From: Candidatus Stahliibacteriota bacterium | GTDB taxonomy: Bacteria > Hydrothermota > Tepidihabitantia > SM23-42 | Assembly (NCBI GenBank): GCA_030606265.1 | Contig: JAUWGT010000001.1 | Coordinates: 1-49,405, forward strand | DNA: 49,405 nucleotides | Reading direction: 5' to 3' | Shown here: in pieces, positions 1 through 49,405 of the stretch | Numbering within the stretch: position 1 is the stretch's first letter | How the letters are laid out: every line of letters starts with the position of its first letter | Notes under the pieces: generated by a model | What the model saw: only the letters and a program-made list of their open reading frames with translations | Database searches by the model: none | What the model was told of the DNA's origin: nothing | Position numbers and translations under genes: made by a program

Positions 1-283
1 CAAGCTTGCGTCGTGCATATTCAGGACCGAATTCGATTACCGGAGAAAATAGCCAATTATTCTTTGCTAAACCAATGGACAAACCATAAAAGTACAGACT
101 ATAAGCTGAATTCTCAACTGAGAAATAGGATGTTCGAGCACCTATACTTAGATCTGCTAAGCGGAAATGGCGATTGATATGTAGTGAAAATGCAGCGCCT
201 GAATTCAAATCTTTGAACCCGACCGCCGGCATATTATAACCACCTTCAAAGCCCACTGATAGGGTAATTAGAAAAAATATCAT
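1..283 (-). CDS. putative outer-membrane beta-barrel protein, N-terminal fragment (gene runs off the left edge)
   Basis: Absent from the ORF track because it is edge-truncated. A reverse-strand ATG at 283 (alternative TTG at 316 next to GGAGG) opens an uninterrupted frame to position 1: MIFFLITLSVGFEGGYNMPAVGFKDLNSGAAFSLHINRHFRLADLSIGARTSYFSVENSAYSLYFYGLSIGL... It has a hydrophobic leader followed by an alternating beta-strand-like pattern. Confidence 0.35.
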   Translation of the reverse strand, partial: MIFFLITLSVGFEGGYNMPAVGFKDLNSGAAFSLHINRHFRLADLSIGARTSYFSVENSAYSLYFYGLSIGLAKNNWLFSPVIEFGPEYARRKL

Positions 284-329
284 GCTTAATAGTATATGTA
301 TTGATTTGAATGTCAAGCCTCCATGATAA

Positions 330-720
330 AATATGTAACGGAGTATGGGAGTAACGGAGTATCGGAGCTAGTATGTAGTCGTCTGATTTATCAGACAATG
401 CTCGATGAATCGAGCAACTACCAAGAACCAAGCTCTCCCGCTTTGCGGGATCTTCGATTCACCGTGATTAATAATTTCATATGAAAAATCGGGATAAATA
501 TCGGAGCATGCATTGAGCGCTGATAATTCTCTGTTATGTCTTTGCGAGCGAACGCAGGGAGCGCGGCAATCTCCAGAGATTGCTTCGTCCCCTTCGACAA
601 GCTCAGGGTTCTCGCAATGACATCCAACGTTCAAAGTTCCAATTTTTTGGTTCTTGGAGCTTGGGATTTGGGGTTTTTCTTCTGTACTAGTTGACTTGCT
701 CACATTGACGATTATAATTC
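330..720. repeat. intergenic mosaic of short repeat modules (modules A, D, E; see findings)
   Basis: Module A (tgtagtcgtctgatttatcagacaatgctcgatgaatcgagcaactac) lies at 374-421. A 131-bp module D copy at 491-631 is the reverse complement of 33291-33421. The gtaacggagtatgggagtaacggagtatcggag motif recurs at 1815-1850. Confidence 0.85.
691..718 (+). promoter_or_regulatory. sigma-70 promoter abutting the adh start codon (leaderless geometry)
   Basis: TTGACT (691-696), 16-nt spacer, TATAAT (713-718), then 5 nt (tcccc) to the ATG at 724. No Shine-Dalgarno. Confidence 0.6.
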
Positions 721-723
721 CCC

Positions 724-1719
724 ATGAAGGCAATGATACTGGAAAAACAACAACCTTTGGAAGAAAACCCGCTAAAAATGGTTGAAGTTCCGACACCTGA
801 ACCTGGTCAAGATGAAATACGAATAAAAGTCAATATTTGCGGCGCCTGTCGGACTGATCTCCATATTATTGAAGGCGAACTTCCTGCCCACAAATTGCCG
901 CTTATCCTCGGCCATCAAATCGTCGGTACTGTGGACAAACTCGGCAGCAAGGTAACCCAATGGAATCTCGGTGAGCGTGTCGGCGTGCCCTGGCTTTTTA
1001 AAACATGCGGCAAGTGCGAATTCTGCAAATCAGGCAAAGAGAATTTATGTAACAATGCAATGTTTACTGGTTATGATGCAAACGGTGGTTTTGCCGAATT
1101 TATGGTGATATCAGGGGATTTCGCCTATAAGTTACCAGACAGCTATTCAGACCTCGAAGCCGCGCCCCTGCTCTGCGGCGGAGTCATTGGATATCAAGCA
1201 TTTCAGGCAACCGGTCTAAAGAATCATGGTAAACTTGGTTTATTCGGCTTTGGCTCTTCAGCTCATGTCATAATACAGGTTGCAATCCACCTCGGTCTTG
1301 AAGTCTACGTTGTTTCAAGAACCCAGAAGGAACTGGACTTGGCTAGACAACTCGGGGCTACATGGATCGGAAAGATTGACGATGATATGGAGACTCTACT
1401 CGATGCCGGCATTGTCTTTGCGCCGAGTGGTGAATTATTAGTGCGCTCCCTTGAGAGAATTGAAAAAGGCGGGCGCATTGTATCAGCCGGTATTTACACA
1501 ACCCCTTTGCCAGGTTTTGACTATTCTCTTATCTGGCCAGAGAAATGTCTTTGTTCTATTGCCAATACTTCGAGGGATAATGTCCGTTCTTTTCTTAAGA
1601 TCGCCGGTGAATTCAAGATAAGGACTCAAGTCAATAAATACCCATTGTTTGATATTAACCAGGCTTTGTTGAATATAAAGAATTCGAAAGTGTCAGGTTC
1701 GACAATACTTGTGATCTGA
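724..1719 (+). CDS. adh: zinc-dependent alcohol dehydrogenase (medium-chain dehydrogenase/reductase family)
   Basis: 331 aa. Contains GHQIVGTV catalytic-Zn region, structural Zn cluster CGKCEFCKSGKENLC, and nucleotide-binding GLFGFGSSAH. Confidence 0.9.
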   Translation: MKAMILEKQQPLEENPLKMVEVPTPEPGQDEIRIKVNICGACRTDLHIIEGELPAHKLPLILGHQIVGTVDKLGSKVTQWNLGERVGVPWLFKTCGKCEFCKSGKENLCNNAMFTGYDANGGFAEFMVISGDFAYKLPDSYSDLEAAPLLCGGVIGYQAFQATGLKNHGKLGLFGFGSSAHVIIQVAIHLGLEVYVVSRTQKELDLARQLGATWIGKIDDDMETLLDAGIVFAPSGELLVRSLERIEKGGRIVSAGIYTTPLPGFDYSLIWPEKCLCSIANTSRDNVRSFLKIAGEFKIRTQVNKYPLFDINQALLNIKNSKVSGSTILVI

Positions 1720-1721
1720 CC

Positions 1722-2170
1722 CACACAATGTATTGAATCGAGCAACTACCAGGAACCAAGCTACAAGAGCGTAAGGCGTAGAGAGTACGGCGTAAAGCGC
1801 AGGGAGTAAATATTGTATCGGAGTATGGGTGTAACGGAGTATCGGAGTTAGTATGTAGTCGTCTGATTTATCAGACAATGCTCGATGAATCCCGCAATCC
1901 CATTTGTGGAATTATAATACGAAGCGGGATGAATCGAGCAACTACACTTTAGTCGTTCCGGTAAACCGCGAATTCACGAAACGGAACACGATTTTACTAT
2001 ATATCATAATCCAAAATGATAAATCCCGCAATCCTATTTGTAGAATTATAATACGAAGCGGGATAAATCGGGACAAGCCCCGTTAGAACTAGATATCCGT
2101 ATGTTCTAATTCGTTGATTTATTGGTGATGAAATTCTATTATAAGTTCTAACGGGGTTTGTCCGCTAAGT
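1722..2170. repeat. intergenic mosaic of repeat modules (A interrupted by B, a second B copy, module C inverted-repeat unit)
   Basis: Module A runs 1854-1890 and 1935-1947 and is split by a 44-bp insert. A second B copy lies at 2025-2068. The 2071-2163 unit is bounded by 20-bp inverted repeats ggacaagccccgttagaact / agttctaacggggtttgtcc (19/20). Confidence 0.85.
1891..1934. mobile_element. 44-bp hairpin element (module B) inserted inside a module A repeat, flanked by direct GATGAAT
   Basis: The intact module A at 374-421 reads ...ctcgatgaatcgagcaactac. At 1881-1947 the same sequence is split: ctcgatgaat[cccgcaatcccatttgtggaattataatacgaagcgggatgaat]cgagcaactac. Three more 44-bp copies lie at 2025-2068, 40801-40844 and 44618-44661, each between direct GATAAAT 7-mers. 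Confidence 0.6.
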
Positions 2171-2198
2171 TATGTGGAGGAAGTCGAGAAGTTATCAT

Positions 2199-2227
2199 AA
2201 AAAAAGCGGGACCAAAAAGGTCCCGCT
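2199..2227 (-). terminator. rho-independent terminator of the 2247-3374 gene
   Basis: Stem agcgggacc / ggtcccgct with loop aaaaa. The A7 run on the plus strand gives a U-tract on the minus-strand transcript, 20 nt past the stop. Confidence 0.7.
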
Positions 2228-2246
2228 TTCAATACTGCTATAGCAT

Positions 2247-3374
2247 CTATTTTACAACAACGATATTTTTTGAGCACGCTAAACTGCCGCAAGTTAACCT
2301 TACAAAATAGACGCCATTGGGTACGTCAATCCCTCTTGTATCCCGGCCATTCCATGTAACTGTATATGAACCGGCATGTTTGTATTCATCAACGAGTGTA
2401 ATTACTGATTGTCCAACTCTATTATAAACCTGCATCTTAACATCACCAGCGATCGGTGTGATATAGCTGATCAAAGCAGATCTCACAACAGGATCCGGTG
2501 CGATGTTGAGCTGTAGCACACGTGCTGGATCCTGTCCTGGTTTTTCATAGATACCCAATACTCCAAAGGCATCGAGCATACCATAAACCATTGATTCCTG
2601 CTGATCCGGTGGTGTGCAGGTTCTAAGATCCAATGCCCAGAATGCCGTTATCCAGTCACCAGCCCCAGGATAGAAAATTCCCACAACCTTACTGGAATCT
2701 GTATCCTCTAAAACACCATGTGCCGAGGCATCAGGTATAAGCTCATCCTGGAAAAAGGGGTTTGATGTATAGTCAGGAACATCAAGGCAGGCAAAGCCAG
2801 CGATTTCAGCGAGCCCCTGTACGTTCACTTGAGGACATTCCCAATAATAATCCTGGTTTGCCGAAGCTAAGTGGAAATAGACTGTCATCCAACCCATAGG
2901 CACACCACTCCATAGCGCATCCTGTCCAATGAGCCAGACCTTACCGCCATTATCCATATATGTAGCCAGGTTATTCTGGTCATTCGGGGTCAGACCTGCT
3001 GTATCTGACCACCAGTAATCATACATATTCCAGATCACAAGCTCGTAATTCATCATCGTATCGAGAGACGGGCCATCTTCTATATGAGAAGTCGTTGTGA
3101 ACCAACCATAGTTATCGGCACCAAGGATCGAGGTGAGCAACCCGTCCCATACTGGATCAGGTTGAATAGGCGGTCCGAATGTACCGTTAAGGTCTTCAAC
3201 AAACAACACACCACCCTGACGTAGGGATGGAGTATATGGTGTCGGACCCGGATTATCGATCCTCTGCATTGATCTGTTTTGATCATTCCCTGCTCGAGAA
3301 AGAGGATTTGCAAAACAGAGTGACAATGACGCAACACATGCCATTATTACGAATATCTTTATTGAATGTTTCAT
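2247..3374 (-). CDS. secreted protein of unknown function with a C-terminal T9SS-type (Por secretion tail / FlgD-Ig-like) sorting domain
   Basis: I prefer the ATG at 3374 (AAGGAG 7 nt upstream; MKHSIKIFVIMACVASLSLCFA signal peptide) over the track's TTG at 3395. The C-terminus ...YTVTWNGRDTRGIDVPNGVYFVRLTCGSLACSKNIVVVK is typical of T9SS C-terminal domains. Confidence 0.75.
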   Translation of the reverse strand: MKHSIKIFVIMACVASLSLCFANPLSRAGNDQNRSMQRIDNPGPTPYTPSLRQGGVLFVEDLNGTFGPPIQPDPVWDGLLTSILGADNYGWFTTTSHIEDGPSLDTMMNYELVIWNMYDYWWSDTAGLTPNDQNNLATYMDNGGKVWLIGQDALWSGVPMGWMTVYFHLASANQDYYWECPQVNVQGLAEIAGFACLDVPDYTSNPFFQDELIPDASAHGVLEDTDSSKVVGIFYPGAGDWITAFWALDLRTCTPPDQQESMVYGMLDAFGVLGIYEKPGQDPARVLQLNIAPDPVVRSALISYITPIAGDVKMQVYNRVGQSVITLVDEYKHAGSYTVTWNGRDTRGIDVPNGVYFVRLTCGSLACSKNIVVVK

Positions 3375-3535
3375 AGAAACTCCTTTCAGCCTCAAGGCCT
3401 ATATTATTATAAACAAAATCGCCTTTCTGTCAAGGACTATTTTATAGTCGAACATTTTATGATGAGTCATCGCTGAAATATCAATGCCATGTCTCGATTC
3501 TAATCGTAAACCCCTGGCAATCAATGTCCAATGTC

Positions 3536-3811
3536 GAGGGCGTGTTGCCCAAATCCTTATTTGTCATTGCGAGTCCCGACCGTCTATATGTATAGCGGGC
3601 GGGATGTGGTTCCGTTTCACGAGAATCCTCGCAAAGCGGGACAATCTCATTATTTTTCATGAGATGACGCAGCCTGTTCCGAGCGCAGTAAGGAATCTTG
3701 CTCCTTCCGCCATACAAAAAGGCGGACATCTCGTTATACTCGATATTTTCAACAGGCGTAATGATACTCTAGCGTTATATAAACCTGAATTTGATTTAGG
3801 CAACACGCCCT
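3536..3811. repeat. 276-bp unit bounded by 20-bp terminal inverted repeats (MITE-like), containing module D-type sequence
   Basis: gagggcgtgttgcccaaatc (3536-3555) matches gatttaggcaacacgccctc (3792-3811) at 19/20 as an inverted repeat. The interior 3597-3650 recurs as a reverse complement at 40747-40795. Confidence 0.7.
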
Positions 3812-3854
3812 CAAGATGTGACCCCTTTACTCGCTTAGTACAAAATTGGTGGCT

Positions 3855-4958
3855 TCAGCTTTTCTTTATGATAATATTGCGTTTTTTTAACTCGGTTTTT
3901 ATATACCTACACAGCTTTTTGTCCATACCTAAATACTCGGGCGGAATAACCCCAAAATGCTCATAATTCTTTATGCACTGTGCAATAACAGAACCAGTAT
4001 ATGCGGTCATCCGCGCCATCGAAGTAATATCCTTTTTCTTATCGTAATAATCAATGCAAGTGAATTTCCTCTTCTTACTGCCCTTTTTGATTTCGATTAT
4101 CAGTACTGATAGATCCTCTTTATCACCACCCATTAGAATATTTCTGAGGTACTCGATGTTTACGTCTTTTATGCTGACCAATCTTTTTCTGTAGCGAACC
4201 GATTGTTCTAAGAAAAAACCGCAGTCTATAAGCGTCTTAAACAGCTGCGCGTGCCCTGGGTATCTTATGGTCTTCTCTTCCATGTTTTTTACATGCTTCA
4301 ATGTCTTCAAAAGGGTACGCAGACCGTCGGTGTAAAAACACTCAAGCTGACCTATTTTTGGCATAGAGAACTCCTCAACACCGCTCAATGCCTGGACCGT
4401 AATCAGCTCTCTGTTTTTCACAATCTTTGATGGTCTGGTATATTCCTCGATAACATCGGCAAGCGACCAGGTCACGTGGTAATTAAATGGAGGTTCTGGC
4501 TTCTGGGGTATACCACCCACCGAAATCCTGAGGCTATCGATCCCCTTGAATTCCTGGTAAGTTTCACCAATAAGAACATTGCTTAAACCCGGAGCAAAAC
4601 CAGCATCCGGGACGATCCTGATATTTTCCAGTTCGGCTCTCTCATGTAATAAAAAGGGGTCCTCTGGAGAATAAGATAAATCGACAAGATCAACACCGGC
4701 TCTTATCGCACAATCCATGGTGTAGAACCCCATTGCCGCAGGCAAAGCACCAACAACAACATCAAAGGGTTTAATCAACCTGATGAACTTTACCTTGTTC
4801 GTTACATTGAATTCCCGAGCAGTAAGCGCAGTGGTTTTCTTCAATTTCCGGAGGAAATTTATATTGTTATCCAGTACTGTAACCGCGTGTCCTGATTGCG
4901 CCAAATCTTGAGCTACCACACTACCTTGCATACCGGCACCAACAACACAGATATTCAT
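3855..4958 (-). CDS. saccharopine dehydrogenase family NAD(P)-binding oxidoreductase
   Basis: 367 aa. N-terminal Rossmann MNICVVGAGMQGSVVAQDL. Length and layout fit the saccharopine/homospermidine-type dehydrogenase family. Substrate is not assignable. Confidence 0.7.
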   Translation of the reverse strand: MNICVVGAGMQGSVVAQDLAQSGHAVTVLDNNINFLRKLKKTTALTAREFNVTNKVKFIRLIKPFDVVVGALPAAMGFYTMDCAIRAGVDLVDLSYSPEDPFLLHERAELENIRIVPDAGFAPGLSNVLIGETYQEFKGIDSLRISVGGIPQKPEPPFNYHVTWSLADVIEEYTRPSKIVKNRELITVQALSGVEEFSMPKIGQLECFYTDGLRTLLKTLKHVKNMEEKTIRYPGHAQLFKTLIDCGFFLEQSVRYRKRLVSIKDVNIEYLRNILMGGDKEDLSVLIIEIKKGSKKRKFTCIDYYDKKKDITSMARMTAYTGSVIAQCIKNYEHFGVIPPEYLGMDKKLCRYIKTELKKRNIIIKKS

Positions 4959-4963
4959 ACTGT

Positions 4964-4991
4964 ATTATAGCTATTTTTACGGAAAAAGCAA
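4964..4991 (-). promoter_or_regulatory. sigma-70 promoter abutting the start codon (leaderless geometry)
   Basis: Minus strand: TTGCTT (4991-4986), 16 nt, TATAAT (4969-4964), then 5 nt (ACAGT) to the ATG at 4958. No SD. Confidence 0.55.
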
Positions 4992-5244
4992 GAAGTTATT
5001 AAGTAAGGGTAAGATGGGATCAAATCTCAACAGGGTGACCGAGAATGCCGAAATCTTTTGGAGTAGAGCCTTTAGGCTCGTTATAAGCGGATAAAAACTC
5101 CTGAAATTTCATCTATTTTTTAACGCAGACCAAGGTCTGCTACTCCATCTTTAAAGTCCTTGGTCAGCTTGTCAACATTCAACATTTTCTAATGTTCTTA
5201 CGTTGTAGATTAACATAGTTGATTTTTGATTTCGATGTTGACAA

Positions 5245-5715
5245 TTGACCCCACATAATCGAGGTGGGAGCGACTTTCCAGTCGCGATAACGGTTGTATT
5301 ATCTCCTATTCTCCCCGTCTCCCTTACTTCAATACCCAGTTATGCGCCATTATTTATTTACTTTTTCGCCTTACGCTCTACGCCCTACTCCATACTCTCT
5401 ACTCTCTTGTCTCCGTTTCCCCGATACTGTCTATTCAGTTTTTTTTGTAGTTGCCCGATTCATCCCCGCACCGCAGTGCCAAACCCGCTACGAACCTGTC
5501 TTGAGCTCTGTCGAGAGAGTAGCCATACCTCTTGTCTCCCTACGCCCTACTCCTTACTCTCTACTCTCTTGTCTCCGTTTCCCCGATACTCTGCAAACGG
5601 GGTTGACCCCGTTAGAGAATACTTTATCAATCTACTCAAATACCCAATACTGTAAAATCCCTTATTTCTGCTGATAGGATTAAGTAAAACTTAACGTTGG
5701 TATTCTCTAACGGGG
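5245..5715. repeat. intergenic mosaic of repeat modules (E-type ctactc/ccgttt motifs, A fragment, C-type inverted repeats)
   Basis: tctactctcttgtctccgtttccccgatact occurs twice (about 5396-5428 and 5558-5590). A perfect 16-bp inverted repeat ccccgttagagaatac (5607-5622) / gtattctctaacgggg (5700-5715) flanks 77 bp. Confidence 0.8.
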
Positions 5716-5743
5716 TTGACAAAATTAAAAACTTACATAGACT
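5716..5743 (+). promoter_or_regulatory. sigma-70 promoter abutting the start of the kinase-activator gene (leaderless geometry)
   Basis: TTGACA (5716-5721), 16 nt, TAGACT (5738-5743), then 6 nt (tctcat) to the ATG at 5750. No SD. The -35 is contiguous with the repeat motif aacggggTTGACa. Confidence 0.55.
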
Positions 5744-5749
5744 TCTCAT

Positions 5750-8700
5750 ATGCTTTCAAAGGGAAAACGTATACACAAGTATCGTGTCGTCGGGAAACTT
5801 GGAGAGAGTAATTATGCAACCATTTACAAAGTCACATCAGGCACCAGGAAAAATCTGGTTCTTAAAATCGCCCGCAAGAAAACCCATGAGCATAATGATC
5901 TAATTGAGCGTGAATATCAAATCCTCTCGCAATTCAAGCACCCGAATATCGTACCAGTCTATGATTATGACGTAACTGATAATGGCAAGGCATATTTTAC
6001 CCTTGAATATGTCTCAGGAAAACCCATAAATAAATGCTTCAATGATTTCTCAGATGATTTCATTGGCGCAGTAATTCAGGTTATTAATGGTTTGGGTGCA
6101 TTCCACAATAGGGAATTCATTCACAGCGATCTAAAACCAGAGCATATTCTCTATGACCAAAAAGAGAAAAAGGCAGTGCTTATTGATTTTGGGTTTGCCC
6201 AGGCGCGCCTTGCACAAACTGATACAAAACCCCAGAACATAGAACTGGCTGGCACAATCGACTACATGGCGCCTGAAGTCATTAAGGGAATCGGCATTGA
6301 TCAACGCAGTGATATCTATTCACTGGGTGTAATTATCTATGAAACCTTAGCAGGCAAAAAACCAAAAGATCCTTTTGTGCCGATACAGCAAGTACCTGAG
6401 GAGATAAATAATATGCTTGCCAGACTTGTCTCCAATGAACCAATAATAAGACCAACAATCCCCGAGCTCTATCAAATACTCGTCAAATATCTGAAGTCGA
6501 TCAAGATCGAGGTGCCCTCCTATGAAGTACACTTGCCCAATACTGGATTTGTCGAGATGCCCGAGATCATTGATGAATTGCTGACTACAGCAGGCAAAGT
6601 AATTGTGATTAATGGCGATACTGGTACGGGTAAAACAAGGTTATTGCAGGAAATAAAATCCAGGTATTTAAGCAGGGATTTTTCTGTATTATTTCATGCT
6701 GCTCAGGGGCTTACTAATTTTCTTGAAAGTCTGGAGGGTTTTGTCAGCAGCAAGAAAATTGCTTTTTTGAATAAAGAAGATCTATCTGCTGATGATCAGG
6801 CACGTAAGTTCCAGGTATTTGAAGAACTAAATGATTTGCTCATTGCTTTTGCAGAACAAAAAAAGACCGTGATTATTGTCGATGATCTTGACTGCTTGTC
6901 TGATTATCAACTCGGGTTATTCCGTTATATTGGTTACGGTATTCACGGTTCAAGCATATTGATAATTGGTGCTTCAAAAACAGATAGCAGAATCAAGAAC
7001 CTGGGTTTTGATATCATTAAATTGAAGCCTTTTACCCTTGATCAAATACAAGAATTGCTTGAAAAAACCTTTTTCAAGTTTGAGATTGAAAGAAAATCGA
7101 CGGTTCCTAAGGACAGAAGATTCACTAAATGGCTCCTCAAACAGAGTGGCGGTACACCATTGTTCATCGTGGAAATATTGAAAAATCTCCATAAGAACAA
7201 AGTCGTGTATTACAAAGCCAATAAGTGGCTTGTCCAGATGGATGTCCTTGGTAAGACTAAGATACCCTCGAGAATTGAAGACCTTTTGGAAAAACAGCTG
7301 AAAAATCTTGAAAAAGAAGAATTGACCATACTAAAAATCTTAGCCCTTGCACAGTATGCATTAGAGCCCGGCATTATCAGCTCAGTCCTGAAGACAAAGA
7401 GTGAAATCGCGATTGAACGTCTCAAGAATCTGGGTTTATTAAAAGAAAATATCGTGAATAACAGAAGGGTTGTATTTGTTGCAAATAAAATATTCGTTTT
7501 GATAATTGCTCGGTTGATTGAACGTAGTGAAGAGCAACGGCTCTGTAACACTCTCATAAAGGTCTTGGAAACCACACCTGAACACGAGAATTATGTATCA
7601 GTACTTGCTGAGCTGAGTGATAAAGTAGGACATGCTGAAAAAGCATACAAATATTCCCGGAAATCCGCAGATAATGCAGAAAAGATATATGATTATGATT
7701 CGACCGTGAAATATTATGAGAAGATGACCGAATACGTACAACTCATTCATTCAGTAGAATATCCAAGGATTTTGATAAAAATTGCCAAGATAAGCCAAAA
7801 AACAGGCGATAACAAAACAGCACTACAATATTATAATAAGGTTTTAAAACTAGGCGATAAAACGCTGCGGTCAGAAATCTACTCGGGATTGGGCAGGGTT
7901 TATTCTGGAATGGGCAAGCACACAAAGGCGATCAAGAATCTAAGAAAAGCGATGAATCTAATGAAAGAAAAAGAAACCCTGGATTACATAGCAGCAGCAA
8001 ATCGTCTAGTTTATTCTCTATTGTGTTCAAGCAATTTCAAAGAAGCAAAGAGCATATTAGACCAATCACTTGTCTTATCAAAACGGATTAACAATGTCGA
8101 GATGATGGCAGACACGTTTTATTATAAGGCAGTTTATGAATGGTTTAAAGGAGATTTTAACAAGGGCATTGAAAAAGCTAAGCAGTATTTAGAATTCGCA
8201 CAGAAACATAAGTTGTTAGCAAGCTATGCATATGCAGCAAACCTTCTGGGTTCTCTATACAAGCAAAAAAATGATCTGGAACAGGCACAGAGGTATATTG
8301 GAGAAGCAATTGATTGTTTCAGCGAAATGAAATTAATCAACGCTCTGTCGAGTGCATTGAGTCATCAGGCCTTATTTCAATTAGAATACGGGAATCTATC
8401 GATGGCAACGAAATCATTCAAAGATGTGTTAATCCAGGCGCAACAGATTGATAATCGAACCACGCAATATGTGTCTTTGTCAAACCTCGGCAGCATCAGT
8501 AATGATTCAGGAGAATTCAATAAGGCAATAGAATTCTATGAAAAATCGCTCAAAATTGAACCTGATGATGAACTCTCCAGATATGAATTATCTATGATAT
8601 ATTATAGAAAAGGTGAAATAGATAAAGCAAAATCGCAGCTCGAGAAGTTGACAATGAAAACCCAATACCCATTGTATTACATTGGCTTGGCATTGATCAA

Positions 8701-10666
8701 TCTTATTTTGGGAAAGAAAGAGCATGCTGACAAAATGCTTCTTAAAGAACTTAATACGAAAGAAATAGATGCGATGGATATTCGTGTAAGGATTGAATTC
8801 TTTTTAAAGACATCGCAATTTCATTATGAAAATGGAAATTTCGAGAAATCCATAGATTACTCAAAAAGAGTAATTGGATTGACAAACTCCCTGAGTAGGG
8901 AATATGCTATGGCGAGTGCTTTTGTAAAAATAGACCAATTCAATCTCAAGAAAATAAAGAATCTTGATATAGAAAAACAAACAACAAGATTAAAACAAAT
9001 GGGCTGCATTTACGACTATGCTTATCTTAAGAAACTGGAGATTGAATCAAAAATCGCCAGAGGGTTAGCACCAAAACAAATAAAGGAAATCGCCCACGAG
9101 TTAAATAAGGTGCAAGAAATCTTCGCCTCGCTTGGTGCTAATCTGGAACTCAATCGGGTCAGAAAGATTCAGGAAAAACTCTTTCCAATTGTTATTAAGG
9201 ACTACTCCCGAAGAGTGATATCTACAGAATATCTCAAGACCTTTTCAGAACTCGCCGAACTTATCAGTACCAAACTTGGTGATAAAGATTTTATCCAGAA
9301 TACACTCGATTTGATAATTCAAGCGACCAATGCTGAACGCGGTGCACTTTTTATCAATACTTCTGATGATATGGAGTTTGTTGCGGGCCGGAATATCGAT
9401 CGCACCACGATCAAAGATGCTGGGGAATTATCGAAAACCGCGATCAAAAAGATGTCACAGAATAGAATTATCTTTACTGAAGACGCCATATCTGATCCAC
9501 AATTCAATATCAAGAAAAGCGTAATACTCAACCAGATTCGTTCTTTACTGTGCATCCCTTTATCTGTATCTAATAAGGTTATTGGAGCAATATACCTTGA
9601 CTCAAGGCTTTTCAGCGACATATTTGGTCCTCAGGACAAAGACTTCTTAATCACGATTGCCAAAATACTTGGTTCAGTAATTGAAAAATCCCTGGCATTC
9701 CGCGCCCTGACTGAAGAGAACATTCTATTAAAGACCAAGATGATCCAGGAAATCGGTGCAGGTTATATTATCGGCAAGTCCGATCCTATGAAAAAGGTCT
9801 ATGAACTGATCGAGAGTGTTAGCCAGACTAATTCGCCAGTAGTCATACTTGGCGAAACTGGTACAGGTAAAGGCATGCTTGCCCGTCTTATTCACTTGAA
9901 AAGTAAACGACAGAATAGAAGATTTCTTACGATAAATTGTGGAACAATCCCTGAAACTCTCTTAGAATCAGAGCTCTTTGGTCATAAAAAAGGTGCATTT
10001 ACCGGTGCGGTAAACGACAAAACAGGATTATTAGAAGAAGGTGAAGCTGGAACTGTCTTCTTAGATGAGATCACAAATACCAGTGTTTCATTCCAGGCAA
10101 AACTCCTTGAGGCGATAGAAGACAAGATAATCCGCCGGGTCGGCGAGACACAAACCCGAAAAATCAATGTCAGATTCTTCTTTGCTACAAATCGAGACCT
10201 GGAGATTGAGATAGAAGAAAATAGATTTAGAAAAGACCTATTTTATCGTATTAATGTATTCAGTATTGAGGTACCGCCTTTAAGAGAACGGATATGTGAT
10301 ATCCCGGAGTTAGCGCAATTCTTCATGGAAAAATATAGCAAAGAGATAAACAAACCCTTAAAGGGGTTTACATTGGATGCTATGCAGAGATTAAAGGTAT
10401 ATCTCTGGCCTGGCAATGTACGGGAGCTTCAGAATATTATAGAAAGAGCTGTTATCCTGGCAAAGGATCAGTTGATTACAGTTTACGATCTGGGTTTTGA
10501 AAAATTAAAAGGAGCTGAGATTATGTCTTTGAAAGACATTAGAAAAGAAGCAATAATCGAGGCATTGAACGCAACCGGCTGGAATATAAAAAAAACAGCA
10601 GAATTGCTGATGATCGGGAGGACGAGCATTTACAGATATATGGAGATGTATGATATCACAAAGTAG
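5750..10666 (+). CDS. multidomain regulator: Ser/Thr protein kinase, STAND/AAA_16 P-loop NTPase, TPR array, GAF, sigma-54 interaction AAA+ domain, Fis-type HTH
   Basis: 1638 aa.
- Kinase: K39 in VLKIARK, HSDLKPEH, DFG, APE (aa 11-250).
- P-loop GDTGTGKT (aa 289-296) with Walker B VIIVDDLD.
- Long TPR-like helical repeats (about aa 600-1000).
- GAF-like block (...ERGALFINTSDDMEFVAGRN...IGAIYLDSRL).
- bEBP core GETGTGKGMLARLIH, ESELFGH, and GAFTGA at nt 9992-10009.
- C-terminal HTH TAELLMIGRTSIYRYM. Confidence 0.9.
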   Translation: MLSKGKRIHKYRVVGKLGESNYATIYKVTSGTRKNLVLKIARKKTHEHNDLIEREYQILSQFKHPNIVPVYDYDVTDNGKAYFTLEYVSGKPINKCFNDFSDDFIGAVIQVINGLGAFHNREFIHSDLKPEHILYDQKEKKAVLIDFGFAQARLAQTDTKPQNIELAGTIDYMAPEVIKGIGIDQRSDIYSLGVIIYETLAGKKPKDPFVPIQQVPEEINNMLARLVSNEPIIRPTIPELYQILVKYLKSIKIEVPSYEVHLPNTGFVEMPEIIDELLTTAGKVIVINGDTGTGKTRLLQEIKSRYLSRDFSVLFHAAQGLTNFLESLEGFVSSKKIAFLNKEDLSADDQARKFQVFEELNDLLIAFAEQKKTVIIVDDLDCLSDYQLGLFRYIGYGIHGSSILIIGASKTDSRIKNLGFDIIKLKPFTLDQIQELLEKTFFKFEIERKSTVPKDRRFTKWLLKQSGGTPLFIVEILKNLHKNKVVYYKANKWLVQMDVLGKTKIPSRIEDLLEKQLKNLEKEELTILKILALAQYALEPGIISSVLKTKSEIAIERLKNLGLLKENIVNNRRVVFVANKIFVLIIARLIERSEEQRLCNTLIKVLETTPEHENYVSVLAELSDKVGHAEKAYKYSRKSADNAEKIYDYDSTVKYYEKMTEYVQLIHSVEYPRILIKIAKISQKTGDNKTALQYYNKVLKLGDKTLRSEIYSGLGRVYSGMGKHTKAIKNLRKAMNLMKEKETLDYIAAANRLVYSLLCSSNFKEAKSILDQSLVLSKRINNVEMMADTFYYKAVYEWFKGDFNKGIEKAKQYLEFAQKHKLLASYAYAANLLGSLYKQKNDLEQAQRYIGEAIDCFSEMKLINALSSALSHQALFQLEYGNLSMATKSFKDVLIQAQQIDNRTTQYVSLSNLGSISNDSGEFNKAIEFYEKSLKIEPDDELSRYELSMIYYRKGEIDKAKSQLEKLTMKTQYPLYYIGLALINLILGKKEHADKMLLKELNTKEIDAMDIRVRIEFFLKTSQFHYENGNFEKSIDYSKRVIGLTNSLSREYAMASAFVKIDQFNLKKIKNLDIEKQTTRLKQMGCIYDYAYLKKLEIESKIARGLAPKQIKEIAHELNKVQEIFASLGANLELNRVRKIQEKLFPIVIKDYSRRVISTEYLKTFSELAELISTKLGDKDFIQNTLDLIIQATNAERGALFINTSDDMEFVAGRNIDRTTIKDAGELSKTAIKKMSQNRIIFTEDAISDPQFNIKKSVILNQIRSLLCIPLSVSNKVIGAIYLDSRLFSDIFGPQDKDFLITIAKILGSVIEKSLAFRALTEENILLKTKMIQEIGAGYIIGKSDPMKKVYELIESVSQTNSPVVILGETGTGKGMLARLIHLKSKRQNRRFLTINCGTIPETLLESELFGHKKGAFTGAVNDKTGLLEEGEAGTVFLDEITNTSVSFQAKLLEAIEDKIIRRVGETQTRKINVRFFFATNRDLEIEIEENRFRKDLFYRINVFSIEVPPLRERICDIPELAQFFMEKYSKEINKPLKGFTLDAMQRLKVYLWPGNVRELQNIIERAVILAKDQLITVYDLGFEKLKGAEIMSLKDIRKEAIIEALNATGWNIKKTAELLMIGRTSIYRYMEMYDITK

Positions 10667-10690
10667 ACTTGCATAATAGCACACAGCAAC

Positions 10691-10707
10691 TGTGCCATTT
10701 TGACACA
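10691..10707. promoter_or_regulatory. candidate enhancer (UAS) palindrome 1
   Basis: TGTGCCA-TTT-TGACACA. Confidence 0.55.
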
Positions 10708-10761
10708 CAGTCCATAGAATAAGCACTTAATTTCCAAGGCTTTACAAACTCCTCGTTCATA

Positions 10762-10778
10762 TGTGTCATTTTGACACA
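10762..10778. promoter_or_regulatory. candidate enhancer (UAS) palindrome 2
   Basis: TGTGTCA-TTT-TGACACA, a perfect palindrome 71 bp from site 1. Confidence 0.6.
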
Positions 10779-10832
10779 TAGACAAATCTGTAAGTGCCTT
10801 ACAGATAAGCATTTCCCAATCGGGTTTAGAAG

Positions 10833-10849
10833 TGTATCATTTTGATACA
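10833..10849. promoter_or_regulatory. candidate enhancer (UAS) palindrome 3
   Basis: TGTATCA-TTT-TGATACA, 71 bp from site 2 and 80 bp upstream of the -24 element. Confidence 0.55.
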
Positions 10850-10912
10850 CTTTCAGGAATTCTTTTCACTCCAACCTACGCGAATTTCCTTAAATCACAA
10901 GATTTTTCTTTC

Positions 10913-10928
10913 TGGCATATATTTTGCT
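10913..10928 (+). promoter_or_regulatory. sigma-54 (-24/-12) promoter 1
   Basis: TGGCATatattTTGCT. GG and GC have the canonical spacing of TGGCAC-N5-TTGC. It sits 27 nt upstream of the ATG at 10955, which is preceded by AAAGGAGA. Confidence 0.75.
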
Positions 10929-10954
10929 TATAAATAAACTGAAAGGAGAATAAC

Positions 10955-11158
10955 ATGAAGAAATTTTTCGCCTATGTTGTAATAAGCTTGCTCTTTGTGA
11001 GCATGTTTGGAATCGCCATCCAGAGTGTCAGTAATAATATAAAAGACGATGCTCCAGTAATCAGCAGTGCCCTTGATTTTATTAGCCCGGCAGTCGCATA
11101 TGCTGATACCGATACGGTCTTTGTGCCTCGTCCTCCTCCACCGCCACCAATTGATTAG
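10955..11158 (+). CDS. small signal-peptide protein (67 aa) with a C-terminal polyproline tail
   Basis: Strong SD (aaaggaga). MKKFFAYVVISLLFVSMFGIAIQS leader, acidic middle, and C-terminus VPRPPPPPPID. First gene behind sigma-54 promoter 1. No recognisable family. Confidence 0.5.
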   Translation: MKKFFAYVVISLLFVSMFGIAIQSVSNNIKDDAPVISSALDFISPAVAYADTDTVFVPRPPPPPPID

Positions 11159-11173
11159 AACGGAGTATAAAAC

Positions 11174-11368
11174 ATGAAAATATTGCATCTCTATGAAATC
11201 AAAATGGTTGACGGCACCAGGTATCAGGGTGAGATTGCATGCCGGGATAATAAGATGGTCGTGCTCAAGCTAAAACATCATCCAGTTGAGCAGAAACTCC
11301 GTCTCTATTACAATGGAATACTCTCAATCCGAGAACTGGGTTGGCAAAGAGCCTATGCACTGAAATAG
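11174..11368 (+). CDS. small conserved hypothetical protein (64 aa), paralog 1; possible Sm-like beta-barrel fold
   Basis: GGAG 8 nt upstream. 36/64 residues are identical to the 11618-11812 product, with shared blocks DGTRYQGEIA, VVL, KLRLY and GILSIRELGW. Confidence 0.65.
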   Translation: MKILHLYEIKMVDGTRYQGEIACRDNKMVVLKLKHHPVEQKLRLYYNGILSIRELGWQRAYALK

Positions 11369-11418
11369 AACAACGATTACGTTGAATTAGTGCTGTTAAC
11401 CAGGAATTACTGGCTGAG

Positions 11419-11435
11419 TGTGCCAAAATGGTACA
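11419..11435. promoter_or_regulatory. candidate enhancer (UAS) palindrome 4
   Basis: TGTGCCA-AAA-TGGTACA. Confidence 0.5.
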
Positions 11436-11491
11436 CTCAGGATTACAGTAAACGTAGTATTTGCAGGCGTTTGCACAAAGCTGCCTGAAAG

Positions 11492-11508
11492 TGTGTCATT
11501 TTGACACA
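11492..11508. promoter_or_regulatory. candidate enhancer (UAS) palindrome 5
   Basis: TGTGTCA-TTT-TGACACA, a perfect palindrome 73 bp from site 4 and 80 bp upstream of the -24 element (same spacing as site 3 to promoter 1). Confidence 0.6.
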
Positions 11509-11571
11509 CTTTCAGACGCGACTTCCACTCCAGTGTACATGAATTACCCTAAATCACAAGACTTCTCATTC

Positions 11572-11587
11572 TGGCACAGATTTTGCT
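11572..11587 (+). promoter_or_regulatory. sigma-54 (-24/-12) promoter 2
   Basis: TGGCACagattTTGCT, an exact consensus core. The ATG at 11618 is preceded by AAAGGAG. Confidence 0.8.
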
Positions 11588-11617
11588 CATTAATATGCCA
11601 TATAAGAAAGGAGTAAT

Positions 11618-11812
11618 ATGAAACCTGCACAGACTTACGAAGTCAAAATGCTCGACGGCACGAGATATCAGGGCGAAATTGCCTACCAAGATGAGGAAGT
11701 AGTAGTACTCAACATGCTAAGTAATCCAACAAGTCATAAACTGCGTCTGTACAATCACGGTATTCTATCGATCCGCGAATTAGGCTGGAAAAAAGGCCAC
11801 TTATCAGATTGA
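11618..11812 (+). CDS. small conserved hypothetical protein (64 aa), paralog 2; possible Sm-like beta-barrel fold
   Basis: See 11174-11368. It sits directly behind sigma-54 promoter 2. Confidence 0.65.
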   Translation: MKPAQTYEVKMLDGTRYQGEIAYQDEEVVVLNMLSNPTSHKLRLYNHGILSIRELGWKKGHLSD

Positions 11813-11846
11813 TCATCTTGGTTCAGATCAGTTGGTCCTTTAAGCA

Positions 11847-13070
11847 TTGATCAACTTAACTGATCATCTTACAGATAAAAGCATGTACATATATCTAATG
11901 TCAATCACTGTAGTATTGTTAAGCGCAGCAGTAATATTCAAATTAGCATCAGATGCCCGGCAAAACAAGCAACAGCTGATTATCTTACATGATATGGACC
12001 GCTCCATACTCTCTGGACTGAGCCATAGGGGTGTCATGAATGCAGTCGTCGACAAACTTATGTCTTTGCTCAAAGTTGATGCTGCTGCAATTCTTACTAT
12101 GAACAAGTACTATGGTTTCAAAGAAATTTTTTCAAATAACCTCGGTAGTAATTTCAGAAAAAACATCAAGTTAGAGGACAACGGCTTCTTCACTTCGGTA
12201 ATCGCTAATAGAAAACCTCTGATAATCTCAAAGATATCTAAAGATGAAGATGAGGGGTTCATCGGAACGATTAGAAACGAAGGTTTCATGGCTTACATGA
12301 GCACACCGATTATAGCAAAAGGTGGCATACCAACCGGCGTTTTAATGCTCTACTCAAGAAAACCAAGGAATTACACGAAGCAAGAGTTGAATCTTATTGA
12401 AGCAATAAACAGTCGGATAGGTATGGTGCTTGATCGCGCCTGGCTTATTGAAAGAATACAGGAGATCAATTTTGAATCAGTGCGTGCGCTTGTCGGAGCA
12501 ATTGAACTAAGAGACCCGTATACCATAGGACATTCTATCCAGGTCGCAGATCTATCACTCCTCATTGGCCGTGAATTAGAGTTTTCTGAAAGGAATCTCA
12601 ATTTAATCGAATTCGCAGGATTGCTCCACGATATCGGTAAAATCGTCGTACCCGAGGCTATCCTGCAGAAGAATGGCAAGTTAACAAAGGAAGAATGGAA
12701 GATCATCAAAATGCACGCGATCCACAGTGCGAAGATAATCGAACCAGTAGCAAATCTAAAGACAGTGCGGACCTGGGTATTATACCACCATGAAAAATGG
12801 GATGGTTCAGGTTATCCAGAAGGCAGGAAAGCTGAACAAATCCCTTTGCAGTCCAGGATACTTGCGGTCTGCGATGCGTATTCAGCGATGACCGGTAATC
12901 GACCTTATCGTAATGCACTCAGTGAAGAAGAAGCCAGAGATGAAATAACCCGTGTTGCCGGAAAACAACTGGACCCAAACATCGTTGACATATTCTTGTC
13001 ACTCAGTACGACTGGTTCTAGAATAAAAAAGAATTCAAGGAGGGACAAAAAGATCGTAGATATAAACTAA
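11847..13070 (+). CDS. membrane-anchored GAF-domain HD-GYP phosphohydrolase (probable c-di-GMP phosphodiesterase)
   Basis: 407 aa from the track's TTG. The ATG at 11883 (MYIYLMSITVVLLSAAVIF, a TM helix) is an equally plausible start. Central GAF-like region, then HD-GYP motifs HSIQVA, LLHDIGK and HHEKWDGSGYPEG. It lies 35-70 nt after the preceding small gene with no intervening terminator. Confidence 0.85.
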   Translation: MINLTDHLTDKSMYIYLMSITVVLLSAAVIFKLASDARQNKQQLIILHDMDRSILSGLSHRGVMNAVVDKLMSLLKVDAAAILTMNKYYGFKEIFSNNLGSNFRKNIKLEDNGFFTSVIANRKPLIISKISKDEDEGFIGTIRNEGFMAYMSTPIIAKGGIPTGVLMLYSRKPRNYTKQELNLIEAINSRIGMVLDRAWLIERIQEINFESVRALVGAIELRDPYTIGHSIQVADLSLLIGRELEFSERNLNLIEFAGLLHDIGKIVVPEAILQKNGKLTKEEWKIIKMHAIHSAKIIEPVANLKTVRTWVLYHHEKWDGSGYPEGRKAEQIPLQSRILAVCDAYSAMTGNRPYRNALSEEEARDEITRVAGKQLDPNIVDIFLSLSTTGSRIKKNSRRDKKIVDIN

Positions 13071-13100
13071 GGCACTCATACCTTCTCATATCGAACCTAC

Positions 13101-13139
13101 AGGAAGCCGGCTATTATATCCGGCTTCCTGTTCTTTTTA
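13101..13139. terminator. hairpin terminator between convergent genes (HD-GYP gene and addA)
   Basis: aggaagccgg / ccggcttcct 10-bp stem with a 9-nt loop, followed by gttcttttt on the plus strand. Confidence 0.7.
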
Positions 13140-13149
13140 TGATCACGGA

Positions 13150-16100
13150 TCACAATCTGGCTATTTTCTTGCCCCGAACCTTATCCAGATAGACCAGCAT
13201 TATTTCAATACATCTTCCCGGATAAATCTTTTCTATCCCCTTCTTGTAAATCCTCAGTTGTTGTTGGTGCTTAACCTCCTCCTCACCGGTTTTGTAGTCA
13301 ACTATAGTAATATGCCTGGCACCAACAATCAATCGGTCAATTTGACCTGACACATCTCTGTTTTTGTCTTCAAAATAAATGGGAACCTCGTTTTTACATA
13401 CCACATCACGCCCGTCTTTGAAAAACAGGGATCGCAAATCCGGATCAGTTAAAGTCTCCACCAATAACGGGGTAAGTCTCTTTTCGATGGATTGCGCATC
13501 GTCAGGTTGGCGTGCATACCTATCCTGGACACTACGCACGACGTTCGTAATCAATACCTGCAATTCGATATTGTCAAGCCATTCTATTTTACTGAGCGCC
13601 TGGTGTATCATCGAACCGAATTCCATACCTTGCCTTCGAGAAACACCGATTATCTCAAGCCCTCGTTCAGTCGGCGAATACAAGGAACGCTCTTCCTTGA
13701 TAAACGGACTTTCCCGTGTAATAGCGCCATACTTTTTGATTTTAGTCACCGCAGGTTTAATTTCTTTCTTCTCGCTTATCTCACCTCTTGAGTAAGTTGA
13801 AGCCCCGACTTTCTCAACGATCCTTTCGAACCAAAACCCCAACCCTCTTTTCCGGTGCTTAAACCCCAATACATGGATCCCGTTTCTTGCCCGCGTCAAA
13901 GCTACGTAAAGCAGATTCAGCTCATCCGTTTGTAAACGATCCTGTTCAGCATCTTTCAAACCTCGTAGATACTTACCATAATTCCGCCAGAATATCCTCT
14001 CAGGTTCAACACCGTTTGCTTTGTATGAAAACAGCAACTTCCTATCTTCATATGTCTTTACAGCCCAATTTGTCTCAGGTAATAGAATGACATCAAATTC
14101 TAACCCCTTGGCCTTATGGATCGTAAGGATCTGTACGCCCTGAGGATGTGCATCCTTCACCTGAATAGTCTTACCGATATCTCCAAGCCAATCAAGAAAA
14201 GAACTCAGGTGACCAAAATCCTCGGTCGTATATTCCAACGCAACATCCAAGAGGGTTGCCAGCGCGTACGTAACGTCTATTTCCAATTCTTCGTATATAC
14301 TATAAATCAATTCATAGGGGTTTGTATAATGCACTAATGCAAGTAACCTCTCCAGTTTCTTTACTGCCGGCCAACCCGGGTGGCTATTACGGAGCATAAG
14401 AAAAAACGTCTTCCCACGATGCATCAAACGCCGCAATACCTCCTCGTCCATAGCAAAAAATGGTGACAAGAGAGCATGGAACAAAGCAAAATCATTTTCC
14501 GGGTCATCAAGAAACTCAAGAAGCTTAACCATGGTCCGTACATCTGTATCGCTCATAATATCACATTTTGATCGGCTTACATGGGGTATGCCTGTCCGGG
14601 TAAGACCTTCGGCAAGAGCCACACCGAATTTATTGGTGCGTACAAGTACTGCAAGATTAGAGTATTCATAACCCGGATTATCATGAAGTTCCTTGATAAT
14701 CGAACATGTCCGTTCAATTATCTCTTGCCGTCCTTGTTCCATATCAGTGTATCCCCCGATTTCTTCAACCCTCACCCAGCCACCAGTATTTCCTGGTTCT
14801 ACCTTGTCTTCTTTATCAAGTACAAGGTTTACAAAATCGATAACCTCTGCCTTGCTGCGATGATTTGTTGTTAATTCCTCGCGTTTGATCCTGCCTGGGT
14901 ATTTATCGATCAATACGTCAAACAGTTCTGATGCGCCACCGCGCCACCGAAATATCGCTTGTTTTGGATCACCCACATAGAAAAGACTCTTTTCATCAGG
15001 ATCAAGTGATACGATCTCACTGATCAAGGGAACGATTATTTCGAGCTGGCGATAGCTCGTATCCTGGAATTCATCAATCATTAAATGGCTTATTTCTGCA
15101 CCGATCTTGAAGTATAGATACTCTATATCCGCACTGATTTCCAGAGCGCGCATAGTTAGAGATTCGATATCATCAAAACTAACCAAATTCCGCGTTCGCT
15201 TCTCCTCCTTGAATAAATTATGGATTTCCAGCAGGGGTTTCAAATAAATCACGATCTGCTGATCAGAAAGGGATCGCAAGTAATCATCCGTGCATGAAAA
15301 CAATGTATTCAATAGTTTATCGAGATCGCTTTTTTCCATCTCCAAATTATCAGCAAACTTCACAAAATAATTTTTCCCATCCAGGTCGCAACGCAAAATG
15401 GATTTTGTGTACTCAGACTTTTCCAATACTCCGAAATCCCTCGTCTCAAGATACTGATCAACCATCACACAGAGCCTAAGCAGGTCTTTATTCAAATGCG
15501 CACCATCCTTAGTAAACCCGGCATCCCCATGTTCACGGATGAACAAAGCAAGTTGTCTCAAAGAGCGGGCAAACTCGTTTCCTTTCACCGCGACCCTGGT
15601 CCTGATATCTTGCTCGCCTTTCATCAATTCACCGAGGAAATCCAGCCATGGAATTATGCTCCAGTAGATCGACTCTATACTTGCCTTCACTCTGGTCTCT
15701 TGCGCTTGAACAAAATCCTGTATTATCTTCAACCGCGCTTCACTATGACCACTCCCCTCAAAGAATTTGTCCAGAACTGATTCATAGATAACTAATTTAT
15801 AGGCATCGTCGATTATTCTGTAGCCGGGCAAAATACCGGCTGCAAATGGAATGCTCGAGAGGAAAGAAGCAAACAGACTGTGGAATGTGTAAATATTGAA
15901 TTCTGAAAGGTTATCGAGCAAATATCTTTTTTTGCATTTTGCTCGTTCTTTTACATTTGAGAAATGTTTGTTAAAGTACTCGATTATTTCCATTTTTGAT
16001 TTGTCATCTGAAGTTCCGTTAATAAGTAGCTCAAGGTACTCTAAAACTCGTGTTTTCATTTCAAATGCCGCTTCATTTGTGAAGGTGATGCCATATAAGG

Positions 16101-16218
16101 ATTTCAGCGGGTAATCTGCCTCGTGTAGAAAAAGATAGAGAAAACGCTTTGTCAAAGCGCGCGTCTTACCGGCTCCAGCCGACGACATCAAAGCAGTGTG
16201 TTCTATCTTCTCAGGCAC
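13150..16218 (-). CDS. addA: UvrD/Rep-family helicase with C-terminal RecB-type PD-(D/E)XK nuclease (AddA/RexA-like)
   Basis: 1022 aa. Walker A SAGAGKT, motif II MIDEFQDTS, and C-terminal nuclease motif GQIDRLIV...IVDYKTG. Confidence 0.85.
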   Translation of the reverse strand: MPEKIEHTALMSSAGAGKTRALTKRFLYLFLHEADYPLKSLYGITFTNEAAFEMKTRVLEYLELLINGTSDDKSKMEIIEYFNKHFSNVKERAKCKKRYLLDNLSEFNIYTFHSLFASFLSSIPFAAGILPGYRIIDDAYKLVIYESVLDKFFEGSGHSEARLKIIQDFVQAQETRVKASIESIYWSIIPWLDFLGELMKGEQDIRTRVAVKGNEFARSLRQLALFIREHGDAGFTKDGAHLNKDLLRLCVMVDQYLETRDFGVLEKSEYTKSILRCDLDGKNYFVKFADNLEMEKSDLDKLLNTLFSCTDDYLRSLSDQQIVIYLKPLLEIHNLFKEEKRTRNLVSFDDIESLTMRALEISADIEYLYFKIGAEISHLMIDEFQDTSYRQLEIIVPLISEIVSLDPDEKSLFYVGDPKQAIFRWRGGASELFDVLIDKYPGRIKREELTTNHRSKAEVIDFVNLVLDKEDKVEPGNTGGWVRVEEIGGYTDMEQGRQEIIERTCSIIKELHDNPGYEYSNLAVLVRTNKFGVALAEGLTRTGIPHVSRSKCDIMSDTDVRTMVKLLEFLDDPENDFALFHALLSPFFAMDEEVLRRLMHRGKTFFLMLRNSHPGWPAVKKLERLLALVHYTNPYELIYSIYEELEIDVTYALATLLDVALEYTTEDFGHLSSFLDWLGDIGKTIQVKDAHPQGVQILTIHKAKGLEFDVILLPETNWAVKTYEDRKLLFSYKANGVEPERIFWRNYGKYLRGLKDAEQDRLQTDELNLLYVALTRARNGIHVLGFKHRKRGLGFWFERIVEKVGASTYSRGEISEKKEIKPAVTKIKKYGAITRESPFIKEERSLYSPTERGLEIIGVSRRQGMEFGSMIHQALSKIEWLDNIELQVLITNVVRSVQDRYARQPDDAQSIEKRLTPLLVETLTDPDLRSLFFKDGRDVVCKNEVPIYFEDKNRDVSGQIDRLIVGARHITIVDYKTGEEEVKHQQQLRIYKKGIEKIYPGRCIEIMLVYLDKVRGKKIARL

Positions 16219-18973
16219 TCTTCACCCCGCAAAGGTGGGTAAAAACGCAGTGTGTGCATGACTTCTTCACAGGAGTCTGCTCAAATGCAACATCTGGTGA
16301 CAAAAGCTCCTCGATCGTCGGTCGCAATATCTTCGCCTTAAAATCTTCCAGGTATCTAACAACATCACCATGCTCTACGATTTCGGTGATTCTTACATCC
16401 CCCGATATTCCGTAATATGCCAGACCGCCAATCTTTGCAAAATCACCTTCAGCAAAAATCATACCATACAATGGCAACTGAAATTCAACGAAGTCATCGC
16501 CCAATTCGTATTTCTTCCTTAATGGTATAGTTGATTTATAATCAAGAACATAATGTCGGTTATCCCGAATTTCAATTCGGTCAGGATACCCATATAGCCT
16601 TACCTTAACATTGTTTATTTGCAGAAAACACTTTACCTGCTTCTCAATTTCACTGGTGACCACTCGGTATCCTGATTTCGACCTTTCGATTTCTTTCTTC
16701 AGGAATCTGTTCATTCGCTTCTTATATATTTCAAGATCCAAGAAGTTTATCATCTTTGGACGCATTGCCAATTCACCCGTCAACGCCTTGCTCAACCTTT
16801 GATGCAGTTTTGGCTGCATTACTGTTATGTCTTCTTCTACCAGACCACCCGGGACATCATATTTGTAAAAATCCCGGAGCGCAACGTGCATAATCCTCCC
16901 CCATTCCATAGCCCCAGCTTCCTCAACGATAGTGCCGGGTTCTTTTATGCCAAGCACGTACATCAAGTAAAAACGGTATGGACACTCCCGATAGTCTTTG
17001 AGGTTAGTCGGACTAAGCCCACGTGTTGCTAGTTTGGGGATGAGTATCTTAAAGAGATCGCTGCTTTTCTTTACTGAACGTCTTTGTGTACTACGTGTCG
17101 GGTTGCTCAACGCTACTGTAGCATCGCTAAGCACTGCTCCTTCATCAATCTGAAAATCGATAAAGCGCGAACGGATATCTCTTTTCTTCTCTTCAATATA
17201 TGTAATAAACACTTCTTTTTTGGCATTAAGCATCTCCGTGAAATAGTAGTGAAAGAGGCTTTCCCGTTCTTTATCATAAGGAAGACCAATCTCCTTACGT
17301 ACCTGCTGATTCACGAATAGATCTTTTTCACTCCGCCTGGGGAAAACCCCTTCGTTCATCGAAGGAATGATGATGCAGTCAAAATCCAGGTTCCTTGCTT
17401 CAAGCAAACCGATCACCTGAACACCTTTCATAGGGTCACCCCTGGTTCTAAACGACGCATCCTTTAGGACATCAAGAATAAACCGCAACATCTTGATGCC
17501 TGGCTCAATATAATCACCAGCGATACGTAATTTGGCCAAGTCATTTAAACTATCCGAGAAATCGATGATACCACGAGAAGCAGTCTTCATGAGTTCTTTG
17601 TTATAGAGAAGCACATCATTCAGCATCTTAAGTAAATCCAGAATATACTGATTTAGCGATGTCGTGCATTTTACTGTATCAAAACAGTTTTCCAATAACC
17701 CGGTAAGTTTTTCGATTGTACTACCTGGGTGATCTTTGACATTAAAATAATTCAAGCGGTTCTTGATCATTGTTTCCTGCAGTGTGTAGACTGAAGATCG
17801 CACTGCATTCTCCTCAATTACCGCGTTCTTGACTAATGGGTGTTTGATGAAAATAAAAAATTCCTTATAATGAAAACCGCTCTCAACAACATTCAATAAC
17901 TGCTCGAGAAAAGTATAGAGCGGTGATTGAGTCATCGACAACCCCGTCGATAAATTAAACTCAAGACCTGAGGACTTCATGATACTGATCATTGGGAACA
18001 CATTTCTTTCATCGGTCAGGATAACTGCGATACGGTGGGGTTCATAGCGACTCCGTATTTTGCGGAAAATTTCTTTTAGATGGAGCGTCTGTTGTGACAT
18101 AGATTCGGTCCGCGCAATATGGATTACTGGCGGCTCATATTTCTCATGACCTATGATCGTAATGTTATCGTACTTTTTTACACCAATCCTTTTCAACATC
18201 TTAACGTGTAAGTAAAAGGGGCTGGTCGGATCATTCGCTTGTATCAGACGTTTCGAGCTCGAATGGAGAATCAATTCGGCGTTCAGGTCCTGTAAAATCA
18301 TCTGGATCAATAAAGTTTCCAGATGTGTCGTCGCTACAAAACCGGCTATGAGAATATGTTTGAAAGGCTGTAGCAAATCGGGGGTGAACCGGCTGAGAAT
18401 AAGATTTGACTTATCAATATTGTCTTGATAACCCAAATTAACAAGACTTCTTCGGTATTCGTCAAAAATATTTCTTATTATCGTGAGTTCATGCTTGATA
18501 AACCTTTCAGGATAGTGCCCCATGCGCACAAGTTCAACCACCTGCTCGAGGCTTATACCTTCCCTTGATAATTCATCGTACAAATGAAGCAACCGTTTGC
18601 CGATCGCCACGAATTTCAAAAAAGGCAAATCGTGCCAATATTCAACCCTTAGTGATTCTACCACCTTTCTCAGAATAAAATTTCGTTCAACCCCATTGAG
18701 CATCAATCCTTTTTTACCCCCCAGGTCATCGTAGATTTTGTCAACCAGTTCTGCTATTGTTCTCATAGTTGGCGGCACCAACCCGGAGGCTTTTGAAACC
18801 TCAAGCAGGTTCCTCCGAAAATACAACTTGTTGCGCTGGGTTGGAAAGACAACTAGAATATTTGAAAAATTAGGGAAATCAGGATGAAATTGCTCGTAGA
18901 AGTATTGCGCCAGCACACGGAGAAATGGTTGTTCAATCGGGATGATCTTCACTTTACTATACAGGGAGGTCAT
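16211..18973 (-). CDS. addB: AddB/RexB-like helicase-nuclease subunit (degenerate helicase, PD-(D/E)XK nuclease with Fe-S cysteines)
   Basis: 920 aa with an 8-nt overlap with addA. No Walker A at the N-terminus. Nuclease motif PDRIEI...VLDYKS. Cysteine pattern C(PYRF)...C-x2-C-x5-C (CTHCVFTHLC) matches the AddB iron-sulfur staple. Confidence 0.8.
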   Translation of the reverse strand: MTSLYSKVKIIPIEQPFLRVLAQYFYEQFHPDFPNFSNILVVFPTQRNKLYFRRNLLEVSKASGLVPPTMRTIAELVDKIYDDLGGKKGLMLNGVERNFILRKVVESLRVEYWHDLPFLKFVAIGKRLLHLYDELSREGISLEQVVELVRMGHYPERFIKHELTIIRNIFDEYRRSLVNLGYQDNIDKSNLILSRFTPDLLQPFKHILIAGFVATTHLETLLIQMILQDLNAELILHSSSKRLIQANDPTSPFYLHVKMLKRIGVKKYDNITIIGHEKYEPPVIHIARTESMSQQTLHLKEIFRKIRSRYEPHRIAVILTDERNVFPMISIMKSSGLEFNLSTGLSMTQSPLYTFLEQLLNVVESGFHYKEFFIFIKHPLVKNAVIEENAVRSSVYTLQETMIKNRLNYFNVKDHPGSTIEKLTGLLENCFDTVKCTTSLNQYILDLLKMLNDVLLYNKELMKTASRGIIDFSDSLNDLAKLRIAGDYIEPGIKMLRFILDVLKDASFRTRGDPMKGVQVIGLLEARNLDFDCIIIPSMNEGVFPRRSEKDLFVNQQVRKEIGLPYDKERESLFHYYFTEMLNAKKEVFITYIEEKKRDIRSRFIDFQIDEGAVLSDATVALSNPTRSTQRRSVKKSSDLFKILIPKLATRGLSPTNLKDYRECPYRFYLMYVLGIKEPGTIVEEAGAMEWGRIMHVALRDFYKYDVPGGLVEEDITVMQPKLHQRLSKALTGELAMRPKMINFLDLEIYKKRMNRFLKKEIERSKSGYRVVTSEIEKQVKCFLQINNVKVRLYGYPDRIEIRDNRHYVLDYKSTIPLRKKYELGDDFVEFQLPLYGMIFAEGDFAKIGGLAYYGISGDVRITEIVEHGDVVRYLEDFKAKILRPTIEELLSPDVAFEQTPVKKSCTHCVFTHLCGVKSA

Positions 18974-18979
18974 ACCTTT

Positions 18980-19007
18980 ATTATAGATAACCGTAGCAAA
19001 AAGTCAA
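18980..19007 (-). promoter_or_regulatory. sigma-70 promoter abutting the addB start (leaderless geometry)
   Basis: Minus strand: TTGACT (19007-19002), 16 nt, TATAAT (18985-18980), then 6 nt (AAAGGT) to the ATG at 18973. Confidence 0.6.
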
Positions 19008-19029
19008 ACTATATTGAGGGAAGTTCCCG

Positions 19030-19460
19030 ATTCACCCCGTTAGAACTAAATATCCGTATGTTCTAACGGGGCAAGGCTCGCCTGTCTCGAACAAGGTAAG
19101 AGGAACAGTAAAAATAGTAAGCACTAACTGAGTATTGGAGACAAGAGGTATGGCTGCTTCGCAGCGGTAGAGAGCCCTACGGGCGGTTTAGGCTACTTCG
19201 TAGCGGTTGTGAGCGCTGCGCACTGTTTCTAAATTTCTAACGCTTTAAACGTTATTAACGACAAAAAATGTAGTCGTCTGATTTATCAGACTGCTCGATG
19301 AATCGAGCAACTACAATTGAGTTCTCCCGCACACAGCACACGGGATGCTCATTGCTGCAATCACACTAAAACTGTGAGCAGCATTGGCATCGACAAGCTC
19401 GCCTGTCTCGAACAAGGTGAGAGGAACAGTAATTCTTTACTCTTCGAGTAAGTCCGCACT
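19030..19460. repeat. intergenic mosaic of repeat modules (C hairpin, F, E, A, long unit shared with 44424-44617)
   Basis: Hairpin ccccgttagaac-13 nt-gttctaacgggg at 19035-19071. caagctcgcctgtctcgaacaaggt[ag]agaggaacagtaa occurs twice (19070-19112, 19393-19432). Module A lies at 19269-19316. Confidence 0.85.
19281..19452. repeat. about 170-bp repeat copy; inverted partner at 44424-44617
   Basis: The reverse complement of 44424-44617 aligns almost base-for-base. For example, gagttctcccgcacacagcacacgggatg[c/t]tcattgctgcaatcacactaaaactgtgagcagcattggcatc matches, apart from a 24-nt insertion in the 44.5-kb copy. Confidence 0.85.
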
Positions 19461-19532
19461 TATGCAAAAGTGCGGGCGCATCGAGAAGTTCCTTTCTAAA
19501 AAACCGATTTTCGAGATCTTCAGAATAATAAC

Positions 19533-19560
19533 TTGACACCATCAGAAAAAACAGTATTCT
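19533..19560 (+). promoter_or_regulatory. sigma-70 promoter close to the start of the 7TM-HD-GYP gene
   Basis: TTGACA (19533-19538), 16 nt, TATTCT (19555-19560), then 9 nt to the ATG at 19570. No SD. Confidence 0.5.
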
Positions 19561-19569
19561 TTGTTGATT

Positions 19570-20859
19570 ATGTTCTTTAACGAAATCACCTTAATCTTCG
19601 CATCTTCCGTTACACTCCTGACTATATGTCTTGCTTGTCTATATTTTAAGAACCGCGACAATGAAAACTTCCTTTATGCAGTCCTTTTCTTTGTATGCTG
19701 CTCCCTGGCGTTATACAGTGAATACCACATTGAACTGAACTCAGGACATGCTCAGGCGATCTTCTGGAGTAAAATAAGCTATATTGCCATCTTTGGCTTC
19801 ATTTACACGTTTCCCGCATTTACCGCGATCCTTACAGGAAAAGCTCTCCGTAAAAGAACCAAGAACCTTCTTGGAATCATCACACTTGTTTGCTTTGCGT
19901 TTATCGGTTTAACTGACCTTATCGCCTCAAATCAACCGGTTACATATCTAAATGTCTTGCAGGTAGAAATTGGAACCCTCTTTCCTCTATTCATAGCTCT
20001 ACTTCTGATAATAACTTGTGGTTATTATGTAAAAGCTGTGCTAATGAGAAAATCCCTACCTGAGCAATCAAGGCAGACTCCACTCATCATCGGTGTGGCT
20101 CTTGGATTCTTACTCTCATCTTTAGATGCCGCTGGAGTATTCATAGGCAGACCGCTTATCCCTGGATTTAGGAGTCCGTATATCTTAGGTCTTTACATTG
20201 TCGCAGTTTCCTTTGCCTGGGTATTTCTATCCCGATACTCCTGGGTATTTACCAGTTTGACGAAAACACGCCAAGAGGTTGAAAGGCTGACCGCCAAATC
20301 AACTCGCGACTTTGTGGAATTTGTGCAACTTATTGCTAAAACATTGGACGCTAAGGACCACTATACGGCTGGGCATTCTCTGCGCGTAATGGATTATGCA
20401 GTTAGAATCGCCAATACCTTAGATATCCCTGAGCACGAAATAGAACTGCTCAAGCAGGCTTGTTTACTCCATGATATCGGAAAGATGAGTATACCTGACG
20501 GCATATTGAACAAAAAGAAACCACTGAGCAAAAAAGAACGCGAGTACATCCTCAGTCACCCGGTAGTCGGCAAGAAGATATTAAGTACGGTCAGTGAATT
20601 CAAAGGAATACTTGACATCATTTATGCTCACCATGAAAGGGTCGATGGTAAGGGCTATCCAGATGGTCTGGTAAAAGATGGGATCCCCTTGTTAGCGAGG
20701 ATACTCGCCGTTGCTGACACATATGATGCAATGCGGTCAGAAAGACCGTATCGTAAGGCAAAAAATAAAGAATGCGCACTCGACGAATTAAATAAAATAA
20801 AGGGTTCTCAACTCGATGAAGAAATCGTCGATAAATTTATTGCATCTTTAGCACAATAA
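19570..20859 (+). CDS. polytopic-membrane HD-GYP domain protein (probable c-di-GMP phosphodiesterase with an integral-membrane sensor)
   Basis: About 7 predicted TM helices in the first 230 aa. HD-GYP motifs HSLRVM, LLHDIGK and HHERVDGKGYPDG. The track starts at TTG 19561; ATG 19570 is preferred from promoter geometry. Confidence 0.85.
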   Translation: MFFNEITLIFASSVTLLTICLACLYFKNRDNENFLYAVLFFVCCSLALYSEYHIELNSGHAQAIFWSKISYIAIFGFIYTFPAFTAILTGKALRKRTKNLLGIITLVCFAFIGLTDLIASNQPVTYLNVLQVEIGTLFPLFIALLLIITCGYYVKAVLMRKSLPEQSRQTPLIIGVALGFLLSSLDAAGVFIGRPLIPGFRSPYILGLYIVAVSFAWVFLSRYSWVFTSLTKTRQEVERLTAKSTRDFVEFVQLIAKTLDAKDHYTAGHSLRVMDYAVRIANTLDIPEHEIELLKQACLLHDIGKMSIPDGILNKKKPLSKKEREYILSHPVVGKKILSTVSEFKGILDIIYAHHERVDGKGYPDGLVKDGIPLLARILAVADTYDAMRSERPYRKAKNKECALDELNKIKGSQLDEEIVDKFIASLAQ

Positions 20860-20905
20860 AACACTGACTTCTTCAAATCTATTTTTACTGTCAAGCCGTG
20901 TATTA

Positions 20906-21070
20906 TTAGTCTTTAAACGGACTTTTTTCTTCTGCTTCTGCTTCTTCTTTCTTCTCTTTTTGATGTTGCTGGATCAATGCTTCCCTTGATTTCCTTTCTT
21001 TCTTCTGAAGCAACACCGATACTAACCATATTATAATGACTATTGCTAAAGCAATTAAAATCCATTTCAT
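20906..21070 (-). CDS. small single-pass membrane protein (54 aa), not in the ORF track (<60 aa)
   Basis: GGAGG lies 7 nt upstream of the ATG at 21070. Product MKWILIALAIVIIIWLVSVLLQKKERKSREALIQQHQKEKKEEAEAEEKSPFKD: one TM helix plus a charged tail. It has its own promoter at 21106-21133. Confidence 0.45.
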   Translation of the reverse strand: MKWILIALAIVIIIWLVSVLLQKKERKSREALIQQHQKEKKEEAEAEEKSPFKD

Positions 21071-21105
21071 GAAAAAACCTCCATTCTTATGCTCTTCTTA
21101 TAACA

Positions 21106-21133
21106 ATAATATTTATTTTCTTATCTCTGTCAA
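21106..21133 (-). promoter_or_regulatory. sigma-70 promoter for the 54-aa ORF (normal leader with SD)
   Basis: Minus strand: TTGACA (21133-21128), 16 nt, TATTAT (21111-21106), with a 35-nt leader containing GGAGG. Confidence 0.5.
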
Positions 21134-21251
21134 GTATAATCGCGACCGTAGGAAAAGATGAACTTAAGAAGTTACGAGGTTAAGAAGTTCAGACGTTCTG
21201 AGCCTCACATCTTCAAAACTTCGAAATACGCTATAAGTTTTGGGTAATTTA

Positions 21252-21279
21252 TTGACTTAAACTGGAAATCCCTTATAAT
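21252..21279 (+). promoter_or_regulatory. sigma-70 promoter upstream of tRNA-Arg
   Basis: TTGACT (21252-21257), 16 nt, TATAAT (21274-21279), about 138 nt upstream of the tRNA. Confidence 0.5.
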
Positions 21280-21309
21280 ACACAGAACAGATACTAGACC
21301 AGATAGATA

Positions 21310-21365
21310 CTGGATACTAGATATTAGATGCTAGATTCTGGATACTAGATATTAGATGTTAGATT
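21310..21365. repeat. 28-bp tandem direct repeat, two copies
   Basis: ctggatactagatattagatgctagatt / ctggatactagatattagatgttagatt, preceded by related agatac/agatag words. Confidence 0.85.
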
Positions 21366-21416
21366 CTAGAAAAAAAATTGGAGAAACTGGCGGGGGGATT
21401 CGGGGTCTCCACCTTT

Positions 21417-21490
21417 GCGCCCGTAGTTCAATTGGATAGAACGGCGGATTCCGGTTCCGCAGGTTGCGCGTTCAAGTCGCGCCGGGCGTA
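21417..21490 (+). tRNA. tRNA-Arg (anticodon CCG)
   Basis: Manual cloverleaf. Acceptor GCGCCCG/CGGGCGT (G1-U72). D stem GTTC/GAAC. Anticodon stem GCGGA/TCCGC with loop TTCCGGT. 5-nt variable loop. T arm GCGCG-TTCAAGT-CGCGC. Discriminator A. CCA not encoded. Confidence 0.85.
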
Positions 21491-21566
21491 TGCGAATTTT
21501 ACTCGCATCTGTTTTGTGATGCGATTGTAAAATTCAGCATCCCGAAGGGATGAAAGGAGTAAAGCA

Positions 21567-22082
21567 ATGGATTTTTATGAGGTAATCAAGAAAAGAAAGA
21601 GTATTAGAAAGTATAAATCAGATCCAATACCTGATGAGGTAGTAAATAAAATCCTCGAGGCAGGTCGCATTGCACCTTCAGCTAAGAATATACAACCATG
21701 GCGCTTCATAGTTATAAAAAACCCAGATATCAAGAAAAAAATAGCTGAAGCATGCCGTGGTCAACTTTGGATCGCTGACGCGGACCTAATACTTGTCGGT
21801 TGTATACTTGAGAAAATCGCCTGGGGACGTATGGGTGGTTATATGAGTTCAGGTCCGGTTGACCTGGGAATTGCTATTGACCATATGATTCTTGCCGCTG
21901 CCAACGAAGGCTTAGGTACGTGCTGGATCGGTGCGTTCGTTGAACAAGATGTTAAGGACATTCTGCAGGTTCCTGAAGATGTAAAAGTAATGGCACTCAC
22001 GCCAATTGGCTATCCAGCAGAAGAACCAAAAGACCGCGGCAGAAAAGACCAGAAGGAAATAGTATCGTACGACCGATACTGA
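21567..22082 (+). CDS. nitroreductase family protein
   Basis: 171 aa with SD aaaggag. N-terminus MDFYEVIKKRKSIRKY...D and the later blocks APSAKNIQPWRFIVI and GLGTCWIG are characteristic of the family. Confidence 0.85.
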   Translation: MDFYEVIKKRKSIRKYKSDPIPDEVVNKILEAGRIAPSAKNIQPWRFIVIKNPDIKKKIAEACRGQLWIADADLILVGCILEKIAWGRMGGYMSSGPVDLGIAIDHMILAAANEGLGTCWIGAFVEQDVKDILQVPEDVKVMALTPIGYPAEEPKDRGRKDQKEIVSYDRY

Positions 22083-22220
22083 TTTGCACGCAAAAGCTGA
22101 AGACACACTTCGTTGGAGTCACATCCGGTTTGGCGGATTGAAGTCACGCTGACGCTGAAGAAACAAGCGTACAGCGTCTTCAAAACACTGAGCACTATGC
22201 TCTTTGCTCTATGCGAATTT

Positions 22221-22991
22221 CTAAAAATTGTAGCGTACTATTGATTTTGCCTGACCAGAATTTACATCAAAATCAATGATTACACAATTGGCGACAATAT
22301 TGTCCTTTGCAACCTTGAATTTGCGGGGAGTAGAAAACAAAAAGTGATCTATGACTTCTTCTTTCTTGACACCGATCACTGAATCTTGTGCTCCAACCAT
22401 ACCGACATCAGTGATATACGCAGTCCGGTCATTAATGATCTGTTCATCAGCTGTCTGCACATGCGTATGGGTTCCGAGACAGGCAGTAACGTAGTCGGAT
22501 AGATATAATCCCAGCGCCCTTTTCTCACTTGTTACCTCGGCATGGAAATCAACAAATATGTTACAAGTTTCCTTACGCATCGCCTCAGCAATGCTTTGAC
22601 CTACCTTGAAAGGATCTCTCTTTGACGACATAAATACTCGCCCTTCTAAATTTACTACGCCAATCTTAATAGCCTGTTTTTCGTAGACTGCAAATCCCAA
22701 ACCGGGTACGCCTTCAGGATAGTTAGCTGGACGCAAAACACGCTTCTCCTGCTTGAGGTAATCATAAATGGCGTTGTGTTTCCAAACATGATTACCAGTA
22801 GTAATACAATCAATCCCAACTTTAAATAGTTGTTTGGCTGTTTCTCCGGTAATACCAATCCCACCTGCTATATTTTCGCCTTGAGCAATAGAGAAGAAAA
22901 TATCTTCTTTCTTCAGTAATTCTGGAAGGTTTGCACAAACCTTGGTTCTACCTGGACTACCGACAATGTCTCCAATAAATAGTAACTTCAT
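22221..22991 (-). CDS. ymdB: YmdB-like metallophosphoesterase (TIGR00282-type 2',3'-cyclic-nucleotide phosphodiesterase family)
   Basis: MKLLFIGDIVGSPGR start at 22991. The track's extra 14 N-terminal residues are encoded by the tandem repeat. Motifs GENIAGG, GNHVW, DFHAE and GTHTHVQTAD are present. Confidence 0.85.
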   Translation of the reverse strand: MKLLFIGDIVGSPGRTKVCANLPELLKKEDIFFSIAQGENIAGGIGITGETAKQLFKVGIDCITTGNHVWKHNAIYDYLKQEKRVLRPANYPEGVPGLGFAVYEKQAIKIGVVNLEGRVFMSSKRDPFKVGQSIAEAMRKETCNIFVDFHAEVTSEKRALGLYLSDYVTACLGTHTHVQTADEQIINDRTAYITDVGMVGAQDSVIGVKKEEVIDHFLFSTPRKFKVAKDNIVANCVIIDFDVNSGQAKSIVRYNF

Positions 22992-23103
22992 AACACAGAT
23001 TTCACAGATGAAGATATAACATAAATTACACAAATAAAAGACACCGATAACACAGATTTCACAGATGAAAATATAACACGAATTACACAGACAAAAGACA
23101 CAG
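22990..23103. repeat. 57-bp tandem duplication (two copies) between gcvPA and the ymdB-like gene
   Basis: ataacacagatttcacagatgaagatataacataaattacacaaataaaagacaccg followed by ataacacagatttcacagatgaaaatataacacgaattacacagacaaaagacacag. Confidence 0.85.
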
Positions 23104-23151
23104 ACAAAAAATGTAGATAATACTGATTAAACATAATGGAAGGCAATAATA

Positions 23152-24495
23152 TCACAGAATCGTGGAAAGGATATCAATATATTCATCTATCTCGCTCTTA
23201 CTTCTTTTTTCGGTAACCGAAACTAAAAACTGATTTTTTAGCTGCTTATCGAAAATTGACAAAGGTACACCACCGAATATCTTGTACTGAAGAAGAGAAT
23301 CTAATATTTGATTGGCTGGTTTATCGGTTTCGACGACGAATTCTTTAAAAAACTCTTGGTCAAACCATGGTTTAATGCCTTTCAGTTCCTTTATTTTGTT
23401 GAATAAGTAGTGACTTTTTGCTAAGCATAAGTTGCCAATATCAATAATACCCTGCTTACCGAGGCTACATAAATATATTAAAGAACTCAATGCACATAAT
23501 GCCTCGTTTGTACAGATATTAGAAGTCGCCTTTTCCCGACGGATATGCTGCTCACGCGTCTGCAAAGTCAAAACATAACCACGTTTACCATCGACATCGG
23601 TTGTCTCACCAACAATGCGACCTGGCAATGATCGTACATATTTCCGTCGGGAAGCAAAAATTCCTAAGAGAGGACCGCCAAACCCCTGTGCAATCCCCAA
23701 TGCCTGACCTTCACCAACCACGATATCAGCATTGTACTCACCAGGCGGTGCTATGACACCTAAAGAAATAGGATCGACAACGGCAATCAACAGCCCTCCA
23801 CGTTTGTGCACAATCTGTTCTATCTCTGCTACGTTTTCAAGAAAACCATAGAAATTGGGTTGTTGAATACAAACACAGCTGGTATTATCGTCAATGAGCC
23901 CCTCAAGACTTTTCGTATCGATCAGGCCATTTTTTGAAGGACAAGATACAATCTCCAAATCACATTCTTGCGTATACGTATGTGCTATTCTCTGGTAAAA
24001 TGGATGTACAAGATCAGCAAGTATCACCTTGTTCTTTCTTGTAATAGTACATGCCATATGACATGCTTCAGCTAACCCTGAACCAGCATCATACATTGAA
24101 GCATTGGCGACATCCATGTCCGTAAGTTCGCACACCACGCTTTGATATTCGAATATGCTCTGCAAGGTTCCTTGTGATACCTCTGCCTGATAAGGTGTAT
24201 AAGCTGTGTAGAATTCACTGCGCAATAGCAAGCTGTCGATGATCGCGGGGATGTAGTGATCATAAACACCCGCGCCTAAGAACGAAACATACTCACTGCT
24301 ATTATAGTTCTGACTTGCCAATTCCTTTAAGATTTTTCTAACACCACATTCACTCACCGCGTCGGGCAAACCACATTTGCCTTGGTGTTGCAGATCCTTT
24401 GGGATAATCTGGTCAATCAAATCCGAAAAAGACGATACTCCAAGTTTCGCTAGAATATCTTTTTCGTCCTGGGGGGTAAGTGGTAAATAGTGCAT
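23152..24495 (-). CDS. gcvPA: glycine dehydrogenase (decarboxylating) subunit 1
   Basis: 447 aa with a typical GcvPA N-terminus MHYLPLTPQDEKDIL. The start overlaps the gcvH stop by 1 nt (TAATG). Confidence 0.9.
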   Translation of the reverse strand: MHYLPLTPQDEKDILAKLGVSSFSDLIDQIIPKDLQHQGKCGLPDAVSECGVRKILKELASQNYNSSEYVSFLGAGVYDHYIPAIIDSLLLRSEFYTAYTPYQAEVSQGTLQSIFEYQSVVCELTDMDVANASMYDAGSGLAEACHMACTITRKNKVILADLVHPFYQRIAHTYTQECDLEIVSCPSKNGLIDTKSLEGLIDDNTSCVCIQQPNFYGFLENVAEIEQIVHKRGGLLIAVVDPISLGVIAPPGEYNADIVVGEGQALGIAQGFGGPLLGIFASRRKYVRSLPGRIVGETTDVDGKRGYVLTLQTREQHIRREKATSNICTNEALCALSSLIYLCSLGKQGIIDIGNLCLAKSHYLFNKIKELKGIKPWFDQEFFKEFVVETDKPANQILDSLLQYKIFGGVPLSIFDKQLKNQFLVSVTEKRSKSEIDEYIDILSTIL

Positions 24496-24881
24496 TACTG
24501 TTTTGCTATCAACGCTTTGTATTGTTCCGGGGTTAACAAGGTTTCAACCTGCTTTAGATCATCAACCTTTATTTTGAAAAGCCATCCTTCACCATACGGA
24601 TCTTTGTTGATAATAGAAGGATCATTGACTACTTTTTCATTTATTTCAATGATCTCACCATTGAGACCAGCATATAGATCATTCACAGCTTTAACCGCTT
24701 CTATTGTCCCAACCGGTTCACCTACTTTTACTTTTCTGCCGACTTCTGGTGGTTCGACCATGACAATATCAGATAACTCTGACTGCGCATAATCAGTAAG
24801 ACCTTCAAGTGCCGTTTCACCCTCTATTTTTACCCACTCATGTTCCTTCGTGTATTTCACCCCTTCTATAATGTTTGCCAT
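24495..24881 (-). CDS. gcvH: glycine cleavage system H protein
   Basis: 128 aa. YTKEHEWV and the lipoyl-lysine motif TIEAVKAVNDLY are present. Confidence 0.95.
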   Translation of the reverse strand: MANIIEGVKYTKEHEWVKIEGETALEGLTDYAQSELSDIVMVEPPEVGRKVKVGEPVGTIEAVKAVNDLYAGLNGEIIEINEKVVNDPSIINKDPYGEGWLFKIKVDDLKQVETLLTPEQYKALIAKQ

Positions 24882-24966
24882 CTTACCTCCTTATAGGCCA
24901 AATACCTAAATTCTTGTATAATTCTATTGCCTTCTCGAACTATGTTTCAGCCCGGTTCTGCACCCT

Positions 24967-26055
24967 TTACTTATGTGTTCCATGTTTATAAAACGGACCT
25001 TTGATGATTTCCGCATCTACCGGGGTCTTACCTATAACTTTGATTCTTGTACCTACTTTATTATGAGGTTTCTCAACATAGCCAATGCCCATCCCCTTAT
25101 TCATCGATGGAGAAAAGGTCCCCGAAGTCACGAATCCGATCTTTCCATCTTCAGCATGAATCTCTTGATGGGGTCTTGGAATGCCTTTACCGATCACTTC
25201 AAAACCAATAAGTTTTCGTTTGATTCCAGCTTCTTCAATCTTTAATAGACTATCCCGACCAATAAAATCGCCTTTGTCAAATTTGACGACCCAGCCTAAC
25301 CCTGCTTCTAAAGGGTTAGTTGTCTTGTCTATATCATTACCATAAAGACAGTATCTCATTTCAAAACGCAACGTGTCTCTTGCGCCAAGGCCGATTGGTT
25401 TAATATTGTGTTCTGCTCCTGCATCAAATATCATCTGCCAACACTGTACAGCGTATTTCTTGTCCACGTACACTTCAAAACCGTCTTCACCAGTATATCC
25501 GGTGCGTGAAAGAAGTACTGGGATATCCTTCATTTTTACCTCAGTTGCCCAATAATACTTTAATGTTGAAAGGTCCAAATCAAAAAGCTTCTGCATGGTG
25601 AATTCAGCCTTTGGTCCTTGAATTGCCAATTGACCTATATCATCACTGATGTTTTTGATATCGATATCGTATTTCTTATTATTGACAATCCACTGATAAT
25701 CCTTGTCTGTATTCGCTGCATTTACAATAAGCAAGATTCGATCTTTTAGGTTATATACCAGAAGATCATCAACAATACCAGCATCAGGGTACAGCATAGT
25801 TGCATATTGAACCTGATTCAATTCGAGCTTTGATGCATCATTAGTTGTTAAATAATTAGCGAATTTCGACCGGTCTTTACCCAAAATCTCAATCTCCCCC
25901 ATGTGAGACACATCGAAGACGCCAACGCCGGTGCGTACAGTACGGTGCTCATGGATAATACCCTCGAATTGAACAGGCATCAAAAATCCAGCGAATTCAA
26001 CAATCCTTCCGCCATTTTTCACGTGCATTTCGTAAAAAGGGGTCTTTTTGAGCAT
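24967..26055 (-). CDS. gcvT: glycine cleavage system aminomethyltransferase T
   Basis: 362 aa. KKTPFYEMH...GGRIVEFAGFLMPVQF, VFDVSHMGE and SRTGYTGEDGFE are present. Confidence 0.95.
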   Translation of the reverse strand: MLKKTPFYEMHVKNGGRIVEFAGFLMPVQFEGIIHEHRTVRTGVGVFDVSHMGEIEILGKDRSKFANYLTTNDASKLELNQVQYATMLYPDAGIVDDLLVYNLKDRILLIVNAANTDKDYQWIVNNKKYDIDIKNISDDIGQLAIQGPKAEFTMQKLFDLDLSTLKYYWATEVKMKDIPVLLSRTGYTGEDGFEVYVDKKYAVQCWQMIFDAGAEHNIKPIGLGARDTLRFEMRYCLYGNDIDKTTNPLEAGLGWVVKFDKGDFIGRDSLLKIEEAGIKRKLIGFEVIGKGIPRPHQEIHAEDGKIGFVTSGTFSPSMNKGMGIGYVEKPHNKVGTRIKVIGKTPVDAEIIKGPFYKHGTHK

Positions 26056-26061
26056 GAGGTT

Positions 26062-26089
26062 ATTATAACCGAAAAACGCAAAAAGTCAA
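26062..26089 (-). promoter_or_regulatory. sigma-70 promoter abutting the gcvT start (leaderless geometry)
   Basis: Minus strand: TTGACT (26089-26084), 16 nt, TATAAT (26067-26062), then 6 nt (AACCTC) to the ATG at 26055. Confidence 0.6.
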
Positions 26090-26180
26090 CGGAAGAACAT
26101 TGACATAAACCGACGAACGAATAGCTATTCACGGATTTTTGTAGTATGAAAACCATCAAGAGCCATCGCTCTTTTTTAAC

Positions 26181-26210
26181 AAAAAAGGGGGTGGTTTATT
26201 ACCACCCCCT
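26181..26210 (-). terminator. rho-independent terminator of the BNR/T9SS gene
   Basis: gggggtggt / accaccccc stem (26187-26209) with loop ttatt. The A6 run on the plus strand gives a U-tract on the minus-strand transcript. Confidence 0.75.
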
Positions 26211-26218
26211 TACTTAAT

Positions 26219-29200
26219 TTACTTCAAGAATATCGTTTTCTTTACAATCGATTGTTCACCAGTATTTAGCCTGATAAAGTACACACCTTGAGGTAAATTT
26301 CTAGTATTGAAAGTCTTACCATAAGTACCAGCTTTTTGTGCAGAATTCGTCAATGCACTAACCAATCTACCGGTCACATCGAAAATTGATAGATTAATTA
26401 AAGCTTCTTTAGGTAAAGTATACTGAACAGTGAATTCTTTGTGAGCTGGATTCGGAAATACATTTAGCATGAGCTGTCCTGAACCAAACAATGCATTGTC
26501 AGCGCTCTGCGGTCCTCCACCACCTTTGCCTGATTCTTGTTCATATTCATAAATCACCAATGCCGCGCACACTGCATCATTACCGAAGATCTTTACATTA
26601 ATTGCAGTATCAGCGTACAAATTCTCCGGCAATAGCTGTTTGTAGACAATTAAACTCTCTGGTGGAAGAGTTATATTTCCAATCAGAATATTGTCAATTT
26701 TAACTGTAATCGGCAGATTACCATAACCTTCCTGATATGCATAGGCTGCCAAGGCATATTCTCTTTCTGGCTTCAACATCTCAAACTGGTATTCAAGATA
26801 TTCAGTATCATAATCTATCCTCTTGTAAAATTCAGTGCCGTACTGCACATAACCCTCACGATGTAGATTAAACGGTGAGGCTTCAATTTCTCCACCTTCA
26901 GCAATATAAAATGCAAGATCTTCATCAGGATTTGAACCACCAAAGGTATAATTTTCGAACATAACATCAAAGGGTGCATTGTCTTTTTCAGCCCAGGTGA
27001 AATATACTATAGTTCCAAGAACTGTTTGTTTATGAACTATATGGGGATAATTTGATTCATCATCTGGACTATTGCTAATATTAATTGGACCAACCCAGCC
27101 AGTTCCAGCATTATACCAGAAATAGATTTCACCTTTTCCATTCACATCTGCAAAACAACTCATTGCATTGCCACCAGTAAACACAGGATAGTCTAAACGA
27201 TAATCAGTTGAAAAACTCTCATAACGTGTCCAGTAATGTCTGCCATTTGTATAAACTGCATATTTACGGTAGATATCACCAAATCTCTCCCAGACCACGT
27301 AAACATTTGTACCAGCAACTTCAATAGAAGGATGATGAGAGTTATTAGTGGAAACAGTTTCTTCATCACCCCAGGTTCCTGACACTGTTCTTGAACGATA
27401 CCTTATTTTGTTGTTATCTTCCCATACTACATGAATTTCTGGATGGCTTCCACCAGGATTCATAAAACCAATACTCGGATTTATTCCTGAACCAAAATCA
27501 GGGTCAGTCGAAGGCGGATCTGGAATATAAAAGTCAAATTCAGTATAGTACACGTTATCATTTTCTGTATTTGCATAAACAACTCGACCTTTACTATCAG
27601 TACCAACCACGAATGATGGTGGACCAAAGTCATAATCTGTCGTCACAATTGGTGTTGGTAGAGTCCAATTGTAGTCTGATATATGTCTTGCAAAATAGAT
27701 TGTATCCCTCGTACCCTGTGCCCACCAGACAATACCTGGTATTGGTGTTTCTGCATTTGGATTTGAACTTATTGCTGGATTACACCCATAACCAATTTCC
27801 ATCTTGCGTGACCAGGTTGTACCTCCATTATCCGAGTGAACAGCATAGATAACTCCACCACTCTCATAAGTTATCCAATAATCATCTACACCACCTCTGA
27901 TCATTTTCTTTGCTGAATTCGTGCTCGTTGCCTTATTTGTACTGCTTGTCAGATGTTTGACTTTATATTGTGGGTAGAATACATATGTACCCTTTGGTGT
28001 TGCTGCATAGACTTTATCACTCTGCGAATTATCAATCGTCAGGTCATTTATATAGACTGGCGGATTCTGCCCCGGTTCCAGAGTGAATTGAAACCACTCC
28101 GCTGCACCATCAACTGAACAATATAGATAATTTTCATCACTGTTATAATCTTGTTGCATCAGTGCATAAAGAATTACAGGCTCTTCTGGATCAATTTCTA
28201 TATCTTTATTGTAGTAATGAAGTAATCCGGAATTTTTAAATACCCAATTATTAGCTGCATCGATAGTTTTGAAAAGACCATCCTCTCCACCACAATATAT
28301 GTTGACGTACTTAATTGGGTCAACACCAACTGCATTTAACGCACCAGATAAACCATTGTTCTTAAGCGACCATGATTGTCCACCATTGGTAGTCTTGTAT
28401 AGTTTAGGAAGATATGGACTATCAAACGTATACCCAGCCGTATAAACTATATTACTGTATTGAGGATCTGCTTCAATCGCATTTAAACGACCTTCAAATG
28501 TAAAAGGAAATTCGTAGCAACTTACCCAACCGTTATAAGTATAAAAAACAGAAGGTCCACCAACGCCAAATATTGAAGAGCTTGCATATGCTGAATCAGG
28601 GTTAGTGTATGAAAGAGTGATATCGGTGATTCCTTTTGCGAATGCATAGTTATCCCAATTCAAACCTCCGTTAACAGTTTTAACAATATGTCCAATATTT
28701 CCCCAGTATGAGGCGTATATGATATCTGTATTTTGACGGTGCAATTTCAACATCGGTAGGTTCAAAGTCATGATCAATGTAGACCCACTGCCAATTGTTA
28801 CCTGCATCATAACTTTTTATTATCCCGTCAATTTGATCAAATGGTGTATATGATGTCTCGAATATATTTGAATTTACCGCTGAGATATCATCGCTCTCGG
28901 CTAGCTTGTAGCCATTGCTCTTTTCTTGCCAAAGGTTACCATAATTAGCACTTTTGTAAAGGGCAGCATACGCACCAACAAATAGCCAGCCAGGTGTCTG
29001 TGGGTGTTGAATTAAGGAACGAAGATTCCTATCAACAATACCATTGTTACTTTCAAACCAACTGCCACTATTGCCGTAATTTGTGCTTTTATAAAATCCC
29101 CACGGCCAAAATGTTGTATACATAATTTGACCTGCAGTATTTTTCTCAATTTCTAAAGCAGTTGGTTCAGGAGTTGGTAGATAAGGACCTAGTCTAAAAA

Positions 29201-29978
29201 CTTCTTGCCATGTTGAACCATTGTTTTGTGTTCTATAAATCACTCCGCAATCGCCATCCCAATCTCTAACACCAACAAATAACGCATTGGGAAGTATGTC
29301 AGTATTTAGTGTTAAACAATAAATATCTGCTAATCCTGCGGGAGGATTCAATCGAATCCAATTATTTCCTCCATCTATGCTTTTCCATACTGAATTGTTA
29401 GTGGCAACATAAAGAATTTGAGGGCTGTTAGGGTTTACCCAGATATCTCTAACTGTATATGAATGGATTAAACTTGAACTTCCGCAAGGATTCCATTGTT
29501 CTCCACCGTTAATTGTTCTGAAGATTGTATAATCAACATCTGTATACCATTCAAAACCAGCATAGATGACATTTGGGTTATTTGGATCCATGGCAAAACA
29601 TAAGGGATTGGTATTGGTAATCCCATAACTCTTTGACTCCCAGGTCTGACCCCAATCAGTAGATTTCCAGACTGGAGTTGCATCATTCTTGCCGATGTAA
29701 ACAACTCGTGCATAATTTGGTTCAGTAATCACACAGGTAGGATTTGTGACTTCTGGGTGTGTATATATCGAATCCCAGTATTCCCCTTCGTTCACTGATT
29801 TATAGAGTTTATGGGTCCTATCCGCGGCATAGATGACCCAGGTAGAACCATCCTGTCCCATACTCATATCATCCGCCCTTCCTGCAGGCGGACCATTTAA
29901 TGACTGCCACTCTGCTGAGAATACCGTTAGTGGCAGACTTATGATTAATGCTATTACTTTCTTCATTTTACCCTCCAC
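26219..29978 (-). pseudogene. about 1250-aa secreted BNR/sortilin-type repeat protein with a T9SS C-terminal sorting domain, split into two ORFs by a 1-nt frameshift at a T4/A4 run (28731-28734)
   Basis: ORF 28680-29978 has a signal peptide (MKKVIALIISLPLTVFSA) and six S/T-x-D/N-x-G-x-x-W repeats. ORF 26219-28810 continues the same repeats (KTVNGGLNW, KTTNGGQSW...) and ends in a T9SS tail (...FPNPAHKEFTVQY...GVYFIRL...K). Removing one base from the run fuses ...DVEIAPS to NTDIIYASYWGN... Confidence 0.7.
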
Positions 29979-30127
29979 AAATTTTCCCCAAATCTTTTAT
30001 TTGACCAGAAAATTTAGTGTCCCGAGCTTGTCGAGGAACTTCATTCTTGCTTTGTCTGTGCAAAACATAGATGCACACAGATATTTGTCTCCAATTCTCC
30101 GTGTCTCCATTTCTCCCCTTCTCAGGT

Positions 30128-31591
30128 TCATTTCACCACCACTACTTTTTTAGTAGTATACTCTTCTTCTGCCCTGAGCATTATAAAATAAACACCATCA
30201 CACACCTCTTTGTTAGAACTTAACACAAAATAACCAGAAACTTGATGCACTGGAAAGTTATCTACAACCCTTCCAGTAACATCCATTATTAATATCTCAG
30301 CTTTTTTATAATCTCCTAAATTATAATAAATAAAAGAATTTCTCGTTAGAATTGTGGAACAATTTAATGATAAATCTGGAGAATAAAATCGGAATTTATT
30401 TGTTTCATCTATTCCGGTAAGATTTTTTCGTTTGTAGTAAATCTCGTCTGTCCTGTTGACTGGATCATCACGTTGATCAGACCAGAACAGATGCAGAAAT
30501 TTACTACCACTACTAGTTAATGAAGGTGAGCGAGACCACTCAGGTGCATCTGTCAATCTTACCTCATTCTCCCAGGTCTGCCCCAAATCAATACTCATTC
30601 GATAATATGTCTCAAAATTATTATTAAAACCATGTCTGTCATCTTCCCAGACTAAATGCAAATTATTATCTTCAGCAAGAATGTCTGAAGCAACTGCCCG
30701 ATGCTGAACAGTCAATGAATCAATCTCTTCCCATGTATTACCTGAATCCCTGCTCGCTCTGTAAAATATGTCTCCAGTCCAGGCATAAGGCGAATATTTA
30801 TAGTCATACCAGGTGATATGAATTCCGCTGCTATCATCCGTATCCATTGCCGGACGCTGACCAGCAACTGAGTCATTCTGTGAGACCATAATGCTATCAA
30901 GCCAGGTTTGACCACCATCATAACTAAGAACTTGGAAAACTTCGGTACAAACCGGAGACCCGCCCTTGGCATACGAAATAATAAGACTAAAAACATCAGC
31001 TGAAATACTACGTATTCGAGGTGAGGAACTCGCCCTTGTTATTTCAATAATCGGTTGCCAATTATTACCACCATCATAACTTTTCGTAAATCGTAAGACA
31101 CCCAGCGAACCAATTGTACCAGCAATATAGACCGTATCTCCAATTGCGCAAATCGATGAATAGGTCATCCCGGGCACGATTGAGTCTATGCTCTCCCAGC
31201 TTTCTCCGCCATCCATGCTTCGCCGATAAAGTAAACCGAAATCATCCTCAAACCATATAACATGAACAACATTGCCCCACACTGCAACCTGCGGCATTGT
31301 TGAACTCTGCGTATCCTCCACGCTCAACATCACATCATCTCCCCAAGTCTCACCCGCATCAGTGCTGCGTTTGTAGAAAACTTCTTCAAGAACAGTTAAT
31401 GAATCCCAATAATGCTCCCACCAAACAAGGTAAATCGTGTCACCGTTGCATGCAGCCTTTGGATCCATTGAAGCACCTTGTCTGTAGGTCAACCTCATAT
31501 CCTCAGTCCAACCAGATTGCGCATTAAGAAAGATTGATGGATTCAAGACTAAAAAACAAATGATAAAGGAAATTACATAAGTGTTTCTCAT
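30128..31591 (-). CDS. secreted BNR-repeat (sialidase-fold-like) protein with a T9SS-type C-terminal domain
   Basis: 487 aa with a signal peptide. Six BNR motifs (STDAGETW, SMDGGESW, SYDGGNNW, SYDGGQTW, SRDSGNTW, SIDLGQTW). C-terminus ...IMDVTGRVV...GVYFIMLRAEEEYTTKKVVVVK. Confidence 0.8.
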   Translation of the reverse strand: MRNTYVISFIICFLVLNPSIFLNAQSGWTEDMRLTYRQGASMDPKAACNGDTIYLVWWEHYWDSLTVLEEVFYKRSTDAGETWGDDVMLSVEDTQSSTMPQVAVWGNVVHVIWFEDDFGLLYRRSMDGGESWESIDSIVPGMTYSSICAIGDTVYIAGTIGSLGVLRFTKSYDGGNNWQPIIEITRASSSPRIRSISADVFSLIISYAKGGSPVCTEVFQVLSYDGGQTWLDSIMVSQNDSVAGQRPAMDTDDSSGIHITWYDYKYSPYAWTGDIFYRASRDSGNTWEEIDSLTVQHRAVASDILAEDNNLHLVWEDDRHGFNNNFETYYRMSIDLGQTWENEVRLTDAPEWSRSPSLTSSGSKFLHLFWSDQRDDPVNRTDEIYYKRKNLTGIDETNKFRFYSPDLSLNCSTILTRNSFIYYNLGDYKKAEILIMDVTGRVVDNFPVHQVSGYFVLSSNKEVCDGVYFIMLRAEEEYTTKKVVVVK

Positions 31592-31608
31592 TGTTACCCA
31601 ACCCGGTA

Positions 31609-31636
31609 ATTATACTGTTGATAGCAGAGAAGTCAA
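31609..31636 (-). promoter_or_regulatory. sigma-70 promoter of the 30128-31591 gene (short leader)
   Basis: Minus strand: TTGACT (31636-31631), 16 nt, TATAAT (31614-31609), then 17 nt to the ATG at 31591. Confidence 0.5.
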
Positions 31637-31884
31637 GACCTTAATTTTTGTTGCTTTCATTGTATTTCCTTACTGTCATGTTTAAGAATATTGTAATGAT
31701 TGGCTATATTCGATAAAGCAATTCTTGGGTATGGGTAAATTGTAATTGTCAGATCATAAGCACCAAAGTATTGAAAATAAAGGAATAAATTAGCAGGGCA
31801 GTGATTGATCTAAAATAACTTTTAACCTTTCATTTGAGCTTTGGCTTTATTAAGAATTTGCCACGAATCCCTAACGATCTCTAT

Positions 31885-33153
31885 TTATCTCGCCAGAATT
31901 GTAGTCTTTTTTGCCTTTATGACCTTGTTTTGATTGTAATATTCAAGATAAACAATATACAAACCTGTTGGCAAATCTTTGCTACCTGTTTTGCCATTCC
32001 AATAAGTAGTGCCAGACCCTAATAAACATAACTCCTTTCTGCAAAGAAATCGCACTAATTTACCACGGCTGTCAAAAATCGCAATACTCAACAAACCACC
32101 AGCATCTGGGAGCCGGTAATCGATCTGTAAATTGTCTTCGATACCATCATTATCCGGGGTAAAAATGGCTGGAGAAAGCACCAATTCACCGATCTCACCC
32201 ACAACCCTGAGTTCCTTAAATGCCAAGTTATTCGTTAGGTCTCTGTCACCGGGGAAGTTCACTTGAAAACCAAGCATATGCATGCCTTGTTCTGGGTATT
32301 TATATGTACACACAATAGAAACACTATCTGAGGCATAGACAAGGAGTCCGGCAATTTGAGTTATTAACTCATCCGAATTCAAGATGCTATCATTATTCTT
32401 ATCATCAAAGACTGTCAGAGAATATTCATCGGTTTCTCTAAGACCATAGTTCTTAATTCTCATTGCAATATTTACGTCTTCCCCAGTATTTACAATGGCT
32501 GGAGTGAAAATAATAGACTGTGATTCAATCGCAAGATCAAGTGCATTAGTAGTACTGTTTTCTCTACCTGGAGTACAGCCACCTGAATCTATACACGTAT
32601 GCCAGTTAGTAACAGTATCAGGCAATGATAGCTCAATACGTTCCCATGATATGCCATCGCCTGGATCAGAGGGGAAATAGTCCAGTGTGTCGTAAGGGGT
32701 TCCAAAGGATGTCGTACAGGCATGAAGAATTGAAAAAATGATCAACGGGTCTGATGTCTGAAGTCCATTACCGATCGTTGTATCATCAGTAGTGAGAACC
32801 AATGTTGAATCAGGGAAGTCATAGGGTTGAACATTACCTCCGGTTGTGTCATGACTTGTATATTCACGGTCAAGAATCAACCCATACGAATAAGGATAAA
32901 GGAGCGTGGAATGAATTCTCAAACCCGGATATTTTATGAGGATCGCATCATCGTCCCAAGGACAGATATCATCAGGGCTGACATCAAAGTCATCGATGAG
33001 ATAATTCAAGAGATCGAGCGTATCAGTACTCAGGTTATAGATCTCAATATACTCATTTCTATCCCCACAGGTCTGTTCTGAACCTCTAACATTAGACATC
33101 ACCTCTGTGATGATAATCGGTGAAGCCGCAAAAATAGACAGTAATACAAGCAT
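31885..33153 (-). CDS. secreted lamin-tail-domain (LTD) protein with CARDB-like middle region and FlgD-Ig/T9SS-type C-terminal domain
   Basis: 422 aa with GGAGG 6 nt upstream. LTD signature IIITEVMSN...NEYIEIYNLSTDTLDL. C-terminus ...FTPDNDGIEDNL...IFDSRGKLV...TYWNGK...PTGLYIVYLEY. Confidence 0.75.
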   Translation of the reverse strand: MLVLLSIFAASPIIITEVMSNVRGSEQTCGDRNEYIEIYNLSTDTLDLLNYLIDDFDVSPDDICPWDDDAILIKYPGLRIHSTLLYPYSYGLILDREYTSHDTTGGNVQPYDFPDSTLVLTTDDTTIGNGLQTSDPLIIFSILHACTTSFGTPYDTLDYFPSDPGDGISWERIELSLPDTVTNWHTCIDSGGCTPGRENSTTNALDLAIESQSIIFTPAIVNTGEDVNIAMRIKNYGLRETDEYSLTVFDDKNNDSILNSDELITQIAGLLVYASDSVSIVCTYKYPEQGMHMLGFQVNFPGDRDLTNNLAFKELRVVGEIGELVLSPAIFTPDNDGIEDNLQIDYRLPDAGGLLSIAIFDSRGKLVRFLCRKELCLLGSGTTYWNGKTGSKDLPTGLYIVYLEYYNQNKVIKAKKTTILAR

Positions 33154-33179
33154 TCGCTTCCTCCAGAAAAAAATAAAGT

Positions 33180-33660
33180 TATTAAGTTATTGCCGCAAAG
33201 CAGTTATTGAGTAACTGAGTAATTAAGTTATTTACTCTTCGAGCCTGTCTCGAGCGAAATCGAGAGGCTTGTCGAGAAGTACCTCAACGTGTCATTGCGA
33301 GAACCCTGAGCTTATCGAAGGGGACGAAGCAATCTCTGGAGATTGCCGCGCTCACTGCGTTCGCTCGCAAAGACATAGCAGAGAATTCTCAGCGCTCAAC
33401 GCACACTCCGTTATTTATCCCAGGAGCGAAGCGACATGTCTCCAATGAAATGTGTCCTCAGCCGACCTGTCTCGAATTATTATGAGAGGAGGCGTGTCTT
33501 CAGTTCGCGAATGCGAACATGATCCCAGCGTAGCGGGACACCTTACTCCCTCCGCCTTATACTCTCTTCGCTCTACTCTCTACGCTTTACGATCTTCACA
33601 TTGGTGCATCTCACTACGTTCGATACATTCAATTTTCCAGCCAAATCATAGATTTGGGGA
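33180..33660. repeat. intergenic mosaic of repeat modules (G, F, D, E)
   Basis: 33291-33421 is the reverse complement of 491-631, about 90% identical by eye. cagccgacctgtctcgaattattatgagaggaggcgtgtc recurs at 44718-44760. ctacgctttacg-type words recur at 5380-5400 and 45110-45135. Confidence 0.85.
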
Positions 33661-33667
33661 AAATTGA

Positions 33668-34014
33668 TGGAGGCGGCGGGAATTGAACCCGCGTCCGAAA
33701 CACTTCGATGATAAGGACTACATACTTAGTCTCTTTATGTTTCTCCTCATGCGTCACCAAGAGACAGGTCTGCATGAGATAGCCTTTTTAACTATCCTAT
33801 CAATCCATAAGGCGTGAATTAATAGGTTTCAGCCCTATATGACGCCTGGCCCTGAGCTGGGCTGACCACCCAGGCAGACGTAGCTGCAATTATTATGCAG
33901 CTAGTGCATATCCGTATTCAGGATGTTTTTTTCTCAGGTCGGATTAACGAGGTGGCCAGAACCCTCGGTATGCCCTTTTTCATTTCAATCGTCTCGTCGA
34001 GACCGATCGCCCCC
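33668..34014 (-). ncRNA. ssrA: tmRNA (SsrA)
   Basis: The minus-strand 5' end GGGGGCGATCGGTCTCGACG pairs with the 3' end ...GGGTTCAATTCCCGCCGCCTCCA, giving a tRNA-Ala-like acceptor with G3-U and a T arm GCGGG-TTCAATT-CCCGC. The internal frame ...CCT GAA TAC GGA TAT GCA CTA GCT GCA TAA TAA (33890-33922) encodes a tag ending in PEYGYALAA with tandem stops. A consensus promoter lies 8 nt upstream. Confidence 0.85.
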
Positions 34015-34022
34015 ATAAAAAC

Positions 34023-34050
34023 ATTATAGACAATTCCTTCGATTTGTCAA
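34023..34050 (-). promoter_or_regulatory. sigma-70 promoter of ssrA
   Basis: Minus strand: TTGACA (34050-34045), 16 nt, TATAAT (34028-34023), then 8 nt to the mature-looking 5' GGGGG. Confidence 0.6.
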
Positions 34051-34125
34051 TACAGTTCTACATTTCAGACAATCAAGACCTTCATTTGGTAAACTGATAT
34101 TCCACAATAAGAAGAAGCCAGGACT

Positions 34126-35400
34126 CTAAAAATCAAAATAACCAGCCAAGCCAAAGGTGTGGTCATAGTCTGTCTCATCATTATAATAACCGTGTTTATA
34201 GATATGCAAATTGTGGCAGAAATCCACCTTAAGACCTATATCTGGAAACTGAATACCGAGGCCCCATGTTATTACGTCATAGTAAGAAGTACCGCTATAG
34301 CCATAATCATAACTGATATTCGTATAGCCAAAACGCACTGGCACTATTTTAAGCAGACGTATTTCTGTTCCAATACCAAGGCAATTCTTGTGGATTGAGT
34401 AAGGAGTGCTTACTTCAGTAAAGGTCAATATCTCTTTCTTGTACTGGATGCCCAGCAATCCAAAACCCTCGTTCAAATAAGCCATGCCAAAACCCATATT
34501 TGTCTGGTGTCCAGGAATATACCCGTAATAGAAATCATCCCATATAAGGGGTGGTGGTGAGACATAGCCAAGTTGAAAACCAAAGTTCACATGTTCATTT
34601 CCAAACGGCAATTTGTAGATCGATCTCACATTTACGGATTTTAGTAGACCACTATCAGGAATTGTACCAAGTGTAGCTCTGATACCCATGTCAAGATTTG
34701 AAGAGGAATGTATGATCGGTACTGCAAACTCATGTATTACAGTATCACCATACTCTCGACTGTATTCCTTATACTTGTAGTCAAACCCACCCTGCCAATT
34801 TCCTGAACCAGAACTGATTAACAGACTTGGTTCGTAGCAAGTCACTTTAGCCACATCAAGGGATGTGCCATAAAAACTACTGTCTTCTTCAGTCAACTTG
34901 TGGTACGCGCCGCGAAAACCAATGCTCAACCTTGATAAAACATTCCAGCTTGCCATCAGAGAATAGCGCATTACATCACGTTCTGATTTCGACGTCGCCA
35001 TATAATATTCTGATTCTTCAGCTGCTTTTGTTTTTGAAAATGATCCACCAAAGGCGATTTTTTCTCCAGGTTTGAAAATGCCGCTAATCGCCCCTGCCCC
35101 AGCATGCCATTCCTGATTATATGCTGTATCACCAAAGACTGTGAAGCCGTAAAGAAAAGGTATACATATCTCGGATTGACTTTTATTATCGCTGACCGCA
35201 CCAGCTGGCGATTCGCCATAATCATAGGCATTGATTTCATTAATGCGCTCGATTATTACAAGATCAAGATTACCGATCCCGGCAAGGCGCAGGTTCTTGC
35301 TGAGCATGTTTGGTTCATAGTCATAGTAATAAGCAAAGCATATGCTCACACTGAGCAGCATGCCAAAAAAACACAAGGGTAAATAGTATCTTTTGTTCAT
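34126..35400 (-). CDS. putative outer-membrane beta-barrel protein
   Basis: 424 aa with GGAGG 4 nt upstream. Signal peptide MNKRYYLPLCFFGMLLSVSICFA. Aromatic-rich alternating strands and the C-terminal ...LAGYFDF (terminal Phe) are typical of OMPs. Confidence 0.6.
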   Translation of the reverse strand: MNKRYYLPLCFFGMLLSVSICFAYYYDYEPNMLSKNLRLAGIGNLDLVIIERINEINAYDYGESPAGAVSDNKSQSEICIPFLYGFTVFGDTAYNQEWHAGAGAISGIFKPGEKIAFGGSFSKTKAAEESEYYMATSKSERDVMRYSLMASWNVLSRLSIGFRGAYHKLTEEDSSFYGTSLDVAKVTCYEPSLLISSGSGNWQGGFDYKYKEYSREYGDTVIHEFAVPIIHSSSNLDMGIRATLGTIPDSGLLKSVNVRSIYKLPFGNEHVNFGFQLGYVSPPPLIWDDFYYGYIPGHQTNMGFGMAYLNEGFGLLGIQYKKEILTFTEVSTPYSIHKNCLGIGTEIRLLKIVPVRFGYTNISYDYGYSGTSYYDVITWGLGIQFPDIGLKVDFCHNLHIYKHGYYNDETDYDHTFGLAGYFDF

Positions 35401-35482
35401 CTTTCCTCCTGAATTATTGTAGATAAAATAATCAACCTGTCAATAGACTTTATCGTATTCGTGTTTTGCTTTTCGCTACAAA

Positions 35483-35608
35483 AGAGAAATCTTAAATCTT
35501 AAATCTACAATTTGAAATCTAAAATCTGAAATTCTATATGCCCCTTCTGAAATCTTAAATCTACAATCTTAAATCTAAAATTTGAAATCTGAAATTCTAT
35601 ATGCCCCT
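35483..35608. repeat. 63-bp tandem duplication (two copies) of aaatct-word low-complexity sequence overlapping the thiL stop
   Basis: Both copies end with tctgaaattctatatgcccct (35525-35545 and 35588-35608). The second includes the last codons and TAG stop of thiL (35597-35599). Confidence 0.8.
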
Positions 35609-36541
35609 CAGGTGTTCATAACCGGTTGGGGTAATGCGCTTTACTTTTCCTCTGAATGATACAAATAACCCCCGTCCTTTCATGATCTTGCCGATTCTAA
35701 AAACTTTGACGCCAGATATCTTTGGCAGATAACGCGCTGCGAAAAGCAATTCAAAATCCTCACCTGAAGCCATAATAAAATCCAGGGGTTCAATCCCTGT
35801 CATAGCACAGAACTCACCGACTTCAGAATGTATTGGCACATGTTCTTTTTCAAGTATTATCTTCACATTACTTTCCACCGCAAGATGATTGGCATCAGTT
35901 GACAAACCATCTGAAATGTCAATGCAAGCCTTGGCGTATTTCATCAATAACCTGGCTTCTTTTATCCGTGGTTCAGGATAGAGGTGCTTATCAACCGCTA
36001 CCGGGTACTGTTTGCGCGGCAGGTCTTTATCGAGTACTGCACGACCAACCTCAGCAAGCCCGAGGAAATTCGTCACAAAGAGCGTCTGACCAGGCTGGGC
36101 TCCTGAACGCATCAACGGCTTCCCCGCCCTCCCGATAACTGTGATTGTCAAACCAAATCCCGGGCTTTCAACAATATCACCGCCACTGATATCGAACGCA
36201 TATTTTTTGCCGAGCTTGTCAAACCCCTGATAAAGTTTTTTGATATCATTGAGCCCGATTTTTTTTGTGAGGTTCAAAGAAACCAATGCACACAACGGTT
36301 CAGCACCCATCGCCGCAAGATCTGAAAGACTTGCCGCCATTGTATGCCAGCCCAGGGCGTACATGGAAAAATATTTTAGATCAAAATGAATATTCTCGAA
36401 AAATGAATCAGTAGATACTACAAACCCATTGCGAAAAACCATTGCGTCATCACCGATGCCCTTTAAAATTTCCTTTCTCTTTCCTGGAAATCGCTTGCGA
36501 ATGAAATCAATAATTGCTAACTCACCTTTGCTCTTATTCAT
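35597..36541 (-). CDS. thiL: thiamine-monophosphate kinase
   Basis: 314 aa in the AIR-synthase-related (PurM-like) fold. Contains GELAIIDFIRKRF, IGDDAMVF, SDLAAMGAEP, GGDIV and IDISDGL. Confidence 0.8.
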   Translation of the reverse strand: MNKSKGELAIIDFIRKRFPGKRKEILKGIGDDAMVFRNGFVVSTDSFFENIHFDLKYFSMYALGWHTMAASLSDLAAMGAEPLCALVSLNLTKKIGLNDIKKLYQGFDKLGKKYAFDISGGDIVESPGFGLTITVIGRAGKPLMRSGAQPGQTLFVTNFLGLAEVGRAVLDKDLPRKQYPVAVDKHLYPEPRIKEARLLMKYAKACIDISDGLSTDANHLAVESNVKIILEKEHVPIHSEVGEFCAMTGIEPLDFIMASGEDFELLFAARYLPKISGVKVFRIGKIMKGRGLFVSFRGKVKRITPTGYEHLRGI

Positions 36542-36812
36542 TATCGATATCCATCTCTACCCCGTTAGAGATAGGAAACGCTTCAGTCTATTCTTCAAGT
36601 ATCGTTTACCCATTCCAGTCTTTAAATACTTTTCTCTAGCTTTCGCTGTTCTCTTTCCTCATAGTTCATATCTTTGTCTCTGTAGTCCATATTCCCAGTC
36701 TGAAACATTCGTATTTGGAATTTTGATATTGTGCCGTAAACGAGCATCCTCGCTTCTGAAATACCAGAAACGGGATTTAGTATTTAGGATTTCGTATTCA
36801 GGATTTATACAA

Positions 36813-37778
36813 TTAGACATGAAACTCAACTACATCCTCATCACAGAGGATATGGTTTTTCTCAACCCGTTGTCCAGCATAGCCTTTTTCATTCCAGAGT
36901 CGTGCATATTTAAGGTTCTTCTTAAAATCCTTATGAATATGTTCAGCCGCATCGATCAGCGTAGTCCCTTTGGGAAGAACAACTGGGTCATCTTTGACAA
37001 TTGGGTTTCCTTTCTTTTTAGTATATAATCTAATAATATCCAGTTTATCAAAAATCTCCTTTTGTAGCGTATCTATACCCTGTGAATCGATTGTTGAAAC
37101 CGAAATAATGGAAAATTCATCCTGATATCTACGGGTAAAGACGCGGCGCGCACTTTCATCAGATTCTGCGTCTGCTTTATTCAATACAATGAACATCTTT
37201 TTCACATCACCAAATTCATGTTTTGTGACAAAGACATTTTTGCTGTTAAGCGCCTTGCGTATTCCTTCAAAATCACGCATCAGGTCTTTGCCAATATCTA
37301 ACATAATAAGAAGCAAATCACCATTGCGATAAAGCCCGTACAGCCATGCCGGAGCTTCTTCATAGAGTGCCGGCGTATCGACTATTTGAATCTTCATGTT
37401 CTCGAAATCCATCATGCCAACCTTGGGCAATTGCGTTGTATAGGGGTAAGACCCAACTTCTGAATGTGCATTACTCAGTACATTCAGCAAGGATGACTTA
37501 CCACAATTTGGTAAACCCACAAGCACAACCTGACCAGCGCCCTGTTTTTCAACCTGATACCATGTTCCACCTGACCCCTTTGATTTTTTTTGTTTTTCAA
37601 TAGTCGTTTTGAGTTTAGATATCTTTGTTTTTAATTCGGCTTGGAGTTTTTCAGTTCCTTTATGTTTAGGGATTATAGAAAGAAGCTGCCCGAGATAAGC
37701 TAATTTCTCGCGCGGCTCTTTTGCTTCACGGTATTGTTTCTCTACTTCAAAATACTGCGGAGGAAGATTTGCCGGCAT
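36813..37778 (-). CDS. DRG/Rbg-type Obg-family GTPase with a C-terminal TGS domain
   Basis: 321 aa with an N-terminal helical K-rich region. G1 GLPNCGKS, TT in switch I, G3 DTPA, G4 NKAD. TGS-like end LPKGTTLIDAAEHIHKDF...VVEFHV. Confidence 0.8.
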   Translation of the reverse strand: MPANLPPQYFEVEKQYREAKEPREKLAYLGQLLSIIPKHKGTEKLQAELKTKISKLKTTIEKQKKSKGSGGTWYQVEKQGAGQVVLVGLPNCGKSSLLNVLSNAHSEVGSYPYTTQLPKVGMMDFENMKIQIVDTPALYEEAPAWLYGLYRNGDLLLIMLDIGKDLMRDFEGIRKALNSKNVFVTKHEFGDVKKMFIVLNKADAESDESARRVFTRRYQDEFSIISVSTIDSQGIDTLQKEIFDKLDIIRLYTKKKGNPIVKDDPVVLPKGTTLIDAAEHIHKDFKKNLKYARLWNEKGYAGQRVEKNHILCDEDVVEFHV

Positions 37779-37801
37779 GATTGAATAATTTCGCTAGGTC
37801 G

Positions 37802-39472
37802 CTACGTCAAACCGGTTATCCTACCTTCATCATCGACATCCACTCTCTCTGCATTTGAGATTTTTGATAATCCGGGCATGAGCATCACCGTACCGGTTAA
37901 GGGAATCAGAAAACCAGCGCCTGCAGATATGTTTATACCCCTGATTCTAATCTTAAAGTCTTCAGGCAAACCATAGAGGTCAGGGTTATCTGATAGCGAC
38001 ATATTTGTCTTGGCAATGCAGATTGGCAGTTTATCCATTTTGAGTCGTTTGATACGCTTTATATTTTTTTCTGCTTTCGGCGTATAAACAACCTGTGTCG
38101 CGCCATAAATCTCCCTTGCCACTTTCTCAATTTTCTCTTCAATACTATCTTCAAGATCATAAATCGGACGCATGCAGCATTTTCCATTTTCAACCTCCTG
38201 ACATACCATTTCAGCAAGTTGTACAGCCCCTGATGCCCCCTGCTCAAAAGCACGTACTTCAGCACACTCGGTCTTTTTACCACGGCAAAAATCCTTCACC
38301 ATCTTTATTTCATCTTCTGTATCGCCCTCGAAGATATTGAGCGCAACGACCGGTGGAATCATAAGCTTATCCATGTTCTCGATATGTTTCCCGAGATTTG
38401 AAAGTCCTTTTTTGAGATGGTCAATACTACCTGAACGCGGATCTTTTTTCAATGCCCCACCGTGTAGTTTCAAAGCGCGGACTGTAGCCACAAGGACTGA
38501 ACCATCCACATAAACATCACCTGCTCTGGTTACGATATCGATAAACTTCTCAGCACCCAAGTCTGAGCCAAAACCCGCCTCAACAATCGTATAATCAGAT
38601 AGGTACTGTGCCATCTTCATAGCCAGGATACTACACGTACCATGTGCTATATTAGCGAACGGACCACAATGTACAAAAGCTGGGGTATGGTCGATCGTCT
38701 GCACAAGATTCGGCTTCAAGGCATCCTTCAAAAGGGCGGTCATAGCACCGTTTACACCAAAATCCCGTGCATAGATCGGTTTCCTTTCCATATCAAAGGC
38801 AACCAAAATATTAGCCAGTCTTTCTTTCAACTCAACAAGGGACTGCGATAGGGCAAGGATTGCCATAACTTCACTTGCCGCGGTAATGATGAAACCATCT
38901 TCACGTGCCGGACCATTTGCTTTACCACCCAGACCAACTACAATATCGCGCAGACTTCGATCATTCATATCCATCGCACGCGTAAAGAAAATCTCTCTTT
39001 CATCAACACTGAGTTTATTTCCAAAATGCACGTGACTATCAAGCACCGCAGCTAAAAGGTTATGGGCAGCGCTAATCGCGTGAAGATCTCCGGTGAAATG
39101 AAGATTTATGTCCTCCATGGGTAAAACTTGGACATAACCGCCACCCGCGGCACCGCCTTTAATGCCGAAAACAGGACCCAATGATGGCTCGCGCAGAGCA
39201 ACTATTGATCTCTTACCAATGCTATTGAGTGCCATGCTAAGACCGATTGATACCGTAGTCTTACCTTCACCATATCGTGTCGGCGTCATTGCGGTAACCA
39301 AAATCAGCTTGCCTTGTGGTCTTGCCTTCAATTTCTCAAAGAACTGCAGGGATATCTTTGCTTTGAACACGCCGCAAGGAATAACATATTCTTCATCAAT
39401 ACCCAAATTTTTAGCAAGTTCAAGGATTGGTATCAATGTGGCTTCTTGGGCGATTTGCAGGTCACTTTTCAT
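37802..39472 (-). CDS. fhs: formate-tetrahydrofolate ligase
   Basis: 556 aa. MKSDLQIAQEA..., TPTRYGEGKTT, and EPSLGPVFGIKGGAAGGGY are present. Confidence 0.95.
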   Translation of the reverse strand: MKSDLQIAQEATLIPILELAKNLGIDEEYVIPCGVFKAKISLQFFEKLKARPQGKLILVTAMTPTRYGEGKTTVSIGLSMALNSIGKRSIVALREPSLGPVFGIKGGAAGGGYVQVLPMEDINLHFTGDLHAISAAHNLLAAVLDSHVHFGNKLSVDEREIFFTRAMDMNDRSLRDIVVGLGGKANGPAREDGFIITAASEVMAILALSQSLVELKERLANILVAFDMERKPIYARDFGVNGAMTALLKDALKPNLVQTIDHTPAFVHCGPFANIAHGTCSILAMKMAQYLSDYTIVEAGFGSDLGAEKFIDIVTRAGDVYVDGSVLVATVRALKLHGGALKKDPRSGSIDHLKKGLSNLGKHIENMDKLMIPPVVALNIFEGDTEDEIKMVKDFCRGKKTECAEVRAFEQGASGAVQLAEMVCQEVENGKCCMRPIYDLEDSIEEKIEKVAREIYGATQVVYTPKAEKNIKRIKRLKMDKLPICIAKTNMSLSDNPDLYGLPEDFKIRIRGINISAGAGFLIPLTGTVMLMPGLSKISNAERVDVDDEGRITGLT

Positions 39473-39477
39473 ACTTT

Positions 39478-39506
39478 AGTATAACCTTAAATTTCAGTGC
39501 TGTCAA
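39478..39506 (-). promoter_or_regulatory. sigma-70 promoter abutting the fhs start (leaderless geometry)
   Basis: Minus strand: TTGACA (39506-39501), 17 nt, TATACT (39483-39478), then 5 nt (AAAGT) to the ATG at 39472. Confidence 0.6.
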
Positions 39507-39566
39507 TAATGTCCTAAAGTAATAGCCATAATAAATCCATCACCGCTTGCAGCATGACATAAATAC

Positions 39567-39594
39567 TTGCATTATCCAAAAAAGTGAATACTAT
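39567..39594 (+). promoter_or_regulatory. sigma-70 promoter abutting the purM start (leaderless geometry)
   Basis: TTGCAT (39567-39572), 16 nt, TACTAT (39589-39594), then 6 nt (tcttat) to the ATG at 39601. Confidence 0.55.
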
Positions 39595-39600
39595 TCTTAT

Positions 39601-40578
39601 ATGCTTTATAAAGATGCTGGCGTCGATATTGATGTTTTGAATCTAATAAGAAAGGGTATTGGTAAACAGGTATCAAAAACATTTAAGAACCGAGGTAAAT
39701 CTTCCTTTGGTCTTTTCGGCGGCATCTACCCAATAAATAATGAATATTTGGTGAGCAGCGTTGACAGCGTGGGTACGAAAATACTCGTTGCTTGCGGCGT
39801 TGGTAAACATAATACAATCGGGCAAGATATTGTGAATCACTGTATCAATGATATCCTGACAACCGGTGCGATACCTCTCTTTTTCATGGATTATATCGGC
39901 TTTTCAGAGATTGAAAAGAATGTCCTCATTGATATTGTTAAAGGTATTGTCATCTCATGCCGAAAAGAAAAAATCCTTCTGATCGGTGGCGAGACTGCCA
40001 AGCTTATGAGGTTTTATCCAAAGGGTATTTATGATCTTGTCGGTTTCGTTGTAGGTAAAGTCAACAAGAAGAAATATCTCGATACCTCAAAGATAAGACC
40101 TGGTGATATTTTGCTGGGCTTGAGATCTTCAGGACTCCATACCAATGGATATTCACTGGCACGTAAGGTTCTACTTAGAAAATATACCTTCTCCTCATAT
40201 ATCCCTGAGTTGAAATGTACGGTCGGAGAAGAACTACTGAAAATCCACCGCTCATACAGAAAAGACCTGGAGCCCAAACTCAAATGCATTAAAGGCCTGG
40301 CCCATATCACTGGAGGCGGCTTCTACGACAACATAAAACGTATCCTGCCTGAGAAATGCTCGGCAATAATAGATAAGAAATCATGGCGCCCCCAAGCAGT
40401 GTTTAAACTAATTCAAACCTTGGGTAAAGTTCCCGAACAGGAGATGTATCGGGTCTTTAATATGGGTATTGGAATGGTCGTTATCATTGACAATAAAAAT
40501 CTGCGCTTCTTCAAAAAATTAAGGCCCAGGATCATTGGTGAAATAGTAAAAGGTGATTTTGGGGTTAGAATTACTTAA
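39601..40578 (+). CDS. purM: phosphoribosylformylglycinamidine cyclo-ligase (AIR synthase)
   Basis: Start chosen at MLYKDAGVDID (39601), which is the canonical PurM N-terminus and fits the promoter. The track's 39547 start adds 18 atypical residues. DSVGTK, GGETA and ITGGG are present. Confidence 0.9.
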   Translation: MLYKDAGVDIDVLNLIRKGIGKQVSKTFKNRGKSSFGLFGGIYPINNEYLVSSVDSVGTKILVACGVGKHNTIGQDIVNHCINDILTTGAIPLFFMDYIGFSEIEKNVLIDIVKGIVISCRKEKILLIGGETAKLMRFYPKGIYDLVGFVVGKVNKKKYLDTSKIRPGDILLGLRSSGLHTNGYSLARKVLLRKYTFSSYIPELKCTVGEELLKIHRSYRKDLEPKLKCIKGLAHITGGGFYDNIKRILPEKCSAIIDKKSWRPQAVFKLIQTLGKVPEQEMYRVFNMGIGMVVIIDNKNLRFFKKLRPRIIGEIVKGDFGVRIT

Positions 40579-40686
40579 CCCACATTATTCATATTGAATT
40601 TGTTTAACCTTCAGAAAACATAATACCAGTCTTACTTTGCGCCTTTTTTAGACCCCAGTCAAATTCAACACTCTGTTTTTTCTATT

Positions 40687-40870
40687 GTCATTGCGAGGAA
40701 TCCTGAGCTTGTCGAAGGGGACGAAGCAATCTCTGACAAAAGGAATAAGATTGTCCCGCTTTGCGAGGATTCTCGTGAAACGGAACCGCGCCCGATAAAT
40801 CCCGCAATCCTATTTATAAAATTATGATACGAAGCGGGATAAATCGAGCTCGCAATGACGATTTGCGTGA
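40687..40870. repeat. intergenic mosaic of repeat modules (D, reverse copy of 3597-3650, B)
   Basis: gtcattgcgaggaatcctgagcttgtcgaaggggacgaagcaatctctg, then the reverse complement of the 3.6-kb unit, then the 44-bp B element (40801-40844). Confidence 0.85.
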
Positions 40871-40920
40871 ATAATCCGGGTTAGGATTCAATACATCTGT
40901 GGGCTAATGACCGATTGGCC

Positions 40921-41391
40921 CTAAGCCTTGCGTTTATCCAACACTTCAGCTATTGCAAATGCCAACCGCTCATCAAACACAATTTTTTGCTGTTCGGTTA
41001 GCTTGAATATTTTGATGTTCTTAAACTTTTTGGGGGTTTTATTCAAATACAATACAAAATCCACATCTTTCTCTACTACATCGGCAAAGAACTCAATGAA
41101 ATCATCATGACGTAGACTGCTGCACACTTTAGGAGCAATAATGTTCTCTTCAATTGCCCGCTGCGCAGAACCGATGTCTCGGTCAATTCTGAAAGCGAGA
41201 CCATATGCTTCAATACCGAAGTTCGCACTCTTTATCTCGAATACAACGGGATAATTGAATGTTTCGCTGAACTTAAAATCAGAATCTGTCTCAAGAAACC
41301 CTCGGGTGATCTTCTTCCCTTTCATAATCTGGAAGGTCCCAAACAGATCCTGACCGCTGCCGAGCCAATCAGGTAAAACCACATTCTTCAT
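40921..41391 (-). CDS. hypothetical protein (156 aa)
   Basis: Clean ORF with no recognisable family. A D...E-x-K-like arrangement (ETDSD ... VVFEIKS) weakly hints at a PD-(D/E)XK fold. No SD or clear promoter. Confidence 0.45.
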   Translation of the reverse strand: MKNVVLPDWLGSGQDLFGTFQIMKGKKITRGFLETDSDFKFSETFNYPVVFEIKSANFGIEAYGLAFRIDRDIGSAQRAIEENIIAPKVCSSLRHDDFIEFFADVVEKDVDFVLYLNKTPKKFKNIKIFKLTEQQKIVFDERLAFAIAEVLDKRKA

Positions 41392-41527
41392 TTTATCCCG
41401 TTGGATAGCAAACCTCGTAGAAAACCCATGCTTTTTTTATTCTTCGGCATCGCACACCCTGAAGGACAATATTTTCCAACAGAGTAAACATCCTGCGGGG
41501 TTTACCTACGCTTCCCATATGAGTTAC

Positions 41528-42829
41528 CTATTGATCTGGGTTATGATACTTTAGCTCGCCCTCGACAATAGTTGCAACCACCTGACCGGTCAGCTTTTTG
41601 TTAAGCAACGGTGTATTTTTTGATTTTGAACGTATGGCATTGGCAGTAAGTTGCCATTTCTTTTGGGGATCAATGATTACTACATCAGCTACTGCATTCT
41701 TTTTTACAACGCCCAGTTTTTCCGTAACTACTTTGGCTGGGTTGATTGTCAGCTTCTCCAGAACATGGAGCCAGCTGAATTTCTGTTTATTTATCAACTC
41801 CATTACTATTATCGGCAAAGCCGTTTCAAAACCGATCATACCAAATGGCGCATTGGTGAATTCCAGTTCCTTGTCGGCCTGGCAATGAGGTGCGTGATCC
41901 GTTGCAATGCAGTCTATTGTACCATCACGCAACCCCTCAATCACTGCTTGTCGGTCTTGCTCACTGCGTATCGGTGGATTCACTTTGAAATCGGTATTAA
42001 ACCCTGCTAACAATTCATCGTTGAAAAAGAAATAATGTGGGCATGTTTCACAGGTGACTTTCATCCCATCTTCTTTGGCTCTTCTTATCAAATCTATTGA
42101 ACCCTTGGTTGAAATGTGACAAAGGTGCAGCCTTGCGCCAGTAAATCGCGCAACCAGCAAATCCCGGGCAACGATAACCTCCTCAGCGATCGCCGGTGAC
42201 CCACTCAAACCAAGGCGGGTTGAAACAATCCCTTCATTCATAAGACCGTCTTTGGTTAAAGCTCTATCGATGGGATGTTCGAAGATAGGTACGTTGAAAG
42301 CCTTGGAATATTCAAGGGCGTGTCTGAACACATTGCAATCAACCACAACATCACCGTCATCAGAAAACCCTTTTGCTCCCGCCTTTGTTAACTCGCCAAA
42401 TTCGGTGAGCTCTTTGCCCAATCTTTCCTTTGTGATCGCGGCAATAGGAAAAACTCTGCAAAGATTCACCCGTGCCGCCTCCTTATAAATATAGTTGACC
42501 AACCCCTCATTATCAATTGCCGGGGTCGTATTCGGCATGCAACATATTGTCGTAAAACCCCCTGCAACAGCTGCCTGACAGCCGCTTTCAATAGTTTCGA
42601 CATCAGGCCGGCCCGGATCTCGTAAATGGCAATGTAAATCAAAAAATCCCGGAGCAACAATTTTACCCTTTGCGTCAATTATCTTTGCACTTACGTTCTT
42701 TATGTTCTTTTCGATCTTCCCAATTTTGTTCTCGTGGATCAGAACATCCGATACTTCATCAAGATCAGTCTTAGGGTCAATGACTCTTCCGCCCTTTATC
42801 AAAATATCAGCCAAGTTTCCCTCCTGCAT
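41528..42829 (-). CDS. pyrC: dihydroorotase
   Basis: ILIKGGRVIDP, the metal ligands FDLHCHLRDPG, and DHAPH are present. The ATG at 42829 is preferred (23-nt overlap with pyrB); the track starts at 42865. Confidence 0.9.
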   Translation of the reverse strand: MQEGNLADILIKGGRVIDPKTDLDEVSDVLIHENKIGKIEKNIKNVSAKIIDAKGKIVAPGFFDLHCHLRDPGRPDVETIESGCQAAVAGGFTTICCMPNTTPAIDNEGLVNYIYKEAARVNLCRVFPIAAITKERLGKELTEFGELTKAGAKGFSDDGDVVVDCNVFRHALEYSKAFNVPIFEHPIDRALTKDGLMNEGIVSTRLGLSGSPAIAEEVIVARDLLVARFTGARLHLCHISTKGSIDLIRRAKEDGMKVTCETCPHYFFFNDELLAGFNTDFKVNPPIRSEQDRQAVIEGLRDGTIDCIATDHAPHCQADKELEFTNAPFGMIGFETALPIIVMELINKQKFSWLHVLEKLTINPAKVVTEKLGVVKKNAVADVVIIDPQKKWQLTANAIRSKSKNTPLLNKKLTGQVVATIVEGELKYHNPDQ

Positions 42830-43730
42830 GGATGAATAAAACTGCCATCCTGATCGCAACGCCATTCGTAACTTGGCTTAGAATAACTGATTTACTGCCG
42901 TCGGCAACGTCTGGATCGATCTCAACCCCACGATTCATAGGTCCTGGATGCATAATAACACCTTTCTGCTTCATGCTCGCAGCCCGCTCCTTGGTCAAAC
43001 CGTAGAGTGTTCGGTATTCCCTCAGCGAAGGGAATAAACCCGTTCCCTGTCTTTCCAATTGGATACGCAAAGCCATAACAACATCATAGTCCTGGATTAT
43101 GTCATCCATATTGTAGAAAACATCCACCCCAAGATTCTCAATAGCCAGCGGGATTAAGGTAGGTGGTCCGCACACCGCAACCTCGGCACCTAATGTTTTC
43201 AACCCGAATATGTTTGACCGCGCTACCCGGGAATGCTCTATGTCACCGATGATCAACACTTTGAGATCTTTGAATCTTCCAAATATTTGCCGCATCGTCA
43301 TCAGGTCTAAAAGAGCTTGGGTCGGATGCTCATGACCTCCATCACCTGCATTCACCACAAACGCATCAAGATTCTCGGCAAGTATCTTGGCTGCACCGGG
43401 TGCAGAATGTCTCACTACCACACCATCTACTCTCATTGCCTCAATATTCTTTGCAGTATCAAGTATTGTCTCGCCTTTTTTCACACTTGATGCTGACTGG
43501 GAAAAATTGACGATATCGGCTGACAATCTCTTTGCTGCAATACTGAATGAGATCTGGGTACGAGTCGACGGTTCAAAAAAAAGCGTGAGTATTGTCTTAC
43601 CCCGAAGCGAAGGCACAAATGGTATCGGTCTCTCTAATACCGCTGCAAATTTCTCAGCTAAATCAAGATATTGAATTATCTCCCGGCTAGTTAGATTTTC
43701 GAGGCCCAAAAGATCTTTCTTCTTGGGCAT
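42807..43730 (-). CDS. pyrB: aspartate carbamoyltransferase catalytic subunit
   Basis: 307 aa. FFEPSTRT, HPTQALLD and HPGP are present. The start overlaps the pyrR stop by 1 nt. Confidence 0.95.
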   Translation of the reverse strand: MPKKKDLLGLENLTSREIIQYLDLAEKFAAVLERPIPFVPSLRGKTILTLFFEPSTRTQISFSIAAKRLSADIVNFSQSASSVKKGETILDTAKNIEAMRVDGVVVRHSAPGAAKILAENLDAFVVNAGDGGHEHPTQALLDLMTMRQIFGRFKDLKVLIIGDIEHSRVARSNIFGLKTLGAEVAVCGPPTLIPLAIENLGVDVFYNMDDIIQDYDVVMALRIQLERQGTGLFPSLREYRTLYGLTKERAASMKQKGVIMHPGPMNRGVEIDPDVADGSKSVILSQVTNGVAIRMAVLFIHAGGKLG

Positions 43731-44371
43731 TATTTCTCTTCTTTCAAGTTTTTTATCGTTAGTTGTCTTATCTTAGGTCTCGCTTCTTCCTTAAGCTTTA
43801 TTCTGGACTTCAATTTACGCTTTTTAACACCGATTTTCTTCTTGCGGTAGTAATGGATCAAGACACTGTCTTCTCCATCCATCTCCTTAACATGGACATC
43901 GACTATTTCGCTCTTCGCGGTTGGTATACGCTTACCGACAAAATCAGCTTGAATAGGTAATTCTCTGTGCCCGCGGTCAACCAACACAGCTAGTTGAATC
44001 GCCTTGGGTCGACCAAAATTGAATATCTCTTCCATTGCCGCCCGTATCGTCCTGCCTGTATAAAGAACATCGTCAACCAAGACGATAGTCTTTTTACTCA
44101 AATCAAACGTAATGTCTGTACTTTCGATTATTGGAGTTTCCGAAACAAGCTGTAGGTCATCACGATACAAAGTAATATCCAGTGCACCGATCGGGATCTT
44201 CTTGCCTTCGCTCTTTTTTATCCGCTCAGCAAACCGGCAAGCGATAAAATCACCGCGCCTTTTTATTCCAACCAGTACTAAATTTTTGGTTCCCTTGTTT
44301 TTTTCGATGATTTCGTGGACAATCCGAACCAGAGCACGTCTTATTTCTGACTCGGTCATTATGGTCTTCAT
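43730..44371 (-). CDS. pyrR: PyrR (pyrimidine operon regulator / uracil phosphoribosyltransferase) with an extra lysine-rich C-terminal tail
   Basis: 213 aa. [16 protein letters not shown] and the PRPP loop [16 protein letters not shown] are present. The last 40 aa or so ([40 protein letters not shown]) extend beyond the usual PyrR length. Confidence 0.85.
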
Positions 44372-44379
44372 TAAAAGTA

Positions 44380-44407
44380 ATTATAGGCAAAATGTACGAC
44401 AAGTCAA
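44380..44407 (-). promoter_or_regulatory. sigma-70 promoter abutting the pyrR start (leaderless geometry)
   Basis: Minus strand: TTGACT (44407-44402), 16 nt, TATAAT (44385-44380), then 8 nt (TACTTTTA) to the ATG at 44371. Confidence 0.6.
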
Positions 44408-44423
44408 GTAATGGTGATAGAAC

Positions 44424-45260
44424 CTTACTCGAAGAGTAAAGAGTTACTGTTCGAGCCTTGTTCGAGACAGGCAAGCGAAGTTGATGCCAATGCTGCTCAC
44501 AGTTTTAGTGTGATTGCAGCAATGAACATCCCGTGTGCTGTGTGCGGGAGAACTCAATTGTAGTGGCTCGATCCTTCAATTACATTCAGGACAGGTTCAT
44601 CGAGCAGTCTGATAAATCCCGCAATCCTGTTTGTAGAATTACAATACGAAGCGGGATAAATCACTTGTCCGCCTCAGGCAGAGACGACTCCAGCGCAGCA
44701 TATCTTCAGTGAAACGTGTCTCCAGCCGACCTATCTCGAATTATGATGAGAGGAGGCGTGTCCCCAGCGTAGCATGTCTTCAACAGAGTGTGTTCTCCGT
44801 TACTCCGATACTGTCTATTCAGTTCTCTTTTTGTAGTCGCCCGATTCATCGGGCATTATCTGATAAACCTGTCCTGTCTGTCCCGAGTATATCGAGGGGA
44901 ACGCAGTTGAAGGATCAGAAAACTACAGCGCATCGTGCACGAAATATGCCTCAATCTCCGATTGAGCTGCAGATTCCAGTGTATCGAACGAATGTGAGAT
45001 GTCTTCAACGGAGTGTATTCACCGTTACTCCCTTACTCCAATACCCAGTTATACTCCGTTACAATATTTACACCCAGCGCAGCGGGTCTATTTTGTGTTT
45101 TTTCACATTACGCTCTACACCCTACGATTTACGCTTCTTTTCCTCTCCCTTTTCAAGAAAGAGGGATAAGGAATAGAGAGTAGAAAATAGGGCGACTACA
45201 ATAGCGTAGCGTAAAGCTAGGGCGCCAATAACTCAATTACTGAGTTACTTAATAACTGCT
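44424..45260. repeat. intergenic mosaic of repeat modules (inverted copy of 19281-19452, B, F, E, A, G)
   Basis: 44424-44617 is the inverted copy of 19281-19452. The B element lies at 44618-44661. ccagccgacctatctcgaattatgatgagaggaggcgtgtc matches the 33465 region. ttgtagtcgcccgattcatcgggc is module A-like. aataactcaattactgagttacttaataactg is the reverse of 33200-33232. Confidence 0.85.
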
Positions 45261-45338
45261 TTACTCGAGGTGAGGGTTTCCTAAAATGTTTATTAAACAA
45301 TCCGTCCAAGTTTCTGATAGTGAACCTTACTGTATTAC

Positions 45339-46121
45339 TTACTCGATAATCTCTATTTGCGCCGATCCCTTGAGAATAATTTCAGGTTTACCTTTATACT
45401 CCTTTATCAGACCCCTGACGCGCACTTTACGGTTGAGGTAGTGGTCTTCTGGCCGCGCAGGGAATTTACTAAAATCGCTCGAGAAAATCACCGCGGTGAA
45501 ATACTTTTTCCAATTCTTATGGAAATTCAGAAAACAAACCCTACCAGTATTATTCGATACTACGATTTTCCCTTCGACAATTTTTTCCTGGCCATAATAT
45601 TGTGCAGCATCGCGCCATGAAATAACGTCTCGGGGAACTTCTTCATGAGATACTGTTCTTGCAATAGTGGACGTGTCAGGAGGCTGAAAGACTGCAAATG
45701 ACCATAATCCTCGTCTGTTCCTGCATGCAATCTGCTCAAGTTCTTCAAGTTCTTTTCGGCAGAGTGTGTCCGGTGGATAGAAACGCGTCTCAACATAACC
45801 CATAATAACCAGCTCAGCGTTGATGAATTTATCGTCAACATAAACGTACCTCAATATTCTTCCGTAATCATCTTTGTCTGAAACATCCCTCTTTAAATAG
45901 ACATCTTTATTAAAGGTCAGCAGAATAAGAGCATCCTTAGCAATATCAGCACCAGGCTCATTTATCTCCGAAGCGTTTATCCCCAATAACCTAACTGTCT
46001 CGCCGCCAGCAGTTTTGAAAGTATCACCGTCAATCACTTCGATAACCCGGTTGGTTTTTACACAAGTAGGAAATATATACAAGAAAGCCAAAAGCAAAAA
46101 ATGTATTTTATACTTAACCAT
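45339..46121 (-). CDS. secreted thermonuclease (staphylococcal-nuclease-like) with an extra C-terminal domain
   Basis: 260 aa with a hydrophobic leader. SNase signature VIEVIDGDTFK...ETVRLLGINASE...GRILRYVY. Confidence 0.8.
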   Translation of the reverse strand: MVKYKIHFLLLAFLYIFPTCVKTNRVIEVIDGDTFKTAGGETVRLLGINASEINEPGADIAKDALILLTFNKDVYLKRDVSDKDDYGRILRYVYVDDKFINAELVIMGYVETRFYPPDTLCRKELEELEQIACRNRRGLWSFAVFQPPDTSTIARTVSHEEVPRDVISWRDAAQYYGQEKIVEGKIVVSNNTGRVCFLNFHKNWKKYFTAVIFSSDFSKFPARPEDHYLNRKVRVRGLIKEYKGKPEIILKGSAQIEIIE

Positions 46122-46126
46122 GCGTC

Positions 46127-46154
46127 ATTATAATGAAATATCCTTGTTTGTCAA
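46127..46154 (-). promoter_or_regulatory. sigma-70 promoter abutting the nuclease start (leaderless geometry)
   Basis: Minus strand: TTGACA (46154-46149), 16 nt, TATAAT (46132-46127), then 5 nt (GACGC) to the ATG at 46121. Confidence 0.6.
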
Positions 46155-46246
46155 ACCATTTGCAAAAAACCTCTGAGCAATCTCTGTTCTGCAAAGCAAA
46201 AGAGCTCAAGAAAATGCTAAACACTTGAACTCGACTATTCTAATGC

Positions 46247-46274
46247 TTGACATTCGCTATATTGCGATTATATT
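46247..46274 (+). promoter_or_regulatory. sigma-70 promoter upstream of fabF
   Basis: TTGACA (46247-46252), 16 nt, TATATT (46269-46274). It lies 170 nt upstream of fabF, which has its own AGGAGA SD. Confidence 0.45.
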
Positions 46275-46444
46275 GTCCTTAGATGATTGAAAATACCTCA
46301 GGCCATATTCATAGACGCTCTACCATGGAGAAAAGATGGAGTATGAGTTTCTTGTCGCGATTACTGTTCTTATCACCTCCAAACCTAATATTGCACATAT
46401 CTGGCCTAATGCATACATAGATAAGCTATAGGAGAACCCTTATC

Positions 46445-47686
46445 ATGAAAGAACATCGCGTTGTAATTACAGGATTGGGTGCCGTAACACCGATTGGTGT
46501 GGGTGTTAAAGATTTCTGGGAAGGATTAATAGCCGGGCGAAACGGGATCGCGAAAGTTACGCATTTTGATATAACGGATTTTCGCTCTAAGCTCGCGGCC
46601 GAAGTAAAAGATTTTCATGCTGAGGAATGGATCAACGAGAAATCGGCAAAGCGTATGGATCGTTTTACTCAGTTTGGAATCGTTGCATCTACTATGGCAA
46701 TCCAAGATGCTGGATTGGAATCGTTTACATTTGACAAAAACAGGGCAGGCGTTATCATCGGTTCTGGTATAGGCGGTTCACAGACGATCGAAGAAGGTCA
46801 TTCTAAGCTTAATAAAAATGGACCCAAAAGTTTAAGTCCATTTCTTGTGTCAAAACTGCTCGTGAATATGGCAGCATGCATGGTTTCTATTAAATATGGT
46901 TTGAAGGGCCACCTTTCTGCGCCCTCAGTTGCTTGTTCTACGGGTTCGAACGCCGTTGGCGATGCATTCCGAATTCTTCAAAGAGGAGATGCAGATATCA
47001 TGCTTGCCGGAAGTTCCGAGGCTTGTATAACCAGTTTATCCTATGGCTGCTTCTGTGCAACACGATCCATGTCTCAAAATACTTGTGCCGATAATGCCAG
47101 CCGACCCTTTGATAAAAACCGTGATGGTTTCTTAATGGGAGAAGGAGCCGGAATTGCTGTTCTGGAAAGCCTGGAGCATGCTCTCAAACGAGGAGCAAAA
47201 ATATATGCTGAGATCGTTGGCTACGGCAATACGGCCGATGCGTACCACTTTACCGCACCAGAACCCCATGGTGATGGAATGATCCGGGTCATGCAAGCGG
47301 CGCTCAAGGATGCTTGTATGGACCCGAAAGAAATCGGATATATCAATGCCCATGGTACATCCACTGTTTTAAATGACAAATGTGAAAGCAAAGCCATTAT
47401 GAATGTTTACGGAGATCATGCAAAAATTTTGAAAGTTAGTTCAATAAAATCAATGATTGGTCATCTTATGGCAGCAGCAGGCGCCGTGGAATTCGTGTCT
47501 ACTGTGATGAGTGTGTTTACTGGCAAACTCCCTCCAACCATCAATTATAAAGAACCTGATCCCGACTGCCCTCTCGATTACGTTACCAATGGTGTTGAGT
47601 CAGTTGATTTGAATGCAGCAATGAGTAATTCCTTTGGTTTCGGTGGAGGAAATGCATGTCTTGTCATAAAAAAGAAGCAGGAATAA
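46445..47686 (+). CDS. fabF: beta-ketoacyl-ACP synthase II
   Basis: 413 aa. RVVITGLGAVTP, the active-site ACSTGSNA, HGTST and GFGGGNA are present. Confidence 0.95.
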   Translation: MKEHRVVITGLGAVTPIGVGVKDFWEGLIAGRNGIAKVTHFDITDFRSKLAAEVKDFHAEEWINEKSAKRMDRFTQFGIVASTMAIQDAGLESFTFDKNRAGVIIGSGIGGSQTIEEGHSKLNKNGPKSLSPFLVSKLLVNMAACMVSIKYGLKGHLSAPSVACSTGSNAVGDAFRILQRGDADIMLAGSSEACITSLSYGCFCATRSMSQNTCADNASRPFDKNRDGFLMGEGAGIAVLESLEHALKRGAKIYAEIVGYGNTADAYHFTAPEPHGDGMIRVMQAALKDACMDPKEIGYINAHGTSTVLNDKCESKAIMNVYGDHAKILKVSSIKSMIGHLMAAAGAVEFVSTVMSVFTGKLPPTINYKEPDPDCPLDYVTNGVESVDLNAAMSNSFGFGGGNACLVIKKKQE

Positions 47687-48754
47687 ATGGAAATTCCTAA
47701 GCTTCGAATCGGAAGTTTTACCTCAGATATACCTATTGTCCAGGGAGGCATGGGAGTTAGGGTTTCTCTTGCCTCACTTTCTTCAGCAGTAGCAAACGAA
47801 GGTGGAATCGGCACGATCTCCAGCATTGGTCTTGGAGATATCGAGGCTTCAAAGCAGGAATATGAAAGAATATCCCGGGAAGCACTGATAAAAGAGATCC
47901 GCAAAGCAAAGAGCAAAACAGATGGTCACCTCGCTGTAAACTTCATGGGTGTCCTCAGCAATGTAAATGATCTGATTAAAAGCTCGATAGGTGAGGGGAT
48001 TAAAATGATCGTTTTTGGTGCCGGACTACCAATGAAACTTCCAGGTTTAGTCCAGGACCCCAGTGTAAACCTTGTGCCGATCATTAGTTCTGCCAGAGTT
48101 GCGGAATTGATCCTGCGAATCTGGGACAAACGGTATGAAAGAACTGCCGATGGATTGATCCTGGAAGGTCCTCTGGCCGGAGGACATCTCGGTTTCTCCG
48201 AAGAACAACTCAAGCATCCGGCAGAATATTCTCTTGAGAAACTTCTGCCTGAAGTCCTGGAAACCATTAAACCCTTTGAGGATAAGTATTCAAAGAAAAT
48301 ACCGGTCATTGCTGCGGGTGGTATTTATGACGGGAAAGATATCGCCCGGATGCTTTCTCTGGGCGCCTCGGGCGTTCAGATGGGGACCCGTTTTGTCTGT
48401 ACCCAAGAGTGCGGTGTGTCTCAGGAATTCAAGCAAGCCTATTTGGATGCCAAAGAAGAGGATATCGTTATTATAAAAAGCCCGGTGGGTATGCCTGGTC
48501 GGGCGATCAAAAATACTTTTCTAAAAGATCTGGAAGTTAAAGGAAAAATAAAGATAAAATGTCTCTACAGGTGTCTCACAATGTGTAAAGTCGATAAAGC
48601 TCAATATTGTATTGCTCTGGCTCTTGCAAATTCATATTTTGGTGATGTGGATCACGGTCTTATTTTCTGCGGGCAGAATGCGTATCGTATTAATAAAATT
48701 GTTACTGTTAAAGAACTTATCCAGGAACTTCTCTCCGAACTCAAAGCAGCTTAA
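47687..48754 (+). CDS. fabK: enoyl-ACP reductase FabK-type (nitronate monooxygenase / NPD flavoprotein family)
   Basis: 355 aa starting 1 nt after the fabF stop. PIVQGGMG, AAGGIYDG and GVQMGTRF are present. Adjacency to fabF supports FabK over a generic NMO. Confidence 0.75.
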   Translation: MEIPKLRIGSFTSDIPIVQGGMGVRVSLASLSSAVANEGGIGTISSIGLGDIEASKQEYERISREALIKEIRKAKSKTDGHLAVNFMGVLSNVNDLIKSSIGEGIKMIVFGAGLPMKLPGLVQDPSVNLVPIISSARVAELILRIWDKRYERTADGLILEGPLAGGHLGFSEEQLKHPAEYSLEKLLPEVLETIKPFEDKYSKKIPVIAAGGIYDGKDIARMLSLGASGVQMGTRFVCTQECGVSQEFKQAYLDAKEEDIVIIKSPVGMPGRAIKNTFLKDLEVKGKIKIKCLYRCLTMCKVDKAQYCIALALANSYFGDVDHGLIFCGQNAYRINKIVTVKELIQELLSELKAA

Positions 48755-48767
48755 TAAATTTTCAAAA

Positions 48768-48975
48768 AATTCGTAAAAAAATCATGAATCCGCGAGGAAA
48801 TTGTCATAATGTCATACACCGTCCCACTTTGTTCTCTACTGTCATCGTCCGACTCGCTATAGTCATCGTCCGACTCGATCGGACGATCCAGTCCTTTATA
48901 GTTTGAACCATTTGTTCGCAAAATCATGAATTTGTCAAGAAATTGTCATACGCCGTCCCTCTTTGTTCAATTAAC
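48768..48975. repeat. direct repeat pair plus internal hairpin repeats downstream of fabK
   Basis: aaaatcatgaat..gaaattgtcata..ccgtccc.ctttgttc occurs at about 48768 and about 48919. gtcatcgtccgactcg occurs twice, and the hairpin atcgtccga-ctcga-tcggacgat lies at about 48855-48877. Confidence 0.75.
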
Positions 48976-49085
48976 GATTCAACGGATCGTAAAGCATCAG
49001 CATCCTTGACGCAGTAAGTATCCTAATTATAATTCATCAAAGAAAGATACAAGGAATCAATATATAGATATTAAAAGGAGATATT

Positions 49086-49405
49086 ATGCAAAAAATCCTG
49101 GAATTCTTCATTAGAAACAAATTACTTGTCAATCTCTGTGTAATTATCGTAGCATTATTCGGGATATACAGCTTCCTCAATATCCAACAGGATGTTTTCC
49201 CGGAGGTCGATCGCAATATGATGCGTATCACCATAGTATATCCTGGTGCGAGTCCATCAGACATAGAGATGAATGCTGTTATACCCATAGAACGTGAGAT
49301 TGCAAAGATATCGGGGATCGAAGAGTATACATCTTTATCGATCGAGAACATTGCTACGATCCTGGTAACGATAGATTCTGATGTTAGCGATATGCAGAAT
49401 GTAAA
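49086..49405 (+). CDS. RND efflux transporter permease (AcrB/CzcA family), N-terminal fragment running off the right edge
   Basis: Absent from the ORF track because it is edge-truncated. AAAGGAG lies 6 nt upstream of the ATG at 49086. MQKILEFFIRNKLLVNLCVIIVALFGIYSFLNIQQDVFPEVDRNMMRITIVYPGASPSDIE... matches the typical RND TM1 plus start of the periplasmic loop. Confidence 0.75.
   Translation, partial: MQKILEFFIRNKLLVNLCVIIVALFGIYSFLNIQQDVFPEVDRNMMRITIVYPGASPSDIEMNAVIPIEREIAKISGIEEYTSLSIENIATILVTIDSDVSDMQNV

What the first reader, a model, noticed from the sequence alone, without database searches (positions are those of the whole stretch)
5716..13139. Kinase-STAND-TPR-GAF-sigma-54 activator mega-protein with an apparent private sigma-54 regulon directly downstream
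One 1638-aa ORF fuses several modules:
- an apparently active Hanks-type Ser/Thr kinase (K39, HSDLKPEH, DFG, APE)
- a STAND/AAA_16-type P-loop (GDTGTGKT, VIIVDDLD)
- a long TPR array and a GAF domain
- a complete bacterial enhancer-binding module (GETGTGKG, GAFTGA, Fis HTH)

Kinase + AAA_16 + TPR is the PknK/MalT-like layout. There the output is normally a LuxR-type HTH, not a sigma-54 AAA+ motor, and canonical bEBPs are gated by receiver, PAS or GAF domains rather than a eukaryote-like kinase plus a second NTPase switch.

Immediately 3' of the gene lie five copies of a 17-bp palindrome and two consensus -24/-12 promoters. These drive tiny ORFs and probably a GAF-HD-GYP c-di-GMP phosphodiesterase, and the block ends at a strong hairpin terminator (13101-13139). 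As a unit it looks like an undescribed signalling module: phosphorylation- and NTP-gated sigma-54 activation of small effector proteins plus c-di-GMP turnover.
Basis: partly seen in the sequence, partly recalled or inferred. Interest (0 to 1): 0.8.

Follow-up and report, generated by a model that had tools for sequence, protein, structure and literature searches.

The report
Kinase-STAND sigma-54 activator with private regulon
A giant regulator from an uncultured WOR-3/Stahlbacteria bacterium fuses a protein kinase, a STAND ATPase switch, TPR repeats and a complete NifA-like sigma-54 activator, and sits beside its own enhancer sites and sigma-54 promoters for two tiny proteins and a c-di-GMP phosphodiesterase; the family is common in databases but I found no study of it.

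Summary
One 1638-aa ORF (5750-10666) carries Pkinase, AAA_16/STAND, TPR, GAF, Sigma54_activat and a Fis-type HTH.

Downstream lie five palindromes (3+2) and the window's only two consensus -24/-12 promoters.
- Promoter 1 precedes a 67-aa polyproline-tailed membrane or exported peptide (p67) and a 64-aa protein (p64a).
- Promoter 2 precedes a p64 paralog (p64b) and a GAF-HD-GYP enzyme, ending at a strong terminator.

- The architecture is not rare. More than 100 full-length homologs exist in WOR-3, and the same domain order occurs in Acidobacteriota, Latescibacterota, Planctomycetota and Myxococcota.
- I found no paper describing it.
- Linkage to the cassette is strongly conserved. Starting from p64 in metagenomes, 26 of 30 loci have the activator immediately upstream.
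- The HTH recognition helix covaries with the palindrome half-site.
- Enhancers are spaced 70-71 bp in 18 of 18 intervals, and most often 73-74 bp from the -24 element.
- The p64 model has an Hfq/Sm-like fold.

Caveats:
- The kinase is atypical in this clade: the Mg-binding Asn is His and the Gly-rich loop is degenerate.
- Phosphorylation and NTP gating are inferred, not shown.
- rpoN could not be checked.

Verdict: a new variant of a known kind, of moderate to high interest.

The parts
5716..5743 (+). Sigma-70-like promoter candidate (TTGACA-16-TAGACT) just upstream of the regulator gene. The ATG lies 7 nt after the -10 element, so the mRNA may be leaderless or have a very short leader.
   Evidence: Consensus scan, 10 of 12 matches; sequence read. 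Function not tested.
5750..10666 (+). Mega-regulator gene, 1638 aa: kinase, STAND NTPase, TPR array, GAF, sigma-54 AAA+ and Fis-type HTH.
   Evidence: ORF; Pfam; NCBIfam; full-length homologs.
5780..6499 (+). Hanks-type kinase domain (aa 11-250). K39, E55, D127, K129, D146-F-G and A174-P-E are conserved. The Asn132 position is His and the Gly-rich loop is degenerate.
   Evidence: Pkinase 4.7e-39; residue conservation over 112 homologs.
6560..7339 (+). STAND/AAA_16 NTPase module (aa 271-530): Walker A GDTGTGKT, Walker B VIIVDD, GxP motif SGGTPLF.
   Evidence: AAA_16 and NB-ARC hits; conservation; nearest PDB entry PH0952, a TPR-sensor STAND, E = 1.9e-6.
7550..9049 (+). TPR array (roughly aa 600-1100), MalT-like sensor or scaffold region. 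It is the least conserved part of the protein (33-48% identity in orthologs at 40-60% overall identity).
   Evidence: TPR_12, TPR_MalT and other TPR hits; per-domain identities.
9230..9709 (+). GAF domain (aa 1161-1320). It is highly conserved (62-97% identity across orthologs).
   Evidence: GAF 2e-8; NifA model covers aa 1167-1589; per-domain identities.
9767..10501 (+). Sigma-54 interaction AAA+ core and lid (aa 1340-1584): Walker A GETGTGKG, GAFTGA, Walker B VFLDEI.
   Evidence: Sigma54_activat 1e-65 and AAA_lid_14; conservation; PDB NifA 3.6e-77.
10529..10645 (+). Fis-type HTH (aa 1594-1632), recognition helix GRTSIYRYM.
   Evidence: HTH_8 6.6e-9; covariation of the helix with the enhancer half-site.
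10691..10707 (.). Enhancer (UAS) 1a, TGTGCCATTTTGACACA, centre 10699.
10762..10778 (.). Enhancer 1b, TGTGTCATTTTGACACA, centre 10770, 71 bp from 1a.
10833..10849 (.). Enhancer 1c, TGTATCATTTTGATACA, centre 10841, 71 bp from 1b and 73 bp from the -24 GG of promoter 1.
10913..10928 (+). Sigma-54 promoter P1, TGGCATATATTTTGCT (-24 GG at 10914-5, -12 GC at 10926-7).
   Evidence: An equivalent promoter sits at the same position in orthologous loci.
10955..11158 (+). p67: 67-aa protein with an N-terminal hydrophobic anchor or signal sequence, a conserved PAVAYAD(S/T)DT motif, and a C-terminal PPPPPPP-I-D immediately before the stop codon.
   Evidence: ORF; no Pfam or NCBIfam hit; close homologs only; family consensus from 31 loci.
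11174..11368 (+). p64a: 64-aa protein with an Hfq/Sm-like fold. Its SD (GGAG) lies 4-7 nt after the p67 stop codon.
   Evidence: AF2 pLDDT 87.4; the top 50 Foldseek hits are all Hfq, TM 0.61-0.69; narrow family of 17 clusters.
11419..11435 (.). Enhancer 2a (degenerate), TGTGCCAAAATGGTACA, centre 11427.
11492..11508 (.). Enhancer 2b, TGTGTCATTTTGACACA, centre 11500, 73 bp from 2a and 73 bp from the -24 GG of promoter 2.
11572..11587 (+). Sigma-54 promoter P2, TGGCACAGATTTTGCT.
11618..11812 (+). p64b: 64-aa paralog of p64a (59% identity), with weak Hfq-related HMM hits.
11883..13070 (+). Membrane-anchored GAF-HD-GYP protein (395 aa), a putative c-di-GMP phosphodiesterase. HD at aa 249, HHE...GYP at aa 302-312. 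Probably co-transcribed with p64b.
   Evidence: HD_5 1.8e-41 and GAF 1.2e-11; motifs; an HD-GYP gene lies within 2 kb downstream in 23 of 31 p64 loci.
13099..13139 (+). Intrinsic terminator: 12-bp GC-rich stem plus T-tract. It is shared with the convergent addA gene.
   Evidence: MFE -24.6 kcal/mol, z = -5.64.

Best explanation
This is a one-component sigma-54 activator with its own local regulon, in a WOR-3/Stahlbacteria-like genome.

**Shown**
- One polypeptide joins a PknK/MalT-like front end (Hanks-type kinase, STAND NTPase, TPR array) to a complete NifA/NorR-like back end (GAF, sigma-54 AAA+ with GAFTGA, Fis-type HTH).
- The gene is followed by two enhancer-promoter units.
- In each unit, palindromes (TGTGTCA-N3-TGACACA) are spaced about 71 bp apart, and the last one lies 73 bp from a consensus -24/-12 promoter.
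- Unit 1 precedes p67 (a small polyproline-tailed membrane or exported peptide) and p64a.
- Unit 2 precedes p64b and a GAF-HD-GYP enzyme.
- The linkage, the enhancer geometry and an HTH-to-half-site specificity code are all conserved across dozens of divergent loci.

**Inferred**
- Dimers of the regulator bind the phased palindromes through the HTH.
- An input signal sensed by the TPR and/or GAF domains drives nucleotide-dependent oligomerisation of the STAND module, following the MalT/PH0952 paradigm. It also relieves GAF repression of the AAA+ core, following the NifA/NorR paradigm.
- The AAA+ domains then form the ring that remodels sigma-54 holoenzyme at P1 and P2.
- The kinase domain adds a phosphorylation or nucleotide-sensing input, most simply by trans-autophosphorylation within the oligomer.
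- Outputs are Sm-like small proteins (possibly RNA- or regulator-binding), the p67 peptide, and lowered c-di-GMP through the HD-GYP enzyme.
For: - **Domains and motifs:**
- **Local exclusivity:** the window's only two -24/-12 promoters and its only five palindromes lie directly 3' of the gene.
- **Synteny from the regulator side:** the regulator, then p67, then p64, usually then HD-GYP, in the window, L001, L003, L004/L007, L005, L009, L011 and L135.
- **Synteny from the p64 side:**
  - 26 of 30 metagenomic p64 loci with at least 1.5 kb of upstream DNA have the activator module immediately upstream.
  - 14 of 14 with at least 5.6 kb upstream also have the kinase domain.
  - 31 of 43 have a -24/-12 element within 450 nt upstream.
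  - 23 of 31 have HD-GYP within 2 kb downstream.
- **Covariation:** recognition-helix residue Q/E pairs with GCGACA-N3-TGTCGC in 9 of 10 loci; Y pairs with GTGnCA/GTTCCA-N3-TGnCAC in 8 of 8; H pairs with GTGCCA or GGGACA.
- **Geometry:** enhancer spacing is 70-71 bp in 18 of 18 intervals. The proximal enhancer lies 73-74 bp from the -24 GG in 13 of 23 loci.
- **Conservation:** GAFTGA and both sets of Walker motifs are conserved in about 100-112 of 112 homologs.
- **c-di-GMP context recurs:** HD-GYP in most loci, GAF-GGDEF upstream in L004, MshEN plus a T2SSE ATPase in L135.
Against: - No rpoN gene was found in the window or in the fetched loci. The rest of the genome could not be searched.
- No expression, binding or activity data exist.
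- The kinase departs from the canonical active-site pattern in this clade (Asn to His, degenerate Gly-rich loop), so phosphotransfer is uncertain.
- The input signal is unknown.
- Whether the STAND module oligomerises, and how it couples to the AAA+ ring, is entirely by analogy.
- The regulon may extend beyond this locus.
- One WOR-3 locus (L013) has enhancers, promoter and HD-GYP but no p67 or p64.
- 4 of 30 p64 loci lack a detectable activator within 1.5 kb.
Confidence: 0.75

Rival explanations
1. The N-terminal kinase domain is a pseudokinase in this clade. It would bind nucleotide or act as a dimerisation scaffold without transferring phosphate, so the protein is gated by STAND and GAF only.
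For: - The Mg-binding Asn of the catalytic loop is His in 82 of 112 homologs, including this one.
- The Gly-rich loop lacks GxGxxG: the window has G-E-S-N-Y-A and the family consensus is E-E-G-N-Y-A.
- Versions in other phyla keep the canonical HxDLKPQN and GxGxxG, so the WOR-3 clade is the derived state.
Against: - K39, E55, D127, K129, the DFG Asp, APE and the activation-loop GT are invariant or nearly so (110-112 of 112). That pattern is more typical of a working active site.
- His can ligate a metal.
- 30 of 112 family members keep Asn.
Confidence: 0.3
2. p67 and/or p64 are not downstream effectors but feedback partners of the regulator. One version has p64 binding and damping the AAA+ ring, as PspA does to PspF. 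Another has the processed Pro-rich C-terminal tail of p67 as the ligand of the TPR sensor, forming an autoinducer-like loop.
For: - p67 and p64 co-occur with this regulator family almost exclusively, and both families are very narrow.
- p67 has a conserved A-Y-A|D motif, which resembles an AXA signal-peptidase site, followed by a conserved polyproline tail ending in an acidic or hydrophobic residue.
- From general knowledge, TPR domains commonly bind extended C-terminal peptides.
- Sm-like proteins form rings of a similar order to bEBP rings.
Against: - There is no direct evidence.
- The regulator has no transmembrane or periplasmic part, so an exported peptide would need re-import.
- The best structural matches to p64 are RNA chaperones.
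- L013 has the enhancers and promoter but no p67 or p64.
Confidence: 0.25
3. The palindromes are operators for a different DNA-binding protein encoded elsewhere, and the adjacency to the mega-regulator is coincidental.
For: No binding data exist. Inverted repeats of the TGT-N11-ACA type are generic.
Against: - The half-site sequence covaries with the recognition helix of the adjacent regulator across 23 non-redundant loci.
- The sites occur only here in the 49 kb.
- They keep fixed spacing to a sigma-54 promoter, which requires an enhancer-binding protein.
Confidence: 0.05
4. The locus is an antiphage defence system of the STAND/Avs or kinase type rather than a transcriptional signalling module.
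For: PADLOC and NCBIfam give domain-level hits of the kinase to defence-associated kinases (mad6/MADS6, PD-T4-6) and of the AAA+ core to RtcR-type models.
Against: - The hits are generic, single-domain similarities.
- No defence model matches the STAND part, p67, p64 or the architecture as a whole.
- The protein has a complete bEBP output with cognate promoters.
- The neighbours are housekeeping genes.
- The locus is syntenic across species rather than lying in a variable island.
Confidence: 0.03
5. The 1638-aa ORF is an assembly chimera or a read-through of separate genes.
For: In one relative (L135) the kinase is called as a separate ORF overlapping the rest by 20 nt.
Against: - 112 homologs of 1500 aa or more, from many independent assemblies, align end to end.
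- The same domain order occurs in five other phyla.
Confidence: 0.02

Closest known systems
NifA / NorR / FhlA-type bEBPs (GAF, sigma-54 AAA+, Fis-type HTH)
   Same: - The C-terminal third (aa ~1160-1638) is a complete member of this layout.
- The NifA NCBIfam model covers aa 1167-1589 (6.3e-102) and PDB NifA matches at 3.6e-77.
- GAFTGA and the Walker motifs are intact.
- It has multiple upstream palindromic enhancers. Three sites recall NorR (title and abstract of PMC2831303, seen).
   Different: - About 1150 extra N-terminal residues: kinase, STAND and TPR.
- The score is below the NifA equivalog cut-off (342 against 529 bits), so it is not NifA itself.
- The enhancers have a TGT-N11-ACA outline and sit 70-71 bp apart. 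From my own knowledge, that is much wider and more regular than the classical NtrC, NifA or NorR arrangements.
PknK (Mycobacterium tuberculosis), MalT, and the LAL and PH0952 STAND-TPR regulators
   Same: - Kinase, AAA_16 and MalT-like TPR occur in the PknK order.
- STAND Walker A, Walker B and GxP motifs are present.
- The nearest solved structure is the TPR-sensor STAND PH0952, 6mfv.
   Different: - The output is a GAF-gated sigma-54 AAA+ motor plus a Fis-type HTH, not a LuxR-type HTH (MalT and LAL regulators) or no DNA-binding output at all (PknK, from my own knowledge).
- It therefore has two different NTPase engines in one chain.
Hfq / Sm-like proteins (for p64)
   Same: - The predicted five-stranded bent beta-sheet superposes on Hfq with TM 0.61-0.69, and with rmsd 1.0-1.5 A over 51 columns for many of the hits (up to 8.3 A for others).
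- All top 50 Foldseek hits are Hfq.
- There are weak Hfq_1 and Hfq_rel_Cyano HMM hits.
   Different: - The HMM scores are below the cut-offs (18 against 27 bits, and 17.7 against 52).
- The model has no N-terminal helix.
- By inspection there is no YKH Sm2 motif.
- It is encoded as a sigma-54-dependent gene, often in several copies, next to a specific regulator.
HD-GYP c-di-GMP phosphodiesterases (RpfG type)
   Same: HD_5 at 1.8e-41, with HD and HHE...GYP motifs intact.
   Different: The sensor is a transmembrane anchor plus GAF rather than a receiver domain. Activity and substrate were not tested.
PspF-PspA, and secretion-monitoring arrest peptides (SecM, MifM, VemP) or exported Phr-type pro-peptides (analogies for p64 and p67)
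   Same: - A bEBP encoded beside a small protein that could feed back on it (like PspA).
- p67 has an N-terminal signal or transmembrane segment and a C-terminal proline-rich stretch directly before its stop codon.
- The next gene's SD lies a few nucleotides downstream.
   Different: These are analogies from general knowledge only. There is no sequence similarity. The gene downstream of p67 is not a secretion component. No arrest or processing has been shown.

Membership tests
Bacterial enhancer-binding protein (sigma-54 activator, PF00158) | Full-length match to the sigma-54 interaction AAA+ domain above the curated cut-off. | tested here: met
   Sigma54_activat 220.9 bits against a 20.2-bit cut-off, profile positions 1-168 of 168.
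Bacterial enhancer-binding protein (sigma-54 activator, PF00158) | GAFTGA loop, Walker A and Walker B. | tested here: met
   GAFTGA, GETGTGKG and VFLDEI are present and conserved in about 100-112 of 112 homologs.
Bacterial enhancer-binding protein (sigma-54 activator, PF00158) | C-terminal DNA-binding HTH with cognate upstream enhancer sites and -24/-12 promoters. | tested here: met
   HTH_8; palindromes and promoters; covariation and conserved geometry. Physical binding was not tested.
Bacterial enhancer-binding protein (sigma-54 activator, PF00158) | Sigma-54 (rpoN) encoded in the same genome. | not testable with these tools
   rpoN is absent from the 49-kb window and from 1.76 Mb of fetched loci.
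STAND NTPase (MalT / AAA_16 clade) | P-loop NTPase with Walker A, an hhhhDD Walker B and a GxP motif, followed by a repeat-type sensor domain. | tested here: met
   - AAA_16 scores 50 bits against a 32.6-bit cut-off, with NB-ARC and TPR_MalT hits.
- G289/G292/G294/K295, D378-D379 and SGG(N/T)PLF are conserved.
- PH0952 is the best PDB hit.
STAND NTPase (MalT / AAA_16 clade) | Ligand- and nucleotide-dependent oligomerisation. | not testable with these tools
   This needs biochemistry.
Hanks-type Ser/Thr kinase | Pkinase HMM above the cut-off, and the catalytic K, E, D, K, DFG and APE residues. | tested here: met
   134.8 bits against a 31.7-bit cut-off. K39, E55, D127, K129, D146 and APE are conserved in 110-112 of 112 homologs.
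Hanks-type Ser/Thr kinase | Mg-binding Asn at the end of the catalytic loop (HRDLKPxN), and the GxGxxG loop. | tested here: not met
   - The position is His here and in 82 of 112 homologs (Asn in 30).
- The Gly-rich loop reads G-E-S-N-Y-A here, and the family consensus lacks GxGxxG.
- It should therefore be filed as an atypical kinase-like domain. Activity is unknown.
LAL / MalT-family transcription factors | C-terminal LuxR-type HTH output. | tested here: not met
   There is no GerE/LuxR hit. The output is Sigma54_activat plus HTH_8.
HD-GYP phosphodiesterase | HD_5-type HD domain with the HD and GYP signature residues. | tested here: met
   HD_5 at 142 bits; HD at aa 249 and HHEKWDGSGYP at aa 302-312. 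Enzymatic activity was not tested.
Hfq / Sm family (p64) | Sm fold. | tested here: met
   AF2 model with pLDDT 87.4. Foldseek TM 0.61-0.69 to Hfq structures, probability 1.00, E = 2e-3 to 8e-3.
Hfq / Sm family (p64) | Sequence-family membership (HMM above the cut-off, and the Sm2 RNA-binding motif). | tested here: not met
   - Hfq_1 scores 18 bits against 27, and Hfq_rel_Cyano 17.7 against 52.
- The PDB profile search finds nothing.
- No YKH motif is seen by inspection of A2.

The most novel reading that the evidence does not exclude
The module could be a self-contained signalling circuit of a kind not yet described. A STAND-type oligomerisation switch plus a kinase-like domain would assemble a sigma-54 AAA+ ring on enhancers phased every ~71 bp. 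The circuit's products would then close the loop in one of two ways.

- The exported or membrane peptide p67 is cleaved after the conserved AYA motif, and its polyproline C-terminal tail is sensed by the regulator's TPR array.
- Alternatively, the terminal polyproline stalls ribosomes and sets translation of the adjacent Sm-like p64.

In either case p64 would act as a dedicated RNA-binding or ring-binding effector, coupled to c-di-GMP degradation.
Probability: 0.15. Interest if true: 0.85.

Novelty: new variant of a known kind. Interest (0 to 1): 0.6.

Why it matters
Sigma-54 activators are a textbook case of signal-gated AAA+ assembly, and their known gates are receiver, PAS, GAF, V4R and similar domains. 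This family adds a second NTPase switch (STAND) and a eukaryote-like kinase domain in the same chain.

It also comes with an unusually clean, compact and evolutionarily conserved readout:
- its own enhancers, with a readable HTH-to-half-site code;
- a fixed 70-71 bp phasing;
- two consensus promoters;
- three small target genes.

That makes the coupling of STAND oligomerisation to bEBP ring formation directly testable in vitro or in a heterologous sigma-54 host.

The work also identifies two small protein families specific to this module, one with an Sm/Hfq-like fold and one with a polyproline tail, plus a recurrent link to c-di-GMP enzymes. All of this sits in a candidate phylum (WOR-3) whose signalling is essentially unstudied.

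Tried and rejected
- **Literature.** Eight full-text searches and eight papers read (one further look-up failed, because the paper was not held). None found a description of a kinase-STAND-sigma-54 activator, of p64 or p67, or of sigma-54 signalling in WOR-3. The myxobacterial kinome paper (PMC2572974), which may mention kinase-sigma-54 fusions, is not held. Prior mention in surveys therefore cannot be excluded.
- **rpoN.**
  - It is not in the window.
- **Paralog specificity within one genome.** The second paralog on the 2.85-Mb WOR-3 chromosome (P0019, L134) runs into an assembly gap, so its downstream region is unreadable.
- **p64 sequence searches.** A PDB profile search gave only chance-level hits. 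Only the fold comparison was informative.
- **Genome scan.** Only about 10 in-family genomes were returned, and the rest were distant STAND proteins. Those distant loci still showed the same architecture in other phyla.
- **ORFs upstream of the regulator.** The ORFs at 5245-5655 and 5294-5674 are not conserved as proteins and lie in repeat-rich, C/T-rich DNA. I rejected them as genes.
- **Defence-system reading.** Rejected, because the PADLOC hits are domain-level only.
  - The first metagenome scan with the 16-sequence p64 alignment failed for lack of a conserved stretch. It was repeated with closer sequences.
  - The terminator scanner missed the 13099-13131 hairpin, probably because of its loop or stem limits. 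It was confirmed by folding.

Full report
**1. Checking the observation**

The ORF at 5750-10666 (+, ATG start, 1638 aa) is real. Pfam finds the following on that one polypeptide:
- Pkinase, aa 11-207, 4.7e-39
- AAA_16, aa 280-390, 50 bits against a 32.6-bit cut-off (with NB-ARC at 271-503)
- a TPR array with a TPR_MalT signal, aa 673-993
- GAF, aa 1181-1309
- a full-length Sigma54_activat domain, aa 1340-1507, 1e-65
- AAA_lid_14
- HTH_8, aa 1594-1632

Immediately 3' of the gene, TGGCAY-N5-TTGCW occurs at 10913 and 11572. It occurs nowhere else in the 49 kb, where 0.15 matches are expected by chance.

The 17-bp palindrome TGTGTCATTTTGACACA occurs at 10691, 10762, 10833, 11419 (degenerate) and 11492, and nowhere else (0.23 expected).

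The downstream ORFs are:
- a 67-aa protein, p67, at 10955-11158;
- two 64-aa paralogs, p64a at 11174-11368 and p64b at 11618-11812, 59% identical;
- a GAF + HD_5 protein with intact HD and GYP motifs.

The terminal hairpin is strong: -24.6 kcal/mol, z = -5.6.

- 5716 is a sigma-70-like -35 hexamer, not the gene start.
- The HD-GYP gene probably starts at the ATG at 11883.
- The hairpin stem is 13099-13131.

**2. Is the fusion an artefact, and is it unique?**

Neither. A search of 5.8 billion proteins returned, among the best 120 hits, 112 proteins of 1500 aa or more that align end to end with the query. Most come from 'candidate division WOR-3' MAGs and are annotated 'sigma 54-interacting transcriptional regulator' or 'Nif-specific regulatory protein'.

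Two of them lie on one 2.85-Mb WOR-3 chromosome, so genomes can carry paralogs. The closest genomes are an 'uncultured bacterium' (89-97% identity per domain) and a Candidatus Stahlbacteria MAG (77-94%).

A genome scan with the STAND module also recovered loci in other phyla that encode kinase, STAND, GAF and sigma-54 AAA+ in the same order on one strand:
- Acidobacteriota: L025, with two tandem copies, and L069
- Latescibacterota: L033, L034, L038, L049, L066
- Planctomycetia: L052
- Myxococcales: L064

The architecture is therefore widespread. What is missing is any study of it. Eight full-text searches and a reading of kinome, sigma-54-regulon and WOR-3 papers found nothing. One potentially relevant paper, PMC2572974, is not held.

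**3. Anatomy of the regulator**

Conservation was measured over the 112 homologs.

The bEBP core is intact:
- Walker A G/T/G/K in 108-111 of 112
- the GAFTGA positions in 81-111 of 112 (the second position is Ala in 81 and Ser in 28; the other five are conserved in 102-111)
- Walker B D-E in 112 of 112

The STAND module has these features:
- Walker A (G292, G294, K295 in 111-112)
- Walker B D378-D379
- a conserved SGG(N/T)PLF GxP motif

Its nearest solved structure is PH0952, a TPR-sensor STAND (6mfv, E = 1.9e-6). The C-terminal third is closest to NifA, both by the NCBIfam model over aa 1167-1589 and by PDB entry 9qq6 at 3.6e-77.

In short, the protein is a PknK/MalT-like front end fused to a NifA/NorR-like back end.

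Across orthologs, GAF and AAA+ are the best-conserved parts (62-97% identity). The TPR array is the least conserved (33-48%). That pattern fits a diversifying sensor or scaffold region.

The kinase domain keeps these residues in 110-112 of 112 homologs:
- K39, E55, D127, K129
- the DFG Asp and APE
- the activation-loop G-T

It departs from the canon in two ways:
- The Mg-binding Asn at the end of the catalytic loop is His here and in 82 of 112 homologs.
- The Gly-rich loop is degenerate.

The Acidobacteriota versions are canonical, with HNDLKPQN or HGDLKPQN in the three Acidobacteriota proteins and a G-x-G-x-x-G loop in two of them. 'Apparently active' should therefore read 'atypical; activity unknown'.

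In one relative (L135) the kinase is a separate, overlapping ORF, which is either a split gene or a frameshift. It remains linked to the rest of the regulator.

**4. Is the downstream cassette the regulator's own regulon?**

Three independent lines say yes.

*(a) Synteny from the regulator side.* The same order is found in the window, L005, L001, L003, L004/L007, L009, L011 and L135, down to about 40-55% regulator identity. The order is regulator, sigma-54 promoter, p67, p64, and usually HD-GYP.

*(b) Synteny from the target side.* A metagenome scan with p64 returned 49 loci. Analysis of those loci gave the following:

| Loci considered | Feature | Count |
|---|---|---|
| at least 1.5 kb of upstream DNA | homologous activator module within 1.5 kb, same strand | 26 of 30 |
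| at least 5.6 kb of upstream DNA | kinase domain also present upstream | 14 of 14 |
| at least 300 nt of upstream DNA | -24/-12 element within 450 nt upstream | 31 of 43 |
| at least 2.2 kb of downstream DNA | HD-GYP within 2 kb downstream | 23 of 31 |

The p64 family itself is tiny: 17 clusters at 50% identity among 1.84 billion representatives.

*(c) Specificity code and geometry.* Across 23 non-redundant loci, the palindrome half-site tracks one residue of the Fis-type recognition helix, X in R-x-[S/T]-[I/L/V]-X-R-Y:

| Residue X | Enhancer | Loci |
|---|---|---|
| Q or E | GCGACA-N3-TGTCGC | 9 of 10 |
| Y (as in this window, GRTSIYRYM) | GTGnCA or GTTCCA-N3-TGnCAC | 8 of 8 |
| H | GTGCCA...TGGCAC or GGGACA...TGTCCC | 4, plus 1 GGGACA locus whose helix was not parsed |

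Enhancer centres are 70-71 bp apart in 18 of 18 intervals. The distance from the proximal enhancer to the -24 GG was:
- 73-74 bp in 13 loci;
- 59-60 bp in 5 loci;
- 71 bp in 1 locus;
- 142-145 bp in 4 loci, probably because one site was missed.

In the window the centres are 10699, 10770 and 10841, followed by the -24 GG at 10914. The second unit has centres at 11427 and 11500, followed by the GG at 11573.

Covariation of this kind is hard to explain unless the adjacent regulator binds these sites. From my own knowledge, such wide and regular phasing is unusual for bEBPs. It suggests a defined higher-order nucleoprotein assembly of this very large protein.

Sigma-54 promoters also lie 400-570 nt downstream of the Acidobacteriota and Latescibacterota versions. 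In L025 the promoter is followed by a small signal-peptide ORF.

**5. The targets**

*p64.*
- An AlphaFold2 model built from a 16-sequence alignment (pLDDT 87.4) is a five-stranded small barrel.
- All top 50 Foldseek PDB hits are Hfq (TM 0.61-0.69; rmsd 1.0-1.5 A over 51 columns for many of them).
- Two independent HMM libraries give weak Hfq-related hits, below their cut-offs.
- It lacks the Hfq N-terminal helix and, by inspection, the YKH motif.
- I file it as Sm/Hfq-like in fold, not as a member of the Hfq family.
- Copy number per locus ranges from 1 to 5.

*p67.*
- It has no family assignment.
- Thirty-one loci share a clear pattern: MKK plus a hydrophobic stretch of about 20 aa; a variable stretch of about 20 aa; a conserved PAVAYAD(S/T)DT motif; a short linker; and a run of 5-8 prolines ending one to three residues before the stop codon.
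- The A-Y-A|D motif looks like a signal-peptidase site.
- The SD of p64a lies 4-7 nt after the p67 stop codon.
- These features allow speculative readings only: a released Pro-rich peptide, or a polyproline translational pause that affects p64.

*The third target.* It is a membrane-anchored GAF-HD-GYP protein. Related loci instead carry or add a GAF-GGDEF gene (L004), a receiver-domain gene (L001, L004), or an MshEN domain plus a T2SSE ATPase (L135). The c-di-GMP context is therefore recurrent.

**6. Most likely mechanism**

Shown:
- the fused architecture;
- the conserved private enhancer-promoter-target units;
- the HTH-to-site specificity code.

Inferred from established paradigms:
- Dimers bind the phased palindromes.
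- A signal sensed by the TPR and/or GAF domains drives STAND nucleotide exchange and oligomerisation, as in MalT and PH0952. It also relieves GAF repression, as in NifA and NorR.
- The AAA+ ring then forms and remodels sigma-54 holoenzyme at P1 (p67-p64a) and P2 (p64b-HD-GYP).
- The kinase-like domain supplies a further input: autophosphorylation, or nucleotide sensing and dimerisation if it is a pseudokinase.

Outputs would be Sm-like small proteins, the p67 peptide and c-di-GMP hydrolysis.

Confidence:
- about 0.75 that the regulator drives these promoters through these sites;
- about 0.4 for the specific gating logic.

**7. What could not be settled**

- **rpoN.** It is absent from the window and from the fetched loci. 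The conservation of GAFTGA and of -24/-12 elements across dozens of loci argues indirectly for a functional sigma-54.
- Also unknown: the input signal, kinase activity, STAND behaviour, the functions of p64 and p67, and the extent of the regulon.

**8. Rivals rejected**

- Chimera or frameshift.
- Antiphage defence system, because the PADLOC hits are domain-level only.
- Palindromes that belong to another regulator.

**9. Verdict**

This is a new, unstudied variant of known kinds: a bEBP whose input is a STAND module plus a kinase-like domain. It has an unusually well-defined and conserved local regulon and enhancer geometry.

It is not unique, and by domain content it is not categorically new. 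It is a good, directly testable system. Interest 0.6.

Noticed in passing
window 5378-5428, 5540-5590 and 44794-44850: A 51-nt C/T-rich direct repeat occurs twice, 162 nt apart, in the 800-bp intergenic region upstream of the regulator. A third, related copy (89% over 57 nt) lies 39 kb away. It looks like a small dispersed repeat or MITE-like element. The ORFs called over it (5245-5655, 5294-5674) are not conserved as proteins.
   Followed up: partly
window 5606-5622 / 5700-5716: A perfect 17-nt inverted repeat flanks 77 nt and abuts the candidate -35 (TTGACA, 5716) of the regulator gene. GGGGTTGAC is duplicated at both ends. The ~100-nt segment is missing from the orthologous upstream region of L001, which suggests a recent insertion or duplication next to the promoter.
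   Followed up: partly
window 10699-10914 and 11427-11573; also 23 related loci: Enhancer sites are phased at 70-71 bp (18 of 18 intervals). The proximal site most often lies 73-74 bp from the -24 GG. This is a strikingly regular array for a sigma-54 enhancer region.
   Followed up: yes
window 19561-20859 (+): A second HD-GYP protein, this one with an N-terminal 7TM (HisKA_7TM-like) region. It is 41% identical to the cassette HD-GYP over the catalytic domain and lies 6.5 kb downstream of the module. The equivalent gene is also present in L005.
   Followed up: partly
window 13150-18973 (-): An AddA/AddB-type helicase-nuclease pair (UvrD-helicase + PDDEXK_1; ADDB_N + PDDEXK_1) converges on the cassette terminator. 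The same neighbour is present in L001 and L003.
   Followed up: no
window 26219-28810 (-) and 31885-33153 (-): Large proteins with type IX secretion C-terminal sorting domains (Por_Secre_tail, CHU_C), and neighbouring BNR/Sortilin-repeat proteins. These indicate a T9SS-type secretion system in this organism.
   Followed up: no
L135 220-915 and 896-5032; 6379-8000: In this relative the kinase domain is a separate 231-aa ORF overlapping the STAND-TPR-GAF-bEBP gene by 20 nt (a split gene or a frameshift). The p67-p64 pair is followed by an MshEN-domain gene and a T2SSE ATPase gene, which is another c-di-GMP-linked neighbour.
   Followed up: partly
L025 9056-14332 and 15233-20326: An Acidobacteriota contig carries two tandem genes of the same kinase-STAND-GAF-sigma-54 architecture (1758 and 1697 aa). 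A sigma-54 promoter and a 99-aa signal-peptide ORF lie between them, and an HD-GYP gene lies about 5 kb upstream.
   Followed up: partly
L118, L098, L102 (metagenome loci): p64 occurs in 3-5 hits per locus in some metagenomic contigs, so the Sm-like gene can be locally amplified.
   Followed up: no
P0013: A full-length homolog (56% identity) is deposited under 'Theionarchaea archaeon DG-70', and another partial one (P0091) under 'Coxiella sp. DG_40'. These are probably mis-binned WOR-3 contigs rather than true archaeal or Coxiella genes.
   Followed up: no
L013 13556-14022: One WOR-3 ortholog has the two enhancers and a -24/-12-like element, but then about 350 nt with no p67 or p64 homolog before the HD-GYP gene. 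This could be a loss of the small genes or an unrecognised small RNA or ORF.
   Followed up: no

Follow-up and report, generated by a model that had tools for sequence, protein, structure and literature searches.

The locus described here consists of a gene for a large enhancer-binding protein (bEBP) and, behind it on the same strand, two consecutive cassettes of palindromic sites, sigma-54-type promoter and small genes, followed by a gene for a GAF-HD-GYP protein (Table 1). It lies in a window of 49,405 nucleotides (49 kb), the whole stretch of DNA that was analysed. The WOR-3/Stahlbacteria, to which it belongs, are almost entirely uncultivated, and we know of no work on gene regulation in this group.

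The activator is composed of a Ser/Thr-kinase-like domain, an AAA_16/STAND NTPase, a TPR array, a GAF domain, a sigma-54 AAA+ domain and a Fis-type HTH (IGRTSIYRYMEMY; HTH_8 at residues 1594-1632). Its AAA+ domain matches Sigma54_activat (PF00158) over the full length of the model (1e-65), is accompanied by AAA_lid_14 and has, in the translation, the Walker A (GETGTGKG), Walker B (VFLDEI) and GAFTGA motifs by which bEBPs are recognised. In NCBIfam, the C-terminal part comes closest to a NifA-like model, with a score below the cutoff, and in the kinase domain a His replaces the catalytic-loop Asn (HSDLKPEH). Full-length homologues form more than 100 clusters, mostly from WOR-3; the N-terminal architecture of the activators at two related loci (L013 and L085) was left out, these stretches being masked with N. 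In the literature, we found nothing specific on kinase-TPR-GAF bEBP fusions or on TGT-N11-ACA in a bEBP context, one eLife paper mentioning NtrC-like ATPases in passing.

Table 1. Genes and predicted regulatory elements of the locus (positions in the window; UAS, candidate upstream activating site; centres relative to the predicted transcription start, TSS, of the respective cassette).
Feature	Position	Strand	Sequence	Details
Enhancer-binding protein gene, 1638 aa	5750..10666	+		Pfam, translation
UAS 1a	10691..10707	.	TGTGCCATTTTGACACA	centre ~-240 from predicted TSS 1
UAS 1b	10762..10778	.	TGTGTCATTTTGACACA	perfect palindrome; centre ~-169
UAS 1c	10833..10849	.	TGTATCATTTTGATACA	extended arms AAGTGTATCA/TGATACACTT; centre ~-98; 80 bp before TGGCA
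Conserved promoter-proximal block, cassette 1	10888..10905	+	ccttaaatcacaagattt	
P1, putative sigma-54 promoter	10913..10928	+	TGGCATATATTTTGCT	-24 GG 10914-10915; -12 GC 10926-10927; predicted TSS ~10939; GGAG RBS 10945-10948
First target gene, 67 aa	10955..11158	+		N-terminal hydrophobic signal/anchor segment; C-terminal PRPPPPPPP tail
Second gene of operon 1, predicted Sm/Hfq-like paralogue A, 64 aa	11174..11368	+		
UAS 2a	11419..11435	.	TGTGCCAAAATGGTACA	centre ~-171 from predicted TSS 2
UAS 2b	11492..11508	.	TGTGTCATTTTGACACA	within 31-bp perfect palindrome CTGAAAGTGTGTCATTTTGACACACTTTCAG; centre ~-98; 80 bp before TGGCA
Conserved promoter-proximal block, cassette 2	11547..11564	+	ccctaaatcacaagactt	
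P2, putative sigma-54 promoter	11572..11587	+	TGGCACAGATTTTGCT	predicted TSS ~11598; RBS aaggag just upstream of ATG
Cassette 2 target gene, predicted Sm/Hfq-like paralogue B, 64 aa	11618..11812	+		59% identical to A
GAF-HD-GYP (HD_5) gene	11847..13070	+		Pfam

The motif TGGCAY-N5-TTGCW occurs exactly twice in the 49 kb window (10913 and 11572, against 0.15 matches expected), and a looser scan of the window, requiring GG and GC and allowing up to two mismatches, yielded no further convincing sigma-54 promoter. The two TGGCAC-N5-TTGC promoters of the initial annotation were thereby both recovered as the sole such matches. Besides consensus and spacing, both have the orientation of a promoter that serves the gene behind it: the predicted TSSs lie 16 nt (P1) and 20 nt (P2) ahead of the ATGs, and the leaders hold GGAG-type ribosome-binding sites. 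In a comparison of 15 diverged loci, no columns are better conserved than the -24/-12 elements. Since the region is AT-rich and contains weak 9-of-12 sigma-70-like matches (e.g. 10894-10923), sigma-70-type promoters might be the main source of transcripts of the small genes, with the TGGCA-N6-TTGC matches non-functional or minor. We regard this as very improbable: sigma-70-like matches show no excess in the region (8, compared with 6.4 +/- 2.3 in shuffles), the putative -10/-35 positions are not conserved in those diverged loci in which the -24/-12 elements are, and the sigma-54 motif is found at these two places of the window only. Pfam scans of the ORFs of the 49 kb window detected no rpoN; the GAFTGA loop of the activator is an indirect sign that the organism encodes sigma-54.

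Upstream of the two promoters, the pattern TGTRYCA-N3-TGRYACA accounts for exactly five 17-bp sites in the window (10691, 10762, 10833, 11419 and 11492), with none expected from shuffles. Start-to-start spacings are 71 and 71 bp in cassette 1 and 73 bp in cassette 2, and in both cassettes the promoter-proximal site starts 80 bp before TGGCA (10833 to 10913 and 11492 to 11572), in exact agreement with the starts, phasing and promoter distance reported initially; from the centre of the proximal site to the -24 GG it is about 73.5 bp. TGT-N10-12-ACA is a recognised class of UAS, known from NifA, FhlA and 15 clostridial EBP groups (PMC6615313). All five sites here are TGT-N11-ACA, and their centres (-98, -169 and -240 for P1; -98 and -171 for P2) fall where sites of the class are found, at about 80-250 bp upstream of a sigma-54 promoter and often in multiple copies. 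Judged by its sequence, the putative operator is a member of this known class, of the NifA/FhlA type.

Palindromes in such positions could also act as RNA or DNA structure, that is as terminating or stabilising hairpins, or could be REP-like dispersed intergenic repeats that have nothing to do with the promoters. Some arms do reach 10-14 bp (e.g. 11485-11515), site 1a begins 25 bp past the stop codon of the bEBP gene and site 2a 51 bp past that of the Sm-like A gene. Yet no T-run follows any of the sites, a terminator scan found none on the + strand in the region, and for 10000-12500 Rfam returned nothing at E<=1 but a chance snoRNA match, so that a known RNA family was dismissed. A paired hairpin was rejected as well, because the strand on which half-site variants produce A·C mismatches differs from site to site, and no single transcribed strand keeps the pairing. 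Dispersal as a repeat, named from the outset as a finding that would speak against a regulatory role, was not observed: neither the rest of the 49 kb window nor the flanks of the related loci contain further copies. With the promoter distance fixed and the sequence of the sites co-varying with the HTH, structure or repeat is an extremely unlikely explanation.

The same layout recurs in every orthologous Stahlbacteria/WOR-3/TA06 locus that was examined: two to three palindromes are spaced by 70-73 bp, and TGGCAC follows after a gap of 62-64 bp or 51-52 bp. Close relatives (L007, L104, L045, L083 and L108) have two to three sites per cassette at 71-73 bp spacing and exactly 80 bp to TGGCA, and site 1a is kept in L001-L009, L045, L083 and L104. 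In the diverged WOR-3/TA06 loci the spacers can no longer be aligned, yet inter-site distances of 70-72 bp and gaps of 62-64 bp are maintained; in L117 the gap is 52 bp, which is one helical turn less. The second cassette is common to all Stahlbacteria relatives examined. In one metagenomic relative (L012), cassette 2 has TAGCCC where TGGCAC is expected, representing either a decayed promoter or a contig error. A scan of 185,579 genomes for the palindrome at 48-78 bp from a sigma-54 promoter returned 111 loci compared with about four expected (our own estimate from base counts). Across phyla, the gaps cluster at 49-53, 62-65 and 72-76 bp, and many of these matches adjoin bEBP genes with similar recognition helices.

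The link between sites and activator was assessed by comparing half-sites with recognition helices. Loci whose HTH reads GIGRRSLHRYI contain TGTGCCA half-sites only, and loci with IGRTSIYRYM mostly TGTGTCA and TGTATCA. Four distant orthologues (41-54% identity) were selected solely on their protein identity, without regard to the DNA motif. Three of the four, with helices RRTIQRY or RRTIERY, have TGCGACA-N3-TGTCGCA palindromes, the proximal site of L127 being a TGTGCCA/TGTCGCA hybrid; the fourth (L125, helix RKNIYDC) retains a degenerate TGT...ACA palindrome. The geometry is common to all four: the sites are phased at 70-73 bp, and from the start of the proximal one to the promoter it is 79-80 or 68 bp. 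The half-site thus tracks the helix (TGTGCCA with LHRY, TGTRTCA with IYRY, TGCGACA with IQRY or IERY), as would be expected of a UAS next to the gene for its Fis-type HTH activator, and the comparison backs the original proposal that the palindromes are the operator of the adjacent protein.

CRP recognises TGTGA-N6-TCACA, one base shorter than the palindromes here. As the TGTG...CACA arms resemble this core, and as the conserved block at -45 (see below) marks at least one further element, the palindromes might be operators of another dimeric regulator, e.g. of the CRP/FNR type, which modulates the promoters while the adjacent bEBP binds elsewhere or not at all. This is very unlikely given that half-site and recognition helix of the neighbouring bEBP change together from one orthologous locus to the next and that, in other phyla, the same class of palindrome adjoins bEBP genes with similar helices and is helically phased to sigma-54 promoters. 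In addition, the core spacing is N9 as opposed to N8 in CRP, and TGT-N10-12-ACA is already an established EBP motif class (PMC6615313). Taken from sequence comparison, P1 and P2 are thus very probably sigma-54-dependent, with the palindrome arrays (three for P1, two for P2) serving as operators of the adjacent 1638-aa activator. Of the UAS/bend/-24/-12 architecture that had been described as present twice, the UAS and promoter core is strongly supported by the comparative evidence, and an IHF-like bend midway between them is not.

Over 145 columns, which begin a few bases ahead of the proximal palindrome and end just behind the start codon, the two cassettes are 84% identical, bearing out the earlier observation that this stretch can be aligned; the proteins encoded behind it are only 59% identical. 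The block cct(t)aaatcacaaga(t/c)tt highlighted in the initial annotation is present in both cassettes and, in the alignment of related loci, conserved across the phylum (clade consensus gA.ATt.C..ga). Rather than midway, however, it abuts the -24 element: its core covers about -47 to -35 relative to the predicted start, 10-22 bp ahead of TGGCA. Nor does it fit an IHF site. In the spacers, the best matches to the consensus WATCAANNNNTTR deviate at 1-3 positions, and in 16 of 17 spacers shuffled sequence does at least as well; the label was dropped for this reason. A bending or architectural role remains plausible, because the spacer has AA/TT steps that recur with a period of about 10.5-11 bp. 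Phased A/T tracts of this kind suggest intrinsic bending in place of IHF, and the block itself is plausibly a bend or the site of an architectural protein. A second conserved block (GCAAAYGCARTAT-like) between the UAS sites is visible by eye in several loci but weak in the anchored alignment, and was therefore set aside.

Downstream of P1, the 67-aa protein matches no family in Pfam and NCBIfam scans, and small homologues of it are found directly after the promoter in the distant loci L124, L125 and L127. Downstream of P2, no + strand terminator was found between 11812 and the HD-GYP gene, which is the sole basis on which we consider this gene probably co-transcribed from P2; its product is a probable c-di-GMP phosphodiesterase by domain content. 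In five distant relatives (L026, L060, L093, L085 and L126), a UAS/sigma-54 cassette directly precedes the HD-GYP gene.

In the mechanism that we propose, a signal would be sensed by the kinase/STAND/TPR/GAF part of the activator, dimers of which would bind the palindromes via the C-terminal Fis-type HTH. With sites every 71-73 bp and about 73.5 bp from the proximal centre to the -24 GG, sites and promoter would share roughly one face of the helix, at intervals of about seven turns; as 71 bp correspond to 6.8 turns at 10.5 bp/turn, this placement is only approximate. The AAA+ domains would next assemble into a ring, and the short intervening DNA would bend, aided by the phased A/T tracts and/or a protein on the -45 block, allowing the GAFTGA loops to touch sigma-54 and ATP hydrolysis to open the promoter. 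The output of P1 would be the 67-aa signal-peptide protein and Sm-like protein A, that of P2 Sm-like protein B and probably also the HD-GYP phosphodiesterase. Cassette 2 probably arose long ago, when the promoter, UAS and Sm-like gene of cassette 1 were duplicated in tandem.

This design is classical; the new details are the very regular spacing of about 72 bp, the phylum-wide conservation and the small Hfq-like target genes. Like NifA- and FhlA-type systems, the locus has TGT...ACA arms in inverted orientation, separated here by 11 bases, and several such sites upstream of TGGCAC-N5-TTGC; its activator, predicted to bind them, combines GAF, AAA+ and Fis-HTH, matches NifA best in NCBIfam and is encoded beside its targets. 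The locus differs in the spacer (N11 compared with N10 for NifA), in the distance between sites (70-73 bp, whereas those of the known systems are adjacent or about three turns apart), in the extra 1150-aa kinase-STAND-TPR N-terminal part of the activator and in targets without a tie to nitrogen fixation. The proximal centre at -98 lies at the promoter-near limit of what is usual, most EBP sites being located at 100-250 bp (PMC6615313).

NtrC (NR-I) at glnAp2 offers the same 17-bp 7-N3-7 palindrome format, several dimer sites per AAA+ ring, looping activation and helical-face dependence at short distance. Its site has another half-site sequence (TGCACCA-N3-TGGTGCA), the distance between its sites 1 and 2 is about 32 bp as against 71-73 bp here, and NtrC is a phosphorylated response regulator, whereas the activator here is a STAND/kinase fusion. 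IHF-assisted promoters (Pu, nifH) likewise have a conserved element between enhancer and promoter and need a sharp DNA bend because the loop is short, but the spacers here have no better-than-shuffle match to the IHF consensus and the block is right beside the -24 element. Intrinsic curvature can reportedly substitute for IHF, a finding ascribed to Carmona, Claverie-Martin and Magasanik in 1997. As the architecture is textbook, our results extend existing concepts and do not overturn them.

A further, speculative and rather unlikely reading is that the UAS-(70-73 bp)-UAS-(70-73 bp)-UAS-(~73.5 bp)-GG lattice is a distinct enhancer geometry of giant WOR-3 STAND-kinase bEBPs, in which about 220 bp of DNA are wrapped by three spaced dimers and the output is an Hfq-like pair plus a c-di-GMP phosphodiesterase. 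If so, the dimers would not be immediate neighbours on the DNA as those of NtrC are; subunits of 185 kDa would form one nucleoprotein particle, the three dimers would make up one AAA+ hexamer, to whose assembly the STAND/TPR module might contribute, and the promoter would take the next lattice position. A STAND sensor would then be linked to post-transcriptional control, through a new Hfq-like RNA-binding pair, and to second-messenger control. The regular enhancer geometry, with about seven helical turns from site to site and from the last site to the promoter and with shifts in spacing of ±1 bp or a whole turn, is in any case relevant to the assembly of very large bEBPs on DNA. The locus offers a complete testable regulatory module of operator, two promoters, cognate activator and small regulon that could be moved to a sigma-54 host, and the natural specificity series TGTGCCA, TGTRTCA and TGCGACA would be useful for decoding and engineering the specificity of Fis-type HTHs.

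It also provides a first functional clue to two protein families, the ~1600-aa kinase-STAND-TPR-GAF-bEBP fusions and the lineage-restricted Sm-like proteins, of which about 28 representatives exist among 1.8 billion proteins. The latter have, according to structure prediction, an Hfq/Sm-like fold: the AlphaFold model of paralogue B (pLDDT 82) has five strands, forming the predicted bent sheet of bacterial Sm-like proteins, and Hfq structures dominate its top Foldseek matches in the PDB (TM 0.62-0.69, probability 1.00, E ~2e-3, rmsd 1.4-3.2 A across ~53 residues). Unlike Hfq, the modelled protein lacks an N-terminal helix. By sequence the proteins fall outside the Hfq families (PF21979, 18 bits with a cutoff of 27; NF047718, 17.7 with a cutoff of 52), the matches to Hfq_1 and Hfq_rel_Cyano being below threshold and given by paralogue B only, and a profile search retrieved no significant sequence relative from the PDB. 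The best-scoring Foldseek match is a domain of the Kuenenia cytochrome Kustd1711 (TM 0.73).

Scanning the whole 49,405-bp window with the pattern TGTRYCA-N3-TGRYACA returned five palindromes, while dinucleotide-preserving shuffles gave an expectation of none. The promoter pattern TGGCAY-N5-TTGCW matched twice against 0.15 expected, and a looser scan requiring the GG and GC dinucleotides retrieved no further convincing sigma-54 promoter in the window. The palindromes are spaced by 71, 71 and 73 bp, and in cassettes 1 and 2 alike exactly 80 bp separate the start of the proximal palindrome from the TGGCA downstream of it. From just upstream of this palindrome to the start codon the cassettes align with 84% identity; the proteins encoded downstream of them are only 59% identical to each other. 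Together with a reading of positions 10400-11900, the scans bore out every coordinate of the initial annotation, including its 71-bp and 73-bp phasing, the fixed 80-bp offset, the two promoters and the alignability of the cassettes up to the start codon.

Coordinates of features in the window and, for the distant activator orthologues (L124-L127), UAS positions relative to TGGCA
Feature	Position	Description
Activator gene	5750-10666 (+)	1638 aa; Ser/Thr-kinase-like domain, AAA_16/STAND NTPase, TPR array, GAF, sigma-54 interaction domain, AAA lid, Fis-type HTH
UAS 1a, 1b, 1c	10691, 10762, 10833	cassette 1
Inverted repeat	10786-10806	ATCTGTAAG-tgc-CTTACAGAT, 9-bp arms, between UAS 1b and 1c; palindromy only partly retained in the related loci L007 and L104
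Promoter P1	10913	cassette 1
67-aa protein	10955-11158	3' of P1; hydrophobic N-terminus, polyproline tail
Sm-like A	11174-11368	64 aa; 3' of P1
UAS 2a, 2b	11419, 11492	cassette 2
Promoter P2	11572	cassette 2
Sm-like B	11618-11812	64 aa, paralogue of A; 3' of P2
Gap between Sm-like B and HD-GYP	11810-11897	direct repeat TGATCATCTT (two copies), several short GATC-centred palindromes; no terminator in this gap
GAF-HD-GYP gene	11847-13070	3' of P2
L126 UAS	-139, -68	
L124 UAS	-150, -80	
L127 distal UAS	-153	degenerate, TGCGACA-TTT-TGTCCAT
L127 proximal UAS	-80	hybrid, TGTGCCA-TTT-TGTCGCA
L125 UAS	-79	helix RKNIYDC; degenerate TGT...ACA palindrome TGTATAA-AAA-TGATACA retained

Palindromes of this kind might instead be RNA hairpins or a dispersed repeat, the latter named in the initial annotation as a case that would overturn it. 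All five copies in the window, however, lie within the cassettes, and extra copies in the window or the flanks of related loci, terminator features and strand-consistent pairing are all absent; in the cassette region there is neither a terminator-like site on the plus strand nor a match to an Rfam family. Transcription of the small genes from sigma-70 promoters would be another explanation, yet sigma-70-like matches are not in excess in the cassette region, and the putative -10/-35 positions are not conserved.

The nearest genome records are the Candidatus Stahlbacteria MAGs L083 and L104. On contigs L001-L012, which encode these small proteins or relatives of them, the order activator, 67-aa gene, Sm-like, Sm-like, HD-GYP is kept together with the palindromes and promoters. 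L007 and L104 have three UAS per cassette at distances of 71-73 bp, the proximal site again lying exactly 80 bp from TGGCA. Cassette 2 contains two UAS in the window (11369-11617) versus three in L007 (7678-8000), L104 and L108, its intergenic region being ~74 bp shorter than in L007 and L104, and therefore one 73-bp unit was lost here or gained in the other lineages. In the metagenomic relative L012 (544-640), the cassette-2 promoter reads TAGCCC-N5-TTGCA, which breaks the invariant -24 GG despite intact palindromes and 80-bp offset and reflects either promoter decay or a mistake in sequencing or assembly.

Searching 185,579 genomes (one per species) for a palindrome 48-78 bp upstream of TGGCAY-N5-TTGC returned 111 stretches, with about four expected by chance according to our own estimate from the count of specified bases. 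Among them are ~20 WOR-3, Stahlbacteria and TA06 loci with the same module of activator, HD-GYP and one to three Sm-like genes, often accompanied by a small signal-peptide gene and in shuffled order. Their spacers cannot be aligned with those of the window, yet 70-72 bp separate neighbouring UAS and 62-64 bp lie between UAS and TGGCAC, except in L117, whose gap to TGGCAC, at 52 bp, is one helical turn shorter. The cassette lies directly upstream of the HD-GYP gene in L026, L060 and L093, which places HD-GYP in the regulon. In more distant WOR-3 genomes, further layouts of a UAS pair and a sigma-54 promoter precede other genes, in L031 and L040 (WOR-3 isolate Kmv43) and in L076 and L086; the products are a 107-aa repeat protein rich in Trp, Arg and Glu, and secreted proteins 419-485 aa long. 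This regulon, or paralogous ones, may thus extend beyond the window genes.

The strongest available evidence that the palindromes are read by the adjacent activator, whose translated recognition helix is IGRTSIYRYMEMY, comes from co-variation of helix and half-site. Four activator orthologues with 41-54% identity (L124-L127) were picked by protein identity alone, ignoring DNA motifs. In each of them the activator gene is closely followed by a sigma-54 promoter, which in some has one mismatch, and then by a small-protein or HD-domain gene. Three of the recognition helices are clearly different (RRTIQRY in L124 and L127, RRTIERY in L126), and the corresponding palindromes shift alongside to TGCGACA-N3-TGTCGCA, while all four orthologues keep the 7-N3-7 format, a phasing of 70-73 bp and a promoter offset of 79-80 bp (or 68 bp). 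Within the TGTRYCA group, the helix GIGRRSLHRYI occurs only with TGTGCCA, and IGRTSIYRYM mostly with TGTGTCA and TGTATCA. These comparisons mark operator and helix as having co-evolved and back the earlier proposal of an operator for the adjacent activator. Some other regulator might read the palindromes, but they co-vary with the HTH of this activator; that any of the three alternatives holds, be it another regulator, hairpins or a dispersed repeat, or sigma-70 promoters, we consider rather unlikely.

The sigma-54 interaction domain of the activator is full (1e-65), its translation contains Walker A (GETGTGKG), GAFTGA and Walker B (VFLDEI), and the nearest NCBIfam family to the GAF-AAA+ part is NifA, with a score under the cutoff. 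The usual catalytic-loop motif of kinases is HRDLKPEN. The activator has HSDLKPEH, with His at the usual Asn position (residues ~125-135), and retains DFG and APE; this domain may be an atypical kinase or a pseudokinase.

As judged from sequence and comparison, the two sigma-54 enhancer-promoter cassettes are genuine, well conserved and the property of the adjacent activator; they combine two sigma-54-type promoters and operator arrays of fixed geometry with a cognate bEBP that lacks none of the catalytic motifs. Activator dimers would bind the palindromes. With 71-73 bp between sites and 73.5 bp between the -24 GG and the centre of the proximal site, steps of ~7 turns would keep all of them on approximately the same helical face. 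A signal would then trigger ring assembly, followed by bending of the short spacer and ATP-driven promoter opening.

The classical layout of UAS, bend and -24/-12 promoter had been proposed for both cassettes; its UAS and sigma-54 promoters are strongly supported, its IHF-like bend site midway is not. A block with the consensus gA.ATt.C..ga, 10-22 bp upstream of TGGCA, is moderately conserved in 15 diverged WOR-3 promoters aligned on TGGCA (mean information 0.73 bits versus 0.40 in the remaining spacer) and recurs in the four distant orthologues (e.g. GAAATTTCAATAC in L126 and GATATTTCGATG in L125), and is therefore real. It is located at about -47 to -35 and thus adjoins the -24 element. In all but one of 17 spacers, shuffling yielded matches to the IHF consensus WATCAANNNNTTR as good as the best one present. 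The positions of AA/TT steps in the 62-bp spacer are conserved, and their Fourier amplitude is highest at 10.5-11 bp; this is suggestive only of an intrinsically curved spacer, since the shuffle control leaves shared ancestry in place.

UAS of the TGT-N10-12-ACA class have been likened to FhlA and NifA motifs, are commonly multiple and mostly lie 100-250 bp upstream of the promoter (PMC6615313). Being TGT-N11-ACA, the window sites belong to this class, of which the cassettes, classical in kind, are an additional representative. New are a lattice of ~72 bp that is kept throughout a phylum-level family of giant STAND-kinase bEBPs, a natural series of helix and half-site specificities, and the predicted regulon of Hfq-like, HD-GYP and small secreted-protein genes. 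In the bEBPs adjoining the cross-phylum matches, the recognition helices have the common form GI(S/G)R(S/R)T(L/I)(Y/H)R(K/Y). With the WOR-3 clade removed, the gaps from palindrome end to TGGCA in 93 non-redundant matches (from L013-L123) peak at 49-53, 62-65 and 72-76 bp (Rayleigh p about 1e-9 for an 11-12 bp period, not all matches being phylogenetically independent). This periodicity outside WOR-3 suggests that helical-face dependence at short enhancer distances is a general rule for the operator class.

The 64-aa target proteins form a family of 25 clusters at 90% identity, with 28 representatives at E<=1e-3 among 1.8 billion proteins, and are restricted to the WOR-3 group. Their confident AlphaFold model (pLDDT 82) has five strands, and its top Foldseek matches in the PDB are mostly bacterial Hfq (TM 0.62-0.69, rmsd 1.4-3.2 A, about 53 residues); the three best by TM (0.73) are one domain of the Kuenenia cytochrome Kustd1711. 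By sequence, similarity to Hfq-related families is sub-threshold, and unlike Hfq the window's proteins have no N-terminal helix. The label Sm/Hfq-like is used here for the predicted fold alone.

In PVC-group loci (L014, L087 and L114 from Victivallales and a rumen MAG; L039 and L118 from Opitutales), the palindrome class and a sigma-54 promoter lie directly upstream of dnaK, with several additional TGGCACA/TGTGCCA half-sites between palindrome and promoter in L014, L087 and L114, which hints at sigma-54/bEBP control of this chaperone. Neighbouring regions of the window (13150-18973 (-), 19561-20859 (+) and 26219-33153 (-)) encode, among others, a helicase-nuclease pair of the AddAB type, another HD-GYP protein, this one with a 7TM sensor domain, and type IX secretion sorting-domain proteins. 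The sorting domains, found in several proteins, are Por_Secre_tail and CHU_C, and would fit a secretion system in this lineage that resembles that of the FCB group.
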